Source of the DNA: Parcubacteria group bacterium ADurb.Bin247
GTDB taxonomy: Bacteria; Patescibacteriota; Minisyncoccia; Minisyncoccales; CSSED10-335
Reading direction: 5' to 3'
Assembly: GCA_002069755.1 (NCBI GenBank)
Contig: MWBX01000009.1
Span: 14,514 to 78,513 of the forward strand
Length of the DNA stretch: 64,000 bases
In this document: one piece after another, positions 1 through 64,000 of the stretch
Layout: each line of letters begins with the position of its first letter
How positions within the stretch are numbered: the first letter of the stretch is position 1
The notes under the pieces: model-generated
Seen by the model: only the letters and a program-made list of their open reading frames with translations
Told to the model about the DNA's origin: nothing
Databases searched by the model: none
Translations under genes and position numbers: made by a program

Positions 1-695
1 CCGACGTTTTTACCTAAAACTGCATTAACAAGGTTATTTTCTTTGTTGATATCAAAAACAACAATATTTATTTTATTAGTTCGGCATAAATCTATTGCTG
101 AATTATCCATAATTGTAATATCATCACTTTTAAAAGCTTCTTCTAGGCTAAGTTGTTCATATTTTTTGGCGGTAGGGTCTTTTTTAGGATCTTTTGAATA
201 AACTCCATCAACGTTTGTAGCTTTAAATATTGAATCACAATTAAGTTCAAGCGCTCTTATAGCCGAGGCTGTATCGGTAGTAATAAATGGTAGTCCAGTT
301 CCACCTCCAGCTATTACAATTCTCCCTTTTTCTAGATGACGAATAGCTCTCTTTCTGATAAATGGTTCGCCAATTTCTTTTATTTCAAAAGCTAATTGTA
401 ATCTTGTGGGTATTTCTTTTCTTTCTAGGGCATCTTGTAGAGCCATACTATTAAATATTGTGGCTAACATTCCCATATAGTCAGCTGTTGTGCGGTCAAT
501 ACCTTGTTTACTTCCAGCAACACCTCTAAATATATTACCACCACCAACAACGATAACAATTTCAACACCTGTTTTGTGTGCTTTTTTAATTTCTTCGGCT
601 AGATAAAAAATAAAATTTGGGTCAATTCCAAATTTTTCATTTCCCATCATTGCCTCACCTGACAATTTTAAAAGTATTCTTTTAAATTTTTTCAT
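1..695 (-). CDS. pyrH: UMP kinase, 3' end truncated by window edge
   Basis: Reverse-strand translation from the ATG at 695-693 reads MKKFKRILLKLSGEAMMGNEKFGIDPNFIFYLAEEIKKAHKTGVEIVIVVGGGNIFRG..., the canonical PyrH N-terminus and glycine-rich loop. The ORF runs off the window at position 1. ATGA overlap with the upstream gene stop. Confidence 0.8.
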   Translation of the reverse strand, partial: MKKFKRILLKLSGEAMMGNEKFGIDPNFIFYLAEEIKKAHKTGVEIVIVVGGGNIFRGVAGSKQGIDRTTADYMGMLATIFNSMALQDALERKEIPTRLQLAFEIKEIGEPFIRKRAIRHLEKGRIVIAGGGTGLPFITTDTASAIRALELNCDSIFKATNVDGVYSKDPKKDPTAKKYEQLSLEEAFKSDDITIMDNSAIDLCRTNKINIVVFDINKENNLVNAVLGKNV

Positions 696-1084
696 ATTCT
701 ATTAAATATTATACTATCTTGTAATATCTCCACCCAAACACTGTCTACTTCCATAGAAGGAAATAAATCTAGTATTATTTTCTTAGATTTTTCCATATCT
801 TCAAATTGTTTTATTTTTTCTTCTTCTGTATCCTTAATTTGATAAGCGCCACAATCGCTGTGGTGAATTAAGATAACTTTTTTTGACTCGTGAAGATTAT
901 GAGATATTCCAATTTGTTTTAATAAATAGTCTCCATTACCCTCGGCAATAACCTTACTAGAGCCAGCTACAGATATTAAGTCATAATTATGAACTCCGTA
1001 GTTAGTTTTTAGGAAATCATTTGTTTCCGCTACCAGTCTAAAATCCATGCAATGGATTACAATATTGTCGCATTTATGTTTCAT
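692..1084 (-). CDS. short beta-class carbonic anhydrase-like protein
   Basis: CxDxR (HCMDFR) and HxxC (HHSDCGA) zinc-ligand motif pair typical of beta-CA. Only 130 aa, so possibly a minimal or non-canonical member. Confidence 0.4.
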   Translation of the reverse strand: MKHKCDNIVIHCMDFRLVAETNDFLKTNYGVHNYDLISVAGSSKVIAEGNGDYLLKQIGISHNLHESKKVILIHHSDCGAYQIKDTEEEKIKQFEDMEKSKKIILDLFPSMEVDSVWVEILQDSIIFNRI

Positions 1085-1104
1085 AACTACAATATACCAT
1101 ATAT

Positions 1105-1132
1105 TTGATTATTTTTAAATATTTAGTATAAT
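1105..1132 (+). promoter_or_regulatory. sigma70-like promoter (TTGATT-16-TATAAT) placing the TSS at or next to the ATG (leaderless)
   Basis: -35 TTGATT at 1105-1110, -10 TATAAT at 1127-1132, ATG at 1139. No SD sequence. Confidence 0.4.
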
Positions 1133-1138
1133 GGTTGT

Positions 1139-2659
1139 ATGAAAGAAAAAACACAAAGTATTTGCCCTCAATGTTTTAAAGAGGGAAAAATTAATGTAAT
1201 AGGGGCTAAGAGAATTATTGAAAATAACTCTGTTTATCTGATTAAGTTTTGCGAGAAACATGGAGAGTTTAAATCAATAATATCTACCAATGCTAAGCAG
1301 TATATTGATTTTCAAAAATATTGGATAGATTCTACTGGGGTTGAGAATGGAAAACCAGTAATTAATGGATGTCCTTTTGATTGTGGTATTTGCAAGAATC
1401 ATAAGTCTCAATCTGTTTTAACTAATATTTTTGTTACTAATCGTTGTAATTTAAGATGTTCTTATTGTTTTGCTAATGCTGGAGCTGAGGGATATATTTA
1501 CGAGCCAAGCTTAGAAGAAATTAAGAAAGAATTACAATTGGTAAGGAATGAAAAGCCAGTTTCTAGTAAGGCGCTACAAATTACCGGAGGGGAGCCAACA
1601 ATGAGAGACGATTTACTAGATATTATTGAGTATGCAAAAAAAATTGGATTTGCTCATATTCAATTAAATACTAATGGTATTTTGTTGTCTAAAGATTTTA
1701 GCATGGTAGATAAGATTAGAAAAGCTGGTTGTAATACAGTATATTTCAGTTTTGATGGGTTGGATAAAAAAACAAATCCTTGGTTAGATCAAAGTTTTAA
1801 ATTTATCGAAAATTGTCGTAAGGCTGGCTTGGGCGTTGTTTTAGTGCCAGTCGTAATTAAAGGCGAAAACGATCATCAGTTAGGTGATATTATTAAATTT
1901 GCGTTAAATAATTTGGATATTATTCGCGGTGTGAATTTTCAACCAGTTTCTTTTGTTGGAAAGATAAATGAAGAAGACAAGAACAAAAGAATTTCTTTTG
2001 CTGAAGTAATTCAAAAAGTAGAAGAACAAACAGATTTTGCAATAAAAACAAGCGATTGGCGACCACCAGGATTTGTTAATCCAATATCTAAATTAATAGA
2101 GTTGTTTAAAAAAGAACCACAAGTAGAATTTGGCTGTTCTCCAAATTGTGGAGCAGCAACATATCTTTTTTATGAAAATGAAAAGATTATGCCAATTACA
2201 AGTTTTTTAGACGTAGATGCTTTGATGAAAGCTATAAATGAAATAGTTAATCAGGAAAATAAATTAAAAAGAGTTGAGTTATTGGTTAAAATTACAAAAG
2301 ACATTGGTATTTTTATAAATAAAGATAAAGCTCCTAAATCTATACCTTTAGTTAAAATATTGGTTAATTCTTTAATTAGGGGCGATTATAGTGATTTGGC
2401 CGAATTTCATAAAAAATCTTTATACATTGGAGGAATGTGGTTTCAAGATCCCTGGAATTTAGATTTAGAAAGACTAGAAAGATGTGTGATACATTATACT
2501 ACACCAGACGGAGTCATTCCTTTCTGTTCGTATAATGGTCTAGATTATGGTTCTAAAATAAGAAAAAACAATAGTATCTCAATAGATGACTGGGAGAGGA
2601 AAAATAATAAAAAACTAAAAGACGATTTATGGAAAAGAAATAGTTCCTTAAATGATTAA
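1139..2659 (+). CDS. radical SAM protein with N-terminal zinc-ribbon and extra CxxxCxxC cluster (COG1964-type Fe-S oxidoreductase)
   Basis: Core CNLRCSYC radical-SAM motif followed by GGEP. Upstream CPQC...C..H ribbon and a second CPFDCGIC cluster. 506 aa. Confidence 0.7.
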   Translation: MKEKTQSICPQCFKEGKINVIGAKRIIENNSVYLIKFCEKHGEFKSIISTNAKQYIDFQKYWIDSTGVENGKPVINGCPFDCGICKNHKSQSVLTNIFVTNRCNLRCSYCFANAGAEGYIYEPSLEEIKKELQLVRNEKPVSSKALQITGGEPTMRDDLLDIIEYAKKIGFAHIQLNTNGILLSKDFSMVDKIRKAGCNTVYFSFDGLDKKTNPWLDQSFKFIENCRKAGLGVVLVPVVIKGENDHQLGDIIKFALNNLDIIRGVNFQPVSFVGKINEEDKNKRISFAEVIQKVEEQTDFAIKTSDWRPPGFVNPISKLIELFKKEPQVEFGCSPNCGAATYLFYENEKIMPITSFLDVDALMKAINEIVNQENKLKRVELLVKITKDIGIFINKDKAPKSIPLVKILVNSLIRGDYSDLAEFHKKSLYIGGMWFQDPWNLDLERLERCVIHYTTPDGVIPFCSYNGLDYGSKIRKNNSISIDDWERKNNKKLKDDLWKRNSSLND

Positions 2660-3102
2660 GGAACTTTGTCTCGCTTATATTTTTCGTAGCATCTTTTTAA
2701 CTCTTCGCCATATCGCCAGCTATTAATTAGTATTGATATGGCCTCTTCAATGTCGCGGTTCTTATTTTGTGATATTGAAGAATTTTCGAATTTTTCTAAA
2801 ATTCTCAAGATATAGTAAAAATTAATTTTCTGGCCTTTTTTGATTTTATTTTCTATGTTTTTAGCTAGATAAATTGCCATAATTATCGGTGTTTTTCTAT
2901 GTTTATTAGCTTTTTTTAATACCTGATTCCAGTAATCTTTATTTTTCATTTCAAAAGGATCTTTTTTTTCTATCTTTATCTGAGCCAATTCAAGATTGAC
3001 AATGATTTCCTTGTTGTCTATATATGAATCATATATAGCAGTATTGATTTTTTCAACATCCTCAACAGTTAGCAGTAATAGCTTTTTGTCCATTTTAAAC
3101 AC
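2656..3102 (-). CDS. hypothetical protein
   Basis: 148-aa ORF abutting the neighbour gene end. No recognisable motif. Confidence 0.45.
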   Translation of the reverse strand: MFKMDKKLLLLTVEDVEKINTAIYDSYIDNKEIIVNLELAQIKIEKKDPFEMKNKDYWNQVLKKANKHRKTPIIMAIYLAKNIENKIKKGQKINFYYILRILEKFENSSISQNKNRDIEEAISILINSWRYGEELKRCYEKYKRDKVP

Positions 3103-3165
3103 CCTTTTAAAGAACTATGTCAATAATAGTACTTTTGTTTTTAAAGTCAATATGGTATAGAGATA

Positions 3166-3753
3166 TTGGAGGTACTGGAAATGGAAAAGGTACTTTATGA
3201 ATCGGGGAACTATTTTAGTTGCTTGGAGTACATCTATCGATTCTTAGGAGATGGATGTGAGGTTGAGCGGATGAAAGCTCTTTGTTGGCTTGGACTTTCC
3301 AGGACCCACGAAGAGGGGAAAAGAGTATATCTTTTATTAGCCAGGGATATATTAGAGGTTCTTTTAAAATCTGATGACCTAGAGAATAAAATCTTTGCCT
3401 CTTCAAAACTGATATTAGTCTTGTGGAAGTTAGGAGACATTGATTCTCTAGATAAGCTCTATGATATGATTAAATCTTCTGAGATTTGCGAAAGTTCAGA
3501 AGTTAATTATTCTAGAGGCATTCTTGCGTTATGGCAAGGTGGAAACCAAAGAGCTATTGATTTGTCTCGTAGAATAGAGTCCGAAATGAAGGCTGAAGCC
3601 TATGAGCTAAGAGGCGATGCTTACACAAATCAAGGCTATCCCTCGGATGCTAGAGTGGAGTACATAAATGCTATCCGATATTATCGGTGTCGTTATTACG
3701 ACATTGAGAGGGTGCAAAAAAAACTTCTCAAAGGGGAAGCTTGTTCTGACTAA
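3166..3753 (+). CDS. hypothetical helical (TPR-like) protein, compositionally atypical
   Basis: 195-aa ORF with a GGAGG SD about 10 nt upstream. GC-richer and R/C/G-rich compared with its neighbours. Confidence 0.5.
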   Translation: MEVLEMEKVLYESGNYFSCLEYIYRFLGDGCEVERMKALCWLGLSRTHEEGKRVYLLLARDILEVLLKSDDLENKIFASSKLILVLWKLGDIDSLDKLYDMIKSSEICESSEVNYSRGILALWQGGNQRAIDLSRRIESEMKAEAYELRGDAYTNQGYPSDARVEYINAIRYYRCRYYDIERVQKKLLKGEACSD

Positions 3754-3801
3754 TAACGAAATTCTCGCTTTTTTCTTTATGGAATGCGAGAAGATGGTAA
3801 A

Positions 3802-3839
3802 GGAGAGTTTTAATGAACTCTCCCTATTTATTTCTATTT
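3802..3839 (+). terminator. putative intrinsic terminator
   Basis: Stem ggagagtt / aactctcc (8 bp) with a 6-nt loop, followed by a T-rich tract ctatttatttctattt. Confidence 0.35.
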
Positions 3840-3857
3840 GTGATATAATTACAGATT

Positions 3858-5834
3858 ATGAAATTTAAACTTAAAAGTAAATTTAAGCCAAAAGGGGACC
3901 AACCAAAAGCAATAAAAGAATTGATTAGTGGTCCTAATAGGCAAACATTACTCGGGGTTACTGGTTCTGGTAAGACTTTTACTATTGCTAATGTGATAGA
4001 GAAATTACAAAAACCAACTTTGGTGATATCACATAATAAAACATTAGCGGCTCAATTATGTAACGAATTTAGAGAGTTTTTTCCAGATAATGCTGTAGAA
4101 TATTTTGTAAGTTATTATGATTATTATCAACCAGAAACATATATTGCTCATAGCGATACATATATTGAAAAAGAAGCTCAAATCAATCAAGAAATTGATT
4201 TATTGCGTCATGCATCAACTCAGTCTTTACTAACTAGAAAAGATGTTATTATCGTGTCTTCGGTTTCTTGTATTTATGGTCTAGGTTCTCCAGAAGAATA
4301 TAAAAATACTTTATATGAATTATCTTTAGAGCAAAAAATTAATCGAAAAGAGTTAACTAGAAAATTAATAGAGCTTCAATTTGAAAGAGTGGTTACTGAT
4401 TTAAGACCTGGAACGTTTCGACTTCGTGGGCAGGTGTTAGAAATAATACCAGTTAATAGAAAAGTGATTTATAGGATCAGTATTTCAAATAAAATAGATT
4501 TAATTGAGTATCTTGACCCGATAAGAAGAAATACTTTAACTAATACAGATAAAGTATTTTTGTTTCCAGCCGCACACTATGTATTAAACGAAGATAGAAA
4601 AAAAGAAGCAATTAACAACATTAAAAAAGAGTTAAATCAACGATTAAAGTATTTTGAAAAAGTTGGTAAGATAGTAGAATATGAAAGACTTCAAAGAAAA
4701 GTAGCATATGATTTAGAAATGATTGAAAATATTGGTTATTGCCAAGGAATAGAAAACTATTCTCGTCATTTTGATGGTAGAAAATCAGGTGAGCCACCTT
4801 ATACACTAATAGATTATTTCAAGTTATCAGATCCGGACTTTTTAACAATTATTGATGAATCTCATACAACAATACCTCAAATATCAGGAATGTATTTTGG
4901 AGATAGGTCCAGGAAAAAGTCTTTGATTGACCATGGTTTTCGTCTTAATAGTGCTTATGATAACAGACCATTAACTTATGATGAATTTGATAGCAAAACA
5001 AAAAATACAATATATGTTTCAGCTACTCCAAAGCCTTTTGAAATAGGCAAGAGTGGGCGAGTAGTGGAGCAAATAGTTAGACCAACAGGTCTAGTTGATC
5101 CTGAGATTATTATTCGCCCGATAAATGGTAAAAAAACTCAAGTAGAAGATTTGTTTGAAAGAATAGAATCCCAGATTGCCAAAGGATCAAAAACATTGGT
5201 GACTACACTTACCAAAAGAATGGCCGAAGACTTGTCTGATTATTTAGAGGATCGGGGAATAAAAGTTAAATATATGCATAGCGATATTAAAACATTAGAA
5301 AGAGTGGAGATAATAACTGATTTAAGAAAAGGTTTAATAGATGTAATTGTTGGAGTGAATCTATTAAGAGAAGGTCTAGATATTCCTGAAGTATCTTTAG
5401 TCGCTATTCTAGATGCTGATAAAGAAGGATTTTTAAGAAACGAAATTAGTCTCATTCAGACAATTGGTCGAGCAGCTAGAAATGTTGATGGTAAGGTTGT
5501 TCTTTATGCTGATAAAATTACTCAATCAATTAAGTTTGCAGTTGATGAGACAACGAGAAGAAGAAATGTTCAATTAGAGTATAATAAAAAGAATAATATT
5601 ACTCCTAAAACAATTGAAAAAGATATTAAAAACATACTTCAACAGTTTGGTTTGGAGAGTAAGAAGAAAGTATTAGAAATTGAATTGATTGGTAATGATA
5701 AAGACACTAAAGAGTTAATAAAAGAGAAGAAAGAGCAAATGAGGAAAGCAGCTGATAATTTAGAATTTGAACTAGCTATGATTTTAAGAGATGAAATTAA
5801 AATATTAGAAAAAAAGAAATGCAAGAAAAAATAA
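3858..5834 (+). CDS. uvrB: excinuclease ABC subunit B
   Basis: GVTGSGKTF Walker A, helicase motifs, and the C-terminal UvrB/UvrC interaction helix (EFELAMILRDEIKILE). TATAAT at 3844-3849 lies only 8 nt before the ATG. Confidence 0.95.
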   Translation: MKFKLKSKFKPKGDQPKAIKELISGPNRQTLLGVTGSGKTFTIANVIEKLQKPTLVISHNKTLAAQLCNEFREFFPDNAVEYFVSYYDYYQPETYIAHSDTYIEKEAQINQEIDLLRHASTQSLLTRKDVIIVSSVSCIYGLGSPEEYKNTLYELSLEQKINRKELTRKLIELQFERVVTDLRPGTFRLRGQVLEIIPVNRKVIYRISISNKIDLIEYLDPIRRNTLTNTDKVFLFPAAHYVLNEDRKKEAINNIKKELNQRLKYFEKVGKIVEYERLQRKVAYDLEMIENIGYCQGIENYSRHFDGRKSGEPPYTLIDYFKLSDPDFLTIIDESHTTIPQISGMYFGDRSRKKSLIDHGFRLNSAYDNRPLTYDEFDSKTKNTIYVSATPKPFEIGKSGRVVEQIVRPTGLVDPEIIIRPINGKKTQVEDLFERIESQIAKGSKTLVTTLTKRMAEDLSDYLEDRGIKVKYMHSDIKTLERVEIITDLRKGLIDVIVGVNLLREGLDIPEVSLVAILDADKEGFLRNEISLIQTIGRAARNVDGKVVLYADKITQSIKFAVDETTRRRNVQLEYNKKNNITPKTIEKDIKNILQQFGLESKKKVLEIELIGNDKDTKELIKEKKEQMRKAADNLEFELAMILRDEIKILEKKKCKKK

Positions 5835-8314
5835 TAATTAAAAGAGCAAGAGAGCATAATTTAAAAAATGTTTCTTTAGAGTTGCCAAGAAACAAAATGA
5901 TTGTTTTTACTGGATTATCAGGTTCGGGTAAGACAAGTCTTGCTTTTGATACTATTTTTGCCGAGGGTCAGAGAAGATATATTGAATCGTTGTCTACATA
6001 TGCTAGACAGTTTTTGGGTGGCATGCAAAGGCCTGATGTTGATGAGATTGAAGGATTATCTCCTGCCATATCAATTAATCAAAAAGCACATAGCGCTAAC
6101 CCACGATCAATCGTTGCTACTATTACTGAAATATATGATTACTTAAGGGTTTTGTATGCTCGAGTTGGTCAACCAAGTTGCCCTGTTTGTCATATTGAAA
6201 TTGAAAAGGTGAGTAGTGATGAAATATTCAAAAGAATTAAATCTAATATCTTTTCAGGTGGAGAAATAATGATTCTTGCTCCAGTTGTTCGTGGTCGTAA
6301 AGGGGAGTATTATCAACTACTTCAAGATATGTACGAAGGTGGTTTTAAAGAAGTTAGAATTGATGGCGAAATTAAAAATTTAAGCGAAAGAATAGTTATT
6401 AAAAAAGAAGTCAAGCATACTATTGAAATCATAATCGATCAAATTAAATTTAATAAAATGAATGATGATTTTGATTTTAGGTTAACCGAGGCAATAGAAA
6501 CTGCAATTGATATTTCTAATGGTCTCTGTCAGGTTATTTTTCCTAATCAAGAAGAGAAAATCTTTAACACAAAATATTCTTGTCCAAAGTGTGGTTTTAG
6601 TTTTCCCGAAATAGAGCCAAGATTATTCAGTTTTAATAGTCCTTATGGTTTTTGTTCTGATTGCAGTGGTTTGGGTGTAAAAAATATATATACTAACGAG
6701 ATATGTGATTCTTGTAATGGTAAAAGATTAAATGATAATGCTTTGAGTGTTATGGTTGGTGGTAAAAATATATGGGATGTTGTAAGCATGACTGTTGAAG
6801 AATGTTTAGCTTTTTTTAAAAAATTAGAAGTAACTAAAAAAGAACACGAAATTGCCGATGTAATTTTGAAAGAGATTTTGAATCGGTTAAGTTTTTTAAT
6901 GGATGTTGGTCTTCATTATGTAAGTTTAAACAGAGCTACGGGAACATTGTCTGGAGGGGAGGCTCAGAGAATAAGATTAGCTTCTCAAGTTGGGACCAAA
7001 CTTGTTGGTGCTCTTTATGTTTTAGATGAGCCAACTATTGGTTTACATCAAAAAGATAATGCAATGCTTGTAAAAACACTTAGAAATCTTTGTGATATTG
7101 GCAATACTATTATTATCGTTGAGCACGATGAAGACACAATACTTGCTAGTGATTGGGTGGTTGATTTTGGTCCTAGAGCAGGTAAACATGGTGGTAAAAT
7201 AATGTATTCGGGAGAATTAAAAGGACTATTGGATAACAAACCCAAAACAGAATCTCTTACTGGAAAATATTTGAGAAGAGAGCTTAAAATAGACTTACCT
7301 AAAGAAACTAGAAAGGTAGGCAAAAATCATCCTTCTATTGAAATTATTAAAGCTAGTGAAAATAACCTAAAAGACATAAATGTTAAGATTCCACTTAAAA
7401 GATTTATTTGTCTTACCGGGGTTTCAGGTTCAGGTAAATCTACTCTAATGAATAATGTGATGTATAACTATATCTCTGGTAAGATTAATCACTTTAAAAG
7501 AGATATTAAAGTTGAAGATATTAAAAATATTAACTTAATAGACAAAGTAATTAAAATAGATCAATCAGCAATTGGTCGTTCTTCTAGATCTAATCCCGCT
7601 ACATATACTAAAGCTTATGATGAGATAAGAAATATTTTTGCGGCAACTCCCGAAGCTAGAATGCGTGGCTACAAGTCGGGTAGATTTAGTTTCAATGTTT
7701 CTGGTGGTCGATGTGAGAATTGTGAAGGAAAGGGTTCGCTAGAAATAGAAATGCATTTTTTACCTAATGTTGAGGTTGTTTGTGATGTTTGTAAAGGTAA
7801 AAGATTTAATCAAGAAACATTGTCTATTCACTACAAAGGTAAGAATATAGCCGATGTTTTGGCTATGACAATAGACGAGGCTAATGTGTTTTTTAAAGAT
7901 ATCCCGCTAATTAACGACAAAATTAAGGTTTTAAGTGAGGTTGGTTTAGGGTATCTAACACTAGGACAACCAGCAATAACATTGTCGGGTGGAGAATCTC
8001 AAAGAGTTAAATTAAGTAAAGAGCTTAGTAAAAAAAGTACTGGCAAAACACTTTATCTTTTAGATGAGCCGACAACGGGACTTCATTATGACGATATTAA
8101 GAAATTAATTTTAATGATTCAAAAGCTTGTCTCAGCTGGCAATACTGTAATAGTAATAGAGCACAATCTAGATTTTATTAAATCAGCCGATTGGGTGATT
8201 GATCTTGGGCCAGATGGAGGTGATTTGGGTGGTCAATTAGTAGGCGAGGGGACACCAAAAGAAATCTCTCGTTTATCTAGTTGGACTGGAAAATATTTAA
8301 GAAAGATAATATGA
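5819..8314 (+). CDS. uvrA: excinuclease ABC subunit A (short, 831 aa)
   Basis: Two ABC ATPase modules (GLSGSGKTSL, GVSGSGKSTL), zinc-finger Cys pairs and LSGGE signatures. Overlaps the end of uvrB. Confidence 0.95.
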   Translation: MQEKIIIKRAREHNLKNVSLELPRNKMIVFTGLSGSGKTSLAFDTIFAEGQRRYIESLSTYARQFLGGMQRPDVDEIEGLSPAISINQKAHSANPRSIVATITEIYDYLRVLYARVGQPSCPVCHIEIEKVSSDEIFKRIKSNIFSGGEIMILAPVVRGRKGEYYQLLQDMYEGGFKEVRIDGEIKNLSERIVIKKEVKHTIEIIIDQIKFNKMNDDFDFRLTEAIETAIDISNGLCQVIFPNQEEKIFNTKYSCPKCGFSFPEIEPRLFSFNSPYGFCSDCSGLGVKNIYTNEICDSCNGKRLNDNALSVMVGGKNIWDVVSMTVEECLAFFKKLEVTKKEHEIADVILKEILNRLSFLMDVGLHYVSLNRATGTLSGGEAQRIRLASQVGTKLVGALYVLDEPTIGLHQKDNAMLVKTLRNLCDIGNTIIIVEHDEDTILASDWVVDFGPRAGKHGGKIMYSGELKGLLDNKPKTESLTGKYLRRELKIDLPKETRKVGKNHPSIEIIKASENNLKDINVKIPLKRFICLTGVSGSGKSTLMNNVMYNYISGKINHFKRDIKVEDIKNINLIDKVIKIDQSAIGRSSRSNPATYTKAYDEIRNIFAATPEARMRGYKSGRFSFNVSGGRCENCEGKGSLEIEMHFLPNVEVVCDVCKGKRFNQETLSIHYKGKNIADVLAMTIDEANVFFKDIPLINDKIKVLSEVGLGYLTLGQPAITLSGGESQRVKLSKELSKKSTGKTLYLLDEPTTGLHYDDIKKLILMIQKLVSAGNTVIVIEHNLDFIKSADWVIDLGPDGGDLGGQLVGEGTPKEISRLSSWTGKYLRKII

Positions 8315-9483
8315 AAAAATGGAGGGAAAATATATCTAAAATTCCTCAAAAAAGTGGAATTTATCTTTTCTACGAAAAAGGCAAACTTGTTTATGTTGGC
8401 AAGGCAACGTCTCTTAGGGTTCGCATTAAAAGCTATTTAAATCCAAAAACTAATAGACCAATAGAAGTATTAATTGATAAGATTGATGAGGTTAAGTGGA
8501 AAGTTACCGATTCTGTCCTAGAGGCAATTATTCTTGAGTCAAATTACATTAAAAAATTTAAGCCAAAATACAATGTAAAAGAAAAAGATGATAAGAGTTG
8601 GAGTTATCTTGTATTAACAAAAGATAATTTTCCAAAACTAGATGTTGTGAGGGAGAGAAACCTTGATTACAAAAAATACAAGTATGTTTTTGGACCCTAT
8701 GTTGGGGTTAAGATATCTGAGGTTTCTAAACTATTACATAAATTATTCTTTGTGTCTCGATGTAGTCCAGACAACAAGAGGGCTTGTTTTGATTATCAGA
8801 TTAATAGGTGTTTGGGTGTTTGCACGGGCGAAATAACAAAGAAACAATATAATGATTTAGTTATTCAACCTTTAGTATTATTCTTAAAAGGGAAGAAAAA
8901 AAGATTAATTAATCAGTTAGAGAAGAAAATGAGGCAAGTTTCTTTAGAAGAAAATTACGAAGAGGCTAAAAGACTAAGAAATCAGATAATTGTTTTAAGA
9001 AAAATTGTTGATTTTCCTTTAATCCTTTTTAAAAAAGAGGAAAAGATAGAAAAAAGAATAGAGGGTTATGACGTGTCTAATCTTGGAGATGAAATAATAG
9101 TAGGTTCTATGGTTGTTTTTATGGGCGCAAAACCAATTAAATCAGAATACAAAAAGTTTAGAGTAAAAAGAAAGGGTCAGAGCGATGTAGATTCTTTAAA
9201 AGAAATTATATCGAGAAGATTAAAACACAAAGAATGGAAACTACCAGATTTAGTTTCAGTAGATGGAGGAAAGCCCCAAGTAAACGCAATTAAATCGTTG
9301 TTTAGTATTGATGTAGTTGGTATTGCAAAAGGTAAAAAAAGGGATAAAAATAAAATAGTTTACTTTGGGAACGATAATTGGGTTTATGAGAATATGGATA
9401 TTTTAATTAGTGTCAGAGACGAGGCTCATAGATTTGCTATAAACTATCAAAGAAATTTAAAAATAAAAAAAACATTCAAATGA
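8311..9483 (+). CDS. uvrC: excinuclease ABC subunit C, lacking the C-terminal HhH domain
   Basis: GIY-YIG N-terminus (GIYLFYEKGKLVYVGKATSLRVR), UvrBC helix (RLRNQIIVLRKI) and RNase-H-like endonuclease region ending EAHRFAINYQ. The ATG at 8311 overlaps the uvrA stop (ATGA). The ORF tool's 8281 start is a TTG. Confidence 0.85.
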   Translation: MKKWRENISKIPQKSGIYLFYEKGKLVYVGKATSLRVRIKSYLNPKTNRPIEVLIDKIDEVKWKVTDSVLEAIILESNYIKKFKPKYNVKEKDDKSWSYLVLTKDNFPKLDVVRERNLDYKKYKYVFGPYVGVKISEVSKLLHKLFFVSRCSPDNKRACFDYQINRCLGVCTGEITKKQYNDLVIQPLVLFLKGKKKRLINQLEKKMRQVSLEENYEEAKRLRNQIIVLRKIVDFPLILFKKEEKIEKRIEGYDVSNLGDEIIVGSMVVFMGAKPIKSEYKKFRVKRKGQSDVDSLKEIISRRLKHKEWKLPDLVSVDGGKPQVNAIKSLFSIDVVGIAKGKKRDKNKIVYFGNDNWVYENMDILISVRDEAHRFAINYQRNLKIKKTFK

Positions 9484-9779
9484 TAGAATTAAACAAGGAT
9501 AATTTTAAAAAAGAGATTAGCGGTTTAATTTTAGTATTTTTTTGGAGTCCAACCTGTGGAGCATGTAATAGTTGTTTTCCTTTAACTAAAGAATTGTCAA
9601 AGCAGGGGATTAATGTTGGAATGGTTAATATTTTTGAAAACTATGAAATTGTAAAGGAGTATAAGATTCCTGCCACCCCCACAATAATCATATTTAAAAA
9701 TGGAATTGCAATAGAGAGAGCTGTTGGTTTAAGATCAAAAGAGGTATTAATTCAGAAGATGAATTCTTGCATGGAATAG
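9480..9779 (+). CDS. trxA: thioredoxin
   Basis: WSPTCGAC active site (CGAC variant of CGPC) in a 99-aa thioredoxin-fold protein. ATGA overlap with the uvrC stop. Confidence 0.75.
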   Translation: MIELNKDNFKKEISGLILVFFWSPTCGACNSCFPLTKELSKQGINVGMVNIFENYEIVKEYKIPATPTIIIFKNGIAIERAVGLRSKEVLIQKMNSCME

Positions 9780-9823
9780 GAAATTATGATATATTGGTAT
9801 TAGTTCATTTGGGGGAGTGGGTT

Positions 9824-9964
9824 ATGTCTTTAAAAATTATATTGGGAATAGTAGTATTACTTGCCTGTATCATTTATGAAATGATAAAACTGGCAGCAAT
9901 ATTAATATTGCTGCTGGTTCTGGCAACAGCATGGAAATGGAAATGGAAACCAACAAAAACCTAA
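9824..9964 (+). CDS. small hydrophobic membrane protein (46 aa)
   Basis: GGGGGAG SD at 9811-9817 about 7 nt upstream of the internal ATG. Single TM helix. Confidence 0.35.
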   Translation: MSLKIILGIVVLLACIIYEMIKLAAILILLLVLATAWKWKWKPTKT

Positions 9965-9993
9965 TTTATTTAGGTTTTTAAATTTGACTTTTT
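9955..9993 (+). terminator. intrinsic terminator after the uvrBAC-trx block
   Basis: Perfect 10-bp stem aaaaacctaa / ttaggttttt with loop ttta, ending in T5, followed by a second T6 run. Confidence 0.45.
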
Positions 9994-10011
9994 TCTTATT
10001 TCTACTACAAT
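9982..10011 (+). promoter_or_regulatory. promoter TTGACT-18-TACAAT
   Basis: TTGACT at 9982-9987 and TACAAT at 10006-10011, with an AGGTG SD 4 nt before the ATG at 10021. Confidence 0.4.
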
Positions 10012-10020
10012 AAAGGTGTT

Positions 10021-10230
10021 ATGAAAACAATAAAAAATATCAGTTTGTTTTGTGGTAATGTAGCCATACCAATTAACGAGAGCTCTGCCAGCCATTCTAG
10101 TGGTTTGCCATGGAGTAATAATCCTTACAGATCGCAGACATCTGATCCTTGCTCATGTAGTTTTTGTGGAACTTGCTATGATTGTTTTTTGGAGAGTCCA
10201 ACCTGGAATACTCAGATAGGTTGCTATTAA
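10021..10230 (+). CDS. small Cys-rich protein (69 aa) or structured leader upstream of trpS
   Basis: ORF with its own promoter and SD, ending 1 nt before trpS. C-terminus CSCSFCGTCYDCF. GC noticeably higher than the surrounding sequence. Confidence 0.3.
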   Translation: MKTIKNISLFCGNVAIPINESSASHSSGLPWSNNPYRSQTSDPCSCSFCGTCYDCFLESPTWNTQIGCY

Positions 10231-10231
10231 T

Positions 10232-11236
10232 ATGAATAATAAAGATATAGTTTTAACAGGAGATAGACCAACGGGTAAGTTACACCTAGGTCATTTTGTT
10301 GGATCTATTCAAAATAGGTTAAAGCTTCAAGAAGAGTATAGCACTTGCTATTATATGATTGCTGATGTTCAAGCATTAACCGATAACTATGATAATCCGC
10401 AAAAAGTAAGAGCTAATGTTTTAGAGATGGCTTTGGATAATTTAGCAACTGGGTTATCTCCCAAAAAGACAATATTTTTTATTCAATCTCAAGTTCCAGA
10501 GATTGCTGAGCTAACAGTTATATTTCTAAACTTAGTAACACTGGCTAGATTAAGAAGAAACCCAACTGTTAAAGAAGAGATGAAGCAAAAGGGTTTTGGC
10601 GAAAATGTTCCCGCTGGTTTTTTAATTTATCCTGTAAGTCAAGCAGCAGATATTTTGTTTTGCAATAGTAATATTATTCCGGTTGGAGAAGATCAACTTC
10701 CAGTAATTGAACAAGCCAATGAAATTGTTTCAAAGTTTAATTCAATCTATGGAAAAACATTTAGGCGAATTAATCCAGTTTTATCTAGCGTACCTAGGTT
10801 AATAGGAATAGACGGTAATGCCAAAGCAAGCAAGTCTCTTGGCAATGCAATCTATTTAAGTGATAATTCTAGTGAGATTAAAAGAAAAGTAATGATGATG
10901 TATACTGATCCTGGTCATATTCATGTTAATGATCCAGGTAAGGTTGAGGGTAATGTTGTTTTTACATACTTAGATATTTTTGATAAAGATAAGGTAGTAT
11001 TAAAGAAACTAAAAGAAGATTACAAAAAAGGTGGTTTGGGCGATGTTGTCATTAAAAAAAGATTAATTACTATTTTAGAAGATTTGATCGGGCCAATAAG
11101 GGAAAAGAGAAACGAGTTAGCCAAAAATCCCAAAGAAATAGATAATATTTTAAAAGAGGGGATTAAAAAAGCTAGAATTACAGCCAAAGAAACAATGGAA
11201 AGAGTTAGAAAAGCAATTAAGATAGATTATTTTTAA
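10232..11236 (+). CDS. trpS: tryptophanyl-tRNA synthetase
   Basis: Class I HIGH (GKLHLGHFVG) and KMSKS-like (KASKSLGN) motifs at the correct spacing. 334 aa. Confidence 0.9.
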   Translation: MNNKDIVLTGDRPTGKLHLGHFVGSIQNRLKLQEEYSTCYYMIADVQALTDNYDNPQKVRANVLEMALDNLATGLSPKKTIFFIQSQVPEIAELTVIFLNLVTLARLRRNPTVKEEMKQKGFGENVPAGFLIYPVSQAADILFCNSNIIPVGEDQLPVIEQANEIVSKFNSIYGKTFRRINPVLSSVPRLIGIDGNAKASKSLGNAIYLSDNSSEIKRKVMMMYTDPGHIHVNDPGKVEGNVVFTYLDIFDKDKVVLKKLKEDYKKGGLGDVVIKKRLITILEDLIGPIREKRNELAKNPKEIDNILKEGIKKARITAKETMERVRKAIKIDYF

Positions 11237-11358
11237 AAAACTATTAATTTCATTTGTTGGTATTGCATTACCATAATGTGAAATATTTCTACGTTATCTG
11301 AGGTATTGATTTTCTCTTTATATGTGCTAGTATACTCTTATCTTTATACAATGAAAGA

Positions 11359-12315
11359 ATGAAAAAACTAATTAAAAGTTATTATTTCTGGACAATTTTT
11401 TCAATTATCGTACTGACATCAGCCTTTTTTCTTTTTTACAACTCAAGTGGTGATAAAGTAGCTGTTAGAATTAATGGAATAGATTTTAGCTATACTGAAT
11501 TTCAAAGAGAATTTGATAGTATTGTTAATAGTTATAATAATATGCCAGTTGATAAGGAGAAAGTTAAAAATACAGTAATTGATCGGCTTACAGAAAGGGC
11601 TATTATAACAGAAAAAATAAATGAGTTAGGGATAGAGTCATCTGAGGAAGAGTTTCAAACACAAATGGATCGTAATGTTAAAATGTTTGGATTTGAAACC
11701 GAAGAAGAATTAGTAAATACTCTTTTAGAGGGTGGTGTTTCTAGAAAAGAAATAGAAGATGCAATTGATTACGAGGTAGGGCTTAATAAACTAATTAAGC
11801 ATTATACCAATGGTTTTAATCCAACAGAAGAAGATCTAGAAGAAAAGTATGAATTATACTTATCAAGTATCGGAGAAGGAGAACCTATTGCGTTTGAAGA
11901 TATGAAAGAAGAATTAAGAGATTTAATAATTGAAGATTTTGGTTGGCAAAAAGTATTTGATTTAATAAACGAAAAGAAAAAAACTGTAGTAGTTGAGATT
12001 TTGATTCCAGATGAAGATATTATTTTTGAAGAAGTTGAACTTGAGAAGGTTTCGTCAGAATTTATCAGTTGTCTTAAAGACAAGGGAGTAACGATATATA
12101 CTAGTAGCACTTGCTCAGCCTGTGCTGTTTTGGTTCAGAAATATGGTGGTTATGATGTTTTATCTCCGATAGTAGTAGATTGTAACGAGGAACAAGATAG
12201 GTGTTCTAGAGAAATGTTAGAAGATACTGTTCCATCAGTGGTAATTAATGGTAAATTATTTCAAAAAGAAGGAACTCCAGAGAATCTTGCAAGAGAAACT
12301 GGTTGTAATTTATAG
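11359..12315 (+). CDS. membrane-anchored PrsA/PpiD/SurA-N-like chaperone domain fused to glutaredoxin/thioredoxin-like CxxC domain
   Basis: N-terminal TM helix. SurA_N-like segment (VAVRINGIDFSYTEF...LTERAIITEKINELGIESSEEEF). C-terminal TIYTSSTCSACAVL...VPSVVINGKLF resembles a Grx/NrdH fold. Confidence 0.5.
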   Translation: MKKLIKSYYFWTIFSIIVLTSAFFLFYNSSGDKVAVRINGIDFSYTEFQREFDSIVNSYNNMPVDKEKVKNTVIDRLTERAIITEKINELGIESSEEEFQTQMDRNVKMFGFETEEELVNTLLEGGVSRKEIEDAIDYEVGLNKLIKHYTNGFNPTEEDLEEKYELYLSSIGEGEPIAFEDMKEELRDLIIEDFGWQKVFDLINEKKKTVVVEILIPDEDIIFEEVELEKVSSEFISCLKDKGVTIYTSSTCSACAVLVQKYGGYDVLSPIVVDCNEEQDRCSREMLEDTVPSVVINGKLFQKEGTPENLARETGCNL

Positions 12316-12386
12316 TATTGACATTTTAATCTTAATATAATATACTAAACAATGCTCCTACCGGAGTTTTGTTTTAATTTAAAATT

Positions 12387-13925
12387 ATGAAAAAATCAAT
12401 CATATATATATTAATTATTCTAATTATTGCATTTGCTTTGATAAATATTTCTGAAAAAGAATACAATCCTCTTTTAGAAGAGAATAATTTGCCAGTTGTT
12501 TCTTTGGTTGATGTTTCTTCTCTTACTAATCAATCGGTAGAAATACCAGTAAACGGCAAAATAGAATCTGAAAGAGAAGCGATGTTGTCTGTTGAAGCAG
12601 GTGGGCAAGTTAAAGATATTTTTGTTTCGGTAGGAGATATTGTCTCGGCTGGAGAAGTGTTATTAACTATTGATGATAGCGATCAAAAATTGCGTGTAGA
12701 TCAAGCTAAAGCGGTTCTAGATGCTCAGAATTCAAGATTGAATGAGATGTTAAATGGTAGTCTTGATGATTTATTGGCAATTAAAGAAAGTGTTGTTTCT
12801 AGTGCTGAAATTGCTCTTGAAAGAATTACAGTTCAATCTGAAAACTCCGTTATTGATGCTAAAAAAGCTCTTTTGAATAATGATTTAAGAGCATACTTAT
12901 CTAGGGATATTGCCGATAATAATTATAACACTCAGCCACCAACTATTACTGGTACTTATAGCGGAGAAGAAGGGGAGTATTTGATTACACTTTATGCCTC
13001 AGGCACACAATCGGGGTATTCTTTTAGATATACTGGACCAGAGGGTTCAGGATCTGGTTCTGTTAGTACTAGATCTCCTCAACCATTAGGAGAAAATGGA
13101 CTATATATTCTTTTTCCAGATAATTTTACTAGATTACCTAATGTTGAATGGCTGGTGCCAATACCAAATAATCGTAGTGCAACATATATTACATATTTAA
13201 ATGCTTATCAAAATGCTTTAAGGGAAAAAGATTATAGTATCAGGCAAGCAACAGAGGCCTTAAATCAAGCTAAAAAAGATTTAGAATTAGCTAAAGCTGG
13301 TAGTCGTGAAGAACAAATTGAGGCTCAAAGGGCTCAAGTAAAACAAGCTGAAATTAATCTCTCTTTGGCCAAATCTCAGTTATCTAAATATCAATTAAAA
13401 GCTCCTTTTGATGGCTCAATTTCTTCTATCTCCGTTAAAAAGGGGGAGAGTATTGGAATTGGTCAGGCCCCAATTAAGATTATTAATTCTCAATCACTTA
13501 AACTTACTACTTTTGTTAGTCCTGAGAGATCAAGAACAATATCATCGGGTAATGATGCTATAATTGATGGTATTTATGAGGGTAAGGTTGGTAAGGTTTC
13601 TAATACTATTAATCCTGAAAATGGACAAGTAGAATTAAATATATATTTTAGTGGTGGTGATTTTATGCCAGGTGAATACGTGAGTGCTAAGATATTTGGA
13701 GTAGTCAATGATAATAGGATTTCGGTTCCATTACAATCTATTAAAATTAATAATCTTGGTAGTTTTGTATATACGGTTGTGGATGATTTGGTAGTAGCTA
13801 TTCCAGTAGTTTTGGGAGCTAGTGAAAACGATAAAGTGTTGGTTGTAAGCGGATTAGATGGCGTAGAGAAGATATTATCTAATACTTCAATTGTAGAAGA
13901 AGGGGATAAAGTAATAGTAAAATAG
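12387..13925 (+). CDS. RND efflux periplasmic adaptor (HlyD/AcrA family membrane fusion protein)
   Basis: N-terminal TM helix, lipoyl-like halves, long coiled-coil and beta-barrel C-terminus. Immediately upstream of, and coupled to, the RND pump. Confidence 0.8.
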   Translation: MKKSIIYILIILIIAFALINISEKEYNPLLEENNLPVVSLVDVSSLTNQSVEIPVNGKIESEREAMLSVEAGGQVKDIFVSVGDIVSAGEVLLTIDDSDQKLRVDQAKAVLDAQNSRLNEMLNGSLDDLLAIKESVVSSAEIALERITVQSENSVIDAKKALLNNDLRAYLSRDIADNNYNTQPPTITGTYSGEEGEYLITLYASGTQSGYSFRYTGPEGSGSGSVSTRSPQPLGENGLYILFPDNFTRLPNVEWLVPIPNNRSATYITYLNAYQNALREKDYSIRQATEALNQAKKDLELAKAGSREEQIEAQRAQVKQAEINLSLAKSQLSKYQLKAPFDGSISSISVKKGESIGIGQAPIKIINSQSLKLTTFVSPERSRTISSGNDAIIDGIYEGKVGKVSNTINPENGQVELNIYFSGGDFMPGEYVSAKIFGVVNDNRISVPLQSIKINNLGSFVYTVVDDLVVAIPVVLGASENDKVLVVSGLDGVEKILSNTSIVEEGDKVIVK

Positions 13926-13927
13926 TT

Positions 13928-16900
13928 ATGTCTTTTTTTATTAAAAATTATAGGTTCACTTATTTAATATTAGTCGGAATATCAATTTTTGGTATTTTTG
14001 CAATACTTCAGATGCCAAAGGAGTCAGCTCCAGAAGTAGATATTCCTGTTATTGTTGTGAGCACAATTTTGCCCGGAGCTGGTTCGGAGAATGTAGAAGA
14101 GTTAATTACTAAGCCTATTGAAAATCAAATTTCGGGATTATCTGATATTGAATCAATGCAATCAATATCTAGTCAAGGAATATCAACTATTATTATACAA
14201 TTTAGTGCCTCGGTTGATAGCTCAGAAATGATAACCGAGATTAGATCTCGAGTTGCACGTGTTCAAGGTAGTTTTCCATTAAATACTAGAGACCCAGTTA
14301 TACAAAAAATTAGCTTTTCTGATGTTCCAATTATAAAGATATCTTTATCTGGAGATTATAGTTTAGTAGAACTTAAGAAATATGCTAAAGAATTAAAAGA
14401 AGAGATTGAATCAATAAACGGTGTTTCTCAAGTAAACATTATTGGGGCTCCTGATTCTCAAATACAAATAGAAATTGATAATAACAAGCTTTTTAGATAT
14501 GGATTATCAATAGAATATATAATAGGAATTATTGCTCAATCTAATATAGATAGTCCTATTGGGATTATAGAAAGTGGAGGTAACTATGCGGTTCGTTTTG
14601 ATGGTCAATTAAAAACAATTGAAGATATTTTAAATATTCCAATAATTGAAAAATCTAAGGCAATAATTACTGTTGGCGATGTGGCAACTGTCAAAGATGG
14701 TTTTTCTCCAACTGGTAGTATCACTAGGTTCAGTATAGATAAATCAACTCCGGAGCAAGCAGTATCTTTAAATGTTTTTAAAGAAAGCGGAGAAGGTAAT
14801 ATTTTGAAAATATCTGACGCTATTCAAGAATCAATATCGTTACTAGATATTTCTGGATTAAACATTAATATTATACAAAATGATGCTGATTTGATTAGAA
14901 ATGATCTTAATAATTTGGTACAAAGCGGACTTCTTACTATACTAATTATATTAATTATACTGGCATTTTTTCTTGGCTTTAAAGAGGCTTTGCTGGCAAG
15001 TACTGTTGTTCCTTTTTCTTTTTTAATATCATTTATTGTAATAGAGTATTTAGGTCTAACTATTAATTTTCTTACTCTTTTTTCTTTAATTTTATCTTTA
15101 GGAATACTAGTTGATGCATCTATTGTTGTAGTAGAGAGTATTTCTCGTAAAAAAACCGATGGTCAAGAGTTAGAATCTGCTATATATAGCACTATTAGCG
15201 AATTTAAAAATCCGTTAATAACAGGAACTCTAACTACTGTTTTTGCTTTTGCGCCTATGCTTTTAGTTTCTGGTATAATGGGCGAATTTATTAAAAGTAT
15301 TCCTTTAACTGTATCAACTGTCTTAATAGCTTCTTTGTTGGTAAGTTTAGGTATCATTACTACACTAGCGTCTAGGTTTTTAAGACAATGTAGTGTTACC
15401 AAAGATAGAATGGAACAATTAAATTTACGATATAGAAATTTACTTAGCAATATAATAGGGAACAATTTTTTAATGAATAAAATACTAATAGGTGTTTTAA
15501 TATTATTTGTTTTATCAACAACTTTGCCTTTTGTAGGAATTATTGAATCTAAGATGTTTCCTTTATCTGATTCTGAAAATATTACAATTAATGTAGAGTT
15601 GCCCTATGGGACAACCATAGAAAAGACTAACAATTTAGTAGAGGGAATAGAAGAATATTTATTAAAAGATGAAAATGTCTATTCATTTTTATCTACAATT
15701 GGTCAAGGATCTGGTGCTGGTAGTATTAATTTGACTAGTGCTTCTAAATCTCATCAGGCAAATATTTCTGTTAAGTTAAAAAAAGATAGAAATTTTACTA
15801 GTCAAGAGATTACTTTAAAATATATTAATGATTTAAATAATAAATTTCCTGAAGCTGAAATTAAAGTTAATCAACTAGAAGATCTGCCTATATCTGATAG
15901 TTCAATACAAGTTAACATTAAAGGAAAGGATCTTGATCAAATAGAATTAATTGCTCAAGATTTTGCAAAGATTCTTAAATCTATTGAAGGTGTTAGTGAT
16001 GTTGATGACGGGATAGAATCATCGTTGGGAGAGTTTGTTTTAATTCCCAAAAAAGAAAATCTTAGAAGGTATGGCTTAACTGTTTCTGATATTGCTCAAA
16101 GTATTAGAACTTCGGTTGCAGGCAGAACTGTTACTACAATACAAAAGACAGACGAAGAAGTTGAATTAATATTATTCTCTCAAACAGAAGAAGATAGATC
16201 CTTGGTAGATAACGTAGTTCCAATCGATATATCTTTTATTAAGTCATTGCCAATACAAACACAAAAAGGTATTGTGATGGCTGATTACTTTGTTGATATA
16301 GAACTAAAGCCAGGAAGAATATCTATTGAAAGGCAAGATAGAGATCGTGTTATTAGTGTTTCAGGTAATATTTTTCCAGGATATAATGCATCTAATATTA
16401 CCCAAGAATTTATGAATAAAATATCAGAGTTAGACTTGCCTAGTAGTATAAGTATTGATTATGGTGGTGAAATGGATCAAATACAAGAATCTTTCACAGA
16501 GCTTTTTAGGTCTATGCTTTTAGGAGTATTGATTATTTTTGCATTAATGGTTCTTCAGTTTAATTCTTATCGTCAATCAATATTTATTATTATAACAATA
16601 CCACTAGCGTTAATTGGTGTATTTTTTGGATTAGTATTAACTAGCCAGCCATTATCAATACCAGGATTTATTGGTATCGTTGCTTTAGCCGGTATTGTAG
16701 TAAATAATGCTATTATTTTAATAGATACAATGAATACTAGATATAGTGAAAGTAAAGATTTATCAAAATCAATTATTGATGGTGCTGTATCTCGATTCCG
16801 ACCAATACTTTTAACTACACTTACAACAGTATTTGGTCTTGTCCCCTTGGCTTTTGTTAGCCCTATTTGGGCGCCAATAGCTTATTCTATTATATTTGGA

Positions 16901-16969
16901 TTGATGTTTTCAACTATATTAACTCTTTTTATTATCCCAATATTGTATAAGAAATTTATTAATTTTTAA
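13928..16969 (+). CDS. RND family efflux transporter permease (AcrB/HAE1-like)
   Basis: 1013 aa with 12-TM architecture, two large periplasmic loops and conserved AcrB TM4/TM10 regions. Confidence 0.9.
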   Translation: MSFFIKNYRFTYLILVGISIFGIFAILQMPKESAPEVDIPVIVVSTILPGAGSENVEELITKPIENQISGLSDIESMQSISSQGISTIIIQFSASVDSSEMITEIRSRVARVQGSFPLNTRDPVIQKISFSDVPIIKISLSGDYSLVELKKYAKELKEEIESINGVSQVNIIGAPDSQIQIEIDNNKLFRYGLSIEYIIGIIAQSNIDSPIGIIESGGNYAVRFDGQLKTIEDILNIPIIEKSKAIITVGDVATVKDGFSPTGSITRFSIDKSTPEQAVSLNVFKESGEGNILKISDAIQESISLLDISGLNINIIQNDADLIRNDLNNLVQSGLLTILIILIILAFFLGFKEALLASTVVPFSFLISFIVIEYLGLTINFLTLFSLILSLGILVDASIVVVESISRKKTDGQELESAIYSTISEFKNPLITGTLTTVFAFAPMLLVSGIMGEFIKSIPLTVSTVLIASLLVSLGIITTLASRFLRQCSVTKDRMEQLNLRYRNLLSNIIGNNFLMNKILIGVLILFVLSTTLPFVGIIESKMFPLSDSENITINVELPYGTTIEKTNNLVEGIEEYLLKDENVYSFLSTIGQGSGAGSINLTSASKSHQANISVKLKKDRNFTSQEITLKYINDLNNKFPEAEIKVNQLEDLPISDSSIQVNIKGKDLDQIELIAQDFAKILKSIEGVSDVDDGIESSLGEFVLIPKKENLRRYGLTVSDIAQSIRTSVAGRTVTTIQKTDEEVELILFSQTEEDRSLVDNVVPIDISFIKSLPIQTQKGIVMADYFVDIELKPGRISIERQDRDRVISVSGNIFPGYNASNITQEFMNKISELDLPSSISIDYGGEMDQIQESFTELFRSMLLGVLIIFALMVLQFNSYRQSIFIIITIPLALIGVFFGLVLTSQPLSIPGFIGIVALAGIVVNNAIILIDTMNTRYSESKDLSKSIIDGAVSRFRPILLTTLTTVFGLVPLAFVSPIWAPIAYSIIFGLMFSTILTLFIIPILYKKFINF

Positions 16970-17044
16970 CAATTATTTTTTAAAAATTTGCTTTTTTATT
17001 TAAAAAAGATATAATTAGGTTATTATAAAATTAATAATAAAAAT

Positions 17045-17422
17045 ATGGAAATAAAAAGAGATTTAGGTAGTGAATTTAATGGGGAATCTTTTGAGTTAAT
17101 GGATAGTGAAAAAATGTTATTGAGTGAAATAGAAAGATTTAAAGAAAGGGTAGATAGGCATCTTAATCGTTCCGAAGAAGAGATAAACATTAAAGAAAAG
17201 GAGTTAGAAAAAGAAAAACTGGAGCTTCAAAAAAAGAGAGAGGATATAAAAGAAAAAAGATTAAGAATGCTTAATTTATTAGAAAGTTTTGGTCATAATA
17301 CGATAATTAAAGAGTCAATCAAAGAGAAGCCAGATTATAATTATGATATGGTAGGTAGGATGGATCCTTATGGATATAGAGATAATCTTGATAAGTCTCA
17401 AGGTAGTATGGGTATAGAGTAA
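17045..17422 (+). CDS. hypothetical coiled-coil protein
   Basis: 125-aa charged KE-rich ORF. Confidence 0.45.
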   Translation: MEIKRDLGSEFNGESFELMDSEKMLLSEIERFKERVDRHLNRSEEEINIKEKELEKEKLELQKKREDIKEKRLRMLNLLESFGHNTIIKESIKEKPDYNYDMVGRMDPYGYRDNLDKSQGSMGIE

Positions 17423-17423
17423 T

Positions 17424-18002
17424 ATGAAAAAATATATATTGTTAGTTATATTGATATTAATTTCTTTCTTTTTCTATTTTAATCAAAAAGAAGACAAAGA
17501 AATTATTGATTTAGAGTTTAGCGGTGTTGGCTTAGCCAATCCCGCTTTTGTTTATTGCATTGAGCAGGGTGGTACAAGTGAAAAAATTGTTACCGATAAA
17601 GGAGAGAATTCATATTGTGTTTTTAGTGATAATTCAAAATGTTGGGAATGGGACTTCTTTAGAGGTGATTGTGACAAGGGTCAAATGTTTATTGAAATAT
17701 TAAAAGAGTCTGAAATTAACCAATTTGCGGATAGTGATGATTTGGTTTCAGTTCATTATGTTGGTACTCTTTTAGATGGTACTGAATTTGATTCTAGTGT
17801 AAAAAGAGGTGTCCCTTTTGAGTTTAAATTAGGTGCGGGTCAAGTAATACCTGGTTGGGACCAAGGTGTTTTAGGAATGAGAGTTGGTGAAATCAGAAAA
17901 TTAACCCTTGCACCCGAATTAGCTTATGGTAATTATGAAGTTTCTCCATTAATACCAACCAACTCAACTTTAATTTTTGAAATTGAATTATTAGATTTGT
18001 GA
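17424..18002 (+). CDS. FKBP-type peptidyl-prolyl isomerase with N-terminal TM and DUF333-like Cys domain
   Basis: FKBP core VHYVGTLLDGTEFDSS...FKLGAGQVIPGWDQGVLGMRVGE. Upstream Cys pattern C..C..C..C. Confidence 0.8.
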   Translation: MKKYILLVILILISFFFYFNQKEDKEIIDLEFSGVGLANPAFVYCIEQGGTSEKIVTDKGENSYCVFSDNSKCWEWDFFRGDCDKGQMFIEILKESEINQFADSDDLVSVHYVGTLLDGTEFDSSVKRGVPFEFKLGAGQVIPGWDQGVLGMRVGEIRKLTLAPELAYGNYEVSPLIPTNSTLIFEIELLDL

Positions 18003-18012
18003 AAAGATTAGC

Positions 18013-18089
18013 AGACAAAATTTACCGTTTGTATTTCAGCATTGGGAAAGAGGAAATGGGATAGCTGAAATATTGTAATTATTTTGTCT
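18013..18089 (+). ncRNA. long imperfect hairpin (candidate structured RNA or UTR element)
   Basis: Outer stem agacaaaat / attttgtct (9 bp), inner stem atttcagc / gctgaaat (8 bp) and a purine-rich loop GGGAAAGAGGAAATGGG. Sits in an unusually long (290 nt) intergenic region. Confidence 0.25.
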
Positions 18090-18245
18090 CAGGGGCGCTG
18101 GTTAAGGATGGTTTAATAGAAGAAAGCATAGAGCTTATTGGTGCTGGTGCTTTTTTATTGCAGCTCTATCATTTTTAATTATTTGTTGACAAGTGAATAG
18201 ATTCGTGTTAGCATTAAGCTATTAAATAAAAGACTCGAACCTTTT

Positions 18246-18300
18246 TTGTGTCATCTTAAGGACCCATTTCAGGAAATCGGGCCATTAAGTTATGACACAA
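18246..18300 (+). promoter_or_regulatory. 5'-UTR stem-loop sequestering the helicase start codon
   Basis: ttgtgtcat (18246-18254) pairs with atgacacaa (18292-18300), which contains the ATG. Inner pairs cttaa/ttaag, gaccc/gggcc and atttc/gaaat. No SD sequence. Confidence 0.35.
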
Positions 18301-19494
18301 GCAAAAATGTTTGATAGTCTTGGAGTTGATTTAAAAATATTGAGAATCTTAAAAGAAAAAGGGTTTATCAATCCAACTCCAATACAATCTCAATGTATAC
18401 CAGAAGCAATAAAAGGCAATGATATTGTCGGAATTGCTCAAACAGGAACCGGAAAAACTCTAGCTTATTCGGTGCCAATGTTACAAAGATTGACCTCTGC
18501 TCGGGGTCAAGCTCTAGTTTTAGTTCCTACTAGAGAATTGGCGATTCAGGTAGAAGAAATGATATTTAAAATTAGCAAGGGCTTAAATATTAAGACATCT
18601 ACTATTATTGGAGGCGAGCCCTATCATCAACAAATCAGATCTCTTAGAAGTAGCCCTGATATTATTATAGCTACTCCCGGAAGACTTATTGATCATTTAA
18701 AGAAAAAAGTTTTTAGATTAGACAAGATTAATATGGTTGTTTTAGATGAAGCAGATCGAATGTTTGATATTGGTTTTTTGCCTGAGATTAAAGAAATACT
18801 ATCTTTAACACCTAAAGAAAAACAAGTATTATTATTTTCGGCGACTATGCCCAACGCTATTACAGATATTGCTTATGCTTATATGAAAATACCAGTTAGA
18901 ATTGAAGTAGCACCACAAGGAACTGTTGCTGAAAATATTATTCAAGAGCTTTTTATAGTAGATAATCGTTCTAAGATATCACTTTTACAGAGTGTCTTAA
19001 AAGAAAACAAAGGAACTGTATTGGTTTTTTCTAGAACTAAAATTGGAGCTAAAAAAATATCTAGAGCAATCGCTGCAATGGATGATAGTGCAATAGAAAT
19101 TCATTCTGATAGGTCTTTATTTCAAAGAAAAGAAGCTATTCGTGGATTCAAATCAGGAAAGTATCGAATTTTGGTTGCTACTGATATTGCTGCTCGAGGA
19201 ATAGATGTTTCTAATATATCTTTAGTAATTAATTATGATTTACCTGAAAATTCTGGAGATTATGTTCATAGAATTGGAAGAACTGGTAGGGCCGGAAGTA
19301 ATGGCTTAGCAATATCTTTTGTTACTCCAAACCAAAGAAGAAATATTAAACAAATAGAAAGGTTGATTAAAAAAAATATATCTATAAAATCTTTGCCAAA
19401 ACTTGATAAAGTTAATCAAAAAGTTTTTGATGCAATGAAAAACGAAAATGAATATAAGGAATATCGCCATTATCGCCCACGTCGATCACGGTAA
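18292..19494 (+). CDS. DEAD-box ATP-dependent RNA helicase
   Basis: Q-motif, AQTGTGKT, DEAD (VLDEAD), SAT and HRIGRTGR motifs, with a basic C-terminal tail. Confidence 0.9.
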   Translation: MTQAKMFDSLGVDLKILRILKEKGFINPTPIQSQCIPEAIKGNDIVGIAQTGTGKTLAYSVPMLQRLTSARGQALVLVPTRELAIQVEEMIFKISKGLNIKTSTIIGGEPYHQQIRSLRSSPDIIIATPGRLIDHLKKKVFRLDKINMVVLDEADRMFDIGFLPEIKEILSLTPKEKQVLLFSATMPNAITDIAYAYMKIPVRIEVAPQGTVAENIIQELFIVDNRSKISLLQSVLKENKGTVLVFSRTKIGAKKISRAIAAMDDSAIEIHSDRSLFQRKEAIRGFKSGKYRILVATDIAARGIDVSNISLVINYDLPENSGDYVHRIGRTGRAGSNGLAISFVTPNQRRNIKQIERLIKKNISIKSLPKLDKVNQKVFDAMKNENEYKEYRHYRPRRSR

Positions 19495-21199
19495 GACAAC
19501 TCTTGTTGACGCTATGTTGCGCAAAACCACTAATCTTGGAAAGGATTTATCCAATACTGATTTAATTATGGATTCTAATGATTTAGAAAGAGAAAGAGGT
19601 ATTACTATATTTTCTAAAAATGCTTCTGTTGTTTGGCAAGATATAAAAATTAACATTATTGATACTCCAGGGCATGCTGATTTTGGTGGAGAAGTAGAGA
19701 GGGTTTTATCTATGGCTGACGGATGTTTGTTATTAATTGATGCTAAAGAGGGACCAATGCCTCAAACAAGATTTGTTTTGAAAAAAGCATTATCTTATAA
19801 TTTAAAAATAATTGTTGTTATTAATAAAATTGATAAAGATGGTGCTAATCCTGACGAGGCAGTTAACAAAACATTTGATTTATTTGTTGAATTAGGGGCT
19901 AGTGAAGAATTATTAGATTTTCCAATAATTTATGCTAGTGCTAAAAATGGTAAAGCTGGAATTAAAGCAGATTTGAATAAAATGGTTGATATTAGTCCAA
20001 TATTTGAATCAATCATTAAAGAAATTCCCGCCCCAAAAGGAGATCAATCAAAGCCATTGCAATTGTTAATTACATCTTTAGCTCCAGACGAATATAAGGG
20101 TAAATTAGGTATTGGAAAAATACACAATGGTACTATTTCGGCTAACCAAGAGGTTGTTAGAATTAAAAGAAATGGAACTCAAACTAAGGGAAAGATTACA
20201 TCTCTTATGACTTTTATTGGTTTGGACAAAAAAGAAGTATTGGTTGCTGAGGCAGGGGATATTGTTGCTATTGCTGGATTTGAAGACATTACAATAGGGG
20301 AGACCATTGCCGATAAAGATAATCCTGAATCAGTGATATTTAAAGATATTGATAAGCCAACGGTGAAGATGAACTTTTTTATTAATAATTCTCCTTTTTC
20401 AGGAAAAGAAGGGAAATATACAACCTCTAGACAAATAAGAGCTAGATTATACAAAGAGCTAGAAACTGATGTGGCTTTAAGAATTGAAGATAATGGTAGC
20501 GATAGTTGGATTGTTTCTGGAAGAGGGGAGTTGCATTTAGCAATACTTATTGAAAGAATGCGTAGAGAGGGCTATGAACTCCAGGTTGGTCGCCCGCAGG
20601 TAATTATGCAAAATAATCTTGTGCCATATGAATTATTATCGGTTGAAGTACCAGAATCTTATGCTGGAGTAGTTATAGAAAAACTAGGTAATCGTAATGG
20701 TATTCTGCAAGATATGAAAACAGAAAATGGTATTATATTTATGACATTTAATATTCCAACAAGAGGATTGTTTGGTTACCGAGGGGAATTTTTAACTGAC
20801 ACTAAAGGAATGGGAATTATGAGTAGTATTTTTGATCGTTATGATGTTGATGCAACAAATTGGCGAGAAAAAGAACAAGGATCTCTTGTTTCTATTGATA
20901 ATGGTTTAACAAACCTTTACGGTTTAACAAATATTCAAAAAAGAGGTATTTTGTTTTTTGGTCCAGCTGTTCCGGTATATATTGGCCAAGTAATAGGACA
21001 GCATTCTCGAAGTGGAGATTTGTATGTTAATCCTTGCAAAACTAAAAGGCTTAGTAATATGCGTTCTAAGGGTGAAGGTGTATCAGAGCATTTTAATACC
21101 CCTAAAGAAATTGACCTAGAGGCGGCGTTGCAATATATTGGAGACGATGAGTTGGTTGAAGTTACTCCCAAATCAATTCGTATTAGAAAAAAGGCTTGA
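19448..21199 (+). CDS. typA: translational GTPase TypA/BipA
   Basis: N-terminus NIAIIAHVDHGKTTLVD, DTPGHADF and NKID G-motifs, and EF-G-like domains. 47-nt overlap with the helicase gene. Confidence 0.9.
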   Translation: MNIRNIAIIAHVDHGKTTLVDAMLRKTTNLGKDLSNTDLIMDSNDLERERGITIFSKNASVVWQDIKINIIDTPGHADFGGEVERVLSMADGCLLLIDAKEGPMPQTRFVLKKALSYNLKIIVVINKIDKDGANPDEAVNKTFDLFVELGASEELLDFPIIYASAKNGKAGIKADLNKMVDISPIFESIIKEIPAPKGDQSKPLQLLITSLAPDEYKGKLGIGKIHNGTISANQEVVRIKRNGTQTKGKITSLMTFIGLDKKEVLVAEAGDIVAIAGFEDITIGETIADKDNPESVIFKDIDKPTVKMNFFINNSPFSGKEGKYTTSRQIRARLYKELETDVALRIEDNGSDSWIVSGRGELHLAILIERMRREGYELQVGRPQVIMQNNLVPYELLSVEVPESYAGVVIEKLGNRNGILQDMKTENGIIFMTFNIPTRGLFGYRGEFLTDTKGMGIMSSIFDRYDVDATNWREKEQGSLVSIDNGLTNLYGLTNIQKRGILFFGPAVPVYIGQVIGQHSRSGDLYVNPCKTKRLSNMRSKGEGVSEHFNTPKEIDLEAALQYIGDDELVEVTPKSIRIRKKA

Positions 21200-21229
21200 T
21201 TTGTTTTTTTAATATAATATAATTGAATT

Positions 21230-21718
21230 ATGAAAAAAATATATAGAAGTCAGGAAAATAAAATTGTTTTTGGTATATTCGGTGGTATTGGTGAATATTT
21301 TGATATTGACCCAGCAATATTTAGATTGGTTGGGCTAGCCCTTTGTTTCGCTACGGGTATTTTTCCCTTTATTTTAATTTATATTCTAGCTTATTTTGTT
21401 ATTCCTAGTAAAGAAAAAGAAACAAGTCAGGTTAAGAGATTATACAGAAGCAAAGATAATTACATTTTTTGTGGTATGTGTGGTGGTTTAGGTGAATATT
21501 TTAACATTGATCCAACAATAATTAGATTGTTTGCTATTTTATTATGCATACTAACTGCAATAATTCCTTTTATAATACTCTATACTGTTTCTTGTTTTGT
21601 TATTCCGACTGAAGACGGAGAAATAAAACCATTTCCTAAAAAGAAAATTATTTTAATAATATTTCTCTTATTATTAATTATGTTAGTTTCTGGATTAATA
21701 TATGGCTTGGAGTTTTAA
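21230..21718 (+). CDS. tandem PspC-domain membrane protein
   Basis: Two repeats of the PspC pattern (FGIFGGIGEYFDIDPAIFRL... and FCGMCGGLGEYFNIDPTIIRL...), each followed by a TM helix. Confidence 0.65.
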   Translation: MKKIYRSQENKIVFGIFGGIGEYFDIDPAIFRLVGLALCFATGIFPFILIYILAYFVIPSKEKETSQVKRLYRSKDNYIFCGMCGGLGEYFNIDPTIIRLFAILLCILTAIIPFIILYTVSCFVIPTEDGEIKPFPKKKIILIIFLLLLIMLVSGLIYGLEF

Positions 21719-22301
21719 CAAAGAGGTTGTTAGAAAGCTTTTGCATTTACTATCAATATTTATATTATTTTTCTATTTATTAATTAGTCACTATTTTAAT
21801 CATCAAATAGGGCTATTTTTTTTATCAGCGCTTTTAATTATCGCAATAACGTTAGAATATTTAAGAATAGAAGTTAATAGAAATGTTCCGATTATTAGTA
21901 TTTTATGGAAATACATTAGAAGAAAAAAAGAAAGAGATGCTATGGGCTCTGAGGTGTATTTTCTTTTAGGATCAATTATTGTTTTATCTGTTTTTGATAT
22001 TAGAATTGCAATTGTGGCAATATTAATGACAATATTTGGCGATGCAGTGGCAGCAGTTATTGGTTATAAATTTGGCAAAACCCCGATTAAATTTATTAAA
22101 GGAAAAGCATGGGAGGGTGTTCTTGCTCAGTTTGGTATTGATGTTTTGGTTGGATTATTAATTATGCCAAGTATGTGGTGGATAGTTATTACTATGGCTT
22201 TAGTGGCTACTAGTGTTGAAACAGCTAGTAGCAAAATAGATGATAATATCCTTATACCAATATTTAGTGGTTTTGCTGGACATATATTGCTTTTTTTATG
22301 A
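21702..22301 (+). CDS. CTP-transferase superfamily membrane protein (CdsA/dolichol-kinase-like)
   Basis: Multi-TM protein with GDAVAAVIGYKFGK...KAWEG, resembling the CdsA-family C-terminal signature (K-T/A-W-E-G). Confidence 0.45.
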   Translation: MAWSFNKEVVRKLLHLLSIFILFFYLLISHYFNHQIGLFFLSALLIIAITLEYLRIEVNRNVPIISILWKYIRRKKERDAMGSEVYFLLGSIIVLSVFDIRIAIVAILMTIFGDAVAAVIGYKFGKTPIKFIKGKAWEGVLAQFGIDVLVGLLIMPSMWWIVITMALVATSVETASSKIDDNILIPIFSGFAGHILLFL

Positions 22302-22969
22302 TTAAAAAAGAATTAAAATTAAACGCTAGCAAAGAAAAAGCTCAAACACTTCAAAGACTTTTTAAAACAAAGAAAGGGGAATATGGTTATGGAGATGTAT
22401 TTATTGGAGTAACTGTTCCAGTGCAGAGAAGTATAGTAAAAAATCATCCCGAATTAACGATTGATGATGCTATTGAATTACTTAGAGAGAAAATTCACGA
22501 ATACCGAAGCTGTGGCTTAATAATTCTAGTTGAAAAATACAAGCAGGGGAATCGAGATCATATTGTTGACTTATACTTTAAAAATACAAAATATATTAAT
22601 AGTTGGGACTTAGTAGATTTTTCGGCGCCTCAAATTTTAGGGGACTATTTCTTTTTAGAAGATAAATCTAGACTAAAGAAATTACTTTATTCTTCTAACT
22701 TATGGAAAAGAAGAATAGCGATTGTTTCCACCTTTGGTTTTATTAAAAAAGGCGATGTAAATACTACTTTTGAATACGCAAAAGAATTATTAAACGATAG
22801 ACATGATTTAATACACAAGGCAACTGGTTGGATGTTAAGAGAGGCTGGTAAAAGAGATAAACAATCTCTTAAAAAGTTTTTAAATGAAAACAAAATGCCC
22901 AGGATGACATTAAGATATGCAATTGAAAAGTTTAGTCTTGAAGAAAGAAGATACTATCTTAAACAATAA
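22298..22969 (+). CDS. DNA alkylation repair protein (AlkD/AlkC HEAT-like family)
   Basis: Typical PF08713-like sequence: LQRLFKTKKGEYGYGDVFIGVTVP...WDLVDFSAP...ATGWMLREAGKRD. Confidence 0.75.
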   Translation: MIKKELKLNASKEKAQTLQRLFKTKKGEYGYGDVFIGVTVPVQRSIVKNHPELTIDDAIELLREKIHEYRSCGLIILVEKYKQGNRDHIVDLYFKNTKYINSWDLVDFSAPQILGDYFFLEDKSRLKKLLYSSNLWKRRIAIVSTFGFIKKGDVNTTFEYAKELLNDRHDLIHKATGWMLREAGKRDKQSLKKFLNENKMPRMTLRYAIEKFSLEERRYYLKQ

Positions 22970-24041
22970 TCCTTTTTATCTTTGGATTGATTCTAGTTAT
23001 TACTTCGTAAGTTGATGTTTTGATTGTTTTAGCAATATCGTCGGAAGTAACAATGTCGTCTATTAAACTAACCTTGTCTCCAACTTTTACTCCTTTAATA
23101 TCGGTAACATCTACCATTGTCATATCCATACAGACTCGTCCAATAACTTTAGCTTTTTGTTTACGAACAACAACGTAACCAACACTGGATAAAGAATAGG
23201 GATATCCATGCCAATAACCAATTGGCAAAATGGCTATCTTTGAATCTCTTTTGACTTTTTCAGAAAAATTATAACCAACATAACTATTTTTAGGCAATTT
23301 TTTAATTTGAGTAATTATTGTTTTCCAAGAAAGAACTGGGCTTAATTTAATCTTACTTTGATAATATTCTTTTACTTCGCTAGATGGCCATATTCCATAA
23401 AGACCAATTCCGATTCTTACCATGTCAAAATGAGCTTGTGGAAATGTAATTGTTCCCGATGTTGCTGATGCATGTTTGATTAGGTTTTTAAAGCCACTAG
23501 ATTCAAACATCTCAATTGCTTTTTGAAAGTTTTGACATTGTTTAATAGTTGCTTTCTGATGAAGTGGACTTTTTGCAGCTGCAAAATGAGTATATATTCC
23601 CTCTACTGGAAAATTAATGTTTTTAATTAATTTAGGTATTTCTGATAAAAAGAATCCTTGTCGGTGCATTCCAGTATCTATTTTTAAATGGACCTTTGGT
23701 TTCCTAGGTAACTTGTTAACAATTTTAAGAGTATTAAAATCAGGAATAGTCAGTGTGATATCATTTTTAATAGCACTTTCAATTTTTTCATTAACGGTAT
23801 AACCCAAAACCAGAATTGGTTTTTTTATACCTGATTCTCTTAATCTTTCGGCTTCTACAATAGAATCAACTCCGAAATAGTCTACAAGGTCATCAATTAG
23901 TAGAGAAAAATCTACTAAGCTATGACCATAAGCGTTAGATTTAACTATGGCCATAAGTTTACACTTAGGGCTAATTAATTTTCTAAAAACTTGGTAGTTC
24001 TTTTCTATTCTTTTTTTGTCTATCTCAATCCATGTTCTCAT
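22959..24041 (-). CDS. alr: alanine racemase
   Basis: PLP-lysine motif MAIVKSNAYGHS (AVVKANAYGHG family), TIM-barrel plus C-terminal beta domain. 360 aa. Confidence 0.9.
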   Translation of the reverse strand: MRTWIEIDKKRIEKNYQVFRKLISPKCKLMAIVKSNAYGHSLVDFSLLIDDLVDYFGVDSIVEAERLRESGIKKPILVLGYTVNEKIESAIKNDITLTIPDFNTLKIVNKLPRKPKVHLKIDTGMHRQGFFLSEIPKLIKNINFPVEGIYTHFAAAKSPLHQKATIKQCQNFQKAIEMFESSGFKNLIKHASATSGTITFPQAHFDMVRIGIGLYGIWPSSEVKEYYQSKIKLSPVLSWKTIITQIKKLPKNSYVGYNFSEKVKRDSKIAILPIGYWHGYPYSLSSVGYVVVRKQKAKVIGRVCMDMTMVDVTDIKGVKVGDKVSLIDDIVTSDDIAKTIKTSTYEVITRINPKIKRIIV

Positions 24042-24096
24042 ATATACAACTATACAATACTTGCATTATTTTTACAAATATTGCTATTATGTAGTT

Positions 24097-24507
24097 ATGA
24101 ACAAAGAATTAATAATAGGCTTAGTTGGCTTGGCTCTTATTGGAATAGTTGTTTTTACAAACCAAACAAATTACTGTATTTTTATAGACCCAATAACTAA
24201 TAAAGAGTTCAATGTCTATATTAAGAACAATGATTTTAAGATGGAAGATAGTGAAACGTCTATTATGTCAAAAGACGGCATTGTTTATGTTTGGACATCT
24301 GATAGTGACGATGGTTTAAAATTTCCCAATTCTAAACTAAATGAGTATGGTTTTTATAATATAGAAGATGACTTTATTAAAGAAAATTTAAGTAATTGTT
24401 CTAAAACAACAAAAGAATTCTTTTCAATACCTGAAAGCGTTGATTTCTACGATCCAAGTGATGGTTTTTTCGGACCAAGTATTAATTTTGAATACAAAAA
24501 TGATTGA
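24097..24507 (+). CDS. hypothetical secreted/membrane-anchored protein
   Basis: Internal ATG followed by a signal/TM helix LIIGLVGLALIGIVVF. Acidic C-terminal part. Confidence 0.4.
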   Translation: MNKELIIGLVGLALIGIVVFTNQTNYCIFIDPITNKEFNVYIKNNDFKMEDSETSIMSKDGIVYVWTSDSDDGLKFPNSKLNEYGFYNIEDDFIKENLSNCSKTTKEFFSIPESVDFYDPSDGFFGPSINFEYKND

Positions 24508-24706
24508 GACAATAATATTTTACTTTCTTTCAATAGATGTTGCTTTCATTTTATACATTATCTGGATAGAAAAAAAGGAAATAATATTCTTAAATAACAA
24601 AGTTTGATCTATTATTTATCTTTTATTAGTTTTATGGATTGGTTATTTGACATTTTTGTGATATAATTTAATAGGTCGATATTGTAAAAATAATTAAAAT
24701 AAAAAT

Positions 24707-25102
24707 ATGAAAGGATATATTGCAAATATAGAAGAAGTAACAAAAGAAAACAATAATTTTAGAAAAGTTCTCTATACTGGGAAAAACAGCCAATTGGTTG
24801 TTATGAGTATTAACCCCGGTGAAGAAATAGGGGCCGAAGTTCACAAGCTTGATCAATTTATAAGAATTGAAGAAGGTGAGGGTAGTGTTATTCTTGATGG
24901 TGTAGAGCATGTTATTAAAGATGGTTATGCGGTTGTAATTCCCGCTGGAACTAATCATAATGTTTTGAACAGTTCTAATAAAGTTATGAAGTTATACAGC
25001 ATTTACTCTCCGGCTGAACATAAGGATGGTATAATTCATGTAACTAAGACGGACGCTCTCAATGATCACGATGACCACTTTGATGGAAAAACTACCGAAT
25101 AG
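24707..25102 (+). CDS. cupin domain protein
   Basis: Two-motif cupin pattern (MSINPGEEIGAEVH ... VIPAGTNHNV). Confidence 0.65.
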   Translation: MKGYIANIEEVTKENNNFRKVLYTGKNSQLVVMSINPGEEIGAEVHKLDQFIRIEEGEGSVILDGVEHVIKDGYAVVIPAGTNHNVLNSSNKVMKLYSIYSPAEHKDGIIHVTKTDALNDHDDHFDGKTTE

Positions 25103-26159
25103 AGAGGTTACTATAGAAAAGAAAGATTGTCTATTAGAAAAAATAGATGGTTTTCTCTTTGAAATAGAGCCAGAAATTGCCGAAAGAATAAAGAACTATG
25201 ATAGCTCAATTACACTAGATCATATTAAAAAGAATATTAACGATTCTTTTTTATATGATATAAATTTTATTAGTATTACAAAGGATAAAACTGTTATAAA
25301 ATTAGATTCTGAAATTAAAAAAGAAATTGAAGCTAAGAATTTTATTTTAGAATTAAAAGAAAAGGTTATTAATTTATCCGAAGAAGATTTTAATCAAATA
25401 GAAGAAGAAAGTAATGAACATATTGTGGCTTATTTCTATTCTTTGAGATCTAAAAATAAGGATTGTTCATTTGATCAACTAAAAAATTTACTAATAATTT
25501 CTTTTGAAGAATCAATATCTAGATGCGACGAAAATATTGAGAATTACAATAATATTAAAAATAAAATAGAAAGCTTTGATTCTGATTATTTTTTTGACTT
25601 GCTAATCAGAAAACTTGATGGAAATATTAGCAAGACAGAGAAAGTAATGATTTCTTTGATGGGTTATGATGTTTATGGGTTATCGTATGGTACATATGAT
25701 CCAACTACAAATAATATCCAGACCCCACTTCTTAATTCTTGCGATTTAAAACAATTGAAGGGAACAATTATGCACGAATTAACCCATATAATGCTTGGTA
25801 ATATTTTAGAACGGCCTAAAAAAAATAATTTTATCAAATCAATAAAATCTAAACTTTATTCCGATTATAAAAAAACAACCGATTTTGATATGGCTGTGTT
25901 TGCTCTAGACGAATCCCTGGCTTATTGTGTTCAAGAGAAATACGAAAATGACCCAGTGGTTCCTCCATATGATGGTTATCGGTTTATCGATCCAATAACA
26001 TTTAAATTGTTTTTTGAGACAATTCAAAATCAGACAAAAAATATGAATATTGAGGAGTTTGATTTATTTAGCAAAGATGTTTATCTTTATTTTGCTGATA
26101 AAAAAGATATCAATTCTACAATAAATTATATTAAAAATTATAATGTTAATAAAAATTAA
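25062..26159 (+). CDS. hypothetical protein with HExxH metallopeptidase-like motif
   Basis: GTIMHELTHIM and a downstream ALDESLAY (possible third ligand). Otherwise has no recognisable fold. Confidence 0.45.
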   Translation: MITMTTLMEKLPNREVTIEKKDCLLEKIDGFLFEIEPEIAERIKNYDSSITLDHIKKNINDSFLYDINFISITKDKTVIKLDSEIKKEIEAKNFILELKEKVINLSEEDFNQIEEESNEHIVAYFYSLRSKNKDCSFDQLKNLLIISFEESISRCDENIENYNNIKNKIESFDSDYFFDLLIRKLDGNISKTEKVMISLMGYDVYGLSYGTYDPTTNNIQTPLLNSCDLKQLKGTIMHELTHIMLGNILERPKKNNFIKSIKSKLYSDYKKTTDFDMAVFALDESLAYCVQEKYENDPVVPPYDGYRFIDPITFKLFFETIQNQTKNMNIEEFDLFSKDVYLYFADKKDINSTINYIKNYNVNKN

Positions 26160-26361
26160 TGTTAAATTTAATAAAGGTAAGAGGGGAATTGAGATTAATA
26201 ACGATGGGACATATAGCGCTTATTTAACTAAAAAACCAATAAAAGGGCTAGCCAATCAAGAATTAATAAATTTGGTTGCGAAGCATTTTAAAACAACAAA
26301 AAATAATATTAGTATCGTTACTGGTAAATCATCTCATATTAAAAGAATAAAGATATTATGA
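26143..26361 (+). CDS. DUF167/YggU family protein
   Basis: 72 aa. LANQELINLVAKHFK...ISIVTGKSSHIKRIKI matches the YggU/UPF0235 pattern. Confidence 0.65.
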   Translation: MLIKINVKFNKGKRGIEINNDGTYSAYLTKKPIKGLANQELINLVAKHFKTTKNNISIVTGKSSHIKRIKIL

Positions 26362-26645
26362 TTGAAAAAAGGGAATTTAATAATAATATTGAATAAGTAG
26401 AATCAGAAATAATATTATCCACGGTTCAGACAATTAATACTGAATCTAAAACTAAAGAATATTTTAGAGATAGTTTTAATAATTTAAAAGAAAAGATATA
26501 TAAAGATAAGAAAGATCTACACTAAAAGAAGGGATTAGTAACTTAAATGATTCTTGGTAAGAAGTAGAAAGTAAAATGTGCTGTTGGCGTGGATTATTAT
26601 CTAGTATTGATAATTTAAATAAAAAAAGAGTTTAATACCTTTAAG

Positions 26646-26654
26646 TGGTATAAT
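26646..26654 (+). promoter_or_regulatory. extended -10 promoter element (TGgTATAAT)
   Basis: TG at 26646-26647 and TATAAT at 26649-26654, about 50 nt upstream of the MFP start. Weak -35. Confidence 0.3.
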
Positions 26655-26704
26655 GATAGAATTAAAAATTGGAAATGATTTAATTTTAATGCTAATATAA
26701 TAGT

Positions 26705-27572
26705 ATGAAGAAAAAAATAATAATTATAGCCCTAATTTTGTTGGTAATTTTTTTGCTTGTTCGTAATAATGACGATAAGCCTGAGCAAAATATTTATACT
26801 GTTGAATTAGGAACTATTACACAAGAAATTTTTGAACCCGGAACAATAAAAAAGGGAGATGAAATTAATTTATCTTTTGCTAACTCTGGTCGAATAAAAA
26901 AAATATATTTTAAAGAAGGGGACATTGTGAAAAAAAACGAAACAGTGGCAATATTAGATACTGACGTTTTAAATATTAATCTAGAAAAAGCAAAATTAAA
27001 TTTAAGTTCAAAAAGAAATTAGTCTTTTAAACAAAATGATTAACGATTCGGTAATCAAAGCTCCTACAGACGGCAAAATAATAAGGATAAATTTTAAAGA
27101 TCTAGAAGTAGTTCAAGTTGGAATTCCAGTAGTAACAATGGTTTCGGAAAATATTTATCAGGTAGAACTTAATATATATGAAGGTGATATTTCTAAAATT
27201 AATATTGGCGATCCAGTAACAATAGAAGTTGTTGCTATTCCAAACAAAAAGTTTAGCGGTAATGTTTCTTTTATTGATGTTGCATCAAAAGTTATAGACA
27301 GTGTAATTTATTATAAAGTGCTGATAGATATTGATAATCCTAGTGATAAAATGAAAGTAGGAATGACAGCTGATGTCACGATAACCCCATATAAAAAAGA
27401 GAATGTTTTGGTTATTCCTGAGAGAGCAATCACAGATTCAAAGGTTAGTTTAATTAAAACAAATGAAGTAATAGAAGAAAGGGCTATTAAAACTGGATTA
27501 TCAGGGTCTAATCGTATGATAGAAGTTTTATCTGGCCTAGAAGTTGGTGATAAAATTATTATTCCAAAATGA
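26705..27572 (+). pseudogene. MacA/HlyD-type periplasmic adaptor interrupted by +1 frameshift at an A-run
   Basis: The 26705-27022 ORF (TM plus lipoyl half) stops at TAG. The remainder (27036-27572: ...VIKAPTDGKII..., beta-barrel and MP domain) continues in another frame. The frames can be joined around caaaaagaaatt (27009-27020). Confidence 0.5.
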
Positions 27573-28002
27573 CCAATATTATCAAGATAGAAAATGTTTG
27601 GAAAACATATGACCTTGGAAAAATTAAACTGGATGTTTTAAAAAATATTAGTTTAGAAATTAATCAAGGAGATTTTGCAATAATTCTAGGTCCTAGTGGT
27701 TCAGGCAAGTCAACACTACTAAATCTCATAAGTTGTTTGGATGTTCCAACTAAAGGCAGCATCTATTTTAAAGGGAAAAGTATATCCGAATTCTCCGAAG
27801 ATGAACTTGCCGAAGTAAGAGGTAAAGATATTGGATTTGTTTTTCAAAAATTTAATTTATTACCACATCTAACTGCATTAGAAAATGTAGTTTTGCCAAC
27901 AATAAAGAGGGTAAAACAATAATAGTAGTAACGCATAATAATAATCAAACGAAATACGGAAACAGAATAATAAAAATTAAAGACGGAGAAATAGTAAAAT
28001 AA
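27569..28002 (+). pseudogene. MacB/LolD-type ABC ATPase with about 300-bp internal deletion plus frameshift
   Basis: Walker A (GPSGSGKST) through the Q-loop (LLPHLTALENVVLP) is intact to 27922. Signature LSGGQ, Walker B and D-loop are missing. The H-loop/C-terminus VVTHNNNQTKYGNRIIKIKDGEIVK is readable in another frame (27925-28002), with a TAATG junction to the permease. Confidence 0.55.
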
Positions 28003-29210
28003 TGTATTGGGAATATTTTAAAATCGCAGTTAAAAATTTAAGAGTGAGACCACTAAGAAGTTGGCTTACTATTTTAGGTATAGTTATTGGTATTTTTTTA
28101 GTAACAACACTAATGTCTCTAAGTGAAGGTCTTAAAAATTCAATAATGGGCGAACTTCAAACAATGGGGGGCGATTTAATAATTGTTATGCCCGGAGAAG
28201 ATATGTTTTCTGGCCTTATGGGAGGCAACGATTTAACAAATGCCGATTTAAATGGAATAGAAAGAACTGTAGGTGTAGAAACTGTAATTTCAATGCCATG
28301 GGGATCTGAAATTGTAAGATACAAAAACGAAGCCAAGACAGTACTTATTACTGGAATATCTTTTGACAAAACAATGACGCTATTAAAAGAAGATATGGGG
28401 TGGGAAACTGTTGAGGGAGATTTTCCAAGAACCGGAAGAAGAGAAATTCTTTTAGGTAATTTGGTTGCTAAAAATATATTACCTGGTATTAGGGTTGGTG
28501 ACGAAGTCACTATAAAGGGAAAAAGGTTTTATGTCTCGGGATATTTAAGGTCTCTAGGCAACAATCAAAACGATTCAATGATTATGATGGATTTAGAAGA
28601 TTATCATACCGTAACTGGAAAAAGAGAAGGAGCTCCAATGGCTATGGCAAAAGTTGCTCCAGGTTTTGATGTTGCAGAAGTTGTTAAAAATATTGAAGAT
28701 TCGCTAGAAGAAACTAGGAAAAGAAGAGTCGGGGAAGAAACACCTTCTTTTTCAGTTATTTCAAGTGATACTGTATCTGATATGGTTAGTAGTATTATGG
28801 GGATATTGCAAGTTGCTATTTTTGCTTTTGCAAGTATTGCAATAATTGTTGGCGGAATTGGAGTAACTAACACAATGTTTACGTCGGTAAATGAAAGAAC
28901 AAAAGAAATCGGAATACTGAAAGCTGTTGGAGCCAAAAGATCTGATATTGTTGCAATATTTTTATTTGAATCGGGTATTATTGGATTAATTGGTGGTGTC
29001 TTGGGAGTAACTCTAGGAGTTGTAGCATCAAAAGGGACTGAATTTGTGCTAGCTCAACTGGAGCAAATGTTTTATCTAGAGGCTCATATATCAATCTCTC
29101 TAATCTTATTTGGAATTGCGTTTTCTTTTTTTGTTGGTTGTATTTCAGGTTATTTCCCAGCTAAAAAGGCTGCAATGTTAGAACCTGTTGACGCTTTAAG
29201 ATATGAATAA
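28002..29210 (+). CDS. ABC transporter permease (MacB/FtsX family)
   Basis: N-terminal TM, MacB-type periplasmic domain and C-terminal FtsX 3-TM bundle. 402 aa. Confidence 0.8.
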   Translation: MYWEYFKIAVKNLRVRPLRSWLTILGIVIGIFLVTTLMSLSEGLKNSIMGELQTMGGDLIIVMPGEDMFSGLMGGNDLTNADLNGIERTVGVETVISMPWGSEIVRYKNEAKTVLITGISFDKTMTLLKEDMGWETVEGDFPRTGRREILLGNLVAKNILPGIRVGDEVTIKGKRFYVSGYLRSLGNNQNDSMIMMDLEDYHTVTGKREGAPMAMAKVAPGFDVAEVVKNIEDSLEETRKRRVGEETPSFSVISSDTVSDMVSSIMGILQVAIFAFASIAIIVGGIGVTNTMFTSVNERTKEIGILKAVGAKRSDIVAIFLFESGIIGLIGGVLGVTLGVVASKGTEFVLAQLEQMFYLEAHISISLILFGIAFSFFVGCISGYFPAKKAAMLEPVDALRYE

Positions 29211-30453
29211 TAGATTTGAAGAACCAATATCAGTTTCGGAATATATTCAGTTCTTGAACGAATTGCTTGGTAGAATTCAAGTTAAATTAATAGGAGAAGT
29301 AGTCCAATTAAAAATACATCAACCAAGCGGTCATGTATACTTCACCCTTAAAGATAAAGAAGGAGCGGTTATTAACTGTGTTATTTGGAAATACAATTAT
29401 CGTATGTGTGGAGTTTCTTTAACCGAAGGGATGACAGTAATTATATCTGGTGGTGCCGACATTTATCCAGTTAGGGGCACTTTAACATTTAAAGCAAATA
29501 CGGTAGAGTTAGTTGGTGCTGGGGCTCTAAAGAAAGCCTATGACGAATTGAAAGCTAAATTACAAAAAGAAGGATTATTTGATAATAAAAGACCAATTCC
29601 CGATTATCCACAAAAAATCGGAGTGATAACTTCATTATACGGCGGAACTGTAATTCACGACTTTACAAGTAATCTTGGCAAGTTTGGTTTTAAAATTAAA
29701 GCAATTAATGCTAAAGTAGAGGGGGTAGAAGCAGTTAAAGAATTACTGTCAGCCATTAATCAATTTAAAAAAGAAGATATTGATGTTTTAGTAGTTATTC
29801 GTGGTGGTGGTTCGCTAGAATCGTTAATTGCTTTTGACAATGAAATATTAGTTAGAGAAATTGCTAATTTTCCCGTACCAGTTATTGCAGGAATTGGACA
29901 TCATAAAGATGTAACATTGGTTTCTCTTGCAGCTGATGCAACTGAGTCAACTCCAAGTGCTGCAGCTTATTTTTTGAATAAATCATGGGAAAATGCTATA
30001 CACAAGGTCAATTCTTATAATTCTGAAATTATTAATTCTTTTACTTACGCTCTACAAAAAACAAACAAAAGAATTGAATTGTCATTAGATTTTATTATAA
30101 GAAATTTTAATAATATATTTGAAGAGTATACTAGAATAGAAGTTAAAATAAAAGGATTATTAATGAAAATACAAAGTCAAATTATTAATAATCAAAATAA
30201 TTTAGAGTCTTTAAAGATAAAAATATTAAGAGACTTTATTGAAAATCTAGATCATCAAAAAAGAATTATTATTAATTTTGATCAAATAATACATTATAAC
30301 AACCCCGAAAAACAATTAAAAATGGGTTATAGTATATCTAGAATTAATGGAAAAATTATTAAAGATATAAATCAAGTTAAAGTAGATGACAATATTGATA
30401 TTCAAATTTTAAACGGAATAATTAAATCAAAAATCAAAAAAATAAAAAAATGA
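29203..30453 (+). CDS. xseA: exodeoxyribonuclease VII large subunit
   Basis: N-terminal OB-fold (GEVVQLKIHQPSGHVYFTLKD), catalytic core and coiled-coil C-terminus. Confidence 0.9.
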   Translation: MNNRFEEPISVSEYIQFLNELLGRIQVKLIGEVVQLKIHQPSGHVYFTLKDKEGAVINCVIWKYNYRMCGVSLTEGMTVIISGGADIYPVRGTLTFKANTVELVGAGALKKAYDELKAKLQKEGLFDNKRPIPDYPQKIGVITSLYGGTVIHDFTSNLGKFGFKIKAINAKVEGVEAVKELLSAINQFKKEDIDVLVVIRGGGSLESLIAFDNEILVREIANFPVPVIAGIGHHKDVTLVSLAADATESTPSAAAYFLNKSWENAIHKVNSYNSEIINSFTYALQKTNKRIELSLDFIIRNFNNIFEEYTRIEVKIKGLLMKIQSQIINNQNNLESLKIKILRDFIENLDHQKRIIINFDQIIHYNNPEKQLKMGYSISRINGKIIKDINQVKVDDNIDIQILNGIIKSKIKKIKK

Positions 30454-30653
30454 CTAAAAAAAACTTAGGAGATAATTTAAAAAAGCTAGCAGAGATTTCA
30501 AGGTGGTTTGACGAAAAAGAAGAGGTTGATGTTGAAGAAGGTTTAAAAAAAGTGAAAGAAGCGGCTCTAATTATCAAAGAAAGCAAATCAAGATTACAAG
30601 AAATAGAAAACGAATTTGAAGAAATAAAGAAATCTATTGATGATGAATTTTAA
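30450..30653 (+). CDS. xseB: exodeoxyribonuclease VII small subunit
   Basis: 67-aa helical protein overlapping the xseA stop. LEELEEIVkkLE-like pattern. Confidence 0.85.
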   Translation: MTKKNLGDNLKKLAEISRWFDEKEEVDVEEGLKKVKEAALIIKESKSRLQEIENEFEEIKKSIDDEF

Positions 30654-31977
30654 AAATAAAAAAATAATCATAACTGGTTTTGTTGTACTGGTGAGTTTCT
30701 CCATTTTTGGCCTTAAAAGTGGTGAGTTTAATATAATTGCCGAAGATAATAGCGAAGAGGTAGTGATTACCATACCACCGGTTTATGAAAACGAAATCCC
30801 TTTGGTTGAAGATACTTTAGATAGCTTAATCAATAATAAATCAACTTTTATATATATTAATCTAGAAAATATGAAAGCTGATTTATATAAAGATGGAAAT
30901 TTAGACCAAGAAATACCAATATTGGCAAGAGGTAATGATTTAGAATGGAGTGGTAGCCCGGCTGGAATACACGAAGTATTAGCTAGTTATGTTACAGCTT
31001 ATTCGGTATCTTCCTATGTTTATATGCCTTATGCAATTCAATATTATGGTAAATACTTTACTCACGGAGTACCTTATTATCCAGGAGGAAAGAAATTAGT
31101 TTCTAGGTATTCTGGAGGATGTTTAAGATTCAGCAATGAGAATGCTAAAAAGATTTTTGATTTCTCTAAAAAAGGGATGCCGGTTATTGTAATAGATAAA
31201 AATCGGGATGATTTTAGTGGATTTGAGAATCCAACACCTTTTCCTGAGTCAACTTCGGAGAGCTATCTTATTGCAGATTTAAAATCAGGTCATATTTTTG
31301 CTCAAAAAAATATTAACCAAAAAATGCCAATTGCATCAATAACCAAATTAATGACTGCTTTGGTTGCAGTAGAAAATATTGACCTAAAGAAGAATATAAC
31401 CATAACTAAAGAAGATCTTGAATACTATGGTGATAATTTAGGAATAGAAATAGGAGATAAGCACCAGTTAATTCAACTGCTTTATCCAACGCTCACTCGA
31501 TCAGCTAATCATACTGCTGAGGCAATACGTAGATCTTTAGGATCAGATAGTTTAGAAATGATGAATAAAAAAGCAAAAACTTTGATGATGAATAATACAT
31601 TTTTTGCTGATGGTTCGGGTTTAGATAAAAACAATGTATCAACTGCTCAAGATTTATTTTATTTAGGAAGATATATATATTACAATCGTTATCCATTACT
31701 TGAAATAACTAAAGGAAAAACAGTACCACTAGCAAGAACAATGGATTTTGACCTAGAAGAAATTGGTAATCTCAATATATTTATTAACGATCCAACTTTT
31801 ATTGGTGGTAAAACTGGATATACTAAAGAAGCTGGGCAAACAGCATTATTTTTATTTAAGCTTAACTATAACGATTCTGAAAGAATTATTGCAATGATAT
31901 TTTTAAATGCCAAAAATTCAAAATGGGAAACCCAAAAAGCATATAGATGGTTATTGAATAATGGTTTTGAAATGTAA
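30637..31977 (+). CDS. bifunctional L,D-transpeptidase (YkuD) / D-alanyl-D-alanine carboxypeptidase (S11) fusion, membrane anchored
   Basis: LDT motif THGVPYYPGGKKLVSRYSGGCLRFSN (H-G...S-x-G-C-x-R). S11 motifs follow: SITK (SxxK), SAN (SxN) and KTGYT (KTG) at PBP5-like spacing. Confidence 0.7.
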   Translation: MMMNFKNKKIIITGFVVLVSFSIFGLKSGEFNIIAEDNSEEVVITIPPVYENEIPLVEDTLDSLINNKSTFIYINLENMKADLYKDGNLDQEIPILARGNDLEWSGSPAGIHEVLASYVTAYSVSSYVYMPYAIQYYGKYFTHGVPYYPGGKKLVSRYSGGCLRFSNENAKKIFDFSKKGMPVIVIDKNRDDFSGFENPTPFPESTSESYLIADLKSGHIFAQKNINQKMPIASITKLMTALVAVENIDLKKNITITKEDLEYYGDNLGIEIGDKHQLIQLLYPTLTRSANHTAEAIRRSLGSDSLEMMNKKAKTLMMNNTFFADGSGLDKNNVSTAQDLFYLGRYIYYNRYPLLEITKGKTVPLARTMDFDLEEIGNLNIFINDPTFIGGKTGYTKEAGQTALFLFKLNYNDSERIIAMIFLNAKNSKWETQKAYRWLLNNGFEM

Positions 31978-32915
31978 TGTTGATAGATAATATAAAAATT
32001 AAAGTGGCTGGCGGTACTGGTGGCAACGGAATTGTCGCTTTTAGTAAAGAAATGATGTGTTCAGGACCAACTGGAGGTGATGGAGGTGATGGGGGTAATG
32101 TTGTTTTAGTAGGAGTTGAAGATATTGGTGCTTTTAAAAAGTTTAGATATCAAAAAGAATTTATTGCCCAAAAAGGTCAACACGGTAAAGGATCTTCTCG
32201 TACTGGCGCTAATGGTAAAGATTTAATCCTGGAAGTACCAATAGGAACTGTTATCCATGGAATAGACAAAGAAATAGTTAAAATTGGGGAAACTATTGTT
32301 TTAGCTAAAGGAGGTCGTGGTGGTAAAGGTAATGCTTCGTTCAAATCTTCTAGAAATGTTAGCCCAAAACAGTTTACTAACGGATTACCCGGAGAAGCCA
32401 AAGAAGTTGTTTTAGAATTAAAACTCATTGCTGATATTGGGCTAGTTGGATTACCTAATACCGGGAAGTCATCTCTTTTAAATTATTTAACTAATGCTAA
32501 AAGCAAAGTTTCTAATTATCAGTTTACAACTCTTGAACCTCATTTAGGAGTTTACAAAAATTTAATTTTGGCCGATATTCCCGGTATAATTGAGGGCGCC
32601 TCTACTGGTAAAGGGCTTGGAATTAAGTTTTTAAGACATATTGAGAGAACTAAAATAATATTTCATTTAATTTCTCTAGATTCTTCTGATTTTGTAAACG
32701 ACTATAATATTATTCGTAAAGAATTAGAAAGTTATAATAAATTATTAACTCAAAAACCAGAATATATTATTGCTACCAAATCTGACTTAGTGGATAATAA
32801 TATTATTTCTAAATTTAAAAACAAATTCAAAGATTCAATTGTAATTTCTATTTATGACAAAAACGAAGAATTATTTTCTTTATTAGCTAAAATATCTAAA
32901 GATAAAAATGTATAA
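31977..32915 (+). CDS. obg: GTPase Obg (no C-terminal extension)
   Basis: Gly-rich Obg fold (GGTGGNG...GGDGGDGGNV) and G-domain (GLPNTGKSSL, DIPG, ATKSD). Confidence 0.9.
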   Translation: MLIDNIKIKVAGGTGGNGIVAFSKEMMCSGPTGGDGGDGGNVVLVGVEDIGAFKKFRYQKEFIAQKGQHGKGSSRTGANGKDLILEVPIGTVIHGIDKEIVKIGETIVLAKGGRGGKGNASFKSSRNVSPKQFTNGLPGEAKEVVLELKLIADIGLVGLPNTGKSSLLNYLTNAKSKVSNYQFTTLEPHLGVYKNLILADIPGIIEGASTGKGLGIKFLRHIERTKIIFHLISLDSSDFVNDYNIIRKELESYNKLLTQKPEYIIATKSDLVDNNIISKFKNKFKDSIVISIYDKNEELFSLLAKISKDKNV

Positions 32916-35538
32916 TAAAGAACAAAAGCAAGCTATTTCCCACGATAATGGTCCAGCAATAATAATGGCTGGAGCGGGAACTGGTAAAACCACTGTTTTA
33001 ACTCAAAGAATAGCTAGAATTATAAAACAAAAGAAAGCCCTTCCAGAAGAAATATTAGCTCTTACATTTACCGAAAAAGCAGCTGGAGAAATGGCTGAGA
33101 GAGTAGAGGGCTTCTTACCTCAAGAATATCAATATTCTGATTTTTGGATATCTACATTTCACTCTTTTTGTGAGAGAATACTAAGAAATCATGCAATAGA
33201 TATTGGATTGCCGAATAACTTCAAAGTAATTAATGAAATTAGTGCTTGGATGCTTTTTAAGAAAAATATAGATTCTTTTGATCTAGATTATTATCGTCCT
33301 AAAGGCAATCCAAATCAATTTATTAGTGCCATTATATCTCATATATCAAGATGTAAAGATGATATTATATTGCCAAATAAATATCGTGCCAAAGAAGACA
33401 AAGAAAAAGAAATTAAAAAGATATATTCTCAATATCAAAAATTATTAATTGATAATAATTATTTGGATTTTGGAGATATGATTAATTATTGTATTGAGCT
33501 TTTTGAAACAAGACCAAAGATACTTAAAAAATATCAAAAACAATTCAAGTATCTTTTAATTGATGAATTTCAAGATACCAACAAGGCACAATATAGATTG
33601 ATTAAAATGTTGTCTAAAAATATTATGATATGCCTGGATCCTAACCAAAGCATTTATCGTTTTAGAGGTGCTTCTACTAATAATTTTTTAAGTTTTCAAA
33701 AGGATTATCCCAAGGCAACAAAAATAATATTAAATAAGAGTTATCGAAGTTACCAAAATATACTAGACTTAGCACATAATTTTAATAAAAAAGGAATTAA
33801 GTTAAAATCACAAAGAAAAGGACAAGGAATAATAAAACACTTACACTACAAAACGGTTGAAGAGGAGTTATTTGGAATTGGACATCAAATTAAAGAACCA
33901 TTTAATGATTTTGTAGTTTTAACTAGAACTAATAACGATGCTCAGAGAATATATAAATCGCTTGATGAAATGGGTTTTCCGGTAAAGTTTTGGTCTCTAA
34001 GGGGTCTTTATCAAAAAGACGTAATAATTGATATAATATCATATCTGCAAGTAATTAATAATCAATATCAAGACAAAGACCTATACAGGGTTTTAAATTT
34101 TCCATTTTTTAATATTAAGCCGATAGAAATATCCAAGATAATACACAACTCAAAGAAAAAATCAAAATCCTTGTTTGAAACAATAAAAGAATCTAGCCAT
34201 AAAAATATAATTGACTTGATAGAAAAACATTCCAAAGAAGCCCTAGAAAAAGATGTAAGCGAAATTTTTATTAATTTTTTAAACGATTCGGGTTATTTAA
34301 ATTATCTTGAAAAAAATAATAAAATAGAGGATTTTGGTTATATTAATCAGTTTTACGACAGAATTAAAAAATTTGAAAATCAAAACCGTCGCTTATCTAG
34401 TTTTATAGAAGAATTTAATTTAGAATTAGAATCGGGTAATTCAGGGGAAATAGAAAATGAATTATACGAAGATAATTCAATTAAGGTAATGACGGTACAT
34501 TCTGCAAAGGGGTTAGAATTTAGGTATGTTATTATTGCTAATATGGTAGAGCAAAAATTTCCTAGCAATGAAAAAGCAAACATAATAGAGTTATCAAAAG
34601 ATGATGAGGATAGTCATATAGAAGAAGAAAGACGTCTTTTTTATGTTGCTATTACTAGAGCTAAAGATGGAATATTTTTTACTTCGGCTGAAAGTTATAA
34701 TGGAATTCGTAAAAGAAAAATATCAAGATTTTTGAAAGAAATTGGATTTAGTGATGAATTATACGAAAAGGGAATTACTAATTTAGATAAAAAGAAAGAT
34801 TATAAAAAAGAAATACAGTTTAAAATTCCAAATTATTTTTCATATACTCAATTAGCTGCGTATTCTAAATGTCCATATCAATATTATCTAGCTCATGTTG
34901 TTGGTGTACCTAGAGAAGAAAATCCAGCATCTAATTTTGGCAAGTCAATACACAATACTATTGCTCAAATAACAAACAATAAAAATATTACAGTTAAGGA
35001 GGCTCTTGTGCTATATAATAACAATTGGATTGATGATTGGTATGAGTCCAGAAAACAAAAAGATAGTTACTATAAAGAAGGTAAGAAAATCGTTAAACAA
35101 TTTACTAAAGATTTTATCAAAGAGAAGCCTAATATTAAAATGATTGAACAAGATTTTAAATATAACATTTTGAAAAATTGTCCGTTGCATGGTAAAATAG
35201 ATAGAATAGATGAAAAAGATAATTTGGTTGAAATAATTGATTATAAAACTGGCAATTATAGCGATAAATTAACAGCAGATAAAAAAGAACAATTATTAAT
35301 TTATCAAATTGTTGCTGAAAATTTATTTGGGTTAACACCAATCAAGCTAACCTATCATTATTTATCTGAAAATAAAAAGGTTTCTTTTTTAGGAACAAGT
35401 AAAGATAAGGATAAGTTAGTCAACAAGATAGATAAACAAGTTAAAGAAATTCGTAATAATAATTTCAAAGCCAAATCTGGATGGCACTGTCAATATTGTG
35501 ATTTTATAAACATTTGTAAATATGCAAAAAAAAGATAA
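32908..35538 (+). CDS. UvrD/PcrA-family helicase fused to C-terminal RecB/Cas4-type PD-(D/E)xK Fe-S nuclease (AddA/AdnB-like)
   Basis: AGAGTGKT Walker A and UvrD motifs through TVHSAKGLEF / RLFYVAITRA. C-terminal YSKCPYQYY ... GKIDRIDE ... IIDYKTG ... CQYCDFINIC. Confidence 0.85.
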   Translation: MYNKEQKQAISHDNGPAIIMAGAGTGKTTVLTQRIARIIKQKKALPEEILALTFTEKAAGEMAERVEGFLPQEYQYSDFWISTFHSFCERILRNHAIDIGLPNNFKVINEISAWMLFKKNIDSFDLDYYRPKGNPNQFISAIISHISRCKDDIILPNKYRAKEDKEKEIKKIYSQYQKLLIDNNYLDFGDMINYCIELFETRPKILKKYQKQFKYLLIDEFQDTNKAQYRLIKMLSKNIMICLDPNQSIYRFRGASTNNFLSFQKDYPKATKIILNKSYRSYQNILDLAHNFNKKGIKLKSQRKGQGIIKHLHYKTVEEELFGIGHQIKEPFNDFVVLTRTNNDAQRIYKSLDEMGFPVKFWSLRGLYQKDVIIDIISYLQVINNQYQDKDLYRVLNFPFFNIKPIEISKIIHNSKKKSKSLFETIKESSHKNIIDLIEKHSKEALEKDVSEIFINFLNDSGYLNYLEKNNKIEDFGYINQFYDRIKKFENQNRRLSSFIEEFNLELESGNSGEIENELYEDNSIKVMTVHSAKGLEFRYVIIANMVEQKFPSNEKANIIELSKDDEDSHIEEERRLFYVAITRAKDGIFFTSAESYNGIRKRKISRFLKEIGFSDELYEKGITNLDKKKDYKKEIQFKIPNYFSYTQLAAYSKCPYQYYLAHVVGVPREENPASNFGKSIHNTIAQITNNKNITVKEALVLYNNNWIDDWYESRKQKDSYYKEGKKIVKQFTKDFIKEKPNIKMIEQDFKYNILKNCPLHGKIDRIDEKDNLVEIIDYKTGNYSDKLTADKKEQLLIYQIVAENLFGLTPIKLTYHYLSENKKVSFLGTSKDKDKLVNKIDKQVKEIRNNNFKAKSGWHCQYCDFINICKYAKKR

Positions 35539-36775
35539 ACTATTAATCAAAAACGTTCTATTGAATGGTAAAAAAAATGATATTTTTTGCCAAAATGGAA
35601 TTATTCAAAAGATAGATAAAAAAATATCTAAAAAATCTGACATTGTAATTGATTGTAAAGGTGAGAAATCAGCAATTCCTGGATTAATTAATGGTCATAC
35701 TCATTCTGCAATGAGTCTTTTGCGTGGTATTGGTGATGATATGCCACTTAAAGAGTGGCTAGAAGATAGAATATGGCCAATAGAAGAAAAACTTTCAAGT
35801 GATGATATATATTGGGGAACCAAATTCGCTTGTCTTGAAATGATTAAAAATGGTATCTTGTTTTATAACGAAATGTATATGTTTCCTGAAATTTCAATGC
35901 AAGCTAGTGAAAAAATGGGCATAAGATCGGTAACAGGTTTAGTTGTTATGGATGTTCCTAAACCAAAAGATGTTAAAGAAATTGAAAAAAAATATCAAAA
36001 AATAAAAGAAACTGAACTATCTAAAATATCTATTAGTCCTCATAGCATCTATACGGTTTCCAAAGAAAATTTAAAATGGATAGTATCATTTGCTAAAAAA
36101 AATAATTTAATAATTCATATTCATGTGTCGGAGACAAAAGATGAGGTAGATTTTTCAATTAAAAACTATAAACAAAAGCCTATTAACTTTCTAGATAGTA
36201 TTGGACTATTAACAAAAAGAACAGTTATGGCTCATGGTGTTTGGATAGATGACGAAGAAATGGAAATTATTGGTAAGAGAAAATCTTCTCTAATATATAA
36301 TCCAACATCAAATCTAAAATTGGCAGTGGGTAAAATATTTCCTTATGATAAAGCAAAAAAATATAAAGTTAATGTTGCGCTAGGAACAGATGGCTCAGCA
36401 TCTAATAACAATTTAGATCTGCTAGAAGAAATGAAAATAGGAAGCTTAATTCAAAAATATATTCAAAACAATCCAACTGCTTTGCCAGCTCAAGAAATAC
36501 TTGATTGTGCTACTATTAATGGAGCGCGAGCTTTTGGTCTTAATTCAGGAATAATTAGTGTTGGTAAGAACGCTGACATCGCTTTAATTAATATGAAAGA
36601 TATTTCATTAATACCTGGTCATAATTTAGTTTCTGACTTAGCTTATTCTGCTTCAGGATCAGTTATATCTGATTTGATTTGCAATGGATTGCCAATTATG
36701 CTAAATAGGAAGGTAGAGAACGAGAATAGGATAATAAGTGAGTTTAAAAAAAGATCTAAAAATATAACAAAATGA
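35522..36775 (+). CDS. amidohydrolase-family nucleoside deaminase (MtaD / SAH-MTA deaminase-like)
   Basis: PGLINGHTHSAMSLLRG...LKEWLEDRIWP, HIHVSE and GTDGSASNN metal-binding motifs. Confidence 0.7.
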   Translation: MQKKDKLLIKNVLLNGKKNDIFCQNGIIQKIDKKISKKSDIVIDCKGEKSAIPGLINGHTHSAMSLLRGIGDDMPLKEWLEDRIWPIEEKLSSDDIYWGTKFACLEMIKNGILFYNEMYMFPEISMQASEKMGIRSVTGLVVMDVPKPKDVKEIEKKYQKIKETELSKISISPHSIYTVSKENLKWIVSFAKKNNLIIHIHVSETKDEVDFSIKNYKQKPINFLDSIGLLTKRTVMAHGVWIDDEEMEIIGKRKSSLIYNPTSNLKLAVGKIFPYDKAKKYKVNVALGTDGSASNNNLDLLEEMKIGSLIQKYIQNNPTALPAQEILDCATINGARAFGLNSGIISVGKNADIALINMKDISLIPGHNLVSDLAYSASGSVISDLICNGLPIMLNRKVENENRIISEFKKRSKNITK

Positions 36776-37509
36776 CAAAAGGATTTACTCTCAAATCGTT
36801 TATTCTTATAGTCGGTATTTTACTCGTACTTGCTTTATTGATTTTAACCTTTTCAAATAAAGAAAAGGATCTTAGTGATGTTGACATAGTTGAAGATTTC
36901 TATAATCAATATATCAATAATCAATTTGTTGACACTAATTTAATAACCGAAGACTTAAAGGTACAATTAGATAATTCTGATATTTCTGCAGTATTATGTT
37001 CTTCTTCATTTGACGATATTGCGATAGAAAAAGTTGAAACTAATAATGATTTTGTAGAAGTATATTTAAAGAATTTAGAAAATCCAATCAATGTCTACAC
37101 TATTAAACAAGATGGAGAATCAAAGATAAATAATATTGTTTGCACAATACCATTAAAAGATGAATATATTGAAGAACAAGAAGAAGAACAACAAGAACAA
37201 CAAGAAGAAGAACAACAAGAACAACAAGAAATTACAAACGAAATAATAATTCCCGAAGCGGCCAAAAGTTTGGTTAATTTAGCCAAGAATGATTTAGCTC
37301 AAAGATTAAGTGTTGATATTAATAATATTATAACTGTAAGGTTAGATGATGTTAATTTTTCAGATACTAGTTTAGGTTTATCTAAGCCAGGAGAAATGTA
37401 TGCTCAAGTAATAACACCGGGATACATTATTGTTTTAGAAGTTAATAATAAATATTATCGCTATCATACCGATAAATCTAGCGTTGTAGTATTTGTAACC
37501 GAAGATTAA
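36772..37509 (+). CDS. hypothetical membrane-anchored protein with acidic E/Q repeat
   Basis: N-terminal TM helix and EEQEEEQQEQQEEEQQEQQE low-complexity block. Confidence 0.45.
   Translation: MTKGFTLKSFILIVGILLVLALLILTFSNKEKDLSDVDIVEDFYNQYINNQFVDTNLITEDLKVQLDNSDISAVLCSSSFDDIAIEKVETNNDFVEVYLKNLENPINVYTIKQDGESKINNIVCTIPLKDEYIEEQEEEQQEQQEEEQQEQQEITNEIIIPEAAKSLVNLAKNDLAQRLSVDINNIITVRLDDVNFSDTSLGLSKPGEMYAQVITPGYIIVLEVNNKYYRYHTDKSSVVVFVTED
37171..37230. repeat. perfect 24-bp tandem duplication (gaagaagaacaacaagaacaacaa x2) inside coding sequence
   Basis: 37180-37203 is identical to 37204-37227. Partial copies flank both sides. Encodes EEEQQEQQ x2. Confidence 0.8.
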
Positions 37510-37511
37510 TT

Positions 37512-37760
37512 ATGAATAATATAGTAAAAGGATTTTTAATATTTTCATTTGTTCTTATATTAGGATTTAGTCTTGCGCTAATTCATTATGCGAATAGTTA
37601 TGTCTTTTCAAATAACAAAGTTTACCAATCAACTATTGACATCAACGAAATAAGAGATAAAATAGACTCAATGAGCGAAGAAGAAATAGAAGAAACTATT
37701 AAGAAAATAGAAAGTGAACTAAATCATTTAAAATCTGACGGTCAAAAGGTCGATATTTAA
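37512..37760 (+). CDS. small membrane protein
   Basis: 82 aa with an N-terminal TM helix and a charged coiled-coil tail. Confidence 0.4.
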   Translation: MNNIVKGFLIFSFVLILGFSLALIHYANSYVFSNNKVYQSTIDINEIRDKIDSMSEEEIEETIKKIESELNHLKSDGQKVDI

Positions 37761-37779
37761 AAAATAACATATAGAAAAA

Positions 37780-38085
37780 ATGGAAGACAAAAAAAAGATA
37801 ATATTAGCATTAGTTGTTTTGGTCGTTTTAGCATTAGTTGTTTTTATTGCTACTAGATCAGACGAACCAGTAGTTGAGCCAATTGTTCCAGAAATGGAAT
37901 ATCCGGTAGAAGAGTATTTTCCAGAAGAATTTGAGCCAGAGCCAGTTGGAGAAGAAGAATTCTACTTCCCTGAAGAAACATCTACACCAGAAACTGATGA
38001 GGATGGATTTATTTACTTCGATGAAACTGAGTCAGAAGAAAACGAAGAATCTGTTCTCCCGGCTGAACCAGAGCCAGAAATATAA
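37780..38085 (+). CDS. small membrane protein with acidic E/P-rich tail
   Basis: TM helix followed by a PE-rich low-complexity tail. Confidence 0.4.
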   Translation: MEDKKKIILALVVLVVLALVVFIATRSDEPVVEPIVPEMEYPVEEYFPEEFEPEPVGEEEFYFPEETSTPETDEDGFIYFDETESEENEESVLPAEPEPEI

Positions 38086-38102
38086 TTTTTATAGGTAGTT
38101 AT

Positions 38103-38131
38103 ACAAAAACCCTTTTAATGGGGGTTTTTGT
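38103..38131 (+). terminator. intrinsic terminator
   Basis: Perfect 10-bp stem acaaaaaccc / gggtttttgt with a 9-nt loop. The 3' arm ends in T5. Confidence 0.45.
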
Positions 38132-38134
38132 ATA

Positions 38135-38163
38135 TTGACCAAAACACATTAATATTTTAGTAT
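38135..38163 (+). promoter_or_regulatory. promoter TTGACC-17-TAGTAT, leaderless-type
   Basis: -35 at 38135-38140 and -10 at 38158-38163. ATG at 38170, only 6 nt after the -10. Confidence 0.4.
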
Positions 38164-38169
38164 TATACT

Positions 38170-38382
38170 ATGATTATAGAATCGCTAAACATTGTATTAG
38201 TTTTCTTATATATTATAGTCGCATTAATTACTGTAAAAATAACATTTACTGTCTTTTATCATTTAAAAAAATTTCAACTTCCAGGTATAGAAAAATCAAA
38301 AAAGTTTTTAGAAATAATTAAATTTGTTTCTTTGGTTTTATTGATACTATCTTTTATTCTTCTAACATTAATATTAATATGA
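38170..38382 (+). CDS. small two-TM membrane protein
   Basis: 70 aa, hydrophobic. Confidence 0.4.
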   Translation: MIIESLNIVLVFLYIIVALITVKITFTVFYHLKKFQLPGIEKSKKFLEIIKFVSLVLLILSFILLTLILI

Positions 38383-38888
38383 TAAAATTCAGAGAAAACG
38401 AAAAAGTTTTAGCTATTAAGAGAAGACACCCAGCGGTATTAATAATATCTCTTATTCCTGTAACAATATTTATTCTAATCGTATTGGCATCAATGATATT
38501 GGTTTACTCTATTGATATAGAGGTACCTATTGATAATATCAAGCTTATAATTTTATACATCTTGTCCCTTTTTTTGTTAATTCTTCAGCAAATAGCAGTT
38601 GTTATTTTCATTAATTATTATTTAGACTGTTGGATTATAACAAACGAAAGAACAATAAGCACTGAATTAAAAACATTATTTAGTAGAAATGTTTCTAGTA
38701 TTTCACACGATAAAATACAAGATATTACGGTAGAGGTTAAGGGGTTTTTACAAACATTTTTAAAGTATGGTAATCTACAAATACAAACTGCAGGCGAATT
38801 TAATAAATTTATATTTAAAGAAATTCCTGAACCATACGAAACAAAAGAATTACTTTTTAAAATACAAAAAGAATATGACAAAAAGTAA
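38379..38888 (+). CDS. membrane protein with bacterial PH (bPH_2/YdbT-like) domain
   Basis: Two TM helices, then ...WIITNERTIS...YGNLQIQTAG... typical of bPH_2. Confidence 0.45.
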   Translation: MIKFRENEKVLAIKRRHPAVLIISLIPVTIFILIVLASMILVYSIDIEVPIDNIKLIILYILSLFLLILQQIAVVIFINYYLDCWIITNERTISTELKTLFSRNVSSISHDKIQDITVEVKGFLQTFLKYGNLQIQTAGEFNKFIFKEIPEPYETKELLFKIQKEYDKK

Positions 38889-39546
38889 AATTTTAGTAAT
38901 CTTAATTGGTATAATAATATTAGTTATTATTGGATATTTTTTATTTAACAATCCTAATTCAATAGAAGACCCAAGGATTATTGCTGAAAATTGGATTAAA
39001 AATAATTCACCAGCATATATTTCTGATGGATTTGATCTTAAATATATTGATGGAGATGACTACCAACTTAATTTTGAATTCCAATCTAGATCAGCAGGCC
39101 CTCGTACAATTGAAGTATTTATAGATTCAGGCAAAGTTGTTAATTCGGTTATTGATAAATCTTATAGCGAATTCTACAATGATATAACTACTTATTCTGT
39201 TCCTTTATTTTTTATTGACTCGGAAGAAAATCTTGTAGAAATTCAAAGAATAATAGAATCCGAGCCAACACCTAGTATTGCTATTCTTGAATTAATAAAA
39301 GGGCTAACTGAAGAAGAAATAGATTTGGGTTTATTTAGTAGTATCAATCCAGAAACTAAATTAAATAATATAGATATTTTAGATGGCACCGCTTTTGTTG
39401 ATTTTGACGAAAATCTAGATGTTAGCGGATCGGCAATGGTTCTAGCTGTTAGAAACCAAATAGAACAAACATTATTAAATTTTCCAAACATTAATAATGT
39501 TATTATTTCAATTAATGGAGAAACCGAAGAAATACTTCAACCTTAG
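38875..39546 (+). CDS. membrane-anchored GerMN-like domain protein
   Basis: Internal ATG plus TM helix. C-terminal FVDFDENLDVSGSAMVLAVRNQIEQTLLNFPNINNVIISINGE resembles a GerMN domain. Confidence 0.4.
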   Translation: MTKSKILVILIGIIILVIIGYFLFNNPNSIEDPRIIAENWIKNNSPAYISDGFDLKYIDGDDYQLNFEFQSRSAGPRTIEVFIDSGKVVNSVIDKSYSEFYNDITTYSVPLFFIDSEENLVEIQRIIESEPTPSIAILELIKGLTEEEIDLGLFSSINPETKLNNIDILDGTAFVDFDENLDVSGSAMVLAVRNQIEQTLLNFPNINNVIISINGETEEILQP

Positions 39547-41006
39547 TTAAGTTTTTGAATGTGTTTTTTAGCCGAAGCGGTTTTAACGTAGTTTAGCCAT
39601 TTCTTCTTAGAGCTTTTTTCTTTCTTTGTTATAATCTCTACAATATCACCATTTTTTAATACATTTTTTAGCGAAGTCATTTTACCATTAACCTTAGCTC
39701 CACCAATATGATCACCGATGCTAGAATGAATAGCGTAAGCAAAATCAATTGGAGTTGAATTAATTGGTAAGTCAACAACATCGCCTTTAGGTGTAAAAAC
39801 AAATATTCTTTGCTGAAAAAAATCACTCTTCATTTCCTCTTCTAAACCAGATGTTTCTTGAAACTCAACTAAATCTTTTATCCAGCTAGGAACATCATCA
39901 AAATTAATTTCCTTTTTGCCAGAAAATACATTTTTAAATGGTAGTATTTTTTTTATCCATGCAAAATTTTCTGTTGTATTTTCTTTATATCCAACATGTG
40001 AAGCAATTCCATATTCAGCCTCTTGATGCATTTTTTTAGTCTTTATTTGTATTTCTACAACATTGCCATAACCAGTAAAAATAGTCGTATGAAGAGCTTT
40101 GTATCCATTCGGTTTAGGAAAAGCAATATAGTCTTTAATTCGTCCAGGTAATGGTCTGTAAGTACTATGAACAATTCCAAATATTTTATAGCAATCTTCA
40201 ACTGTTGGGACAATAATTCTTAGCGCTGAGATATCATATATTTTTTCAATGTTCCAATCTTTTCTAAGAAGTTTTTTGTAAAGACTGTATAGTGTCTTCA
40301 TTCTATAATCAACTGTAAAATCAGTTACGCCCTTTTTAGCTAAAACCTTTTTAATTGATTTTTGAAAACGATTTAGTTTATGAAACTGTTCTTTATTTCT
40401 AGTTTTCAAAAGCTCTTTTGTTTTTTTATATTCTTCAGGATAAACAAAAGGGAAAGCATAATCTTCTAAAGGTCGACTTAATTTTCTTATTCCTAATCTA
40501 TAAGCTAGGGGAGCGTATATTTCAAGAGTTTCAGTTGCTATTCTTTTTTGTTTATGTTCCGGTAAATATTTTAGTGTTTCCATATTATGCAATCGGTCAG
40601 CAAGTTTAATAATAATCACTCTAATATCTTGAGATACCGCAACAAAAAGCTTACGCAAACTTTCATTGTGTCGCTGAGCTCCTCTATACTTTAATTTCCC
40701 AAGCTTAGTAACACCTTCTACTAAAAAGAGTATTTCTTTCCCAAATAATTCTTCCACCTCCTCTCTAGTTGCTTTGCCATCTTCTATGCAATCATGCAAA
40801 AGACCAGCTGCTATAGTGGTTGAACTCATACCAAGTTCAGCTAATATTTTAGCTGTTTCTCTAACATGAACAAAATATGGCTCACCAGAAAATCTTAATT
40901 GGCCATTATGAACTGATTCTGCAAATGTAAAAGCTTTTGACACTAATTCAATGTCTTTACTTGATTGAGATGTCATTAAATCTATAATCTCTCTTAAATA
41001 ATCCAT
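39543..41006 (-). CDS. rel: bifunctional (p)ppGpp synthetase/hydrolase Rel (no ACT domain)
   Basis: HD domain (HDCIEDG) and synthetase core (RIIVPTVEDCYKIFGIVHS...YKALHTTI). TGS domain present. 487 aa. Confidence 0.9.
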   Translation of the reverse strand: MDYLREIIDLMTSQSSKDIELVSKAFTFAESVHNGQLRFSGEPYFVHVRETAKILAELGMSSTTIAAGLLHDCIEDGKATREEVEELFGKEILFLVEGVTKLGKLKYRGAQRHNESLRKLFVAVSQDIRVIIIKLADRLHNMETLKYLPEHKQKRIATETLEIYAPLAYRLGIRKLSRPLEDYAFPFVYPEEYKKTKELLKTRNKEQFHKLNRFQKSIKKVLAKKGVTDFTVDYRMKTLYSLYKKLLRKDWNIEKIYDISALRIIVPTVEDCYKIFGIVHSTYRPLPGRIKDYIAFPKPNGYKALHTTIFTGYGNVVEIQIKTKKMHQEAEYGIASHVGYKENTTENFAWIKKILPFKNVFSGKKEINFDDVPSWIKDLVEFQETSGLEEEMKSDFFQQRIFVFTPKGDVVDLPINSTPIDFAYAIHSSIGDHIGGAKVNGKMTSLKNVLKNGDIVEIITKKEKSSKKKWLNYVKTASAKKHIQKLN

Positions 41007-41043
41007 ACTTTGATTTTATCATAAATTAATGTATAATTAAAGT

Positions 41044-41358
41044 ATGATTAAATCCGATGAAATGATGGATTATATTCAGGTGGTTAATATGATCAATCAA
41101 TCAATTAAGAGTAAGAAAACGATTGAAATATATTATCCAAAGACACAAAATTCTCCCGAAGGCTGGAGAGAAATAGAGCCTTTTGGTTTTTTTGATGACA
41201 TTGAAGAAGGAGCTACTAAAATTACAAGTAATTTTTCTCCAGGTCATATATTAAAAGCATATACAATAGGAGACACTACAAAAACATTACAATCTTTTAT
41301 TATCGGAAAAATCATAAAAGCAAGAAAAACAAACAGAAAGTTCTTGATTAGCAAATGA
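41044..41358 (+). CDS. small standalone WYL-like domain protein (tentative)
   Basis: TIEIYYPKTQNSPEGWREIEPFGFF ... ILKAYTIGDTTKTLQSFIIGKI resembles the WYL beta-barrel pattern. Confidence 0.3.
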   Translation: MIKSDEMMDYIQVVNMINQSIKSKKTIEIYYPKTQNSPEGWREIEPFGFFDDIEEGATKITSNFSPGHILKAYTIGDTTKTLQSFIIGKIIKARKTNRKFLISK

Positions 41359-41645
41359 ATTATATTATAACGGTCTTAGGATTAATCGGGATAATAAAAC
41401 CCGACAAGTTTAAAAAATTTATACATAATGCATTATATCTAATGCCTTTTTGGTTGTGGGGCATTATTTTTTTAATACTAGCTGGAATTACAAAAATATG
41501 GATTTTAATTATTATTGGATTAGTATTCTTGTTTTTTCCAAAAAGAAAAATGAAGAAAACTATTGAATTAATTCCAAAAATATCTAATAAGAATATAAGG
41601 ATTTTTATCATTTTAATAATTATTATTGTATGGATATTGTGGTAA
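41355..41645 (+). CDS. small membrane protein
   Basis: 96 aa with 3 TM helices. Start overlaps the upstream stop. Confidence 0.35.
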   Translation: MNYIITVLGLIGIIKPDKFKKFIHNALYLMPFWLWGIIFLILAGITKIWILIIIGLVFLFFPKRKMKKTIELIPKISNKNIRIFIILIIIIVWILW

Positions 41646-42271
41646 TTAATAAACCGAAAGGGCCAACTTCGCATGACATTATTAACGAAGTGAGAAAAAT
41701 AACTGGCATTAAAAAAGTAGGACATTCAGGAACACTAGATCCACTAGCCACAGGTGTTTTATTAATTGCAATAGGAAAAGAAAATACCAAGAAATTAAAT
41801 CATTTATTTAAAGAAGAAAAAGAATATTTGGCAGTAATTAAATTAGGCGAAGAAAGTCTTACAGGCGATGGAGAAGGTCCAATCAAATTTAAATCGGATT
41901 ATACTCCTACTATTTCAGAAATAGAGAGTGCATTACTAAAATTTAAAGGAACAATACTTCAAAAACCACATAAATTTAGCGCTGTTAAAAAAAATGGGAA
42001 AAAATTATACAGCCTAGCTAGAGCTGGAAAAGAAATTGAAATAAAACCAAGAAAAGTTGAAGTAAAAGAAATAGAGATTATAAAATATGAATATCCCGAA
42101 TTGCATATTAGATTTATTGTAAGCTCTGGAACATATATTAGAGTTTTAACCGAAGATATTGGCAATAAGTTAAAAACTGGAGCCTACTTAAAAGATTTGA
42201 ATAGATTAAGAGTAGGAAAATATACAATTAAAGATTCAATAAATATAGACAAATTATGGAAAATAAAATAA
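41630..42271 (+). CDS. truB: tRNA pseudouridine(55) synthase (no PUA domain)
   Basis: VINKPKGPTSHDII...VGHSGTLDPLATGVL catalytic-Asp motif. 213 aa. Confidence 0.85.
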   Translation: MDIVVINKPKGPTSHDIINEVRKITGIKKVGHSGTLDPLATGVLLIAIGKENTKKLNHLFKEEKEYLAVIKLGEESLTGDGEGPIKFKSDYTPTISEIESALLKFKGTILQKPHKFSAVKKNGKKLYSLARAGKEIEIKPRKVEVKEIEIIKYEYPELHIRFIVSSGTYIRVLTEDIGNKLKTGAYLKDLNRLRVGKYTIKDSINIDKLWKIK

Positions 42272-43440
42272 AAATATTGGCTTGCTCGCTAGAATACCCA
42301 TTACCAAACGGCGTAACTATTTCACTAAATACATCCATTACTGAATTAAAAAGAATGGGAATAAAAACTATAGTAATTTCTCCCGACTATAATATCGGCA
42401 AAATTAGAAAAGAACATTACCCATTACCACCATCAATAATAGTAAAAAATATTGGCGCAATCGCTGGCAGAAAAGCTAATACTTTTGGCGCTGGATTAAG
42501 TATGTTTGCTTATCCTCAAATAAAAGAAATAATTAAAAGGTTCAATCCTGATATATATTGGCTTAATACAATTGCTTGGACCATAAATCCATTTGAAATT
42601 GCAATGCTAGAAACTGATAAGCCCAAAGTTGTTACTTACCATACTCTTTTAGAAGACTATGGTAAAATATATGCTGGTGAAGCTGGAGCAATTGCAATGA
42701 AATTAAAATCAGAATTAATTTGTAATAGAGTCGATGCAATTATTGTTCCAAGTAAAACAATAAGAGATAAATTATACGATTATGGAGTAATCAAGCCAAT
42801 ACATGTAATTCCAACTGGTATTAGTTTCGCCAAAAGAAGCTATGGCAAGCAAGAGTTAAAAAAAAGGTTTAATATACCAAAAAATTCAAAAGTTCTTCTC
42901 TATGTTGGTAGGATTTCAAAAGAAAAGAATATAGAATTTTTACTAGATATTTTAAAAAGACTACAAAACAAAATTAATTGCAAATTATTAATTATTGGAA
43001 TGGGTGATATTGATCAGTATAAGAATATTGCAAAAACAAAAGAAGTATTAAAAAATACAATTTTTGTTGGCGAAATGCCCAAAAAAGAAATTGAAAAAAT
43101 TTATGGCGCTTGCGATGTTTTTGTTTTTGCCTCACAAACCGAAACACAAGGAATTGTAATTGGTGAAGCTATGGCTTCTGGTCTTCCAGTGGTAATTTTA
43201 GATTCAAAAATTAGTAAAGAAGTTTATCCACAAAATACTGCAATAATAGCAAAAAATAAAGATGAATTTATAACAGGGGTTTTAAATGTTTTAAATAACA
43301 ATAACGATATTATGATAAATAATGCGAAAGAATTTGTTAATAAAAACTTTTCTAAAGAAAAAATGATTAAAGACCAATTTGAAATATTTAATAATTTGTT
43401 TTTGCAATATTCAATTAAAAATGGTAATATTAATAAATAA
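42256..43440 (+). CDS. glycosyltransferase family 4 (GT-B)
   Basis: C-terminal EMPKKEIEKIYGACDVFVFASQTETQGIVIGEAMASGLPVV (E-x7-E family signature). Confidence 0.8.
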   Translation: MENKIKILACSLEYPLPNGVTISLNTSITELKRMGIKTIVISPDYNIGKIRKEHYPLPPSIIVKNIGAIAGRKANTFGAGLSMFAYPQIKEIIKRFNPDIYWLNTIAWTINPFEIAMLETDKPKVVTYHTLLEDYGKIYAGEAGAIAMKLKSELICNRVDAIIVPSKTIRDKLYDYGVIKPIHVIPTGISFAKRSYGKQELKKRFNIPKNSKVLLYVGRISKEKNIEFLLDILKRLQNKINCKLLIIGMGDIDQYKNIAKTKEVLKNTIFVGEMPKKEIEKIYGACDVFVFASQTETQGIVIGEAMASGLPVVILDSKISKEVYPQNTAIIAKNKDEFITGVLNVLNNNNDIMINNAKEFVNKNFSKEKMIKDQFEIFNNLFLQYSIKNGNINK

Positions 43441-43446
43441 AAATAT

Positions 43447-43644
43447 ATGATGAAATTATCTTTCTTTTATATTGTTAGTGTGTTTTCTTTGATCTTTTCA
43501 ATATTAAACTTTTTAAGATTAATGTTTGAAAAGTCTGTATATTTTGGAGACTATTTGATTCCTGGATGGATAAGCGGTATTTTTGTTATCTTAGGAATAC
43601 TTATGGCATATTGGGCAATAAAACTATCTAAAGAACAAGAATGA
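43447..43644 (+). CDS. small membrane protein
   Basis: 65 aa with 2 TM helices. Confidence 0.35.
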   Translation: MMKLSFFYIVSVFSLIFSILNFLRLMFEKSVYFGDYLIPGWISGIFVILGILMAYWAIKLSKEQE

Positions 43645-44381
43645 GATCTCTTTTTCTGATTTTAATAATTGTTCTTGGTGCTTTATTTATTAATAATTCA
43701 ATTCAACCTGAGATTGTTATTGAAGAACCCGAAATATATTTAAGTATAAGTGAAATAATTGATGAAACAAACAAACAAAGAACTACACCATTAAAAGAAA
43801 ATCAACTGCTCAACTCTATTGCCTTGTTTAAAGCCGAAGATATGCTTAATAATCAATATTTTGCTCATATAAGTCCTTTAGGTAAAGAAGCTAAAGATTT
43901 AGCCGACAACTTTAACTATAACTATATTGTAATAGGGGAAAACTTAGCAATGGGAATGTTTGAAAATAGTGCTCAATTAGTCCAAGACTGGATGAATAGC
44001 CCTGGCCACAGAGAAAATATAGTGAGTAATAAATACACTGAAATTGGAGTTGGAATTGTAAGGGGAGTATATAAAGGAGAGGATACATGGATGGCTGTTC
44101 AAATATTTGGAACTCCCAGAGATGTATGCCCCGAGCCTAATTCAAATCTTTTAAACCAAATTAATAACTTGCAATCAAGCCTTGAATCAATAGAAGTAAA
44201 GATAAACAACATTAAATCTAAGATTAACCAAGATCCATATAATAACCAATATATATCTGAACATAATAATTTAGTAAACGAATATAATAAAATACACGAT
44301 CAATTAAAGCCACTGATTGATGATTATAATCAACAAATTAACGAAAATAATCAGTGCTTATCTAAATATGGAATTAATTGA
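43641..44381 (+). CDS. secreted CAP/SCP/PR-1 (YkwD-like) domain protein with C-terminal coiled coil
   Basis: Signal/TM helix. YFAHISPLG...GENLAMG...WMNSPGHRENI...YTEIGVGI motifs. Confidence 0.7.
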   Translation: MRSLFLILIIVLGALFINNSIQPEIVIEEPEIYLSISEIIDETNKQRTTPLKENQLLNSIALFKAEDMLNNQYFAHISPLGKEAKDLADNFNYNYIVIGENLAMGMFENSAQLVQDWMNSPGHRENIVSNKYTEIGVGIVRGVYKGEDTWMAVQIFGTPRDVCPEPNSNLLNQINNLQSSLESIEVKINNIKSKINQDPYNNQYISEHNNLVNEYNKIHDQLKPLIDDYNQQINENNQCLSKYGIN

Positions 44382-45426
44382 CAAAATAAGAATATCGCAT
44401 TCTGCAATTACTGATTTCAATAATTGTCCTAGACTATATTACTTTAAAAGTATTTATCGAAATCCCAAAACAGGTAATAGGATTCAAATAGTAAACCCTT
44501 ATCTTTCTTTAGGTTTAGCAGTCCACGAAACAATAGATGAATTGATTGACATTGCTCCATCTAAAAGAGTCAATAAGAAATTAAGTAAAAGGTTTGAAAA
44601 AATATGGCAAAACTATTCAGGTAAAATTGGTGGTTTTACTTCTAAAAAACAAGAAGAAATATTTAAAAAAAGGGGACACCTAATGATTAAAAAAATAGAA
44701 GGTTCTGCAATTTTATCCAAAAGATCTCTTAAAAAAGAAAAAGACTTTCCCAAAATAGAGCTTTCCGATGATATGAATCTTATTGGTAATTTTGATTGGA
44801 TAGAGTTAATGAAAGATGGATCGTTACATATAATTGATTTTAAAACTGGAAAAAGCAAAGAGAAAAACGATTCTCTACAATTACCAATATATCAGGTTTT
44901 AGCCGAGAAAAACTATAATCGCAAAGTTAAAAAATTAAGTTACTGGTACTTAGAAAAAGATACTAAGCTTACAACAAAAAAAATAATAAGCACTAATAAA
45001 TGTCTAGATATTATAAATAAAAAAGCTAACGAAATAAAAAATTCAATTGAATCTAGGAGTTTTGGTTGTAGTTCTAAATATAGAAAATGTTTTTATTGCA
45101 AGAATTATGAAACAATACTATCTGGCAAAGCTGAGTATCTAGACACTAAAAACGAAAGAGACCTATACTATCTAGCTAATAGTAAAGACTTACTAGATAA
45201 AATATACGAGGAAAGTTTTTTAAATAATAAAGAAAAAGAAATAGTTTGTATGAAAATGAATAATATAACAATGGATGAGACAAGAGAAACACTAAATATT
45301 TCTAAAATTGAAATTAAAAAAAGCGTAGAAAGTATTAAAATAAAACTTAAAGAAAATTTAGAACAAAAAGAATTAAAAATATTTATAGAAGAGCTTTTAA
45401 AAAAAGAAAATAAATTTGATGCTTGA
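44368..45426 (+). CDS. Cas4/RecB-like PD-(D/E)xK Fe-S nuclease fused to C-terminal sigma70-region-4-like HTH
   Basis: N-terminal Cys (NNCPRLYY). DWIEL...HIIDFKTGK. C-terminal C-x7-C-x2-C (GCSSKYRKCFYC). Tail EKEIVCMKMNNITMDETRETLNISKIEIKKSVESIKIKL is HTH-like. Confidence 0.55.
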   Translation: MELIDKIRISHSAITDFNNCPRLYYFKSIYRNPKTGNRIQIVNPYLSLGLAVHETIDELIDIAPSKRVNKKLSKRFEKIWQNYSGKIGGFTSKKQEEIFKKRGHLMIKKIEGSAILSKRSLKKEKDFPKIELSDDMNLIGNFDWIELMKDGSLHIIDFKTGKSKEKNDSLQLPIYQVLAEKNYNRKVKKLSYWYLEKDTKLTTKKIISTNKCLDIINKKANEIKNSIESRSFGCSSKYRKCFYCKNYETILSGKAEYLDTKNERDLYYLANSKDLLDKIYEESFLNNKEKEIVCMKMNNITMDETRETLNISKIEIKKSVESIKIKLKENLEQKELKIFIEELLKKENKFDA

Positions 45427-45997
45427 AATGGAACAAATTAAAGAGGATGTATTGAAGGCTAATTTTAATTTAGCTATTTTAAGAAGGAAGAATAACCTTT
45501 TCCCAGTGATTGGAGAGGGAAATCACAATGCCGAAATAATGTTTATTGGCGAAGCTCCTGGAAGAAACGAGGCGATAAGCGGTAGACCATTTTGTGGCAA
45601 AGCAGGACAAGTACTAGACAATTTATTATCTGGTATCAATATTTCAAGAAGCGATGTCTATATCACAAATATTGTTAAAGATAGACCACCTAACAATAGA
45701 GATCCTTTGCCTGAAGAAATAGAAGAATACGCTCCTTTTCTAGATCGACAAATTAAAATAATCAAACCAAAAATTATTGTAACGTTGGGTAGATTTTCGG
45801 CTCAATACATATTATCTAAGTATAGAATAAACAATACTGAGACAATAACTAAGATAAACGGAAAAGTGTTTGAAGCTGACGGATTAAAAATAATCACACT
45901 ATTACATCCAGCAAGTGCAATTTATGATAACAAAAAACAAAAAATGCTTGTTGACGGATTTAATATTGTAAATTACACTATCAAACATTATAATTAA
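45416..45997 (+). CDS. uracil-DNA glycosylase, family 4
   Basis: GEGNHNAEIMFIGEAPG...GRPFCGKAG and HPASAIY motifs. Confidence 0.85.
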   Translation: MMLEMEQIKEDVLKANFNLAILRRKNNLFPVIGEGNHNAEIMFIGEAPGRNEAISGRPFCGKAGQVLDNLLSGINISRSDVYITNIVKDRPPNNRDPLPEEIEEYAPFLDRQIKIIKPKIIVTLGRFSAQYILSKYRINNTETITKINGKVFEADGLKIITLLHPASAIYDNKKQKMLVDGFNIVNYTIKHYN

Positions 45998-46005
45998 AAA
46001 AATAA

Positions 46006-47709
46006 ATGGAAGTAATTTTTGAATTAGCAATTATTGTCTGTATTGCCGCAACGCTTGGAATTATAGCTAAAATATTAAGACAACCCCTTATTCTGGCATA
46101 TATTGTCACGGGAATTATAATCGGGTTAATACAGATATTCTTTCAATCTTTTTATATCGGAGAAAAAGAAGTTTTTGATTTGTTTTCAGAGTTAGGAGTA
46201 ATGTTTTTACTCTTTTTAATTGGACTAGAAATGAATTATAGTTCTTTAAAAACAGTAGGAAAAACTTCTATTGCAGTAGGATTGAGCCAAATATTGTTTA
46301 CTTTTATTTTTGGATTTTTAATTGCTACTGTCCTTGGATTTACACAAATAAATGCCGCATATATTGCAATAGCTCTAACATTTTCTTCAACGATAATAGT
46401 GGTTAAACTTTTGTCGGACAACAAAACTATTAATAGTTTGTACGGTAAGATAAGTATTGGTTTTTTGTTAGTTCAAGACTTTGTTGTTATCTTCATGCTA
46501 ATAATACTAGCCGGACTAGAAAGTGGTGAGGGATTTTCAATCAAAACACTAACTTACACCTTATTCTTAGGAATAATATTATTTGGAATAATGATTGCTA
46601 TTGGCCGAAATATATTTCCTTATATCTTTAGCAAAATTGCTCGCTCACAGGAGCTTTTGTTTATCACTAGTATTGCTTGGGTATTTGGTCTAGTAGCTTT
46701 AATTGAGTTTTTAAGAATTAAAACAGGTATTGGTTTCTCTATAGAGATAGCTGGTTTCTTGGCTGGTTTAGCACTAGCTAATTCATCAGAACACTATCAA
46801 ATTGCTAATAGAATAAAACCACTAAGAGACTTCTTTATTCTTATTTTCTTTGTAATGCTGGGTTCATCAATAGTATTTTACGACTTTAGTGCTATTGGCT
46901 TGCCAATAATTGTATTGTCTCTTTTTGTTCTGATTGGCAATCCATTAATAGTAATGGTGATTATGGGATTGATTATGGGTTATCGTAAAAGAACCTCTTT
47001 TATGTCAGGAATTACAGTTGCTCAGGTATCCGAATTTAGTTTAATCCTAAGCGCTTTAGGTTTAAAGCTCGGCCACATTAACGAAGAAACAATGGCTCTT
47101 ATTGCTGCGGTAGGAATTATTACTATAACAACATCAACCTATATGATTGTATTTTCTGATAAGTTGTATTCTAAACTATCTCCATTATTGTCGTTTTTTG
47201 AACGAAAAAACCCAAGAAAAGAATATTCTTTTGAAGATAATAAAAAGCCAATTATTCTAGTTGGTTATGACAGAACTGGTAAAAGTATAGCTGCAAGATT
47301 AGAAAAAGAAAAAATGTTAGTAATTGACTTTAATCCAGACATAATAAAAGGATTAGAGAAATTGGGCTATTCTTGTATATACGGAGACATTATTGATCCA
47401 CTAATATTTGAAAACGTTGATTTTACAAGCGCTAAAATGGTAATATCTACAAGCCCCGAATTAAAAGATAATATTAATCTAGTTTCAGGTATTAAATTGT
47501 CTGGATCAAAAGCCAAGATTATATCTAGAGCCGAATCAGAAGAAGATGCCAAGATACTTTATAGCAAAGGATGTGATTATGTGTTTTTGCCTCTTTATTC
47601 TTCTGGCCAATATCTAGGTAAGATTATTGATTCTGATCCCGAACTTAAAGGCTTGCAAGAATTAAAAAATAAAGATATAATGTTTATAAACCAAATTAAT
47701 AAAAAATAA
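46006..47709 (+). CDS. CPA2 monovalent cation:proton antiporter (Kef-type) with C-terminal RCK/TrkA-N domain
   Basis: About 12 TM helices, then a Rossmann segment ILVGYDRTGKSIAARL. Confidence 0.85.
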   Translation: MEVIFELAIIVCIAATLGIIAKILRQPLILAYIVTGIIIGLIQIFFQSFYIGEKEVFDLFSELGVMFLLFLIGLEMNYSSLKTVGKTSIAVGLSQILFTFIFGFLIATVLGFTQINAAYIAIALTFSSTIIVVKLLSDNKTINSLYGKISIGFLLVQDFVVIFMLIILAGLESGEGFSIKTLTYTLFLGIILFGIMIAIGRNIFPYIFSKIARSQELLFITSIAWVFGLVALIEFLRIKTGIGFSIEIAGFLAGLALANSSEHYQIANRIKPLRDFFILIFFVMLGSSIVFYDFSAIGLPIIVLSLFVLIGNPLIVMVIMGLIMGYRKRTSFMSGITVAQVSEFSLILSALGLKLGHINEETMALIAAVGIITITTSTYMIVFSDKLYSKLSPLLSFFERKNPRKEYSFEDNKKPIILVGYDRTGKSIAARLEKEKMLVIDFNPDIIKGLEKLGYSCIYGDIIDPLIFENVDFTSAKMVISTSPELKDNINLVSGIKLSGSKAKIISRAESEEDAKILYSKGCDYVFLPLYSSGQYLGKIIDSDPELKGLQELKNKDIMFINQINKK

Positions 47710-47710
47710 T

Positions 47711-47956
47711 ATGTTTGACAAACTAAAACAAATAAAACAACTAAAGGCTCTTCAAGATTCTTTAAAAAGCGAAATGGTAGAGTCAGAAAACAGGGGAGTA
47801 AAGGTCGTTGTTAACGGTAATATGCAAGTTGAGAGTGTTAAATTAAATAACGATCTTTCTTTGAGTGAACAAGAAAAGATAGTTAAAGATTGCATTAACG
47901 ATGCATTTAAGCAAGTTCAAATGTTAGTAGCTCAAAAAATGACTAAAATGCAATAA
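47711..47956 (+). CDS. ybaB: nucleoid-associated protein YbaB/EbfC
   Basis: 81 aa. ...LQDSLKSEMVESENRGVKVVVNGNMQVESVKL... matches the YbaB family. Confidence 0.8.
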   Translation: MFDKLKQIKQLKALQDSLKSEMVESENRGVKVVVNGNMQVESVKLNNDLSLSEQEKIVKDCINDAFKQVQMLVAQKMTKMQ

Positions 47957-47974
47957 TATCCGCTGTCTCAAAAA

Positions 47975-48535
47975 CTAAACCCTTTTAGAATACTCTCCAG
48001 TTTCAGTGTTAACTTCTATAACGTCCCCTTCTTTAATAAACAGTGGCGCTAATATCTCTACTCCCGTCTCTAGTTTAATTACTTTGTTTCCTGATTGAGC
48101 TCGGTCTCCTTTTATTCCAATTGGAGCGTCTATAACCTTTAGTTCTACTTTAATTGGAGCAACAACATCAAGAATCTTATCTTCAAAGAATACTCCCTCT
48201 ACAATATCGCCTTCTTTTACAAAGCGAATAGAGTTGTTCAGGTTCTCTTCTACTAATTCAAATCTATTCTTAGGGTTATTCTCTTCGCAGAAAAAACATT
48301 TACCTTTGTTTTTATACAAAAACTTAATGTTTTGTTTTTCAACTTCGGCCTCATCAAAAATGTCCGATGGTCTAAATGTTTTAGCCAAAACATTACCCGT
48401 TTTAAGGTTTTTTAATTTTGCCTGAATAACAGATTGACCCCTTCCTTTTACAACATGAGTTGTTTCTAATATCTCATAAGGATCTTTATCTATTATAATT
48501 TTTACTCCCCTCTTTAATTCGTTAAATGAAATCAT
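47975..48535 (-). CDS. efp: elongation factor P
   Basis: MISFNELKRGVKIIIDKDPYEILETTHVVKGRGQSVIQAKLKNLKTGNV is the canonical EF-P N-terminal KOW domain. Confidence 0.9.
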   Translation of the reverse strand: MISFNELKRGVKIIIDKDPYEILETTHVVKGRGQSVIQAKLKNLKTGNVLAKTFRPSDIFDEAEVEKQNIKFLYKNKGKCFFCEENNPKNRFELVEENLNNSIRFVKEGDIVEGVFFEDKILDVVAPIKVELKVIDAPIGIKGDRAQSGNKVIKLETGVEILAPLFIKEGDVIEVNTETGEYSKRV

Positions 48536-48539
48536 ATTT

Positions 48540-49481
48540 TTATTTTAATACTACACCAATTAAATTATTATTACCTCTTAAATATTCTTCTGTTTTCATA
48601 GCTTTCTTGCCTTCTAGTTGAAACTCTTTTATTACCAAGAAATCTTTACCTGTTTGAACTACAATTGTTTCGTTTGAGCCAAGATAAACCTTGCCTGGAG
48701 TACCAAAGGGTCCATTTCTGGTTTGCTCTAAAACATCAGCATCTAAGACTTTAATAATTTTATCTTTTTGATAGGCATAAGCACCAGGCCAAGGGTTAAA
48801 AGCTCTAATCTGTCTTTCTATCTTTTCAGCAGGATCTTTCCAGTCTATTCGGCCATCAAATCTATTTAGTATTTTAGTATAAGTGGGAAAAGGTCCTTGT
48901 TTTTTTGGTTGAATCTTACCCGAAACCCAATTAGGTATAGTTTTTACTAATAAGTCTCCACCAATTAAAGCTAACTCACTAGATAATTCTTGGTAAGTTG
49001 TTTTGTTTTTTAAAGCAACCTCTTCCTGTTTTAATATATCTCCGCTATCCATTTCTTCTTCTACTAGCATTATTGTAACTCCGGTCTTTTTATCATTATT
49101 CAATATCGCATATTGTATTGGGGCGGGTCCACGATATTGAGGGAGTAGAGAGGGATGAACATTTATTGTTTTGTATTTTGGAATATCTAGAATATTCTTA
49201 GATATAATTTTACCATAACTAGCAATTACAATTAAATCAGGATTAACCTCTTTCATTTTGTCTTCTAATTCGGTCATTGTCTGAGGTTTAAATACATTAA
49301 TGTTGCTTTTACTGGCTACATTAGCCACAATAGATTGTTGTATCTTTTTGCCTCGACCAGCTGGTTTATCGGGGTTAGTAACAACTAAAAAAGGACTAAT
49401 ATCACTATTAATCATTTTTAAAAGGATAGTGGCTCCAAACTCTGGAGTTCCCATAAACACTATTTTTAAATCATTTACCAT
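48540..49481 (-). CDS. fmt: methionyl-tRNA formyltransferase
   Basis: IVFMGTPEFGATIL...VVTNPDKPAGRGKK and formyltransferase core SLLPQYRGPAPIQYAI. Confidence 0.9.
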   Translation of the reverse strand: MVNDLKIVFMGTPEFGATILLKMINSDISPFLVVTNPDKPAGRGKKIQQSIVANVASKSNINVFKPQTMTELEDKMKEVNPDLIVIASYGKIISKNILDIPKYKTINVHPSLLPQYRGPAPIQYAILNNDKKTGVTIMLVEEEMDSGDILKQEEVALKNKTTYQELSSELALIGGDLLVKTIPNWVSGKIQPKKQGPFPTYTKILNRFDGRIDWKDPAEKIERQIRAFNPWPGAYAYQKDKIIKVLDADVLEQTRNGPFGTPGKVYLGSNETIVVQTGKDFLVIKEFQLEGKKAMKTEEYLRGNNNLIGVVLK

Positions 49482-49516
49482 AAGATATTTTTACCTGAAA
49501 AAGAATAAAAAAGCAA

Positions 49517-50182
49517 CTATTCTTCCCTGTATTCTATCTTGTCCTCAGTGTCGGCAAACTCAAGCCAAGTATTAGTTTCGTCAACAACAAACCACTTCTT
49601 TTTTGCCTTAGACCAGACAAGGGGATTACCATTGTAATATGGTTTTTTAGCTAGCTTTTTTGGTTTAAGACGATCTAGCTCTAACCAACGTTTAAACACT
49701 GTTTCTATAGTATAATCTAATTTACGAGAATTTGCCCAAGCGGCTACCTTGTCTATAGCCTTATTGGCATCAACTACACTTCCAGAAAGTTCAATCAACT
49801 GCTTAGCAGGTTTAGTATATCTAGAATATACTATATCTCTTTTTTTAGAACTTGCTTTTAATTGACTAAGACTAATTCCTTTTGTTTTAAAATAATGAGT
49901 AACCACTTGCCTTATCTCTGTCTCTTCTTTTAATTCTTCTAAATATTTTATTTTTCCTTTTTTAAGATATTCTTCTATCTTTAAGGCAATGCTCTCGCCA
50001 ATACCTTTGATTTTAATAATTCCTTTTAAACCACTTTCTTCGTATATGGTACCAATATCGTCATTTAGACCTAAAACTGCCTCAGAAGCTTTTCTATAAG
50101 CTCTAATGCGATACAAATGACCACCCTTAATGTCTAAGAGATCTGCAATTTCATTTAATTTTTGAGAAACCTTTTTATTCAT
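49517..50182 (-). CDS. Pol-beta/PolX-like 8-kDa + HhH 'fingers' domain protein (no palm in this ORF)
   Basis: LYRIRAYRKASEAV and IKGIGESIALKIEEYLKKGKIKYLEEL match Pol beta YRAYRKAA / [27 protein letters not shown]. A second HhH-like segment (GISLSQL) follows. C-terminal 100 aa unassigned. Confidence 0.5.
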   Translation of the reverse strand: MNKKVSQKLNEIADLLDIKGGHLYRIRAYRKASEAVLGLNDDIGTIYEESGLKGIIKIKGIGESIALKIEEYLKKGKIKYLEELKEETEIRQVVTHYFKTKGISLSQLKASSKKRDIVYSRYTKPAKQLIELSGSVVDANKAIDKVAAWANSRKLDYTIETVFKRWLELDRLKPKKLAKKPYYNGNPLVWSKAKKKWFVVDETNTWLEFADTEDKIEYREE

Positions 50183-50483
50183 TTTCTAAAAAACTTTTAA
50201 TTCTCTCTACTTCTTGCTCTAGCACTGATCCGTCATAGTCGGCATTGTGTGCTCTAACACCAGCATATACTGTTTTTCTTTGATCAAGGTGAATATTTAG
50301 TATTGCATCTTTACCTTGGTCAAACCTCACTAAAGCATGAAATCGGGGATAGCCACCACTACCAAGAGAGCGAACAAAAGAAAACTCAGCATCATCATTA
50401 CCTCGACCCAAACAAGTATAACCAATTCTTTTCATTGAGCCAATAGCTTGTTCTTTTTCAAATCCTTTAATATGTATTTTCAT
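50175..50483 (-). CDS. minimal nucleotidyltransferase (Pol-beta palm-like) protein, compositionally atypical
   Basis: IGS-x13-DDAEFSFV fits the NTase hG[GS]x9-13Dh[DE]h motif, with a later acidic strand (ALVRFDQ). R/G/H-rich and GC-richer than the genome average. Overlaps the downstream gene start by 8 nt. Confidence 0.35.
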   Translation of the reverse strand: MKIHIKGFEKEQAIGSMKRIGYTCLGRGNDDAEFSFVRSLGSGGYPRFHALVRFDQGKDAILNIHLDQRKTVYAGVRAHNADYDGSVLEQEVERIKSFLENE

Positions 50484-50515
50484 AACACTTCTATTATACT
50501 ACATTTTGTGGTATT

Positions 50516-51802
50516 ATGCCATCAATGAAAAAGAAAATACATTTTATTGGCATCGGTGGTATTGGTATGTCTGCTTTGGCTAGATACTTTTTATCCGAAG
50601 ATGATGTTGTAACCGGTTCGGAATTAGTAAAATCAGAAATTACAGATGGATTAGAAAAAGCTGGTGTTTTGATTACAAAAAAAATTAAAGATGTAGATTT
50701 AGTAGTTTACTCTAATGCAATAAGAGACAATAACTCAGAACTTAAAAAAGCAAGGAAACTTGGCATAAAATGCATTACTTACCCTGAAGCATTGGGCGAG
50801 CTAACTAAAAAATACTTCACTATTGCAATATCTGGAACTCATGGTAAGAGCACTACCAGTGCCATGACTGCACTAATATTGATTAAAAATGGCTTAGACC
50901 CAACTGTAATAATTGGAACTAAGCTTAAAGAATTTAACGATTCTAATTTCAGAAAAGGAAAATCTAATTACCTTGTAATAGAAGCTGACGAATACAAAGA
51001 AGCTTTTCTAAACTATAACCCGGATATAATAGTTTTAACAAATATTGAAGCTGATCATCTAGATTATTACAAAAACATTGATAATATCTTAAATGCTTTT
51101 GAAAAGTATACTAAAAGATTATCAAAAGGTGGCACTATTATTGCAAACAAAGACGATTCAAATATTTTACGACTATTAAAGAACAAAAAATTCAAATCTT
51201 TTTCTTTAAAAAACAAAGATGCGAAAGAAGTTTCAAGTGTATTAAAAGTACCAGGAGAATACAATGTATCAAATGCTTTGGCCGCCCTAGAAGTTGCAAA
51301 AACTCTAAAGATTAAAAAACTAGATGCGATTAAGGCATTGTCCGAATATCATGGCTCTTGGCGAAGGTTTGAGATATTTAAAACAAAAGATTTAATAATC
51401 ATATCTGATTATGCTCATCACCCAACAGCATTTTTAAAAACACTAATAGCCACAAGAGAAAAATTTAAAAATAAAAAGATTACTTGTATATTCCAACCCC
51501 ACCAATACCACAGAACATATTCATTCTTTAATGAATTTGTAGATGTTTTTAGGGTTGCTCCAGTAGACCAGTTAATAATATCAAAGATATATGATGTGGC
51601 GGGGAGAGAGGATAAAAAAAGCAAAGCTAATGTTAATTCTGCTAAACTGGCAAAAGCAGTTAATAATCCAAGAGTTGTGAGTATGGAAAAATTTGAAGAT
51701 ATCAAAAAGTATGTATATGATAATTGTAAGAAGGGAGAAGTTGTTGTTGTTATGGGAGCAGGAGATATATATAATCTGTTTTCAGATTTGACAAAAAAGT
51801 AA
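50516..51802 (+). CDS. murC: UDP-N-acetylmuramate--L-alanine ligase
   Basis: MurC N-terminus IHFIGIGGIGMSALA, Mur ligase central GTHGKSTT and C-terminal domain. Confidence 0.85.
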   Translation: MPSMKKKIHFIGIGGIGMSALARYFLSEDDVVTGSELVKSEITDGLEKAGVLITKKIKDVDLVVYSNAIRDNNSELKKARKLGIKCITYPEALGELTKKYFTIAISGTHGKSTTSAMTALILIKNGLDPTVIIGTKLKEFNDSNFRKGKSNYLVIEADEYKEAFLNYNPDIIVLTNIEADHLDYYKNIDNILNAFEKYTKRLSKGGTIIANKDDSNILRLLKNKKFKSFSLKNKDAKEVSSVLKVPGEYNVSNALAALEVAKTLKIKKLDAIKALSEYHGSWRRFEIFKTKDLIIISDYAHHPTAFLKTLIATREKFKNKKITCIFQPHQYHRTYSFFNEFVDVFRVAPVDQLIISKIYDVAGREDKKSKANVNSAKLAKAVNNPRVVSMEKFEDIKKYVYDNCKKGEVVVVMGAGDIYNLFSDLTKK

Positions 51803-51847
51803 AAATATAAGATAATGGGGTCAGTATTATAAACCAATAAAAAAAAT

Positions 51848-52003
51848 ATGAAACTAAGCACAATTGTAGTTATATTAATAATCATTGCACTGGTAGCGGC
51901 ATTTTTCTACATTAAGAAAAAAGATGTCAAAGCGAAAAAGACCCTTCCTGATGATGGAGGATCTGAGGAAGACATTGAACCAGCAAATTATAAAGAAGAT
52001 TAA
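51848..52003 (+). CDS. small membrane protein (51 aa)
   Basis: MKLSTIVVILIIIALVAAFFYIKKK... followed by an acidic tail. Sits between murC and a strong terminator. Confidence 0.3.
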   Translation: MKLSTIVVILIIIALVAAFFYIKKKDVKAKKTLPDDGGSEEDIEPANYKED

Positions 52004-52014
52004 ATATTTTTAAG

Positions 52015-52042
52015 GAGCCACTCTTGTGTGGCTCTTTTTTTT
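52015..52042 (+). terminator. intrinsic terminator
   Basis: Stem gagccac / gtggctc (7 bp) with loop tcttgt, followed by T8. Confidence 0.6.
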
Positions 52043-52054
52043 ATATCAAAAACT

Positions 52055-53086
52055 ATGAACAAAAAAGATCCTGAGAAATTATTAGAAACTTTAGAAAGGT
52101 TAGGTAAAATCATTGATCCGACAATAAAAGAAATTTTAACATTAGAAATACCAGAAGAATTTCATGATTTAACGGTTCATCAAATAAATGCTGGGGGAAA
52201 AAGACTAAGACCAGCCTTTTTATTCACTTCATGCTATCTTTTAGGGGGAAAAACAAAAGATGCAATATATCCTGCTACAGGAGTAGAAATACTACACAAC
52301 TATACTTTAATTATTGATGATATTATAGATAATTCGTTAACAAGAAGAGGAAGGCCAACTGTATGGAAGAAATATGGAACATCTATGGCTGAATGTGCTG
52401 GCTCTTTTTATGCCTCATCAATATTTGAAGCCGCTCAAAGATCAAGACATCCATTAATTACTTCTCAAATATTCTCTAAAACACTAAAAACTATCATGGT
52501 TGGAGAAATTGATGATGTTTTGTGTGATCGTGGAGAAAAGAAAAACGAACCATTTGTAAAAGAAAACAAATATCCAAGTGTTGATAAAAAGGTATATCTC
52601 AATATGATTTACAAAAAAACTGCTAGTCTTTTTGAATCTTGCTGTGCTTTGGGAGGAATATGTGCTAATGGAAAAAAAGAAGACATCAAATTGTTAAAAG
52701 AGTTTGGACTTAATTTAGGTCTAGCATTTCAAATTCAAGATGACATATTAGATATATTCGGAGACCCTAAAAAGTTTGGTAAGAAAATCGGAAAAGACAT
52801 ACAAGAAAGAAAGGGAGGAAACATTGTAATTCTCTATGCCCTAGAAGAACTAAATCAAAAAGATAAAAAAGAATTCTTAAATATTATTAATAAGCCAAAA
52901 ATATTTAATAGAGACATTGAAAGGGGGATTGAGCTAATTAAAAAAACAGATGCCAAAGCAAAAGCAGAAAAGCTTGGCAACTACTATAATCAAAAATCTA
53001 AAAAGGCCCTGAAAAAATTACCTCAAAACGAATGGAACCAAATAATGGAATTTCTTTCTGATTTTACAATGCAAAGAAATAAATAG
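52055..53086 (+). CDS. trans-polyprenyl diphosphate synthase (IdsA/GGPP-synthase-like)
   Basis: First DDxxD (LIIDDIIDN) and second (FQIQDDILD) aspartate-rich motifs. The ATG at 52055 is chosen because the tool's 52028 start lies inside the terminator hairpin. Confidence 0.8.
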   Translation: MNKKDPEKLLETLERLGKIIDPTIKEILTLEIPEEFHDLTVHQINAGGKRLRPAFLFTSCYLLGGKTKDAIYPATGVEILHNYTLIIDDIIDNSLTRRGRPTVWKKYGTSMAECAGSFYASSIFEAAQRSRHPLITSQIFSKTLKTIMVGEIDDVLCDRGEKKNEPFVKENKYPSVDKKVYLNMIYKKTASLFESCCALGGICANGKKEDIKLLKEFGLNLGLAFQIQDDILDIFGDPKKFGKKIGKDIQERKGGNIVILYALEELNQKDKKEFLNIINKPKIFNRDIERGIELIKKTDAKAKAEKLGNYYNQKSKKALKKLPQNEWNQIMEFLSDFTMQRNK

Positions 53087-53121
53087 TTGATTTCATACGA
53101 AAGATATGTTAGATTGGCATT

Positions 53122-54381
53122 ATGCAATACAAAATAAACGATAAACCAAAATCAAAAAAAGAAATAGAAGTAACTATATCTCCAAAAGCAATGGAGAACT
53201 GCATGATAAGAGCAGCAGAGAAGCTTTGTAGCGAAAGTCCAATTAAAGGATTTCGTCCAGGCAAAGCTCCTTTTAATATTGTCAAAAAAACATTTGGAGA
53301 CACAAAACTATGGAATGAAGGTTGCTACGATGCAATCAACAAGAGCTATTTTAAAATAATAGAAAAAGAGGGGATTGAAGTCATATCTCCACCACAAGTA
53401 GAAATAGTTAAAATGGTAGTTAACGAGCCATTAGAGTATAAGGCTACTGTTGAGTTCCTTCCAGAAATACAGTTGCCTGATTACAAGAAAATAGCTAAAG
53501 ATATATTAAAAGATAAAAAAGAAGTTAAGGTGAGTGCCAAAGAAGTAGAAAATACTCTTAAAAGTATACAAAAATCAAGAGCCAAAACAGTAAGAGTTAC
53601 AAGAAAATCTAAAAAAGGAGACGAGGTTGTAATAAACTTTCAAGGTAAAATAGATGGAGTAGCCCAAGAAAGTCTAAAAGCTGAAGCTTTTCCTATTATT
53701 ATAGGAGAAACTCAGTTTATAGACGGTTTTGAAGAAGAAATCACCGATGTTAAAGAGGGTGAAAAGAAAATATTTAGCGTTGAAATGCCTATTACCGAAA
53801 ACGAAAAGAAAAGAGTTGAATTTGAGGTTGATATAATATCGGTTAACGAAAAAGAGTTGCCCAAGATAGACGATGATTTTGCTAAATCTTTAGGAGAATT
53901 TAAGGATGCCAAAGATTTAAAAATCAAAATAGAAGAAAATATTAAGCTTGAAAAAGAAAACAAAGAACAAGAATCTATTAGAATTAAAATAATTGAAGAA
54001 ATCGGCAACAAGTCTAATGTTGATTTACCCGAAATACTAATAGAAAAAGAGACAGAATATATGCTTCAAGAGTTTAAAGCACAAATCACACAATCAGGTG
54101 GTTCATTTGAAGATTATCTTAAAAGAATAAATAAAAAAGAAGAAGATATTAAAAAAGAGTGGACTCCTCAAGCAAAAAAAAGAATCATGGTCTCTTTGGT
54201 ATTACAGAAAATAGGGGAATTAGAAAAAATAAAAATAAATCCAGAAGAAATAGAAACAGAGCTCAATCTATACTTAAGCCGATTTGGAAATGAACTAAAA
54301 GACACAGAAATAGATAATATAAAAATTCATATTTCTAATATGCTTAAGAACAGAAAAGTATTTGAGATTCTTGAAAAATAA
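53122..54381 (+). CDS. tig: trigger factor
   Basis: Ribosome-binding N-domain (GFRPGKAP signature), central PPIase-like domain and C-terminal chaperone arm. 419 aa. Confidence 0.8.
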   Translation: MQYKINDKPKSKKEIEVTISPKAMENCMIRAAEKLCSESPIKGFRPGKAPFNIVKKTFGDTKLWNEGCYDAINKSYFKIIEKEGIEVISPPQVEIVKMVVNEPLEYKATVEFLPEIQLPDYKKIAKDILKDKKEVKVSAKEVENTLKSIQKSRAKTVRVTRKSKKGDEVVINFQGKIDGVAQESLKAEAFPIIIGETQFIDGFEEEITDVKEGEKKIFSVEMPITENEKKRVEFEVDIISVNEKELPKIDDDFAKSLGEFKDAKDLKIKIEENIKLEKENKEQESIRIKIIEEIGNKSNVDLPEILIEKETEYMLQEFKAQITQSGGSFEDYLKRINKKEEDIKKEWTPQAKKRIMVSLVLQKIGELEKIKINPEEIETELNLYLSRFGNELKDTEIDNIKIHISNMLKNRKVFEILEK

Positions 54382-54382
54382 A

Positions 54383-56113
54383 TTACTTGATCTGAGATTG
54401 AATATTTTTAATAAAGTCCTCCTTAGATATTTTGTAAGTATTTTTACTTCCTCTCTCTCTAACATTTAATAATCCAGACTCCATTTCCTTGTCTCCTATA
54501 ACTAAAATATAGGGGACTTTTTCATTAACTGCCTTTCTTATCTTATTCCCTACAGTTTCACTGGCATCATCAACCTGAGGCCTAAAATCCATTTGTAAGA
54601 ACTCTTCTGACAATTTGTAACAATAGTCAATGTGATTGTCTGAGACGGATATAATTTTAATTTGAATAGGAGATAACCAAAAAGGAAAGGCTCCAGCATA
54701 ATGTTCAATTAAAATTGTGCAGAAACGCTCTAGAGAACCAAATATTGTGCGATGAATCATTATTGGAGTATGATCTTTTCCATCTTGACCAATATATGTC
54801 ATATTAAACTTAGATGGTAAATTCATATCTAGCTGAATTGTTGGACATTGCCACTCTCTACCAATAGCATCAAATATCTTAATATCTAGGGCTGGGCCAT
54901 AAAACTTAGCTCCGCCTTCTTCTAATTCGTACTCAATTCCTTTTTCAACTAATATTTCTTTAATAGTTGCCTCGGCAATATCCCAAACATCAGAATCACC
55001 AACATACTGGTCAAGATTTTTAGGATCCCTAGCAGCTAAATAATATTTAAACTTAGTAAAACCAAAATTAGAAAATACATTTAGAGTTAATTCTACCACT
55101 TTTCTATACTCGTCTTTGAACTGCTCTTTAGTACATATTATGTGAGCATCATCTTGAGTAAAACCCCTGGGTCTTGCAAGACCATGAAGCTCACCAGATT
55201 TCTCGTAACGATAGCAAGTACCTAACTCGTTCCACCTTATTGGCAAATCACGATAACTTCTTCTTCTAGATTTATATATTTCAACATGAAAAGGACAACT
55301 CATTGGCTTTACATAATATTCATCTTTTGTTTCTTTATCAGAAAATGGAGGAAACATAGAATCTTTAAAATATCCTAAATGACCCGATTCTTGCCAAAGC
55401 AAAGAACGACCAATATGTGGCGTATAGACATAATGATATCCATTTTGACGATGAACTTTTCTCCACCATGTTTCTAAAACTTCTCTTGTTTTAGAAAGAT
55501 TAGGATGCCAGAGTATAAGTCCCTGACCAACTTTATCACTAATACTAAATAAATCAAATTCTTTAGCTAATCTACGATGATCTCGAAGCTCGGCTTCTTT
55601 TAGAAGCTCAGTATATTCGTTTAAATCTTTTTCGGTTTCAAAAGCTAGAGCATATATTCTAGTAAGCATCTTGTTATTCTCATCTCCTCGCCAATATGCT
55701 CCAGCGATCTTGTTAAGTTTAAACGCTTTTACCTCACTCGAAGATTTAATATGCGGTCCTCGACATAAGTCTTCAAAATCTCCTGTTTTAAAATATGTAA
55801 CCTTTTGTGTTCCTTCAGATTTTAAATCTTCTAATAGCTCTACTTTGTAAATCTCACCTCTTTGTTTTTCTTTATCTATTGCCTTCAAGATATCTTCTTC
55901 ATACTTTTCAAATGGCAAATCTTGAGCAATAATACTCTTCATTTTCTTTTCAATCTTTGCAAAATCATTTTCATTAATAACAGTATCTCCAAAATCAAAG
56001 TCGTAGTAAAAACCATTGTCAATTGCTGGTCCGATAGCAAGCTTAACATTGGGCCAGATATCTTTTACTGCTGCTGCCATAATATGAGCGGCTGAGTGTC
56101 TTAATGTTTCCAT
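54383..56113 (-). CDS. thrS: threonyl-tRNA synthetase (no N-terminal TGS/editing extension)
   Basis: METLRHSAAHIMAAAV start, class II core motifs and anticodon-binding domain. 576 aa. Confidence 0.9.
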   Translation of the reverse strand: METLRHSAAHIMAAAVKDIWPNVKLAIGPAIDNGFYYDFDFGDTVINENDFAKIEKKMKSIIAQDLPFEKYEEDILKAIDKEKQRGEIYKVELLEDLKSEGTQKVTYFKTGDFEDLCRGPHIKSSSEVKAFKLNKIAGAYWRGDENNKMLTRIYALAFETEKDLNEYTELLKEAELRDHRRLAKEFDLFSISDKVGQGLILWHPNLSKTREVLETWWRKVHRQNGYHYVYTPHIGRSLLWQESGHLGYFKDSMFPPFSDKETKDEYYVKPMSCPFHVEIYKSRRRSYRDLPIRWNELGTCYRYEKSGELHGLARPRGFTQDDAHIICTKEQFKDEYRKVVELTLNVFSNFGFTKFKYYLAARDPKNLDQYVGDSDVWDIAEATIKEILVEKGIEYELEEGGAKFYGPALDIKIFDAIGREWQCPTIQLDMNLPSKFNMTYIGQDGKDHTPIMIHRTIFGSLERFCTILIEHYAGAFPFWLSPIQIKIISVSDNHIDYCYKLSEEFLQMDFRPQVDDASETVGNKIRKAVNEKVPYILVIGDKEMESGLLNVRERGSKNTYKISKEDFIKNIQSQIK

Positions 56114-56118
56114 ATTTT

Positions 56119-56973
56119 TTAAATTAGTTTAAAGTTATTAAATATATTGATAATTCCATCTTGATCCACGTCACCACCTATAAAATTATTCTTGTCTTTA
56201 TCAGATAAAACCAAATCTTTCAATTCTTTTTGACCATTTTGTAGTGTTGCTCGATAATCACACAACTCAATAAAAGACCAATCACCAAGACTATCTCCAA
56301 TACCAAGAGATTCACTAAAAGATACTCCGTAATAATTTGCCACTTTCTCACAAGCAGTTCTCTTAGAAACACTTTTCTTAGTAATTATAACAAATAGGGT
56401 ATTGGGAAGTATTGGATGAGTAGATGCCTCGTAATTAATATCACTAGACAATGATTTAAAATGGTTTAATATCTCTTCGGTATTGTCTACTTTTTCATAA
56501 GCCACAATTATTTTTACAATATCTTCCTTTTTCGACACCAAAGCCAAATCATCAACTAACACCGCACTTTGCTGATGATCATATTGTGCTTTTTGAGTAA
56601 TTTCAAAGCTTTGCTTTTTATCAAAAAAATAGTTGTCTTTAGAATAAAGACAGATATACTTCTTTTTTCCAAAACACTTATTAGATAATTCTTTAACAAT
56701 ATTTGAATCTATACTCTGAATATCTAATATCTTTCCATTAAGGTCTGCTATAACAGCACCACCATCGGCAATATGCATACCCGGAAGGTCTAGATTAGAT
56801 AATATCTTTTTAGTAGAAAACAATGGTTTGGCGGTACAAAGAGTAATGCCAACGCCACTTTCTTTGATACTTTTGATAGCCGAAGAAACGCTAGAGCTAG
56901 GAAAAGGAAAGTTCCTGTTCAAAATACCTCCTGTTATTACACCATCAATATCTGAAAATATGTGTTTGATCAT
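56119..56973 (-). CDS. HAD-superfamily hydrolase (Cof/IIB-like)
   Basis: N-terminal DxD (IFSDIDGVITGG) and C-terminal GIGDSLGD motifs. Internal ATG at 56973 chosen. A -10 TATTAT lies about 9 nt upstream. Confidence 0.65.
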   Translation of the reverse strand: MIKHIFSDIDGVITGGILNRNFPFPSSSVSSAIKSIKESGVGITLCTAKPLFSTKKILSNLDLPGMHIADGGAVIADLNGKILDIQSIDSNIVKELSNKCFGKKKYICLYSKDNYFFDKKQSFEITQKAQYDHQQSAVLVDDLALVSKKEDIVKIIVAYEKVDNTEEILNHFKSLSSDINYEASTHPILPNTLFVIITKKSVSKRTACEKVANYYGVSFSESLGIGDSLGDWSFIELCDYRATLQNGQKELKDLVLSDKDKNNFIGGDVDQDGIINIFNNFKLI

Positions 56974-57013
56974 AATGCAGATATAATACACTATTTTACT
57001 TAATTTTACTAGT

Positions 57014-57036
57014 TGACAAAACAATATATCTTGTCA
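57014..57036. promoter_or_regulatory. perfect inverted repeat TGACAA-N11-TTGTCA in divergent HAD/tyrS intergenic region
   Basis: tgacaaaacaatatatcttgtca. Candidate operator. Confidence 0.3.
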
Positions 57037-57196
57037 TAGTTGGAATAAAGGGTACAGAAATGAAAAAGGTTAATGTAGTTAGAAGTGATTTTCTTCATAT
57101 TACAACCGCGTTACAATAAAAAAGAAATGCATTGTATTTACCCCATTATTTTTATAACACCTAGTTTAAAAAATAAATTTGTGATAATATGCAATT

Positions 57197-58357
57197 ATGA
57201 AAAATGAAAAAGTCAAAGAGTTATTAACTAGGGGAGTTGACGAAATAATTGATAAAGCTAGCCTAGAAAAAAAACTAAAAAGTGGCAAGCCACTTAGAAT
57301 TAAGTTTGGTACCGACCCAACAAGTCCCAACATACACTTGGGTAGAACTATACCAATATTAAAATTAAGAGACTTTCAAGAATTGGGTCACAAAATTATA
57401 TTTATTGTCGGAGACTTTACTGGGTTAATTGGAGATACTTCAGACAAAGAAAGTGAACGACCAATGTTATCTGAACAAACAGTTAAAGAAAACCTAAAAA
57501 CATACATCAAACAAGCTGGGAAAATAATTGATATTGATAAAGCCGAAATACACTATAACAGCAAATGGCTCGGCAAGTTAAAATATATGGATATTGGCCG
57601 CCAAGCAAACTCGTTCTCTTTAAACGAATTCATTTCTCGAGAAAATATCAAACGAAGACTAGACAAAGGTAAGAGAGTTTCTCTAAGAGAGCTATTATAC
57701 CCACTAATGCAAGGATACGACTCAGTAGAAGTAAAAGCCGATGTTGAAATTGGAGGCACTGACCAACGCTTTAACTTGTTGGCTGGAAGAGATCTTCAAA
57801 GACTCTACGGTCAAGAACCTCAAGATATTATTACAAATCCTTTAATTGAAGGGCTAGATGGAAGAAAAATGAGCTCTAGCTTTAGAAATACTGTTAATCT
57901 ATTTGATACACCTAATGATATGTTTGGAAAAATAATGTCTTTGCAAGATAGTTTAATTATTAAATACTTTATACTCCTCACACGAATAGACTTAAAAGCA
58001 ATTAAAAAATACGAAAACTCAATTACTAATCCTCGTGATTTAAAAATGAAATTAGCTTTTGAAATTACTAAAATGTATCATTCAAAAAAAGATGCTGAAT
58101 TGGCCCAAGATTATTTTATTAAAACATTTTCTAAAAAAGAAATACCTAGTGAGGTTGAAAAGTTCAAACCCAGCAAATACGACATTGTATCCATATTAAT
58201 TGAATCTGGCCTAGTTCCTTCTAAATCAGAGGCTAGAAGAACAATTATTCAAGGAGGAGTAAAAGTTGATGGGATAGTTGTAAAAGATGTTTCTTGCAGT
58301 GTAGCTCGCAATTCAATTATTCAAAAGGGCAAAATTAAATTTATTAAAATAGTCTAG
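57197..58357 (+). CDS. tyrS: tyrosyl-tRNA synthetase (bacterial type with S4 domain)
   Basis: HIGH-like (PNIHLGR), KMSSS, and C-terminal S4 domain (SKSEARRTIIQGGVKVDG). Confidence 0.9.
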   Translation: MKNEKVKELLTRGVDEIIDKASLEKKLKSGKPLRIKFGTDPTSPNIHLGRTIPILKLRDFQELGHKIIFIVGDFTGLIGDTSDKESERPMLSEQTVKENLKTYIKQAGKIIDIDKAEIHYNSKWLGKLKYMDIGRQANSFSLNEFISRENIKRRLDKGKRVSLRELLYPLMQGYDSVEVKADVEIGGTDQRFNLLAGRDLQRLYGQEPQDIITNPLIEGLDGRKMSSSFRNTVNLFDTPNDMFGKIMSLQDSLIIKYFILLTRIDLKAIKKYENSITNPRDLKMKLAFEITKMYHSKKDAELAQDYFIKTFSKKEIPSEVEKFKPSKYDIVSILIESGLVPSKSEARRTIIQGGVKVDGIVVKDVSCSVARNSIIQKGKIKFIKIV

Positions 58358-58389
58358 CTTTTAAACAATATTTATTATATAATATCGGT

Positions 58390-59403
58390 ATGAATAAAAA
58401 ATTAGAATTAATTAAAGCAGAAGCTCTTAGAGAAATCGAATCTTCAAAAGACGAGAATTCTTTAAACAAGATATACAAAAAACATTTCAAAGAATTGTCT
58501 TCTATTTTCTCTCAAATGGGGACGCTAAGTCCAGAAGAAAAAAAAGTTATTGGCGTGAAAGCTAACGAAATCAAACAAGCAATTACCATTTCTTTTGAAA
58601 ACAAGAAAAAAAACTTTACAAAAAAAGATAAGACTAATTCTGAGTTTTTTGACATTACTATTCCTGGCAAAAAAACAAAAGTTGGTCATCTCCATCCAAT
58701 AACTCAAGCAATAAACGAAGCAGAAAACATATTTAGAGGTATGGGATTCTCAATAGTTGAAGGACCAGAGCTAGAAGATGAATGGCATAATTTTGATGCT
58801 CTCAATTTTCCAGAAGATCATCCAGCCAGAGAAATGCAAGATACCTTCTTTGTAAAAAATGAACCCAAGAAGAGATTATTAATGAGAACACACACATCTC
58901 CAGTACAAATTAGATATATGCTGGACAACAAACCACCTTATAGAATTATTGTTCCAGGAAGGGTTTTCAGAAACGAAGCAACCGATGCTAGCCATGAAGT
59001 AAACTTTCATCAGATAGAGGGATTAATGGTAGACAAAGAAATATCGGTTGCTAATTTTAAAGCTGTAATTGAAGAATTTTGTAGAGAATTTTTTAACCGA
59101 GATGTTAAGATAAGACTTAGACCATCTTTTTTCCCTTTTACCGAACCGTCTTTCGAAGTAGATATGAGTTGTTCTGAATGCAAGGGAAAGGGATGTTCAC
59201 TATGTTCTCAAACTGGATGGTTAGAAATATTAGGCGCCGGAATAGTTCACCCAAGTGTTTTTAAAAACAGTGGTGTTGACCCTAAAAAATGGCAAGGATT
59301 TGCCTTTGGTCTTGGTTGGGATCGATGGGTTATGCTAAAATACAAGATCAACGACATTAGGCTCTTCTATAATGGAGATTTAAGATTTTTAAATCAATTT
59401 TAA
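58390..59403 (+). CDS. pheS: phenylalanyl-tRNA synthetase alpha subunit
   Basis: Class II motifs (FRNEATDASHEVNFHQIEG, GAGIVHP, GFAFGLGWDR). Confidence 0.9.
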   Translation: MNKKLELIKAEALREIESSKDENSLNKIYKKHFKELSSIFSQMGTLSPEEKKVIGVKANEIKQAITISFENKKKNFTKKDKTNSEFFDITIPGKKTKVGHLHPITQAINEAENIFRGMGFSIVEGPELEDEWHNFDALNFPEDHPAREMQDTFFVKNEPKKRLLMRTHTSPVQIRYMLDNKPPYRIIVPGRVFRNEATDASHEVNFHQIEGLMVDKEISVANFKAVIEEFCREFFNRDVKIRLRPSFFPFTEPSFEVDMSCSECKGKGCSLCSQTGWLEILGAGIVHPSVFKNSGVDPKKWQGFAFGLGWDRWVMLKYKINDIRLFYNGDLRFLNQF

Positions 59404-59405
59404 TT

Positions 59406-61355
59406 ATGAAATTTTCATACAACTGGTTACAATCAATTATAATAAAGAAACTTCCAAATCCAAAAGATTTGGCAGATATAATTACCATAAGATTCTTTGA
59501 AGTAGAAAGTGTAGAAAAGCTAAAAGATGATTGGATTATTGATATAGATGTTTTGCCAAACAGAGCCGGAGATTGCTTGTCACACATTGGAGTTGCAAAA
59601 GAAATTGCAATTATACTTAACAGCAAAATCAGAAAAGAAGCCTTAAAGTTAAGAGAAGTGTCTAGAAATGCTAAAGACCTTGTATCTGTAGAAGTATTAG
59701 ACTCTCTTAATTGCAATCGCTACACTGCTCGAGTAATGATAAATATTAGCGTGGCTGAGTCTCCAAAATGGATTAAAGAAAGACTAGAATCGTGTGGAAT
59801 TCAATCAATTAATAATGTGGTAGACATTGCTAATTATGTAATGCTTGAAATGGGTCAACCATTACATATTTTTGATTTAGACAAATTATCAAATAAAGAA
59901 ATAGTTGTAAGAATGAGTAAGGCTGGAGAAAAGATTACTACTCTGGACAACAATAATTTTGTTTTAAACAAAAACATCCTATTAATCACAGATAACAAAG
60001 ACCCGCTAGCAATTGCCGGAATCAAGGGAGGTAAAAAAGCAGAGATAGATTTAAAAACTAAAAACATAGTTATAGAATCGGCTAATTTCAATAGGACAAG
60101 TATTAGGAAAGCTTCAGCTCAATTAAAACTTAGAACCGATGCATCTCTAAGATTTGAGCACGGACTAGACCCCAATATGACCAATATCGCAATAGATCGA
60201 ACTGCACAAATGATACAAGAAATTTGCTCAGGACAAATTGCCAAAGGAATCATAGATATTTATCCTAACAAAAACAAACCTAAAAAGATTGACCTAAATT
60301 TGACAAAAGTTCAAAAAGTTTTAGGGATAACTATTAAGGCAGATAAAATTAAAAAGATAATCAATGATCTAGATTTAAAGATAATATCTTCTAAAAAAGA
60401 CAATCTTTTAATTGAGGTTCCAACTATAAGGCAAGATATTACAATTGCCGAAGATATTATAGAGGAAATTGGAAGAATTTTAGGATACGATAAAATAAAA
60501 TCCGAATTACCATCGCTACCCATAACACTACCCATAAAAAACAAAGATTTCTTTTGGAAAAACGAAATTAAAGAATTGTTGAAATCTGCTGGTCTTACTG
60601 AAGTATACAATTCTAGCTTTCTAAGCCAAGAACAATTCGAAACTTTTAAATATGTTGATTTAATAGAAATAGAAAAACCAGCAACAATTGATCAACAATA
60701 CTTAAAACCATCACTAATACCTAATTTAATTAAGAATATAGAATTTAATAGCAAATTCTTTGAAGAAATAGAAATATTTGAAATTGGCAGTGTTTTTTCT
60801 AAATCTAGAGAAGAAGAACATTTTGCAGTAGCCCTTAAAAACAAAACATTCTTTGACGCAAAATCAATATTAGAACTAGTAGCGGGTAGAATGAATTTAG
60901 AATTATCTTTTAAGTTAACAGAGAATAATTTATTTGATAATTCGGCTGAAGTATTTCTAGGATCTGAAAAGATTGGAATATTGGGATACAATTCAAATTT
61001 ATCAATATTTGAAGTAAACTTTGACAAAATGAAAAAACTAGCGGTTAACAAAAAGCAGTATTGTCCCATACCAAAGTTCCCCGAATCTAGTCGAGACTTA
61101 GCTATAATCGTTCCTAAAGAAATCACTTACGAAAACATTGTTAATGAGATCAAAAAAGCAAACATACAATTGTTAGAAGATATTTCCCTTTTTGATATTT
61201 ATTCTGACGATAAACTTCCAAAAGAAAGTAAAAGTATGGCATTGAGATTAATTTATCGTGCAAATAGAACTCTAACCAGTGAAGAAGTTAATGAGATGCA
61301 TAGTAAAATTATTAAACACATTGAAAAAAACAACAATTGGATCGTAAGAAAATAA
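59406..61355 (+). CDS. pheT: phenylalanyl-tRNA synthetase beta subunit (reduced, 649 aa)
   Basis: B3/B4, B5 and catalytic-like domains plus C-terminal FDX-ACB-like domain. No N-terminal tRNA-binding domain. Confidence 0.85.
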   Translation: MKFSYNWLQSIIIKKLPNPKDLADIITIRFFEVESVEKLKDDWIIDIDVLPNRAGDCLSHIGVAKEIAIILNSKIRKEALKLREVSRNAKDLVSVEVLDSLNCNRYTARVMINISVAESPKWIKERLESCGIQSINNVVDIANYVMLEMGQPLHIFDLDKLSNKEIVVRMSKAGEKITTLDNNNFVLNKNILLITDNKDPLAIAGIKGGKKAEIDLKTKNIVIESANFNRTSIRKASAQLKLRTDASLRFEHGLDPNMTNIAIDRTAQMIQEICSGQIAKGIIDIYPNKNKPKKIDLNLTKVQKVLGITIKADKIKKIINDLDLKIISSKKDNLLIEVPTIRQDITIAEDIIEEIGRILGYDKIKSELPSLPITLPIKNKDFFWKNEIKELLKSAGLTEVYNSSFLSQEQFETFKYVDLIEIEKPATIDQQYLKPSLIPNLIKNIEFNSKFFEEIEIFEIGSVFSKSREEEHFAVALKNKTFFDAKSILELVAGRMNLELSFKLTENNLFDNSAEVFLGSEKIGILGYNSNLSIFEVNFDKMKKLAVNKKQYCPIPKFPESSRDLAIIVPKEITYENIVNEIKKANIQLLEDISLFDIYSDDKLPKESKSMALRLIYRANRTLTSEEVNEMHSKIIKHIEKNNNWIVRK

Positions 61356-61356
61356 T

Positions 61357-62604
61357 ATGAGAATAACAAAACTATTTAGTAAAACTAGGAAAGACAGCCC
61401 TAAAGATGAAACTAGTAAAAATGCACAGCTTTTAATAAAATCAGGCTACATCCACAAAGAATTAGCTGGAGTCTATACCTATCTTCCTCTAGGCCTTAGA
61501 GTGATTAATAAAATATCAAATATCATCAGAGAAGAAATGGATAATGCCGGTGGTCAAGAAATATTGATGACTGTTCTACAAGATAAAAATATTTGGGAAA
61601 AGTCAAAACGTTGGGACGATAATGCAGTTGATGATTGGTTTAAAACAAGACTTAAAAACAATACAGAATTGGGTCTTGGATTTACTCATGAAGAACCATT
61701 GGTCAACTTAATGAAAAACCATATTAGCTCATACAAAGACTTACCAATATACCCATACCAAATACAAACAAAATTTCGTAATGAATTAAGGGCTAAGTCT
61801 GGAATAATGAGAGGAAGAGAGTTCTTAATGAAAGATATGTATTCATTTTCTAAAAACAAAGAAGAGCATAATTTATTTTACGAAAAAATGAAAGAGGTCT
61901 ATATGAGCATATTTAATCAATTGGGACTAGGGGACAAAACATACACTACAATATCTTCTGGTGGATCTTTTTCAAAATATTCTTATGAATTTCAAACAGT
62001 ATCCGATGCTGGAGAAGATATAATATATATTATAGACCAAGAGAAAAAATTGGCTATCAATGAAGATGATTTTAACGAAGAAACTCTCAAAGATTTTGGA
62101 TTAAACTTAAACAAGGAGACTCTCCGATCAGAAAAATCAATTGAAGTAGGGGATATATATAGTTTGGGCTACAGATATTCTAAAGCACTGAACTTAAAAT
62201 ATACTAACGAAAAAGGATTAGATGAATTTGTATATATGGGCTGTTATGGAATTGGAATATCAAGATTAATGGGAGCAATTGTAGAATTAAATAGCGATGA
62301 TAAAGGGCTTGTTTGGCCTAGAGAAGTATCTCCATTTGATATTCACCTGATATCTCTTTCTAAAACAGAAGACTATGCTAATAAAATATATGATGAGTTG
62401 GTTAAAAGAGGCTTTTCGGTATTGTTTGACGATCGCCAAGACACAACAACTGGAGTAAAGTTTAACGATGCTGACTTAATAGGAATTCCAAAACAAATAA
62501 TTATTGGAGAAAAAAGAATAAAAAATAACGAAGTAGAAATAAAAGATAGAAAAACTCAAGAAATTAAAATTATTTCAGTTGATTCTTTATACGATTTATT
62601 GTAA
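61357..62604 (+). CDS. proS: prolyl-tRNA synthetase, bacterial type without INS editing domain
   Basis: MRITKLFSKTRKD...LLIKSGYIHKELAGVYTYLPLGLRVINKISNIIREEM matches the ProRS N-terminus. Class II motifs present. 415 aa. Confidence 0.85.
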   Translation: MRITKLFSKTRKDSPKDETSKNAQLLIKSGYIHKELAGVYTYLPLGLRVINKISNIIREEMDNAGGQEILMTVLQDKNIWEKSKRWDDNAVDDWFKTRLKNNTELGLGFTHEEPLVNLMKNHISSYKDLPIYPYQIQTKFRNELRAKSGIMRGREFLMKDMYSFSKNKEEHNLFYEKMKEVYMSIFNQLGLGDKTYTTISSGGSFSKYSYEFQTVSDAGEDIIYIIDQEKKLAINEDDFNEETLKDFGLNLNKETLRSEKSIEVGDIYSLGYRYSKALNLKYTNEKGLDEFVYMGCYGIGISRLMGAIVELNSDDKGLVWPREVSPFDIHLISLSKTEDYANKIYDELVKRGFSVLFDDRQDTTTGVKFNDADLIGIPKQIIIGEKRIKNNEVEIKDRKTQEIKIISVDSLYDLL

Positions 62605-62607
62605 AAT
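62572..62607. repeat. direct repeat copy 1 (3' end of proS)
   Basis: atttcagttgattctttatacgatttattgtaaaat. Identical, apart from a 1-nt indel, to 63926-63962. Confidence 0.9.
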
Positions 62608-62612
62608 CAAGA

Positions 62613-63476
62613 ATGGATATAAAGCCAATCAAAATAAGACTCAAAATAACCGGTAAATGCAATAAGTCTTGCTTCTTTTGTCATAAAGAAGGAGGAGATA
62701 ATATAGATGATTTTTTGCTGGATGATGATTTTATTAATTGTATGAATGAATTTGAAAAAATAGGGATAAAAAATGTCATTTTGACAGGCGGAGAACCTAC
62801 ATTATGCCCAGACTTCGAAAAAATATGTCAATACCTTTCTAAAAAATTCCATGTTACTGTCGTAACAAACGGATCAATAGTAAAAGATTGGAGTAAAATA
62901 CAGGTAAATAAAATAACAATAAGTATCCATTCACTAAACCCAGAAAAAATGATAAAATTAGAAAACATTAAAAGAACAAAAAGTTGGGCAAAAAAAGAAA
63001 TAGAAAAAATTAAAATAAACATTACAAATATAATTAATTCTAAAAAGGAAGCAAGAATAAACCTCGTTGTGACTGACAGGGAAAGCCTAAAAGAAGCAGA
63101 AAATCTTTCCCATACCGGAATAGAGGTAAGGCTACTTAACAACCTTAATGATATAAAAAATAGTCAAAAAATAATTAATAATTTTATAAAGGAAAAGAAG
63201 GCCACGAAAAGATATGAGTATAGAAGAATGTCTAACCATACAGCTTATTATGATGGTGAGTTAAAGTTTTCTACTAAAATATCTTATCCTTTCTATTTTG
63301 ATGCTATCTGTAAGGATTGCAGTTTTAAAAAAAAATGTTACGAAGGATTTTACGGACTAAGACTAGAAAAAAGAGGGGGCTACTATGTTCGACTCTGTTT
63401 ATATAAAAATCTAATCTATCCATATAAGGATTTCTTAAAATCAAGAATGAAAAACGATTTCTTAAAATTATGCTAG
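62613..63476 (+). CDS. MoaA/viperin-like radical SAM enzyme (GTP 3',8-cyclase fold family)
   Basis: IRLKITGKCNKSCFFCHKEGG aligns with the MoaA LRISxTDxCNxRCxYCxPxxG motif. GGEP and TNGS follow. C-terminal CKDC...GLRLEKRGGYYVRLCLY aligns with the MoaA second-cluster CxxC...RLRVSSTGDLKLCLF. Confidence 0.65.
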   Translation: MDIKPIKIRLKITGKCNKSCFFCHKEGGDNIDDFLLDDDFINCMNEFEKIGIKNVILTGGEPTLCPDFEKICQYLSKKFHVTVVTNGSIVKDWSKIQVNKITISIHSLNPEKMIKLENIKRTKSWAKKEIEKIKINITNIINSKKEARINLVVTDRESLKEAENLSHTGIEVRLLNNLNDIKNSQKIINNFIKEKKATKRYEYRRMSNHTAYYDGELKFSTKISYPFYFDAICKDCSFKKKCYEGFYGLRLEKRGGYYVRLCLYKNLIYPYKDFLKSRMKNDFLKLC

Positions 63477-63937
63477 AACAAGAATTGCGATACAAGATAA
63501 CAAAAGAGAAAGCTCAAGAAATAATATCCAAAAAAAACTTCTCAAAACCTCAAAAACAGACAGACACATATTATGAGGGATATTTCGAAGGAATTTTCAG
63601 AATAAGAGAGTCTAATAGTCAATATTTTTGTCACAAATATTTTAAAGGCGATAGTTGGGAAGAGTGGGAAGTAGAAGTTCCACTTAAGACTGCTATGGAG
63701 TTGAAGAAAGCTTTAGAGAGTCAAAAAACAATAAATATTATTAAAATTAGGCAAAAATTTTATGATAATGGCATTGAAATAAATATCGATGAAATAGAGG
63801 GCCTTGGAATATTTTGCGAAATAGAGATGGTTGGGAAAACAAAGAAAGACATTAGAGCTATTGCAAAAAAAATGAATCTAGAAGGAGAAATAAAAGAAGG
63901 TTATGTCCAATTAATGAAAAGGGAGATTTCCAGTTGA
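63470..63937 (+). CDS. CYTH-domain protein (CyaB/thiamine-triphosphatase-like triphosphate tunnel metalloenzyme)
   Basis: N-terminal EQELR (ExExK-like), RIR, and paired acidic strands EWEVEV and FCEIEMV. 155 aa. The stop codon lies inside repeat copy 2. Confidence 0.6.
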   Translation: MLEQELRYKITKEKAQEIISKKNFSKPQKQTDTYYEGYFEGIFRIRESNSQYFCHKYFKGDSWEEWEVEVPLKTAMELKKALESQKTINIIKIRQKFYDNGIEINIDEIEGLGIFCEIEMVGKTKKDIRAIAKKMNLEGEIKEGYVQLMKREISS

Positions 63938-63962
63938 TTCTTTATACGATTTATTGTAAAAT
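63926..63962. repeat. direct repeat copy 2
   Basis: atttccagttgattctttatacgatttattgtaaaat, immediately followed by the serS start. Confidence 0.9.
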
Positions 63963-64000
63963 ATGAATATGTTAGATATAAAATTCATAAAAGAAAACGC
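63963..64000 (+). CDS. serS: seryl-tRNA synthetase, N-terminal fragment at window edge
   Basis: M-N-MLDIKFIKEN... matches the canonical SerRS N-terminus MLDxKxIRENP. Only 12 codons are visible. Confidence 0.45.
   Translation, partial: MNMLDIKFIKEN

Follow-up and report, generated by a model that had tools for sequence, protein, structure and literature searches.

A patescibacterial fusion of a YkuD L,D-transpeptidase-family domain and a Peptidase_S11 domain

A single open reading frame in a 64-kb window from Parcubacteria group bacterium ADurb.Bin247 (the window is the whole stretch of DNA that was analysed, 64,000 nucleotides) was found to encode a protein with a YkuD-type L,D-transpeptidase (LDT) family domain in its N-terminal half and a Peptidase_S11 penicillin-binding fold in its C-terminal half, each with intact, conserved catalytic residues (Table 1). 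The fusion is real and is common in Patescibacteria of Parcubacteria-type lineages. We consider it reasonably likely that the protein is a bifunctional enzyme, the S11 half making tetrapeptide stems and the LDT half making 3-3 cross-links. A preliminary description had read this ORF, which lies on the forward strand at exactly 30637-31977, as a single polypeptide combining an LDT and a PBP5-type D,D-carboxypeptidase, and the Pfam domain search that it proposed returned both YkuD and Peptidase_S11 above cutoff.

Table 1. Coordinates of the fusion gene, its domains and motifs, and its neighbours in the window
Feature	Coordinates	Strand	Basis and remarks
Whole fusion gene, YkuD + Peptidase_S11, probably membrane-anchored	30637..31977	+	446 aa; ORF list and Pfam
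N-terminal hydrophobic helix, residues 9-26, KIIITGFVVLVSFSIFGL	30661..30714	+	Preceded by a basic KNKK stretch
YkuD-type LDT catalytic domain, residues 70-185	30844..31191	+	Pfam PF03734
LDT catalytic motif, H143-G ... S159-G-G-C162-L-R164	31063..31128	+	Read from sequence
Short interdomain linker, residues 186-202	31192..31242	+	Predicted ordered (AF2)
Peptidase_S11 (class C low-molecular-weight PBP) catalytic domain, residues 203-446	31243..31974	+	Pfam PF00768; without PBP5 C-terminal domain
SxxK motif, S234-I-T-K237	31336..31347	+	Serine nucleophile and general-base lysine; alignment, sequence
SxN motif, S289-A-N291	31501..31509	+	Alignment, sequence
KTG motif, K392-T-G394 (K392-T-G-Y-T)	31810..31818	+	Alignment, sequence
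xseA	29203..30453	+	Upstream of fusion gene; Pfam Exonuc_VII_L
xseB	30450..30653	+	Upstream, overlapping fusion-gene start; TIGR01280 23.9 bits, below cutoff of 35
obg GTPase	31977..32915	+	Downstream; Pfam GTP1_OBG

The ORF opens with TTG at 30637, which is followed directly by two ATG codons, and because public gene calls give a protein of 445 aa, the real start is probably the ATG at 30640. The local gene order is xseA-xseB-fusion gene-obg-helicase, a housekeeping context. The ATG of obg overlaps the TAA stop codon of the fusion gene (TAATG; sequence at 31975-31980), so that these two genes are probably co-transcribed. When four divergent loci were compared, there was neither a conserved operon partner nor a conserved candidate substrate protein near the fusion gene, and the neighbourhood was of housekeeping type and varied; the gene context therefore gave no clue to function. 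Within the 64-kb window, tblastn detected no paralogue of the fusion protein, and among approximately 50 ORFs scanned the only other peptidoglycan-related genes were murC and alr; none of these ORFs encoded a further PBP or LDT, or a PGA_cap domain. The presence of murC and alr indicated that D-Ala-containing precursors are made.

The preliminary description had also placed a membrane anchor at the N-terminus, and a hydrophobic helix was indeed present there behind the KNKK stretch, with a Kyte-Doolittle mean of up to 2.0 over 19 residues; in the AF2 model, it spans residues 6-24. There was no lipobox cysteine at the N-terminus. The helix is probably an uncleaved signal anchor, which would place both catalytic domains outside the cytoplasm. 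The full-length AF2 model had a pLDDT of 88 and a pTM of 0.88, and values across residues 181-210, the linker region included, were 89-96. The interdomain linker was also conserved among homologues.

The N-terminal half matched PF03734 over profile positions 2-146 of 146, with a score of 38.1 bits (cutoff, 23.4; E=3e-09). It contained the YkuD motif, in which a catalytic His is followed approximately 15-20 residues downstream by a Cys in [ST]-x-G-C, and in a profile comparison with E. faecium Ldtfm (3zg4/1zat), its best sequence match, the His and SxGC aligned with IHD and SHGC, respectively. In an alignment of 36 homologues at 42-79% identity, S159, G160, and G161 were invariant, and at least 90% of the sequences retained H143 and C162. 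A Foldseek search with the full-length model returned S11 matches only, the S11 half dominating the search, and the N-terminal half was remodelled alone (pLDDT 87); its top matches were all LDT structures (E 3e-9 to 6e-7, TM approximately 0.65). The best sequence and fold matches were Ldtfm, M. abscessus Ldt2, LdtMt1, and LdtMt2. The N-terminal half is a YkuD L,D-transpeptidase-family domain with a beta-sandwich fold and intact catalytic residues. YkuD enzymes also include L,D-carboxypeptidases and endopeptidases, and others that anchor proteins or exchange D-amino acids (PMC12729407); cross-linking, trimming, anchoring, and exchange are inseparable by sequence and fold.

In the C-terminal half, PF00768 matched residues 203-402 with a score of 113.3 bits (cutoff, 27.6; E=1.6e-32). 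The residues of all three motifs (S234/K237, S289/N291, and K392/T393/G394) were invariant in the same 36-homologue alignment, and SxxK, SxN, and KTG were in register with the motifs of DacB1 from M. tuberculosis and DacB from B. subtilis, which were matched in the PDB at 5e-23 (4ppr) and 3e-22 (3mfd), respectively. A helix near the C-terminus bears the further invariant residues Y436, W438, L439, and N442. The top Foldseek matches were 4rye, 3mfd, 4ppr, and 4k91 (E 1e-18 to 1e-16, target TM 0.6-0.8). The C-terminal half is an S11 penicillin-binding fold with intact catalytic motifs. The preliminary description had made its reading depend on a proper context for the Ser nucleophile and on LDT Cys and His residues placed as in YkuD, and both were borne out by the alignments with DacB1/DacB and with Ldtfm and by the S11 and LDT structures that the models matched. 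Its label "PBP5-type", however, proved too specific. There was no PBP5_C domain and no Pfam match beyond residue 402, the protein ending 44 residues past the KTG strand; the C-terminal amphipathic membrane helix characteristic of PBP5 was absent, the N-terminal helix being the only hydrophobic one; and none of the NCBIfam equivalogs DacA, DacC, DacD, and PbpG was matched at cutoff, the best scores being 80.6 against 294 for PbpG (endopeptidase), 43.4 against 610 for DacD, and 32.6 against 694 for DacA. The PBP5/PBP6 subtype (DacA/DacC/DacD) was rejected on these grounds. Its designation as a D,D-carboxypeptidase was not supported over a D,D-endopeptidase; the closest matches include carboxypeptidases and endopeptidases alike, and these two activities are indistinguishable by sequence.

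Nearly all of the top 120 homologues had both domains, and in a set of 406 representatives (50% identity, E<=1e-30), the top 150 were collinear over both. A relative was encoded in at least 125 species genomes, on the count of 125 matched stretches in GTDB species representatives, from which 77 distinct loci were kept. The distribution across CPR, a matter raised by the preliminary description, was one of recurrent fusion, and the informative taxon names of the relatives were all Patescibacteria. We found no paper describing a YkuD and Peptidase_S11 fusion in the searchable literature, and a 2025 review of LDTs does not mention it (PMC12729407). In one related genome (L084), the two halves were present as separate overlapping ORFs at 2878-3564 and 3554-4237. 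The S11 motifs were lost, with the fusion and the LDT site retained, in approximately one third of the full-length divergent relatives (48 of 136), which indicated that sequential catalysis in cis is not the sole reason for the persistence of the fusion. At two of three such loci examined, a neighbouring S11 gene with key catalytic residues lay within approximately 1 kb; the stand-alone S11 protein had SISK, SNN, and KTG at L086 and SITK, SVN, and KNG at L087. The reverse case, loss of the LDT cysteine, was seen in a smaller set of relatives. A PGA_cap (CapA-type) domain was fused to or adjoined relatives at approximately 8 of 86 loci; its only PDB match was an entry named poly-gamma-glutamate synthesis protein, and the literature searched yielded no link of PGA_cap to the cell wall.

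The dependence of LDTs on a D,D-carboxypeptidase for their tetrapeptide donors was established by genetic work in E. coli, enterococci, and mycobacteria, in which the two activities reside in separate proteins. In the scheme that we propose for the fusion protein, the single N-terminal helix would anchor it, both catalytic domains lying on the outer side of the cell membrane. The S11 half, as a serine D,D-peptidase, would remove D-Ala5 from pentapeptide stems or cut 4-3 cross-links, either reaction yielding tetrapeptide stems. The YkuD half would take the tetrapeptide as an acyl donor, with Cys162 attacking the bond between residue 3 and D-Ala4 and D-Ala4 leaving, and the residue-3 side-chain amine of a neighbouring stem would then resolve the thioester to form a 3-3 cross-link. 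Fusion would fix the ratio of the two activities at 1:1 and set the donor-producing site beside the donor-consuming site, and may thereby channel 3-3 cross-linking. The premise of the preliminary description, that D,D-carboxypeptidases supply LDTs with tetrapeptide donors, is established for separate proteins: LDT cross-linking in E. coli needs the D,D-carboxypeptidase DacA alongside YcbB (PMC5089857), and the carboxypeptidase and endopeptidase reactions of class C PBPs both feed tetrapeptides to LDTs, as exemplified by M. tuberculosis DacB2 (PMC6736417). The fusion, its gene neighbourhood, and its conservation are consistent with this logic of donor supply. We also counted in favour of the bifunctional enzyme the stand-alone S11 gene near a fusion whose S11 half has lost its catalytic residues, as it links the two activities in a second, independent way.

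In E. coli, LdtD (YcbB) and the class C PBP DacA (PBP5) provide the same pair of activities, both being required (PMC5089857); however, these are separate proteins, YcbB is a much larger LDT, and PBP5 has a C-terminal domain and membrane helix that are absent here. M. tuberculosis DacB1 (Rv3330) and DacB2 (Rv2911) were among the best matches of the S11 half (4ppr, 4rye, and 4p0m), LdtMt and Ldt_Mab structures were the top matches of the N-terminal half, and DacB2 combines carboxypeptidase and endopeptidase reactions that feed LDTs (PMC6736417). In contrast to the fusion, mycobacterial DacB1/DacB2 and LdtMt1-5 are encoded by separate genes, identity over the S11 domain is only approximately 23-26%, and Ig-like domains are additionally present in the LDTs of mycobacteria. 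Ldtfm of E. faecium likewise belongs to a D,D-carboxypeptidase-dependent pathway (PMC4161250), and a title cited in the 2025 review names activation of L,D-transpeptidation by a metallo-D,D-carboxypeptidase (PMC12729407); the metallo-enzyme DdcY is unrelated to S11, and Ldtfm and DdcY are separate, regulated proteins. A fused architecture is indicated by the entry name of PDB 4xxt from C. acetobutylicum, which denotes a fusion of a Zn-dependent DD-carboxypeptidase family and the ErfK family, and its YkuD part matched our N-terminal half. The peptidase of 4xxt is, however, a zinc enzyme and not a serine S11 PBP, and we found no published function for this protein.

Instead of cross-linking, the two halves might trim stems sequentially, with D-Ala5 removed by the S11 half and D-Ala4 by a YkuD half that works as an L,D-carboxypeptidase; this conversion of penta- to tetra- to tripeptide, which would restrict cross-linking or determine cell shape, we regard as unlikely. 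C. jejuni Pgp2 (entry name helical cell shape determining protein), which we take to be an L,D-carboxypeptidase, was among the fold matches of the YkuD half (E=5.6e-7), and a fused pair of exopeptidases would form a logical two-step pathway. L,D-carboxypeptidases do exist among YkuD proteins (PMC12729407), and carboxypeptidation has been seen as a side activity of LDTs in vitro (PMC10980060). The best matches of the YkuD half, however, are cross-linking LDTs, a comparison that discriminates only weakly between the two roles.

It is still less probable that the YkuD half joins some other molecule (protein, surface polymer, or free D-amino acid) to stem residue 3, with the S11 half preparing the tetrapeptide donor. 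YkuD enzymes are known to anchor proteins to peptidoglycan and to incorporate non-canonical D-amino acids (PMC12729407), and relatives of the fusion repeatedly occur with PGA_cap, a domain named for capsule-polymer synthesis. However, such partners were confined to the few loci given above, the window protein itself has no PGA_cap, as is also the case for the window ORFs scanned, and no conserved substrate-protein candidate lies nearby. We gave equally little credence to an S11 half that is not a hydrolase, being either a D,D-transpeptidase like Streptomyces K15, in which case the protein would make both 4-3 and 3-3 links, or a binding module targeting the LDT to new wall rich in D-Ala-D-Ala. 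K15 was a significant sequence and fold match, and retention of the S11 fold without catalytic residues in divergent relatives points to a non-catalytic value of the fold; against this, the three S11 motifs do not vary among the window protein and its close relatives, pointing to catalysis, and the closest matches are carboxypeptidases and endopeptidases with E values of 1e-23 to 1e-15, compared with 1e-5 for K15. An artefact in which faulty assembly or a frameshift error joined adjacent genes, for which the separate, overlapping halves in L084 might speak, was ruled out by the distribution of the single-ORF fusion, the identical 445-aa protein being borne by 16 contigs and the fusion occurring in over 100 species genomes and over 400 sequence clusters with a conserved linker that was modelled with high confidence.

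Beyond the bifunctional enzyme itself, we tentatively entertain a wider possibility, that the fusion is a dedicated, constitutive 3-3 module in Parcubacteria-type Patescibacteria, with the S11 fold serving also as a stem-peptide-binding partner, the metallophosphoesterase-like PGA_cap domain as a third, hitherto unrecognised component of the wall pathway, and L,D-transpeptidation as a main cross-linking route. This binding role would explain why the S11 fold outlasts the loss of its catalytic residues in relatives that have an active S11 gene alongside. Concrete, testable leads come from the loss of one or the other active site in relatives and from the repeated association with PGA_cap.

As a widely conserved natural fusion, the protein offers independent evolutionary evidence for the coupling of LDTs and D,D-carboxypeptidases, as well as a compact single-protein system for studies of donor hand-over. 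PBPs are targeted by penams and cephems and LDTs by carbapenems; since both halves belong to beta-lactam target families, one protein would report on both drug classes. The fusion suggests that 3-3 cross-linking is built into the wall synthesis of a very large uncultured group with small genomes, and if the wider possibility were true, L,D-transpeptidation would be a main rather than an accessory cross-linking route across a large uncultured radiation.

The fusion gene was listed with a TTG start codon followed directly by two ATG codons. Because public calls give 445 aa for the identical protein (P0001), translation probably starts at the ATG at 30640. The preliminary description had claimed that an L,D-transpeptidase (LDT) and a PBP5-type D,D-carboxypeptidase were fused in one polypeptide, and all the motifs it quoted were found in the translation of the ORF. 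In a Pfam search, both families scored above their cutoffs: YkuD matched residues 70–185 along the full length of its profile (E = 3e-09, 38.1 bits, cutoff 23.4), and Peptidase_S11 matched residues 203–402 (E = 1.6e-32, 113.3 bits, cutoff 27.6). Residues 9–26 form a hydrophobic helix preceded by a basic KNKK stretch, and the N-terminal region had no lipobox cysteine; from these two features, we infer that the helix is an uncleaved signal anchor, which would place both domains outside the cytoplasm.

Features of the fusion protein (residue numbers) and of the window (nucleotide positions)
Feature	Position	Strand	Detail or basis
Fusion gene	30637–31977	+	446-aa ORF
LDT motifs	H143-G; S159-G-G-C162-L-R	+	sequence reading
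S11 motif 1	S234-I-T-K237	+	sequence reading
S11 motif 2	S289-A-N291	+	sequence reading
S11 motif 3	K392-T-G-Y-T	+	sequence reading
murC	50516–51802	+	TIGR01082, 390 bits vs cutoff 335
Alanine racemase	22959–24041	-	domain search
Efflux regions	12387–16969; 27036–29210		
ORFs without match	25062–26159; 36772–37509; 3166–3753; 21702–22301; 24016–24507		

Among solved structures, the S11 half aligned best with Mycobacterium tuberculosis DacB1 (4ppr, 5e-23), Bacillus subtilis DacB (3mfd, 3e-22), Pseudomonas aeruginosa PBP5 (4k91), and M. tuberculosis Rv2911 (4p0m/4rye), and the PBP7-type endopeptidases 6muq and 6azi ranked next. ASITK, SAN, and GGKTGYT were in register with the catalytic motifs of the matched S11 enzymes, so that the serine nucleophile stands in its usual context of SxxK, SxN, and KTG. 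An AlphaFold2 model of the whole protein, built from an alignment of 36 homologues, had a pLDDT of 88.4 and a pTM of 0.88, with a pLDDT of 89–96 in the linker (residues 181–210), and its best Foldseek matches were the same S11 structures as those found by sequence. For the LDT half, the profile of residues 50–200 matched Enterococcus faecium Ldtfm best, with the HG of the family aligned to the IHD and the SGGC to the SHGC of Ldtfm. A separate model of the N-terminal half (pLDDT 87.2) gave only L,D-transpeptidases as top structure matches (M. abscessus Ldt2, LdtMt1, LdtMt2, Ldtfm, and B. subtilis YkuD; E 3e-9 to 6e-7, TM about 0.65); the catalytic His and Cys are thus placed as in known LDTs. 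The claim of an LDT and an S11 half in one protein was therefore correct in outline, and the PBP5-type label was too specific, since the protein lacks the PBP5 C-terminal domain and ends 44 residues after KTG. The fusion protein reached no curated cutoff of the named Dac or PbpG equivalogs. In size, its short S11 domain belongs to the DacB/PBP7 class.

The identical protein was present on 16 contigs. The 120 best homologues in a collection of 5.8 billion proteins almost all had both Pfam domains and a length of 420–500 aa; their named sources were Parcubacteria, Nealsonbacteria, and "Patescibacteria group", and their database names were generic (DacB precursor, serine hydrolase, L,D-transpeptidase family protein). 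Among 1.84 billion cluster representatives searched exhaustively, 406 proteins matched at E<=1e-30, the best 150 of which matched collinearly through both domains. When one genome per GTDB species was scanned, 125 stretches proved to encode a relative; of these, the best 80 were retained and represented 77 distinct loci, with Nealsonbacteria, Gribaldobacteria, Wildermuthbacteria, Staskawiczbacteria, Vogelbacteria, Ryanbacteria, Minisyncoccales, and Paceibacterota among the named sources. All informative source names among the relatives retrieved lay within Patescibacteria, in searches not designed to detect outsiders. The fusion is widely distributed in Patescibacteria, and the 16 contigs and wide recurrence ruled out an assembly artefact as its origin. 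In one related genome (L084), the two halves were separate overlapping ORFs (2878–3564 and 3554–4237), a separation that is either genuine or due to a frameshift or an error in sequencing.

Across the 36 homologues (42–79% identity), S159/G160/G161, S234/K237, S289/N291, and K392/T393/G394 were invariant, and H143 and C162 were retained in at least 90%. Two members of this alignment, P0006 and P0013 (the latter named Nealsonbacteria), about 45–47% identical, had Ser for the LDT cysteine (SGGS), one of them also Tyr for His143, and the YkuD domain was absent from their precomputed Pfam matches. We also aligned divergent cluster representatives (P0121–P0270) locally, permitting small register shifts. 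Among 136 full-length sequences, 74 had both catalytic sets intact, 48 kept the LDT His/Cys and had lost at least one S11 motif, often the serine nucleophile, and 14 kept the S11 motifs and had lost the LDT cysteine, these counts being approximate for an automatic alignment of distant sequences. The fusion protein of the window belonged to the fully intact group. Since losses occurred in both directions, the fused fold has probably been retained as a pseudoenzyme in many lineages, and a fusion that persists after S11 decay shows that cis catalysis does not explain everything.

A stand-alone Peptidase_S11 gene carrying the key catalytic residues adjoined the fusion in two of the three loci inspected that had a decayed S11 half, a small sample. 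In L086, where the fusion reads ASVASN/SSQ/GVVG at the three S11 motif positions, a 316-aa S11 gene with SISK/SNN/KTG (12200–13150) lay about 870 bases, or one gene, downstream; in L087, a 320-aa S11 gene with SITK/SVN/KNG (8831–9793, minus strand) lay immediately upstream. The third locus had no stand-alone S11 gene within 10 kb. Such neighbours would be expected if the LDT needs S11 activity nearby. A CapA-type PGA_cap domain (PF09587) recurred as a third partner of YkuD+S11 relatives. It was fused at the C-terminus in relatives of 765–800 aa and, as one ORF each, in five species-representative loci (L070, L075, L080, L081, and L082), encoded by an overlapping downstream gene in L037 (4190–5245) and L044 (4169–5245), and, in L086, located downstream at a distance of about 2.6 kb from the fusion gene (13894–15027). 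PGA_cap was absent from the window fusion protein and from the window ORFs scanned.

In the window, xseA/xseB and obg closely flank the fusion gene. Its first 14–17 nt are shared with the end of xseB (30637–30653), and its TAA stop and the obg ATG also overlap (TAATG, 31975–31979); these tight overlaps suggest that genes for DNA repair, the wall, and a ribosome-associated GTPase are read from a single transcript. Beyond obg lie a UvrD/PD-(D/E)XK helicase and then an amidohydrolase. The same order was found in L007, the locus of a 52%-identical relative, and not in the more distant relatives inspected, so that the context is uninformative on function. Of peptidoglycan-precursor genes, the window otherwise showed only murC and alanine racemase, which indicate from gene content that D-Ala-containing precursors are made; a further PBP, LDT, or paralogue was not found within the 64 kb. 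Five ORFs of 163–365 aa had no Pfam/NCBIfam match at the thresholds used. The window also encodes an AcrB RND-type transporter (1013 aa, 608 bits) together with a partner of the HlyD family, and another HlyD fragment adjoins a MacB/FtsX permease. Such efflux machinery is usually discussed for double-membrane bacteria; here, the genome that encodes it has Patescibacteria as its relatives.

The donors used by L,D-transpeptidases are tetrapeptides. Class C PBPs supply such donors by their carboxypeptidase reaction as well as by their endopeptidase reaction (PMC6736417), and LDT-only cross-linking in Escherichia coli needs the D,D-carboxypeptidase DacA along with YcbB (PMC5089857). We consider it fairly probable that the S11 half makes tetrapeptides and the YkuD half turns them into 3-3 cross-links. 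As to substrates, order of reaction, and product, the S11 half would work at the membrane surface and make tetrapeptide stems there; next to it, the rigidly held YkuD half would be acylated on Cys162, and the stem would pass from Cys162 to a neighbouring residue-3 amine. Sequential trimming to tripeptides, with the YkuD half acting as an L,D-carboxypeptidase type, is an unlikely alternative to this cross-linking scheme. Even less probable, and about equally so, are a YkuD half that attaches some other molecule to the stem and a non-hydrolytic S11 half serving as a transpeptidase or binding module.

Taken singly, both halves are ordinary representatives of well-known families, and the coupling of LDT and D,D-carboxypeptidase functions is textbook knowledge for separate proteins. 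We found no description of a covalent YkuD+S11 fusion in the searchable literature, including a 2025 LDT review; hundreds of copies stand in public databases under generic names. In a structural-genomics entry from Clostridium acetobutylicum (PDB 4xxt), an ErfK domain is, by the entry name, joined to a Zn-dependent DD-carboxypeptidase-family domain. Its YkuD part was verified by a match to the YkuD half of the fusion protein, its peptidase part is known from the entry name, and the whole may be a carboxypeptidase-LDT fusion that is analogous, not homologous, to the one in the window. For a peptidoglycan specialist, the fusion is neat rather than startling; some additional value comes from the wide spread in Patescibacteria, the reciprocal decay of active sites with compensation by neighbouring genes, and the PGA_cap partner.

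Follow-up and report, generated by a model that had tools for sequence, protein, structure and literature searches.

Why should a radical-SAM (rSAM) gene and a CYTH gene stand between proS and serS, two essential genes of this Parcubacteria genome, and why is the pair bracketed by two copies of the proS 3' end? We searched the window (the whole stretch of 64,000 nucleotides that was analysed) for direct repeats, and recovered a pair of 35 nt at 62573-62607 and 63928-63962 (34/35 identity, gapless), the sole long direct repeat within the window that is not of low complexity. For a window of this size and base composition, 3e-8 such pairs are expected by chance. When a 1-nt indel (the extra C of the second copy) was allowed, the repeat reached ATTTC and took on the limits listed in Table 1. 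The search thus confirmed what an earlier note on this DNA had described, a duplicated proS tail of 36-37 bp at both ends of the cassette, with an insert of 1.35 kb.

Table 1. Positions of genes, repeat copies and promoter-like hexamers at the proS-serS junction of the window.
Feature	Position	Strand	Remarks
proS	61357..62604	+	415 aa, short bacterial type; Pfam tRNA-synt_2b + HGTP_anticodon
Repeat copy 1	62572..62607	+	proS tail ATTTCAGTTGATTCTTTATACGATTTATTGTAAAAT; ends at left boundary of both cassette alleles
-35-like hexamer, copy 1	62579..62584	+	TTGATT; 9/12 matches, 17-nt spacer
-10-like hexamer, copy 1	62602..62607	+	TAAAAT; TAA is the proS stop; 5 nt before rSAM ATG
rSAM gene	62613..63476	+	287 aa; PF04055
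CYTH gene	63470..63937	+	triphosphate tunnel metalloenzyme; 155 aa; PF01928
Repeat copy 2	63926..63962	+	extra C at 63931; duplicated proS tail immediately 5' of serS
-35-like hexamer, copy 2	63934..63939	+	TTGATT; motif search
-10-like hexamer, copy 2	63957..63962	+	TAAAAT; 6 nt before serS ATG
Spacer, -10 box to serS start	63963..63968	+	6 nt; polymorphic among strains (ATGAAT, ACAAAT or GTAAAT)
serS 5' end	63969..64000	+	MLDIKFIKEN...; gene truncated by window end

Repeat copy 1 holds the final 10 codons and the stop of proS, whose product scored 424 bits against TIGR00409 (cut-off 307). The rSAM and CYTH reading frames overlap by 7 nt (ATGcTAG), the CYTH ATG overlapping the rSAM stop, so the translational coupling proposed for the two genes is probable; the CYTH gene does end, as had been noted, on a TGA inside repeat copy 2 (63935-63937). 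The serS ATG had been placed directly after the repeat, at 63963. The repeat does adjoin that position, but conservation places the start of serS at the second ATG (63969, MLDIKF...), which gene callers also choose; serS is complete in locus L001 and further loci. The GC content of the cassette equals that of the genome, and it therefore carries no foreign compositional signature. No inverted repeats were found within or adjoining the proS tail, nor terminal inverted repeats on the cassette, and Rfam gave no match across the whole window.

We examined if the junction exists without the cassette. In the sister species L176 (proS 82% identical), for which the sole outgroup contig is 1.6 kb long, pheT and proS are followed by TAAAAT, 7 nt and the ATG of serS, with a single copy of the tail and no cassette. 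This is the cassette-free relative with adjoining proS and serS that the earlier note had predicted, and it supports the view that the cassette is an insertion relative to that adjacency. The claim that the insertion interrupts a conserved run of aminoacyl-tRNA synthetase genes did not hold: among about 160 loci with proS relatives at ≤68% identity (metagenome and genome collections), pheT adjoined proS in none, and a serS match was present at one only (L129, partial and >5 kb downstream). Gene order is not kept at these 160 distant loci, and they were set aside as uninformative comparators.

Within the species, a second allele was found between the same two boundaries (TAAAAT| on the left, |tail-serS on the right). 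It consists of a 146-aa ORF, a CYTH-like 164-aa ORF (hhalign of the protein to the CYTH profile, 92%, E 6.7e-7) and a decayed proS fragment, and it is preceded by an identical proS protein (loci L012-L014 and L177-L180); its proteins gave no Pfam, PADLOC or PHROG match. The flanks of the two alleles are about 99.9% identical, with 6-19 differences in 11,251 nt upstream and, for serS of L177 compared with L011, 0 in 2,250 nt. Both alleles occurred within the same samples (ERZ27249273 and JGI 3300010351), and the flank haplotypes were shuffled relative to cassette type. The proS|serS junction is a variable hotspot between core genes, with alternative unrelated content in near-identical flanks. 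No empty or excised site was found among conspecific contigs, all of which carried one cassette or the other. The description of a "recent, targeted insertion" is accordingly unsupported; instead of an empty allele the species has two unrelated cassettes at the same boundaries.

The second allele also bears on how the tail came to be duplicated. The last 46 nt of its tail are 100% identical to proS, and the adjoining remnant is 85% identical. This remnant, 200 nt of mid-gene proS with a deletion, is fused to the start of serS: ATGAATATGTTAGA (serS nt 1-14) adjoins proS codon 220, with 6/8 microhomology to proS ATGCTGGA. Such a fusion speaks for tandem duplication or homologous recombination and not for site-specific integration, and the junction itself points to an origin by tandem duplication. 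When the whole allele-2 cassette was searched, the 14-nt serS-start match was equalled in 11/300 shuffles, which is of marginal significance. The weight of this match stems from its position. No trace of the junction was found in the window's cassette (allele 1), which may therefore be an independent insertion. In allele 2 we also considered a third, degenerate copy of the tail, located 5' of the serS-start fragment, and dropped it because the similarity was too weak. Decayed internal tail copies were likewise sought in allele 1, where the 14-mer TAAAATCAAGAATG occurs again at 63436 and GATTTCTTAAAAT twice nearby; this recurrence was rejected as a footprint, since the family-conserved rSAM C-terminus DFLKSRMKNDFLKLC is encoded there and 5/300 shuffles equalled the match.

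What the duplicated tail might do is suggested by its motifs. Both repeat copies contain a sigma-70-like TTGATT-17-TAAAAT. Among the 45 gene starts of the window, 10 have a -10-like hexamer ending exactly 6 nt before the ATG (background, about 1 per position), 17 have such a box within 4-9 nt (compared with 7.6% of all + strand ATGs), and a single one has a Shine-Dalgarno-like motif. The -10 peak at 6 nt, together with the near-absence of Shine-Dalgarno motifs, suggests leaderless transcripts in the window, and the 6-nt spacing in front of serS is the commonest value among its gene starts. Judged from these motifs and their placement, the TTGATT-17-TAAAAT repeat is likely a promoter, and duplication of the tail likely keeps serS expressed. 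The cassette had been called promoterless; this is unsupported, as copy 1 sets the same motif in front of the rSAM ATG in the leaderless pattern.

We favour, with moderate confidence in the whole (hotspot, duplication of a promoter-bearing tail, two exchanged alleles and a cargo concerned with conflict), the following account. The proS|serS junction would serve this species as a small hotspot for accessory genes. At the original junction, as exemplified by the sister species, the final ~30 bases of proS would double as the promoter of serS, with TTGATT as the -35, 17 nt of spacer and TAAAAT as the -10, its TAA being the proS stop. The serS start would lie 6-7 nt downstream of the -10 box on a leaderless mRNA, which is the usual layout of gene starts here. 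Foreign genes would have been placed exactly in the gap that separates the -10 box from the serS ATG, so that the insert captures the promoter; rSAM would then be read from the captured promoter, its ATG 5 nt past the -10, and CYTH would be translated through coupling. Because such an insert would sever the essential serS from its promoter, only arrangements having a second promoter-bearing tail before serS would be viable, and this second copy would be the repeat that we observe. The duplication most likely would have originated as a tandem duplication that ran from near codon 220 of proS as far as nt 14 of serS, with the cassette sitting in the promoter/ATG gap of the first duplicate. The surplus proS fragment would have decayed, leaving 36 nt in allele 1, with its promoter part retained. 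The alleles would segregate in one recombining population and would be exchangeable through homologous recombination in the identical flanks.

Site-specific integration is a possible but doubtful alternative. Here the cassettes would be small integrative elements, served in trans by a tyrosine, serine or HUH recombinase, with their attB within the 3' end of proS; attL and attR would be the 36-nt repeats, and the element would bring a surrogate proS tail, in the manner of islands at the 3' ends of tRNA or protein-coding genes. Two unrelated cassettes with exactly the same left and right boundaries, and repeats identical in all copies, are what such elements would give, and the 3' ends of genes are a classical location of att sites. 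Our screen for tail duplications in 1.7 Mb of loci returned, besides one scaffolding artefact, one real analogue from the CPR (L120), where 53 nt from the 3' end of rpoD recur as a duplicate flanking an insert of 1.36 kb that bears an IS200-like Y1 transposase. At proS|serS, however, neither cassette holds a recombinase, the Pfam lists for L001 and L177 show none in the 10 kb to the left and right, and a crude tblastn of the window with integrase and Y1 transposase gave no match. The tail lacks inverted-repeat structure, viral contigs scanned for the 32-mer gave no match, and the species contigs hold no empty or excised form; nor does att recombination leave behind 200 nt from the middle of proS joined to the first bases of serS. 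The locus does share with integrase-borne islands at gene 3' ends that the repeats duplicate the end of the target gene and leave the target intact, and that the cargo is accessory and strain-variable. It differs from them in the absence of a recombinase in or near the insert, in an insert of only 1.35 kb, in the long proS remnant kept by one allele, and in a repeat that coincides with the candidate promoter of the downstream essential gene. A transposon or insertion sequence was rejected: the duplication is 35-46 nt or more (not 2-15 bp), and there are no terminal inverted repeats and no transposase.

It is unlikely that the duplicated tail is a neutral footprint, a functionless by-product of the insertion (for example, of microhomology-mediated template switching or illegitimate recombination), with serS and the cassette expressed by read-through of a pheS-pheT-proS transcript. 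No terminator was found between proS and serS; read-through, too, could drive expression of serS and the cassette. The repeat is a short one, with the second copy in allele 1 being 1 base off the first. Promoter-like hexamer pairs are no commoner than chance in this AT-rich DNA (40 found, compared with 33 expected, in the 30%-GC region), and the motif alone therefore proves nothing. Against a functionless tail stands its conservation: a 31-nt core of the repeat was invariant in 40/40 copies (20 loci, about 17 distinct contigs), whereas the adjacent 6-nt spacer had three variants. Furthermore, the last 46 nt stay intact in allele 2 beside a remnant that is 15% diverged and carries a deletion, for which p ~ 0.88^46 = 0.003 if remnant and last 46 nt evolved alike. 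The spacing from the -10 to the serS ATG is also exactly the commonest value. The last 30 nt of proS show 1 difference from the sister species, compared with a gene-wide divergence of 20%, and 31 of 1,222 30-nt proS windows are equally conserved; the tail is also coding, so proS itself explains part of this conservation.

We consider it quite improbable that the arrangement is ancestral, the cassette and duplication predating the split from the sister species, which would have lost both by recombination between the tails, so that its "empty site" is a precise deletion and not the original state. Precise deletion would be easy with direct repeats of 35-46 nt, and the outgroup is one contig only. 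The 15% divergence of the allele-2 remnant from proS also makes the duplication old relative to the divergence of the strains. A duplicated proS tail, however, by definition derives from a single-copy state, and the remnant is nearer to the resident proS (85%) than to that of the sister species (72%), so that the duplication is either younger than the split or derived from a more closely related lineage. The absence of proS-serS adjacency in more distant relatives also counts against an ancestral arrangement. Finally, the possibility that an assembler-made chimeric join produced the duplication and insert, a general risk of metagenome-assembled genomes with nothing further specific to the proS-serS locus (although at the unrelated locus L107 a duplicate flanking an N-gap was a scaffolding artefact), is for practical purposes excluded, because the identical structure recurs in at least 10 contigs from different samples and several assemblers (NCBI, ENA, JGI and Logan assemblies), 12-58 kb contigs are among those spanning both repeat copies, and a 35-nt repeat is far below the final k-mers (k141) and the read length.

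The favoured account, a promoter-bearing tail duplicated around exchanged cassettes, has partial likenesses among known systems. Pan-genome studies of E. coli and Pseudomonas describe core-gene hotspots or "defence islands" whose cargo is exchanged through recombination in the flanks. Our locus resembles these in having two unrelated cassettes at one position between core genes, with near-identical flanks and shuffled haplotypes, and in that its cargo families have relatives beside defence-type genes. It is unlike them in that the position is a 6-nt gap within a unit of candidate promoter and leaderless start, in a CPR bacterium with a reduced genome, in that there are two alleles only and no empty one, and in that defence is here a candidate role. 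Leaderless genes with a -10 box a few nt before the start are described for Actinobacteria and Deinococcus, and the sharp TATAAT-like peak 6 nt before the ATG, with Shine-Dalgarno motifs nearly absent, is similar; the differences are the Parcubacteria host and a candidate promoter embedded in the coding end and stop of the upstream gene. A literature search found no description of leaderless organisation in CPR. Integron cassettes are likewise small and seemingly promoterless, enter at a single site and depend on an upstream promoter for their expression, but at proS|serS there is no attC-type imperfect palindrome, intI or attI, and the repeat copies the end of a host gene.

The rSAM protein has a CxxxCxxC cluster and a conserved C-terminal CxxCx5C...C, and belongs to its own small uncharacterised family (about 130 cluster representatives). 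Its structure model is good (pLDDT 86.6) but yielded no more than generic matches to the radical-SAM fold (TM ~0.5). Two identities were tried and rejected. As a prokaryotic viperin (pVip) it scored 55.7 bits against NF038283, well under the cut-off of 180 and over residues 7-157 only; the PADLOC pVip match (E 1.6e-17) also covered the rSAM core only. As MoaA (GTP 3',8-cyclase) it scored 92.7 bits (E 1.9e-26) against the archaeal model TIGR02668, for which the cut-off is 325, and its C-terminal Cys cluster is spaced differently. Both pVips and MoaA are radical SAM enzymes acting on nucleoside triphosphates. The protein is like both in its N-terminal core and is paired with a triphosphate-handling enzyme; it is further like MoaA in having Cys residues clustered at the C-terminus and in its 'RLE..G....C' motif.

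The CYTH protein scored 44.6 bits against PF01928 (cut-off 23.2) and begins with E3-x-E5-x-R, an ExExK-type motif, which places it in the CYTH family; PH1819, Pfu-838710 and SaTTM are its relatives in the PDB. Class IV adenylate cyclase (CyaB) was rejected at 37.1 bits against TIGR00318 (cut-off 57.95), and a single-sequence AlphaFold model (pLDDT 48) was too poor to use. The cargo probably pairs a CYTH triphosphate-tunnel enzyme with a radical SAM enzyme that is uncharacterised and has an auxiliary Fe-S cluster. Pairs of rSAM and CYTH genes recur in unrelated contexts (L181, L182 and L183), and at L200 the order is CYTH, a 409-aa protein and rSAM. Members of the rSAM family at about 30% identity adjoin DUF4062 genes in ArdA/ParB/integrase elements, and also stand in an operon with ThsA_Macro. 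Guilt by association of this kind suggests that the cargo probably serves nucleotide-directed conflict or defence. Among known anti-phage systems, PADLOC matched the generic rSAM core alone, and no defence model matched CYTH or the allele-2 proteins; a literature search found no described rSAM+CYTH system, and nothing relevant on DUF4062 with rSAM.

A joint reading of these results can be offered tentatively, and we would not expect it to hold in full: that promoters of gene-dense, leaderless CPR genomes lie within the final codons of the preceding gene, that these genomes gain genes only with duplication of the upstream tail, and that proS|serS is a balanced two-allele locus of CYTH-based, nucleotide-directed immunity. 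If true, tail duplication would be a general signature of gene acquisition in CPR genomes of this kind, and rSAM+CYTH would be one member of an undescribed family of CYTH-based immunity modules. Current ideas are not overturned by this locus; its value is that of a clear, testable case. It provides a concrete example of cassette polymorphism at the population level in an uncultivated Parcubacteria species, and in the radical-SAM/CYTH pair a candidate nucleotide-based conflict system. If the favoured account is right, it would show how an ultra-compact genome without spare intergenic DNA takes up accessory genes, with the insert landing between a buried promoter and a leaderless start while a copy of that promoter keeps the downstream essential gene expressed.

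The end of proS occurs twice around a two-gene insert that separates proS from serS (see table). The copies form a direct repeat of 35 nt (34/35 identical), which grows when one extra C is allowed in copy 2; the expectation for such pairs, by base composition, is 3e-8, and the 64 kb hold no other long direct repeat of a non-simple kind. The duplicated proS tail reported in the earlier note was thus confirmed. The radical SAM (rSAM) and CYTH genes overlap by 7 nt (ATGcTAG), and the TGA stop of the CYTH gene falls within copy 2. The serS start was placed at the second, conserved ATG (MLDIKF...) because the preceding 6 nt vary among strains (ATGAAT, ACAAAT, GTAAAT) and gene callers choose this position. 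The same repeat-flanked structure was present in at least 10 contigs from four assembly sources (NCBI, ENA, JGI and Logan), which excludes misassembly. Two smaller repeats were seen in the window: an exact 14-mer, TAAAATCAAGAATG, whose second copy codes for the family-conserved rSAM C-terminus and is probably a chance match (score reached by 5/300 shuffles), and a short GAAGAACAA-type repeat, in frame and of period 9/15, in a low-complexity acidic stretch.

Coordinates of features in the window and in compared contigs (L numbers)
Feature	Position	Remarks
proS	61357-62604	
Repeat copy 1	62573-62607 (extended, 62572-62607)	proS end plus AAT
Radical SAM gene	62613-63476	PF04055; between repeat copies
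CYTH gene	63470-63937	PF01928; between repeat copies
Repeat copy 2	63928-63962 (extended, 63926-63962)	before serS
serS start	63969	
14-mer TAAAATCAAGAATG	62602-62615; 63436-63449	proS/rSAM junction; near rSAM 3' end
GAAGAACAA-type repeat	37171-37230	inside ORF 36772-37509
aaRS gene cluster	54383-64000	continues in L001/L177
Leaderless-pattern gene starts (examples)	1139, 11359, 21230, 39543-41006 (- strand), 58390	
Allele-2 ORF 1		146 aa (or 122 aa); without family match
Allele-2 ORF 2		164 aa; C-terminal half matches CYTH profile (hhalign 92%, E 6.7e-7; BLASTP 2e-4)
Allele-2 third element, proS remnant	L177:12369-12623	also L012, L013, L178-L180
Remnant part 1		ATGAATATGTTAGA, = serS nt 1-14
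Remnant part 2		proS codons 220-284; 85% nucleotide identity; 28 differences, 19 at third codon positions
Remnant part 3		last 46 nt of proS; 100% identity, after in-frame deletion
Variable spot 3' of serS	L001:12659-13587; L002:12664-13587; L003:5773-6573; L005:2863-5328	
rSAM gene, DUF4062 elements	5001-5942	L184-L188
rSAM gene, ThsA_Macro operon	about 4001-4957	L195-L199
rpoD-tail copies	L120:909-961; 2322-2374	also L048
Y1 transposase in L120	1556-2233 (- strand)	IS200-like
Rejected duplicate	L107:7242-7451	55 nt

The window matches Parcubacteria MAG GCA_022705645.1, from anaerobic digesters. One closer relative, a sister species represented by a 1.6-kb contig (L176), has a proS 82% identical and the order pheT-proS-serS; the tail occurs there once, and only 7 nt separate TAAAAT from the serS ATG. 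The empty-site relative that the earlier note predicted therefore exists. Together with the tail duplication, this upholds an insertion; the further proposal of a recent, targeted event was an overstatement. Among about 160 loci from metagenome and genome collections with proS at 68% identity or less, pheT never adjoined proS, and one only (L129) had a serS match, partial and over 5 kb downstream. This makes the aaRS run lineage-specific, and calling it broadly conserved was an overstatement. The aaRS genes are unusually clustered, comprising thrS (- strand), tyrS, pheS, pheT, proS and serS, with cysS and aspS following within about 8 kb downstream in contigs L001 and L177; proS relatives at 68% identity or less do not have this cluster. 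A second variable spot lies directly 3' of serS and holds, by contig, a 248-, 266- or 307-aa gene without Pfam match, or, in L005, a UbiA gene and a different histidine kinase; similarity of L005 to the other contigs ends about 1.25 kb past the serS start. In L107 the beginning of the gene that follows proS is duplicated; the duplicate flanks a run of N and was rejected as a scaffolding artefact.

An exact proS protein lookup returned contigs (L012-L014, L177-L180, L190, L191) that carry another insert, allele 2, after the same proS. Its left boundary is the same base as that of the window's cassette, allele 1 (after TAAAAT), and its right end is the same tail copy before serS. Upstream, contigs of the two alleles show 6-19 differences in 11,251 nt, and L177 (allele 2) and L011 (allele 1) show 0 differences in the 2,250 nt counted from the start of serS, whereas same-cassette contigs can diverge more (for example, 97 differences over 2.9 kb in L002 vs L011). 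Cassette type and flank haplotype have therefore been shuffled against each other. Samples ERZ27249273 and JGI 3300010351 each contain both alleles, and no empty site was found among conspecific contigs.

In the remnant of allele 2 the start of serS runs straight into proS codon 220, as would be expected after a tandem duplication of the segment from proS codon 220 to serS nt 14, and the junction overlaps a 6/8 microhomology (ATGTTAGA vs proS ATGCTGGA). The serS 14-mer is of marginal significance over the whole cassette (11/300 shuffles); what lends it weight is precisely where it sits. Identity of the remnant is 85% to the resident proS vs 72% to the sister proS. The remnant is still an open frame of 82-84 aa (MNMLEENIIYIID...SVDSLYDLL-stop) that begins with the serS start codons, and is broken in L014 only.

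The rSAM protein carries CxxxCxxC and a conserved C-terminal CxxCx5C...C with EGFYGLRLE. Assignment to MoaA or viperin was rejected, with scores well under both family cut-offs; PADLOC pVip models match the rSAM core only, and the confidently predicted structure (pLDDT 86.6) gave only generic radical-SAM fold matches at TM about 0.5 (SuiB, viperin-like, BlsE). With 130 cluster representatives at E <=1e-30 among 1.84 billion, this is a small family. Its closest members, in unrelated contexts (L181, L182, L183), are also followed by a CYTH gene, and the order in L200 is CYTH-409 aa-rSAM. Members at about 30% identity adjoin DUF4062 inside ArdA/ParB/integrase elements, and other distant members belong to a conserved operon, HTH - CTP_transf_like - 616 aa - rSAM - PPDK_N - ThsA_Macro; this operon and the DUF4062 elements look like uncharacterised conflict systems. 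PADLOC matched the cassette to none of the described defence systems, and a literature search found no paper on the rSAM+CYTH pair. The family's neighbours and the strain-variable presence suggest that the cassette may be a nucleotide-directed conflict module, a reading whose chances we judge to be about even.

The repeat holds TTGATT, a 17-nt spacer and TAAAAT, the TAA of this -10 box being the proS stop codon. By itself such a match is at chance level in 30%-GC DNA (40 sites found vs 33 expected). A -10 box close before the ATG without a Shine-Dalgarno motif is the signature of leaderless transcription, as in Actinobacteria and Deinococcus. By sequence pattern, window gene starts bear this signature: in 10/45 genes a hexamer matching TATAAT at 5/6 or better has its end exactly 6 nt upstream of the ATG, against a background of about one per position; a TATAAT-like box lies 4-9 nt upstream in 17/45, vs 7.6% of all + strand ATGs; and a Shine-Dalgarno-like motif precedes one of the 45. 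A literature search found no description of this pattern for CPR / Patescibacteria. From -10 box to ATG the distance is 6 nt for serS, which is the commonest value, 7 nt for sister serS and 5 nt for the rSAM gene. The 31-nt tail core is invariant in 40/40 copies, and three variants occur in the adjacent 6 nt; over its last 30 nt proS shows one difference from the sister species vs 20% gene-wide (only 31/1,222 windows are as conserved); and allele 2 keeps an intact tail beside the decayed remnant. These observations fit constraint beyond coding, and the duplicated tail is most likely a promoter for both cassette and serS. The cassette had been described as promoterless, which we judge wrong, given the putative promoter in copy 1.

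That both inserts share identical boundaries would be accounted for by site-specific integration, which also has a parallel in another CPR genome. It is unlikely here: no recombinase was found within 10 kb, inverted repeats are absent from the tail, neither an empty nor a circular form turned up, and att recombination would not leave a remnant like that of allele 2. In the parallel case (L120, Nomurabacteria RIFOXYD2_FULL_35_12), exact copies of the last 53 nt of the sigma-70 (rpoD) gene flank a 1.36-kb insert with the transposase and a 116-aa ORF, and a terminator-like hairpin follows copy 2. Both loci are gene-tail duplications in CPR, in different lineages. A neutral footprint, with cassette and serS expressed by read-through, agrees with there being no terminator at the locus but fits the invariant core poorly, and seems distinctly improbable. 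Loss in the sister species instead of gain here, to which an outgroup of a single contig lends some room, is very unlikely.

We infer that the proS tail acts as the serS promoter, and likewise how events followed one another and how alleles are exchanged. The 6-nt gap after the -10 box would be the sole insertion point sparing proS; an insert there would take the promoter and sever serS from it, so that viable arrangements would need a second promoter copy before serS. A tandem duplication across the junction could supply this copy together with a harmless landing site, the cassette sitting in the gap of the first copy while the surplus proS fragment decays to the promoter alone. The window's allele may be the form in which this reduction has gone furthest, or may have arisen independently; the data fit both. 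Homologous recombination acting on the identical flanks could swap one allele for the other. We describe the locus as a two-allele hotspot for accessory genes, set between the putative promoter and the start of serS, an essential gene that is probably leaderless.

What the first reader, a model, noticed from the sequence alone, without database searches (positions are those of the whole stretch)
62613..63937. MoaA/viperin-like radical SAM enzyme coupled to a CYTH triphosphate-tunnel protein: candidate nucleotide-triphosphate-modifying module
The radical SAM protein matches MoaA at both diagnostic regions: the N-terminal CNxxCxFC cluster with flanking R-I/L-x-I-T and GG, and the C-terminal RL..xxGxxxxLCLY auxiliary-cluster segment. 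The MoaA/viperin clade acts on NTPs (GTP cyclisation, ddhCTP formation). There is no other molybdopterin biosynthesis gene (moaC, moeA, mogA) in the window, and the genome appears streamlined, so a Moco role is unlikely. The partner CYTH domain (ExExK-like, RIR and paired ExE strands) is a triphosphate-binding or cleaving fold (class IV cyclase / triphosphatase). An NTP-radical-chemistry enzyme paired with a triphosphate-tunnel enzyme in a mobile 2-gene cassette is not a described system to my knowledge. It could make or process a modified nucleotide, either an antiviral chain-terminator-like product (viperin logic) or a signalling nucleotide.
Basis: partly seen in the sequence, partly recalled or inferred. 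Interest (0 to 1): 0.8.

Follow-up and report, generated by a model that had tools for sequence, protein, structure and literature searches.

The report
Radical SAM–CYTH nucleotide-tailoring gene pair
A tiny two-gene insert in a candidate-phyla-radiation bacterium encodes a MoaA-like radical enzyme and a triphosphate-cleaving partner. The same pair recurs, sometimes fused into one protein, in several bacterial phyla, and it most likely makes an unusual modified nucleotide or nucleoside that nobody has yet described.

Summary

The pairing is not chance. A CYTH gene flanks the rSAM in 22 of 24 species-level genome loci, covering Patescibacteria, actinomycetes and MAGs labelled Gammaproteobacteria. 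It also does so on a Bacillus cereus plasmid and, with gene order inverted, in Streptomyces. In four actinomycete species the two are fused into one ORF.

Accessory genes vary by lineage:
- adenylate-kinase-like plus GreA-like (Patescibacteria);
- NUDIX (actinomycetes);
- ATP-grasp ligases plus an MFS exporter (Bacillus).

The window holds no Moco genes. A 35-nt duplication of the proS 3' end brackets the cassette, but no empty site was found. No paper or curated family covers the pair.

Best reading: an NTP-modifying rSAM coupled to a triphosphate hydrolase that makes a nucleoside or nucleotide antimetabolite. This is a new variant of the viperin, OxsAB and ThmABC logic.

The parts
62573..62607 (+). 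Left copy of the 35-nt direct repeat. It is the last 10 codons and stop codon of proS plus 3 nt, and it contains a TTGATT-17-TAAAAT promoter-like match.
   Evidence: The 32-nt exact core occurs only twice in the window.
62613..63476 (+). Radical SAM enzyme, 287 aa, of a MoaA-related clade. Features: a CX3CX2C cluster at C16/C20/C23 within CNKSCFFCHKEGG, GGEP at 59-62, and four invariant C-terminal Cys (C233, C236, C242, C262) in C-x2-C-x5-C-x-EGFYG-x-R...RLC.
63470..63937 (+). CYTH / triphosphate-tunnel metalloenzyme, 155 aa. Features: ExExR at residues 3-7, RxR at 44-46, K56, ExE at 65-67, R94, D107, ExE at 117-119, and no N-terminal HF motif. Its start overlaps the rSAM stop by 7 nt, and its stop codon (TGA) lies inside the right repeat.
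63928..63962 (+). Right copy of the 35-nt direct repeat (34/35 identical). It ends 6 nt before the serS start codon.
61357..62604 (+). proS (prolyl-tRNA synthetase), the upstream flank. Its 3' end is the duplicated segment.
63969..64000 (+). Start of serS (seryl-tRNA synthetase), the downstream flank, cut by the end of the window.
   Evidence: serS follows the CYTH gene in L013-L018.

Best explanation
The two genes form a self-contained nucleotide-tailoring core.

Proposed mechanism:
1. The radical SAM protein is a twitch-type relative of MoaA with a second, four-Cys Fe-S site. It binds a nucleoside triphosphate and uses the 5'-deoxyadenosyl radical to alter its ribose or base. This step is inferred.
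2. The CYTH protein is a two-metal triphosphate-tunnel phosphohydrolase, not a cyclase. It acts on the triphosphate tail of that substrate or product, or on triphosphate released from it. This either matures and releases the compound or protects the producer. This step is also inferred.
3. The end product is most likely a nucleoside or nucleotide antimetabolite used in conflict, either antiviral inside the cell or exported against competitors.

In this Parcubacteria genome the pair is the minimal version. It was inserted between proS and serS and is probably co-transcribed with the aminoacyl-tRNA synthetase cluster.

Shown here: the fold and family assignments, intact catalytic residues, conserved linkage and fusion of the two genes, the accessory gene sets, and the absence of a Moco context.

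Inferred: the substrate class, the order of the two reactions, and the biological role.
For: 1. Closest relatives act on nucleotides or nucleosides.
- Family profile against PDB sequences: MoaA 84 bits (E 9e-23), AbmM 62 bits, viperin-like enzymes about 58 bits.
- NCBIfam: the best hit is moaA_archaeal; viperin_w_prok is the fourth hit, behind three MoaA models.

2. Some MoaA triphosphate-binding positions are kept.
- MoaA R17 aligns to the invariant R9.
- MoaA R192 aligns to R173. An Arg is kept there in every CYTH-linked member, but it is A, V or Y in the DUF4062- and PPDK-linked clade, which has no CYTH partner.

3. The CYTH residues for metal and triphosphate binding are invariant across 15 partner proteins. 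The HF motif is absent and RxR is kept, which marks a phosphohydrolase by the criteria of PMC8233210.

4. Linkage of the two genes.
- A CYTH gene is adjacent to the rSAM in 22 of 24 species-level genome loci.
- It is also adjacent in L001 and L007, on a B. cereus plasmid, and in S. bobili with the order inverted.
- The two are a single ORF in L031, L036, L037 and L039.

5. The accessory genes all relate to nucleotides.
- An adenylate-kinase-like gene lies directly upstream in L019-L023.
- A NUDIX gene is present in the actinomycete loci.
- One family representative is an rSAM-AAA_18 kinase fusion.

6. There are hints of conflict or secondary metabolism.
- GreA-like genes and GreA-like fusions occur in the family.
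- The B. cereus cluster adds an L-amino-acid ligase and an MFS exporter.
- Sister-clade rSAMs sit with a DUF4062 NADase on ICEs and with ThsA_Macro.
- The actinomycete loci have a GC content of 0.61-0.70, which I judge, from my own knowledge of these genera and not measured here, to be below the usual genome average.

7. A precedent exists for the logic. ThmA (rSAM), ThmB (kinase) and ThmC (NTPase, self-resistance) make 4'-thiothymidine (PMC12691670).
Against: - No biochemical data exist for any member.
- Two MoaA triphosphate ligands (K69, R71) are N54 and I56 in the window protein. Close relatives do have Arg at the first of these positions.
- With four conserved Cys the auxiliary cluster may be fully ligated, unlike MoaA, where the open Fe binds guanine.
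- The C-terminal domain on its own has no significant sequence match to any solved structure.
- A triphosphatase would destroy a viperin-type chain terminator, so the antiviral version needs extra assumptions.
- The window cassette lacks the kinase and Gre-like genes of its relatives, sits in a housekeeping operon, and shows no compositional anomaly.
- No relatives were found in phage collections, so there is no arms-race signal.
- Neither protein reaches a PADLOC defence model beyond a partial pVip hit.
Confidence: 0.55

Rival explanations
1. Second-messenger synthase. The rSAM modifies an NTP and the CYTH protein acts as a class IV-type cyclase, producing a non-canonical cyclic nucleotide signal.
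For: - The CYTH fold includes class IV adenylate cyclases, and cyaB TIGR00318 is the only NCBIfam hit.
- NCBI names the actinomycete partners 'class IV adenylate cyclase'.
- Foldseek hits include YpAC-IV.
Against: - The score is below the cyaB cutoff (37.1 against 57.95).
- There is no room for the HF motif, because only two residues precede ExExR.
- The central Arg of RxR is kept, whereas cyclases replace it (PMC8233210).
- The closest structures are the non-cyclase SaTTM and Pyrococcus CYTH proteins.
- No receptor or effector gene lies in the cassette or is conserved beside the pair.
Confidence: 0.12
2. Alternative pterin or Moco-type cofactor pathway. The rSAM performs a MoaA-like GTP 3',8-cyclisation, and the CYTH protein replaces MoaC in eliminating pyrophosphate and forming the cyclic phosphate.
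- The 'FCHxEG' motif is shared with archaeal-type MoaA (P0163).
- From established Moco biochemistry (my own knowledge), the MoaC step releases PPi and forms a cyclic phosphate. That is chemistry a tunnel metalloenzyme could in principle perform.
Against: - All three MoaA equivalog cutoffs are failed by a wide margin.
- There is no Mob_synth_C domain and no C-terminal Gly-Gly.
- No Moco genes lie in 64 kb.
- The accessory genes (kinase, Gre-like, NUDIX, ATP-grasp ligases, MFS) are not cofactor-pathway genes.
- Distribution is patchy and island-like.
- The CYTH protein is of the hydrolase type.
Confidence: 0.08
3. RNA-directed system. The CYTH protein acts as an RNA 5'-triphosphatase (Cet1-like) and the rSAM modifies the 5'-terminal nucleotide or nascent RNA, with the Gre-like factor docking the system on RNA polymerase.
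For: - Gre-like genes or fusions recur with the family.
- NUDIX partners resemble RNA pyrophosphohydrolases at low score.
- The CYTH superfamily includes RNA triphosphatases (PMC8233210).
Against: - The rSAM's nearest relatives act on free nucleotides or nucleosides.
- An adenylate-kinase-like partner argues for a mononucleotide substrate.
- The window pair has no Gre-like gene.
- No RNA-binding domain was detected.
Confidence: 0.07
4. Decaying hitch-hiker. The cassette is a non-functional remnant of a larger system and has no role in this genome.
For: - The window version is the shortest of the family (287 aa against 303-320 aa).
- It lacks the kinase and Gre-like genes.
- No integrase lies nearby.
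Against: - All family-invariant residues of both proteins are intact.
- The proteins are 99-100% identical across many samples and assemblies.
- The genes are tightly packed and overlap, with no frameshifts.
Confidence: 0.03

Closest known systems
MoaA (GTP 3',8-cyclase, Moco biosynthesis; PDB 1TV7/1TV8/2FB3)
- Both have a partial TIM barrel followed by a C-terminal Cys-rich (twitch-like) extension.
- The LRIxVTxxCN...C motif is shared, and the FCHxEG variant is shared with archaeal MoaA.
- Arg equivalents of MoaA R17 and R192 are present.
   Different: - Scores are about a quarter to a third of the equivalog cutoffs.
- No Mob_synth_C domain is detected.
- The C-terminal motif is C-x2-C-x5-C-x-EGFYG-x-R...C with four invariant Cys, rather than C-x2-C-x13-C.
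- There is no Gly-Gly tail.
- MoaA K69 and R71 are not conserved in the window protein.
- The partner is a CYTH protein, not MoaC, and there is no Moco context.
Viperin / prokaryotic viperins (pVip), ddhNTP synthases
- There is a partial PADLOC pVip hit (61.9 bits, N-terminal half only).
- Relatives sit next to a nucleotide kinase, as many pVips do.
- An NTP substrate is plausible.
   Different: - The score is below the NF038283 cutoff (55.7 against 180).
- Viperin has no auxiliary Fe-S site.
- The viperin C-terminal NTP-binding extension is not matched.
- The obligate partner here is a triphosphatase, which pVip systems lack.
ThmABC 4'-thiothymidine cluster of Photorhabdus (PMC12691670)
   Same: - It is a three-gene logic of rSAM + nucleoside/nucleotide kinase + nucleoside triphosphatase.
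- It is a minimal, horizontally scattered cluster.
- The NTPase confers self-resistance.
   Different: - Homology of ThmA and ThmC to the proteins here could not be tested.
- The paper does not say that ThmC is a CYTH protein.
- ThmB is an AbmG-like nucleoside kinase, not an adenylate-kinase-like protein.
- The window has no kinase.
OxsB/OxsA oxetanocin-A pair of Bacillus megaterium (own knowledge: Bridwell-Rabb et al. 2016 PNAS and 2017 Nature; not checked here)
   Same: It is a two-gene, plasmid-borne module in which a radical SAM enzyme remodels the sugar of a (deoxy)adenine nucleotide. A dedicated phosphohydrolase then strips the phosphates to give an antiviral or antibacterial nucleoside.
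   Different: OxsB is a cobalamin-dependent rSAM and OxsA is an HD-domain hydrolase. Both belong to unrelated families.
AbmM (albomycin thiosugar rSAM; PDB 8WM2)
   Same: - It shares FCHNEG after the CX3CX2C motif.
- It has a C-terminal C-x2-C-x5-C...LRL...R-x-C pattern resembling the four-Cys tail (seen in the alignment).
- It acts on a cytidine nucleotide and uses its Fe-S cluster as sulfur donor (as summarised in PMC12691670).
   Different: - The C-terminal resemblance is not statistically significant (domain score -2.4 bits; no hit).
- AbmM lacks the EGFYG motif.
- No CYTH partner is known in the albomycin cluster.
SaTTM and Pyrococcus CYTH proteins (archaeal triphosphate tunnel metalloenzymes; PDB 7NS8-7NSF, 1YEM, 2EEN)
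   Same: - They are the best sequence and fold matches of the CYTH protein (TM about 0.69; 24-26% identity).
- They share the ExExK-type motif, RxR and two ExE pairs.
- They have no HF motif.
   Different: SaTTM sits in an operon with a SAM hydrolase and NMNAT, not with a radical SAM enzyme. The substrate of the window protein is unknown.

Membership tests
MoaA (GTP 3',8-cyclase) | Whole-protein score at or above the curated equivalog cutoffs (TIGR02668, TIGR02666, NF001199) | tested here: not met
   Scores against cutoffs were 92.7 / 325.25, 66.8 / 284.05 and 77 / 231. The same shortfall is seen for relatives from L021 and L028 and for P0004.
MoaA (GTP 3',8-cyclase) | Mob_synth_C (PF06463) C-terminal domain with the C-x2-C-x13-C auxiliary cluster motif | tested here: not met
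   Pfam finds only Radical_SAM. The tail is C233-x2-C236-x5-C242-x19-C262 with EGFYG. A true MoaA-like representative, P0163, has CLGCNRLRLTPDG...C instead.
MoaA (GTP 3',8-cyclase) | N-terminal CX3CX2C radical SAM cluster and MoaA-like fold | tested here: met
MoaA (GTP 3',8-cyclase) | Conserved GTP triphosphate and base ligands (S. aureus R17, K69, R71, K163, R192, R266, R268; residue list from my own knowledge of Hänzelmann and Schindelin) | tested here: inconclusive
   From the alignment, R17 maps to R9, K163 to R148 and R192 to R173, all kept. K69 and R71 map to N54 and I56 and are lost in the window protein. The R266/R268 region cannot be aligned unambiguously.
MoaA (GTP 3',8-cyclase) | C-terminal double-glycine tail (own knowledge) | tested here: not met
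   The protein ends ...NDFLKLC. No relative ends in GG.
MoaA (GTP 3',8-cyclase) | Genomic co-occurrence with moaC, moaB/mogA, moeA and moaD/E | tested here: not met
   None of these Pfam families appears in the gene tables covering the 64-kb window. The rest of the genome was not examined.
Viperin / pVip | Score at or above the NF038283 cutoff, or a full-length PADLOC pVip match | tested here: not met
   The NF038283 score is 55.7 against a cutoff of 180. The PADLOC pVip hit is 61.9 bits but covers only residues 8-158.
Viperin / pVip | Single Fe-S cluster with no auxiliary Cys motif | tested here: not met
   Four invariant C-terminal Cys are present.
CYTH / triphosphate tunnel metalloenzyme superfamily | PF01928 at or above the gathering score, and an eight-stranded tunnel fold | tested here: met
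   The Pfam score is 44.6 against 23.2. The AF2 model matches 1yem, 7nsd and 2een at TM 0.67-0.69.
CYTH / triphosphate tunnel metalloenzyme superfamily | ExExK, RxR and ExE metal- and triphosphate-binding motifs | tested here: met
   The window protein has E3-x-E5-x-R7 (Lys replaced by Arg; the actinomycete partners have Lys), R44-x-R46, E65-x-E67 and E117-x-E119. These are invariant or nearly so in 15 partner proteins.
Class IV adenylate cyclase (CyaB / AC-IV) | HFxxxxExExK extension and loss of the central Arg (PMC8233210); score at or above the TIGR00318 cutoff | tested here: not met
   Only M1 and L2 precede the ExExR motif. RxR is retained. The TIGR00318 score is 37.1 against a cutoff of 57.95.
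Thiamine-triphosphatase-type CYTH | W/YxRxR ring-stacking motif (PMC8233210) | tested here: not met
   The window protein has I42-F43-R44-I45-R46. The motif WxRxR is present in the partners from L001, L019 and all actinomycetes.
Site-specifically integrated mobile cassette | Flanking direct repeats that duplicate the target | tested here: met
   A 35-nt repeat (34/35 identical) of the proS 3' end flanks the pair.
Site-specifically integrated mobile cassette | A recombinase, an empty site, or alternative cargo at the same site in the population | tested here: not met
   - No integrase lies in or beside the cassette.
- The empty-junction pattern gave 0 hits in metagenome contigs.
- All contigs carrying the proS end carry the cassette.

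The most novel reading that the evidence does not exclude
The rSAM-CYTH pair is the core of a previously unrecognised, phylum-spanning family of nucleotide-derived transcription poisons.

- The MoaA-like enzyme converts a purine NTP into an analogue that stalls RNA polymerases.
- The tunnel triphosphatase controls or detoxifies the active triphosphate form, or clears released triphosphate.
- The dedicated Gre-like factor found in Patescibacteria loci rescues the producer's own RNA polymerase.

This would be a viperin-like immunity or antibiotic principle with a built-in antidote, and it would be present even in ultra-small CPR genomes.
Probability: 0.25. Interest if true: 0.85.

Novelty: new variant of a known kind. 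Interest (0 to 1): 0.7.

Why it matters
Small rSAM-centred modules that remodel nucleotides (viperin, OxsB/OxsA, ThmABC, AbmM) have each yielded new antiviral or antibacterial nucleoside chemistry. This pair defines another such module.

- Its rSAM clade is uncharacterised and has a distinctive four-Cys tail.
- Its obligate partner is a triphosphate-tunnel enzyme, a fold whose physiological substrates are mostly unknown.
- It occurs in cultivable organisms (Nocardiopsis, Actinopolyspora, Streptomyces bobili, Bacillus cereus CF4-51), so the chemistry can be tested directly.
- The natural fusion proteins offer a ready-made construct for that work.
- It would give one of the few functional handles on accessory metabolism or immunity in Parcubacteria.
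- The recurring Gre-like partner hints at a link to RNA polymerase that has no precedent in known nucleotide-analogue systems.

Tried and rejected
- **Bona fide MoaA.** Rejected on cutoffs, domain content, tail motif and context.
- **pVip membership.** Rejected on cutoff, partial coverage and the presence of auxiliary Cys.
- **Cyclase reading of the CYTH protein.** Disfavoured by the HF and RxR criteria.
- **C-terminal domain profile against PDB.** No significant hit, so the AbmM-like Cys pattern remains only a lead.
- **Phage origin.** No relatives were found in IMG/VR or INPHARED.
- **Empty-site or alternative-cargo search in metagenomes.** Only occupied sites were found.
- **Compositional anomaly of the cassette.** None.
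- **Repeat-flanked cassette structure at the other loci (L001, L007).** Not found.
- **Literature searches.** The term combinations below turned up nothing describing the pair:
  - radical SAM with CYTH, triphosphate tunnel, class IV adenylate cyclase, GreA with anti-phage, DUF4062, or adenylate kinase with defense system;
  - CYTH with viperin;
  - MoaA-like with defense and phage.
- **AbmM primary papers.** These could not be read.
- **One window protein (8281-9483).** Not on record in the contig index.
- **Promoter inside the repeat.** This is a consensus match at chance frequency for this AT-rich region and was not pursued.
Full report
**1. Observation**

The rSAM gene runs 62613-63476 (+) and encodes 287 aa. 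The CYTH gene runs 63470-63937 (+) and encodes 155 aa. The CYTH start lies 7 nt before the rSAM stop.

Pfam gives Radical_SAM at 65.3 bits and CYTH at 44.6 bits, against a gathering score of 23.2 for CYTH. The quoted motifs are present (IRLKITGKCNKSCFFCHKEGG, TGGEP, GLRLEKRGGYYVRLCLY).

The pair is bracketed by a 35-nt direct repeat (34/35 identical) at 62573-62607 and 63928-63962.
- The left copy is the last ten codons and the stop codon of proS.
- The right copy supplies the TGA stop of the CYTH gene, read in a different frame, and ends 6 nt before serS.
- The 32-nt exact core occurs only at these two places in the window, with 0 expected by chance.

The CYTH protein is 100% identical to a protein that NCBI names from 'Parcubacteria group bacterium ADurb.Bin247'. 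The same arrangement, thrS / tyrS-pheS-pheT-proS-[rSAM-CYTH]-serS…cysS-aspS, is seen in eight independent digester or sludge assemblies.

Gene tables for near-identical contigs that cover the whole window show only housekeeping genes typical of the candidate phyla radiation (CPR). They contain no MoaC, MoeA, MogA or MoaD/E family.

**2. The radical SAM protein**

No curated family claims it. The best NCBIfam hits are MoaA models at a quarter to a third of their cutoffs: 92.7 against 325, 77 against 231 and 66.8 against 284. viperin_w_prok scores 55.7 against a cutoff of 180. PADLOC's pVip model matches only the N-terminal half.

The word-indexed search of 5.8 billion proteins found only 17 relatives. 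An exhaustive profile search of 1.84 billion cluster representatives gave 129 hits at E ≤ 1e-30, within a continuum that runs out to archaeal-type MoaA.

Family signatures:
- LRIKxTGxCNxxCxFCHxEG. The FCHxEG part is shared with archaeal-type MoaA such as P0163.
- GGEP and TTNG.
- A C-terminal C-x2-C-x(3-8)-C-x-EG[FY]YG-x-R…R-x-C motif with four invariant cysteines (C233, C236, C242, C262 in the window protein). MoaA has C-x2-C-N-R-x-R…C instead.

Mapping the MoaA GTP ligands through the alignment (the residue list is my own knowledge):
- R17 corresponds to the invariant R9.
- K163 corresponds to R148.
- R192 corresponds to R173.
- K69 and R71 correspond to N54 and I56 in the window protein. 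Close relatives have Arg at the first of these two positions.

The protein is therefore MoaA-related but is not MoaA. It also has no Mob_synth_C domain, no Gly-Gly tail and no Moco context.

**3. The CYTH protein**

Its sequence relatives among solved structures are archaeal CYTH proteins and the Sulfolobus triphosphatase SaTTM. The AF2 model (pLDDT 83.3) matches 1yem, 7nsd and 2een at TM about 0.69, ahead of the class IV cyclases.

Across 15 rSAM-linked CYTH partners, the metal- and triphosphate-binding residues are invariant or nearly so: E5, K56, E65, E67, R94, D107, E117, E119, R44 and R46.

Vogt et al. (PMC8233210) give criteria for telling cyclases from hydrolases. True class IV cyclases have HFxxxxExExK and lose the central arginine. 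ThTPases have W/YxRxR. In the window protein only Met-Leu precede ExExR and RxR is intact, so it is a hydrolase-type TTM. A second subgroup of partners (L001, L019 and all actinomycetes) carries WxRxR. That is the ring-stacking motif, which suggests an organic triphosphate substrate.

**4. Linkage of the two genes**

- The two closest metagenomic relatives of the rSAM (45% and 39% identity) are also followed by a CYTH gene.
- A scan of one genome per GTDB species returned 24 family-level loci. My HMM scan finds a CYTH gene adjacent in 22 of them. These are Patescibacteria (L019, L022), MAGs labelled Gammaproteobacteria (L021, L023), and 18 actinomycetes (Nocardiopsis, Actinopolyspora, Murinocardiopsis, Salinactinospora, Lipingzhangella).
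- In most Nocardiopsis the rSAM stop overlaps the CYTH start (ATGA).
- In one Nocardiopsis and three Actinopolyspora species the frame runs through, giving a single rSAM-CYTH protein. Pfam confirms both domains in that protein.
- In Streptomyces bobili the order is inverted (CYTH then rSAM). That rSAM is 54% identical to the Nocardiopsis rSAM and sits among the same neighbours.
- A Bacillus cereus megaplasmid carries an annotated 'radical SAM protein' and 'CYTH domain-containing protein' that overlap by 4 nt.

An NJ tree places the CYTH-linked rSAMs in two distant clades of the family, so the association is old or has been repeatedly selected. Not every CYTH protein of the actinomycete subgroup has an rSAM neighbour. 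Risungbinella is an example.

**5. Accessory genes**

- **Patescibacteria-type loci.** These form a four-gene module: a GreA/GreB-C-like protein of about 160 aa with a conserved [GS]AMQSxxDT tip motif, an adenylate-kinase-like protein directly upstream of the rSAM, the rSAM itself, and the CYTH gene. L020 has the kinase and the Gre-like gene but no CYTH gene.
- **Fusions among family representatives.** rSAM-GreA_C (P0058, P0157), rSAM-AAA_18 kinase (P0139) and SorC sugar-binding-rSAM (P0046) all occur.
- **Actinomycetes.** A NUDIX hydrolase and a divergently transcribed HTH/TPR regulator are conserved next to the pair. They lie in regions with a GC content of 0.61-0.70, with WhiJ-type HTH_31/DUF5753, DUF397 and HATPase_c_2 genes nearby.
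- **B. cereus.** The operon reads ATP-grasp, rSAM, CYTH, a 405-aa unknown protein, an L-amino-acid ligase and an MFS transporter. It lies beside a cyclodipeptide synthase cluster and an integrase, and it looks like a biosynthetic gene cluster.
- **A Firmicutes sister clade lacks a CYTH partner.**
  - On ICEs it pairs with a DUF4062 protein, next to ArdA, ParB, a coupling protein and an integrase. 2026 preprints describe DUF4062 as a TIR-like antiphage NADase and do not mention an rSAM partner.
  - Elsewhere it sits in a CTP_transf_like, 616-aa protein, rSAM, PPDK_N, ThsA_Macro operon.
  - In this clade the Arg equivalent to MoaA R192 is replaced by A, V or Y, whereas every CYTH-linked member keeps it. 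That co-variation fits a triphosphate substrate specifically in the CYTH-linked enzymes. This is an inference.

**6. Interpretation**

The evidence points to a two-enzyme core that remodels a nucleoside triphosphate by radical chemistry and processes its triphosphate by hydrolysis. Some lineages add a kinase that would supply substrate. Others add tailoring and export genes, or a possible polymerase-protecting factor.

Precedents for the logic:
- pVips with kinases.
- OxsB/OxsA (from my own knowledge, not checked here).
- ThmABC, in which an rSAM, a nucleoside kinase and an NTPase make 4'-thiothymidine and the NTPase gives self-resistance (PMC12691670).

Which reaction comes first is unknown. 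So is whether the CYTH protein matures the product, detoxifies it, or removes released triphosphate. Whether the role is antiviral or antibacterial is also unknown. I put 0.55 on the general model.

Rivals and why they rank lower:
- A cyclic-nucleotide synthase is disfavoured by the CYTH motifs.
- A MoaC-replacing cofactor route is disfavoured by context and by the failed membership tests.
- An RNA 5'-end system is disfavoured by the kinase partner and by the rSAM's nearest relatives.
- A dead remnant is disfavoured by the intact, highly conserved sequences.

**7. Mobility**

The 35-nt duplication of the proS end is the footprint expected from insertion of a roughly 1.3-kb segment at that point, for example single-crossover integration of a circle that carried the proS end. 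This is an inference.
- There is no recombinase gene.
- There is no compositional anomaly.
- An exact-match search for the empty junction found nothing. All contigs carrying this proS end carry the insert.
- Related pairs sit in unrelated genomic contexts and lack such repeats.

The module therefore moves on evolutionary time scales. In this species it appears fixed and is probably co-transcribed with the aminoacyl-tRNA synthetase genes.

**8. Novelty**

No paper in the searchable library links a radical SAM enzyme with a CYTH/TTM protein. No NCBIfam or PADLOC model covers the rSAM clade or the pair. The general logic is known. The enzyme clade, the tunnel-enzyme partner, the natural fusions and the Gre-like association are not. 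I rate it a new variant of a known kind, with interest 0.7.

Noticed in passing
window 62579-62607 and 63934-63962: The duplicated 35-nt segment contains a sigma-70-like TTGATT-17-TAAAAT match in both copies. The duplication may therefore have preserved a promoter or leader for both the inserted pair and serS. Such matches occur at chance frequency in this AT-rich region.
   Followed up: partly
window 63426-63479; also 62602-62615 and 63436-63449: The 3' end of the rSAM gene holds a 27-nt imperfect tandem duplication (74% identical; it encodes KDFLKSRMK / NDFLKLC) that runs into the CYTH start. In addition, the 14-mer TAAAATCAAGAATG at the proS/rSAM junction recurs inside the rSAM 3' end. A TAAAAT-N(1-6)-ATG pattern precedes the rSAM, CYTH and serS starts.
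   Followed up: no
window 1139-2659 (+): This is a second, unrelated radical SAM gene of 506 aa. It carries Zn_ribbon_HMPTM plus Radical_SAM domains and scores 42 bits against the family HMM.
   Followed up: no
window 54383-64000 and L013 1-15504: There is an unusually dense aminoacyl-tRNA synthetase cluster: thrS (minus strand), then tyrS, pheS, pheT, proS, [insert], serS, followed by cysS and an aspS/asnS-type gene a few genes further on. The insert sits directly upstream of serS. AbmM, a distant relative of the rSAM, belongs to the pathway of the seryl-tRNA synthetase inhibitor albomycin. This is probably a coincidence.
   Followed up: no
L002-L006, 4580-6942: A 472-aa DUF4062 protein is followed immediately by a family rSAM (P0004, 30% identical to the window protein). 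It lies on gut-Firmicutes integrative conjugative elements beside ArdA, ParB, a T4SS coupling protein and an integrase. This may be an undescribed rSAM-containing variant of the DUF4062 NADase defence systems reported in 2026 preprints.
   Followed up: partly
L009-L012 and L024 (e.g. L009 1501-10392): A conserved operon reads HTH, CTP_transf_like, a 616-aa unknown protein (weak PADLOC PDC-S60 hit), family rSAM, PPDK_N/PEP-utilizer, ThsA-type Macro domain, a 339-aa unknown protein and an ATP-grasp protein. It lies near integrase and transposase genes. It looks like another nucleotide-centred system built around the same rSAM family.
   Followed up: partly
L082 (B. cereus CF4-51 plasmid p2, NZ_CP063160.1, 149179-155743): The rSAM-CYTH pair is embedded between two ATP-grasp ligases (one an L-amino-acid ligase with LAL_C2), a 405-aa protein with a weak class II aaRS-core match, and an MFS transporter. 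It lies next to a cyclodipeptide synthase/P450 cluster. This is a candidate gene cluster for a peptidyl-nucleoside.
   Followed up: partly
L001 6120-6999 and 4145-5944: Three copies of a palindromic 30-nt element (TCTGGTTTCTCACGATCGTGAGAAACCAGA) lie in intergenic DNA. Nearby is a 599-aa secreted-looking protein with 147-nt tandem Cys-rich repeats and a C-terminal Hint domain. Both are downstream of the rSAM-CYTH-Gre-like trio.
   Followed up: no
L042-L075: About 30 Eubacteriales and Oscillospiraceae MAGs carry rSAM genes of about 275 aa that share the CN[RK]xCxFCH motif but score only 40-60 bits against the family HMM. None has an adjacent CYTH gene. Their context was not examined.
   Followed up: no
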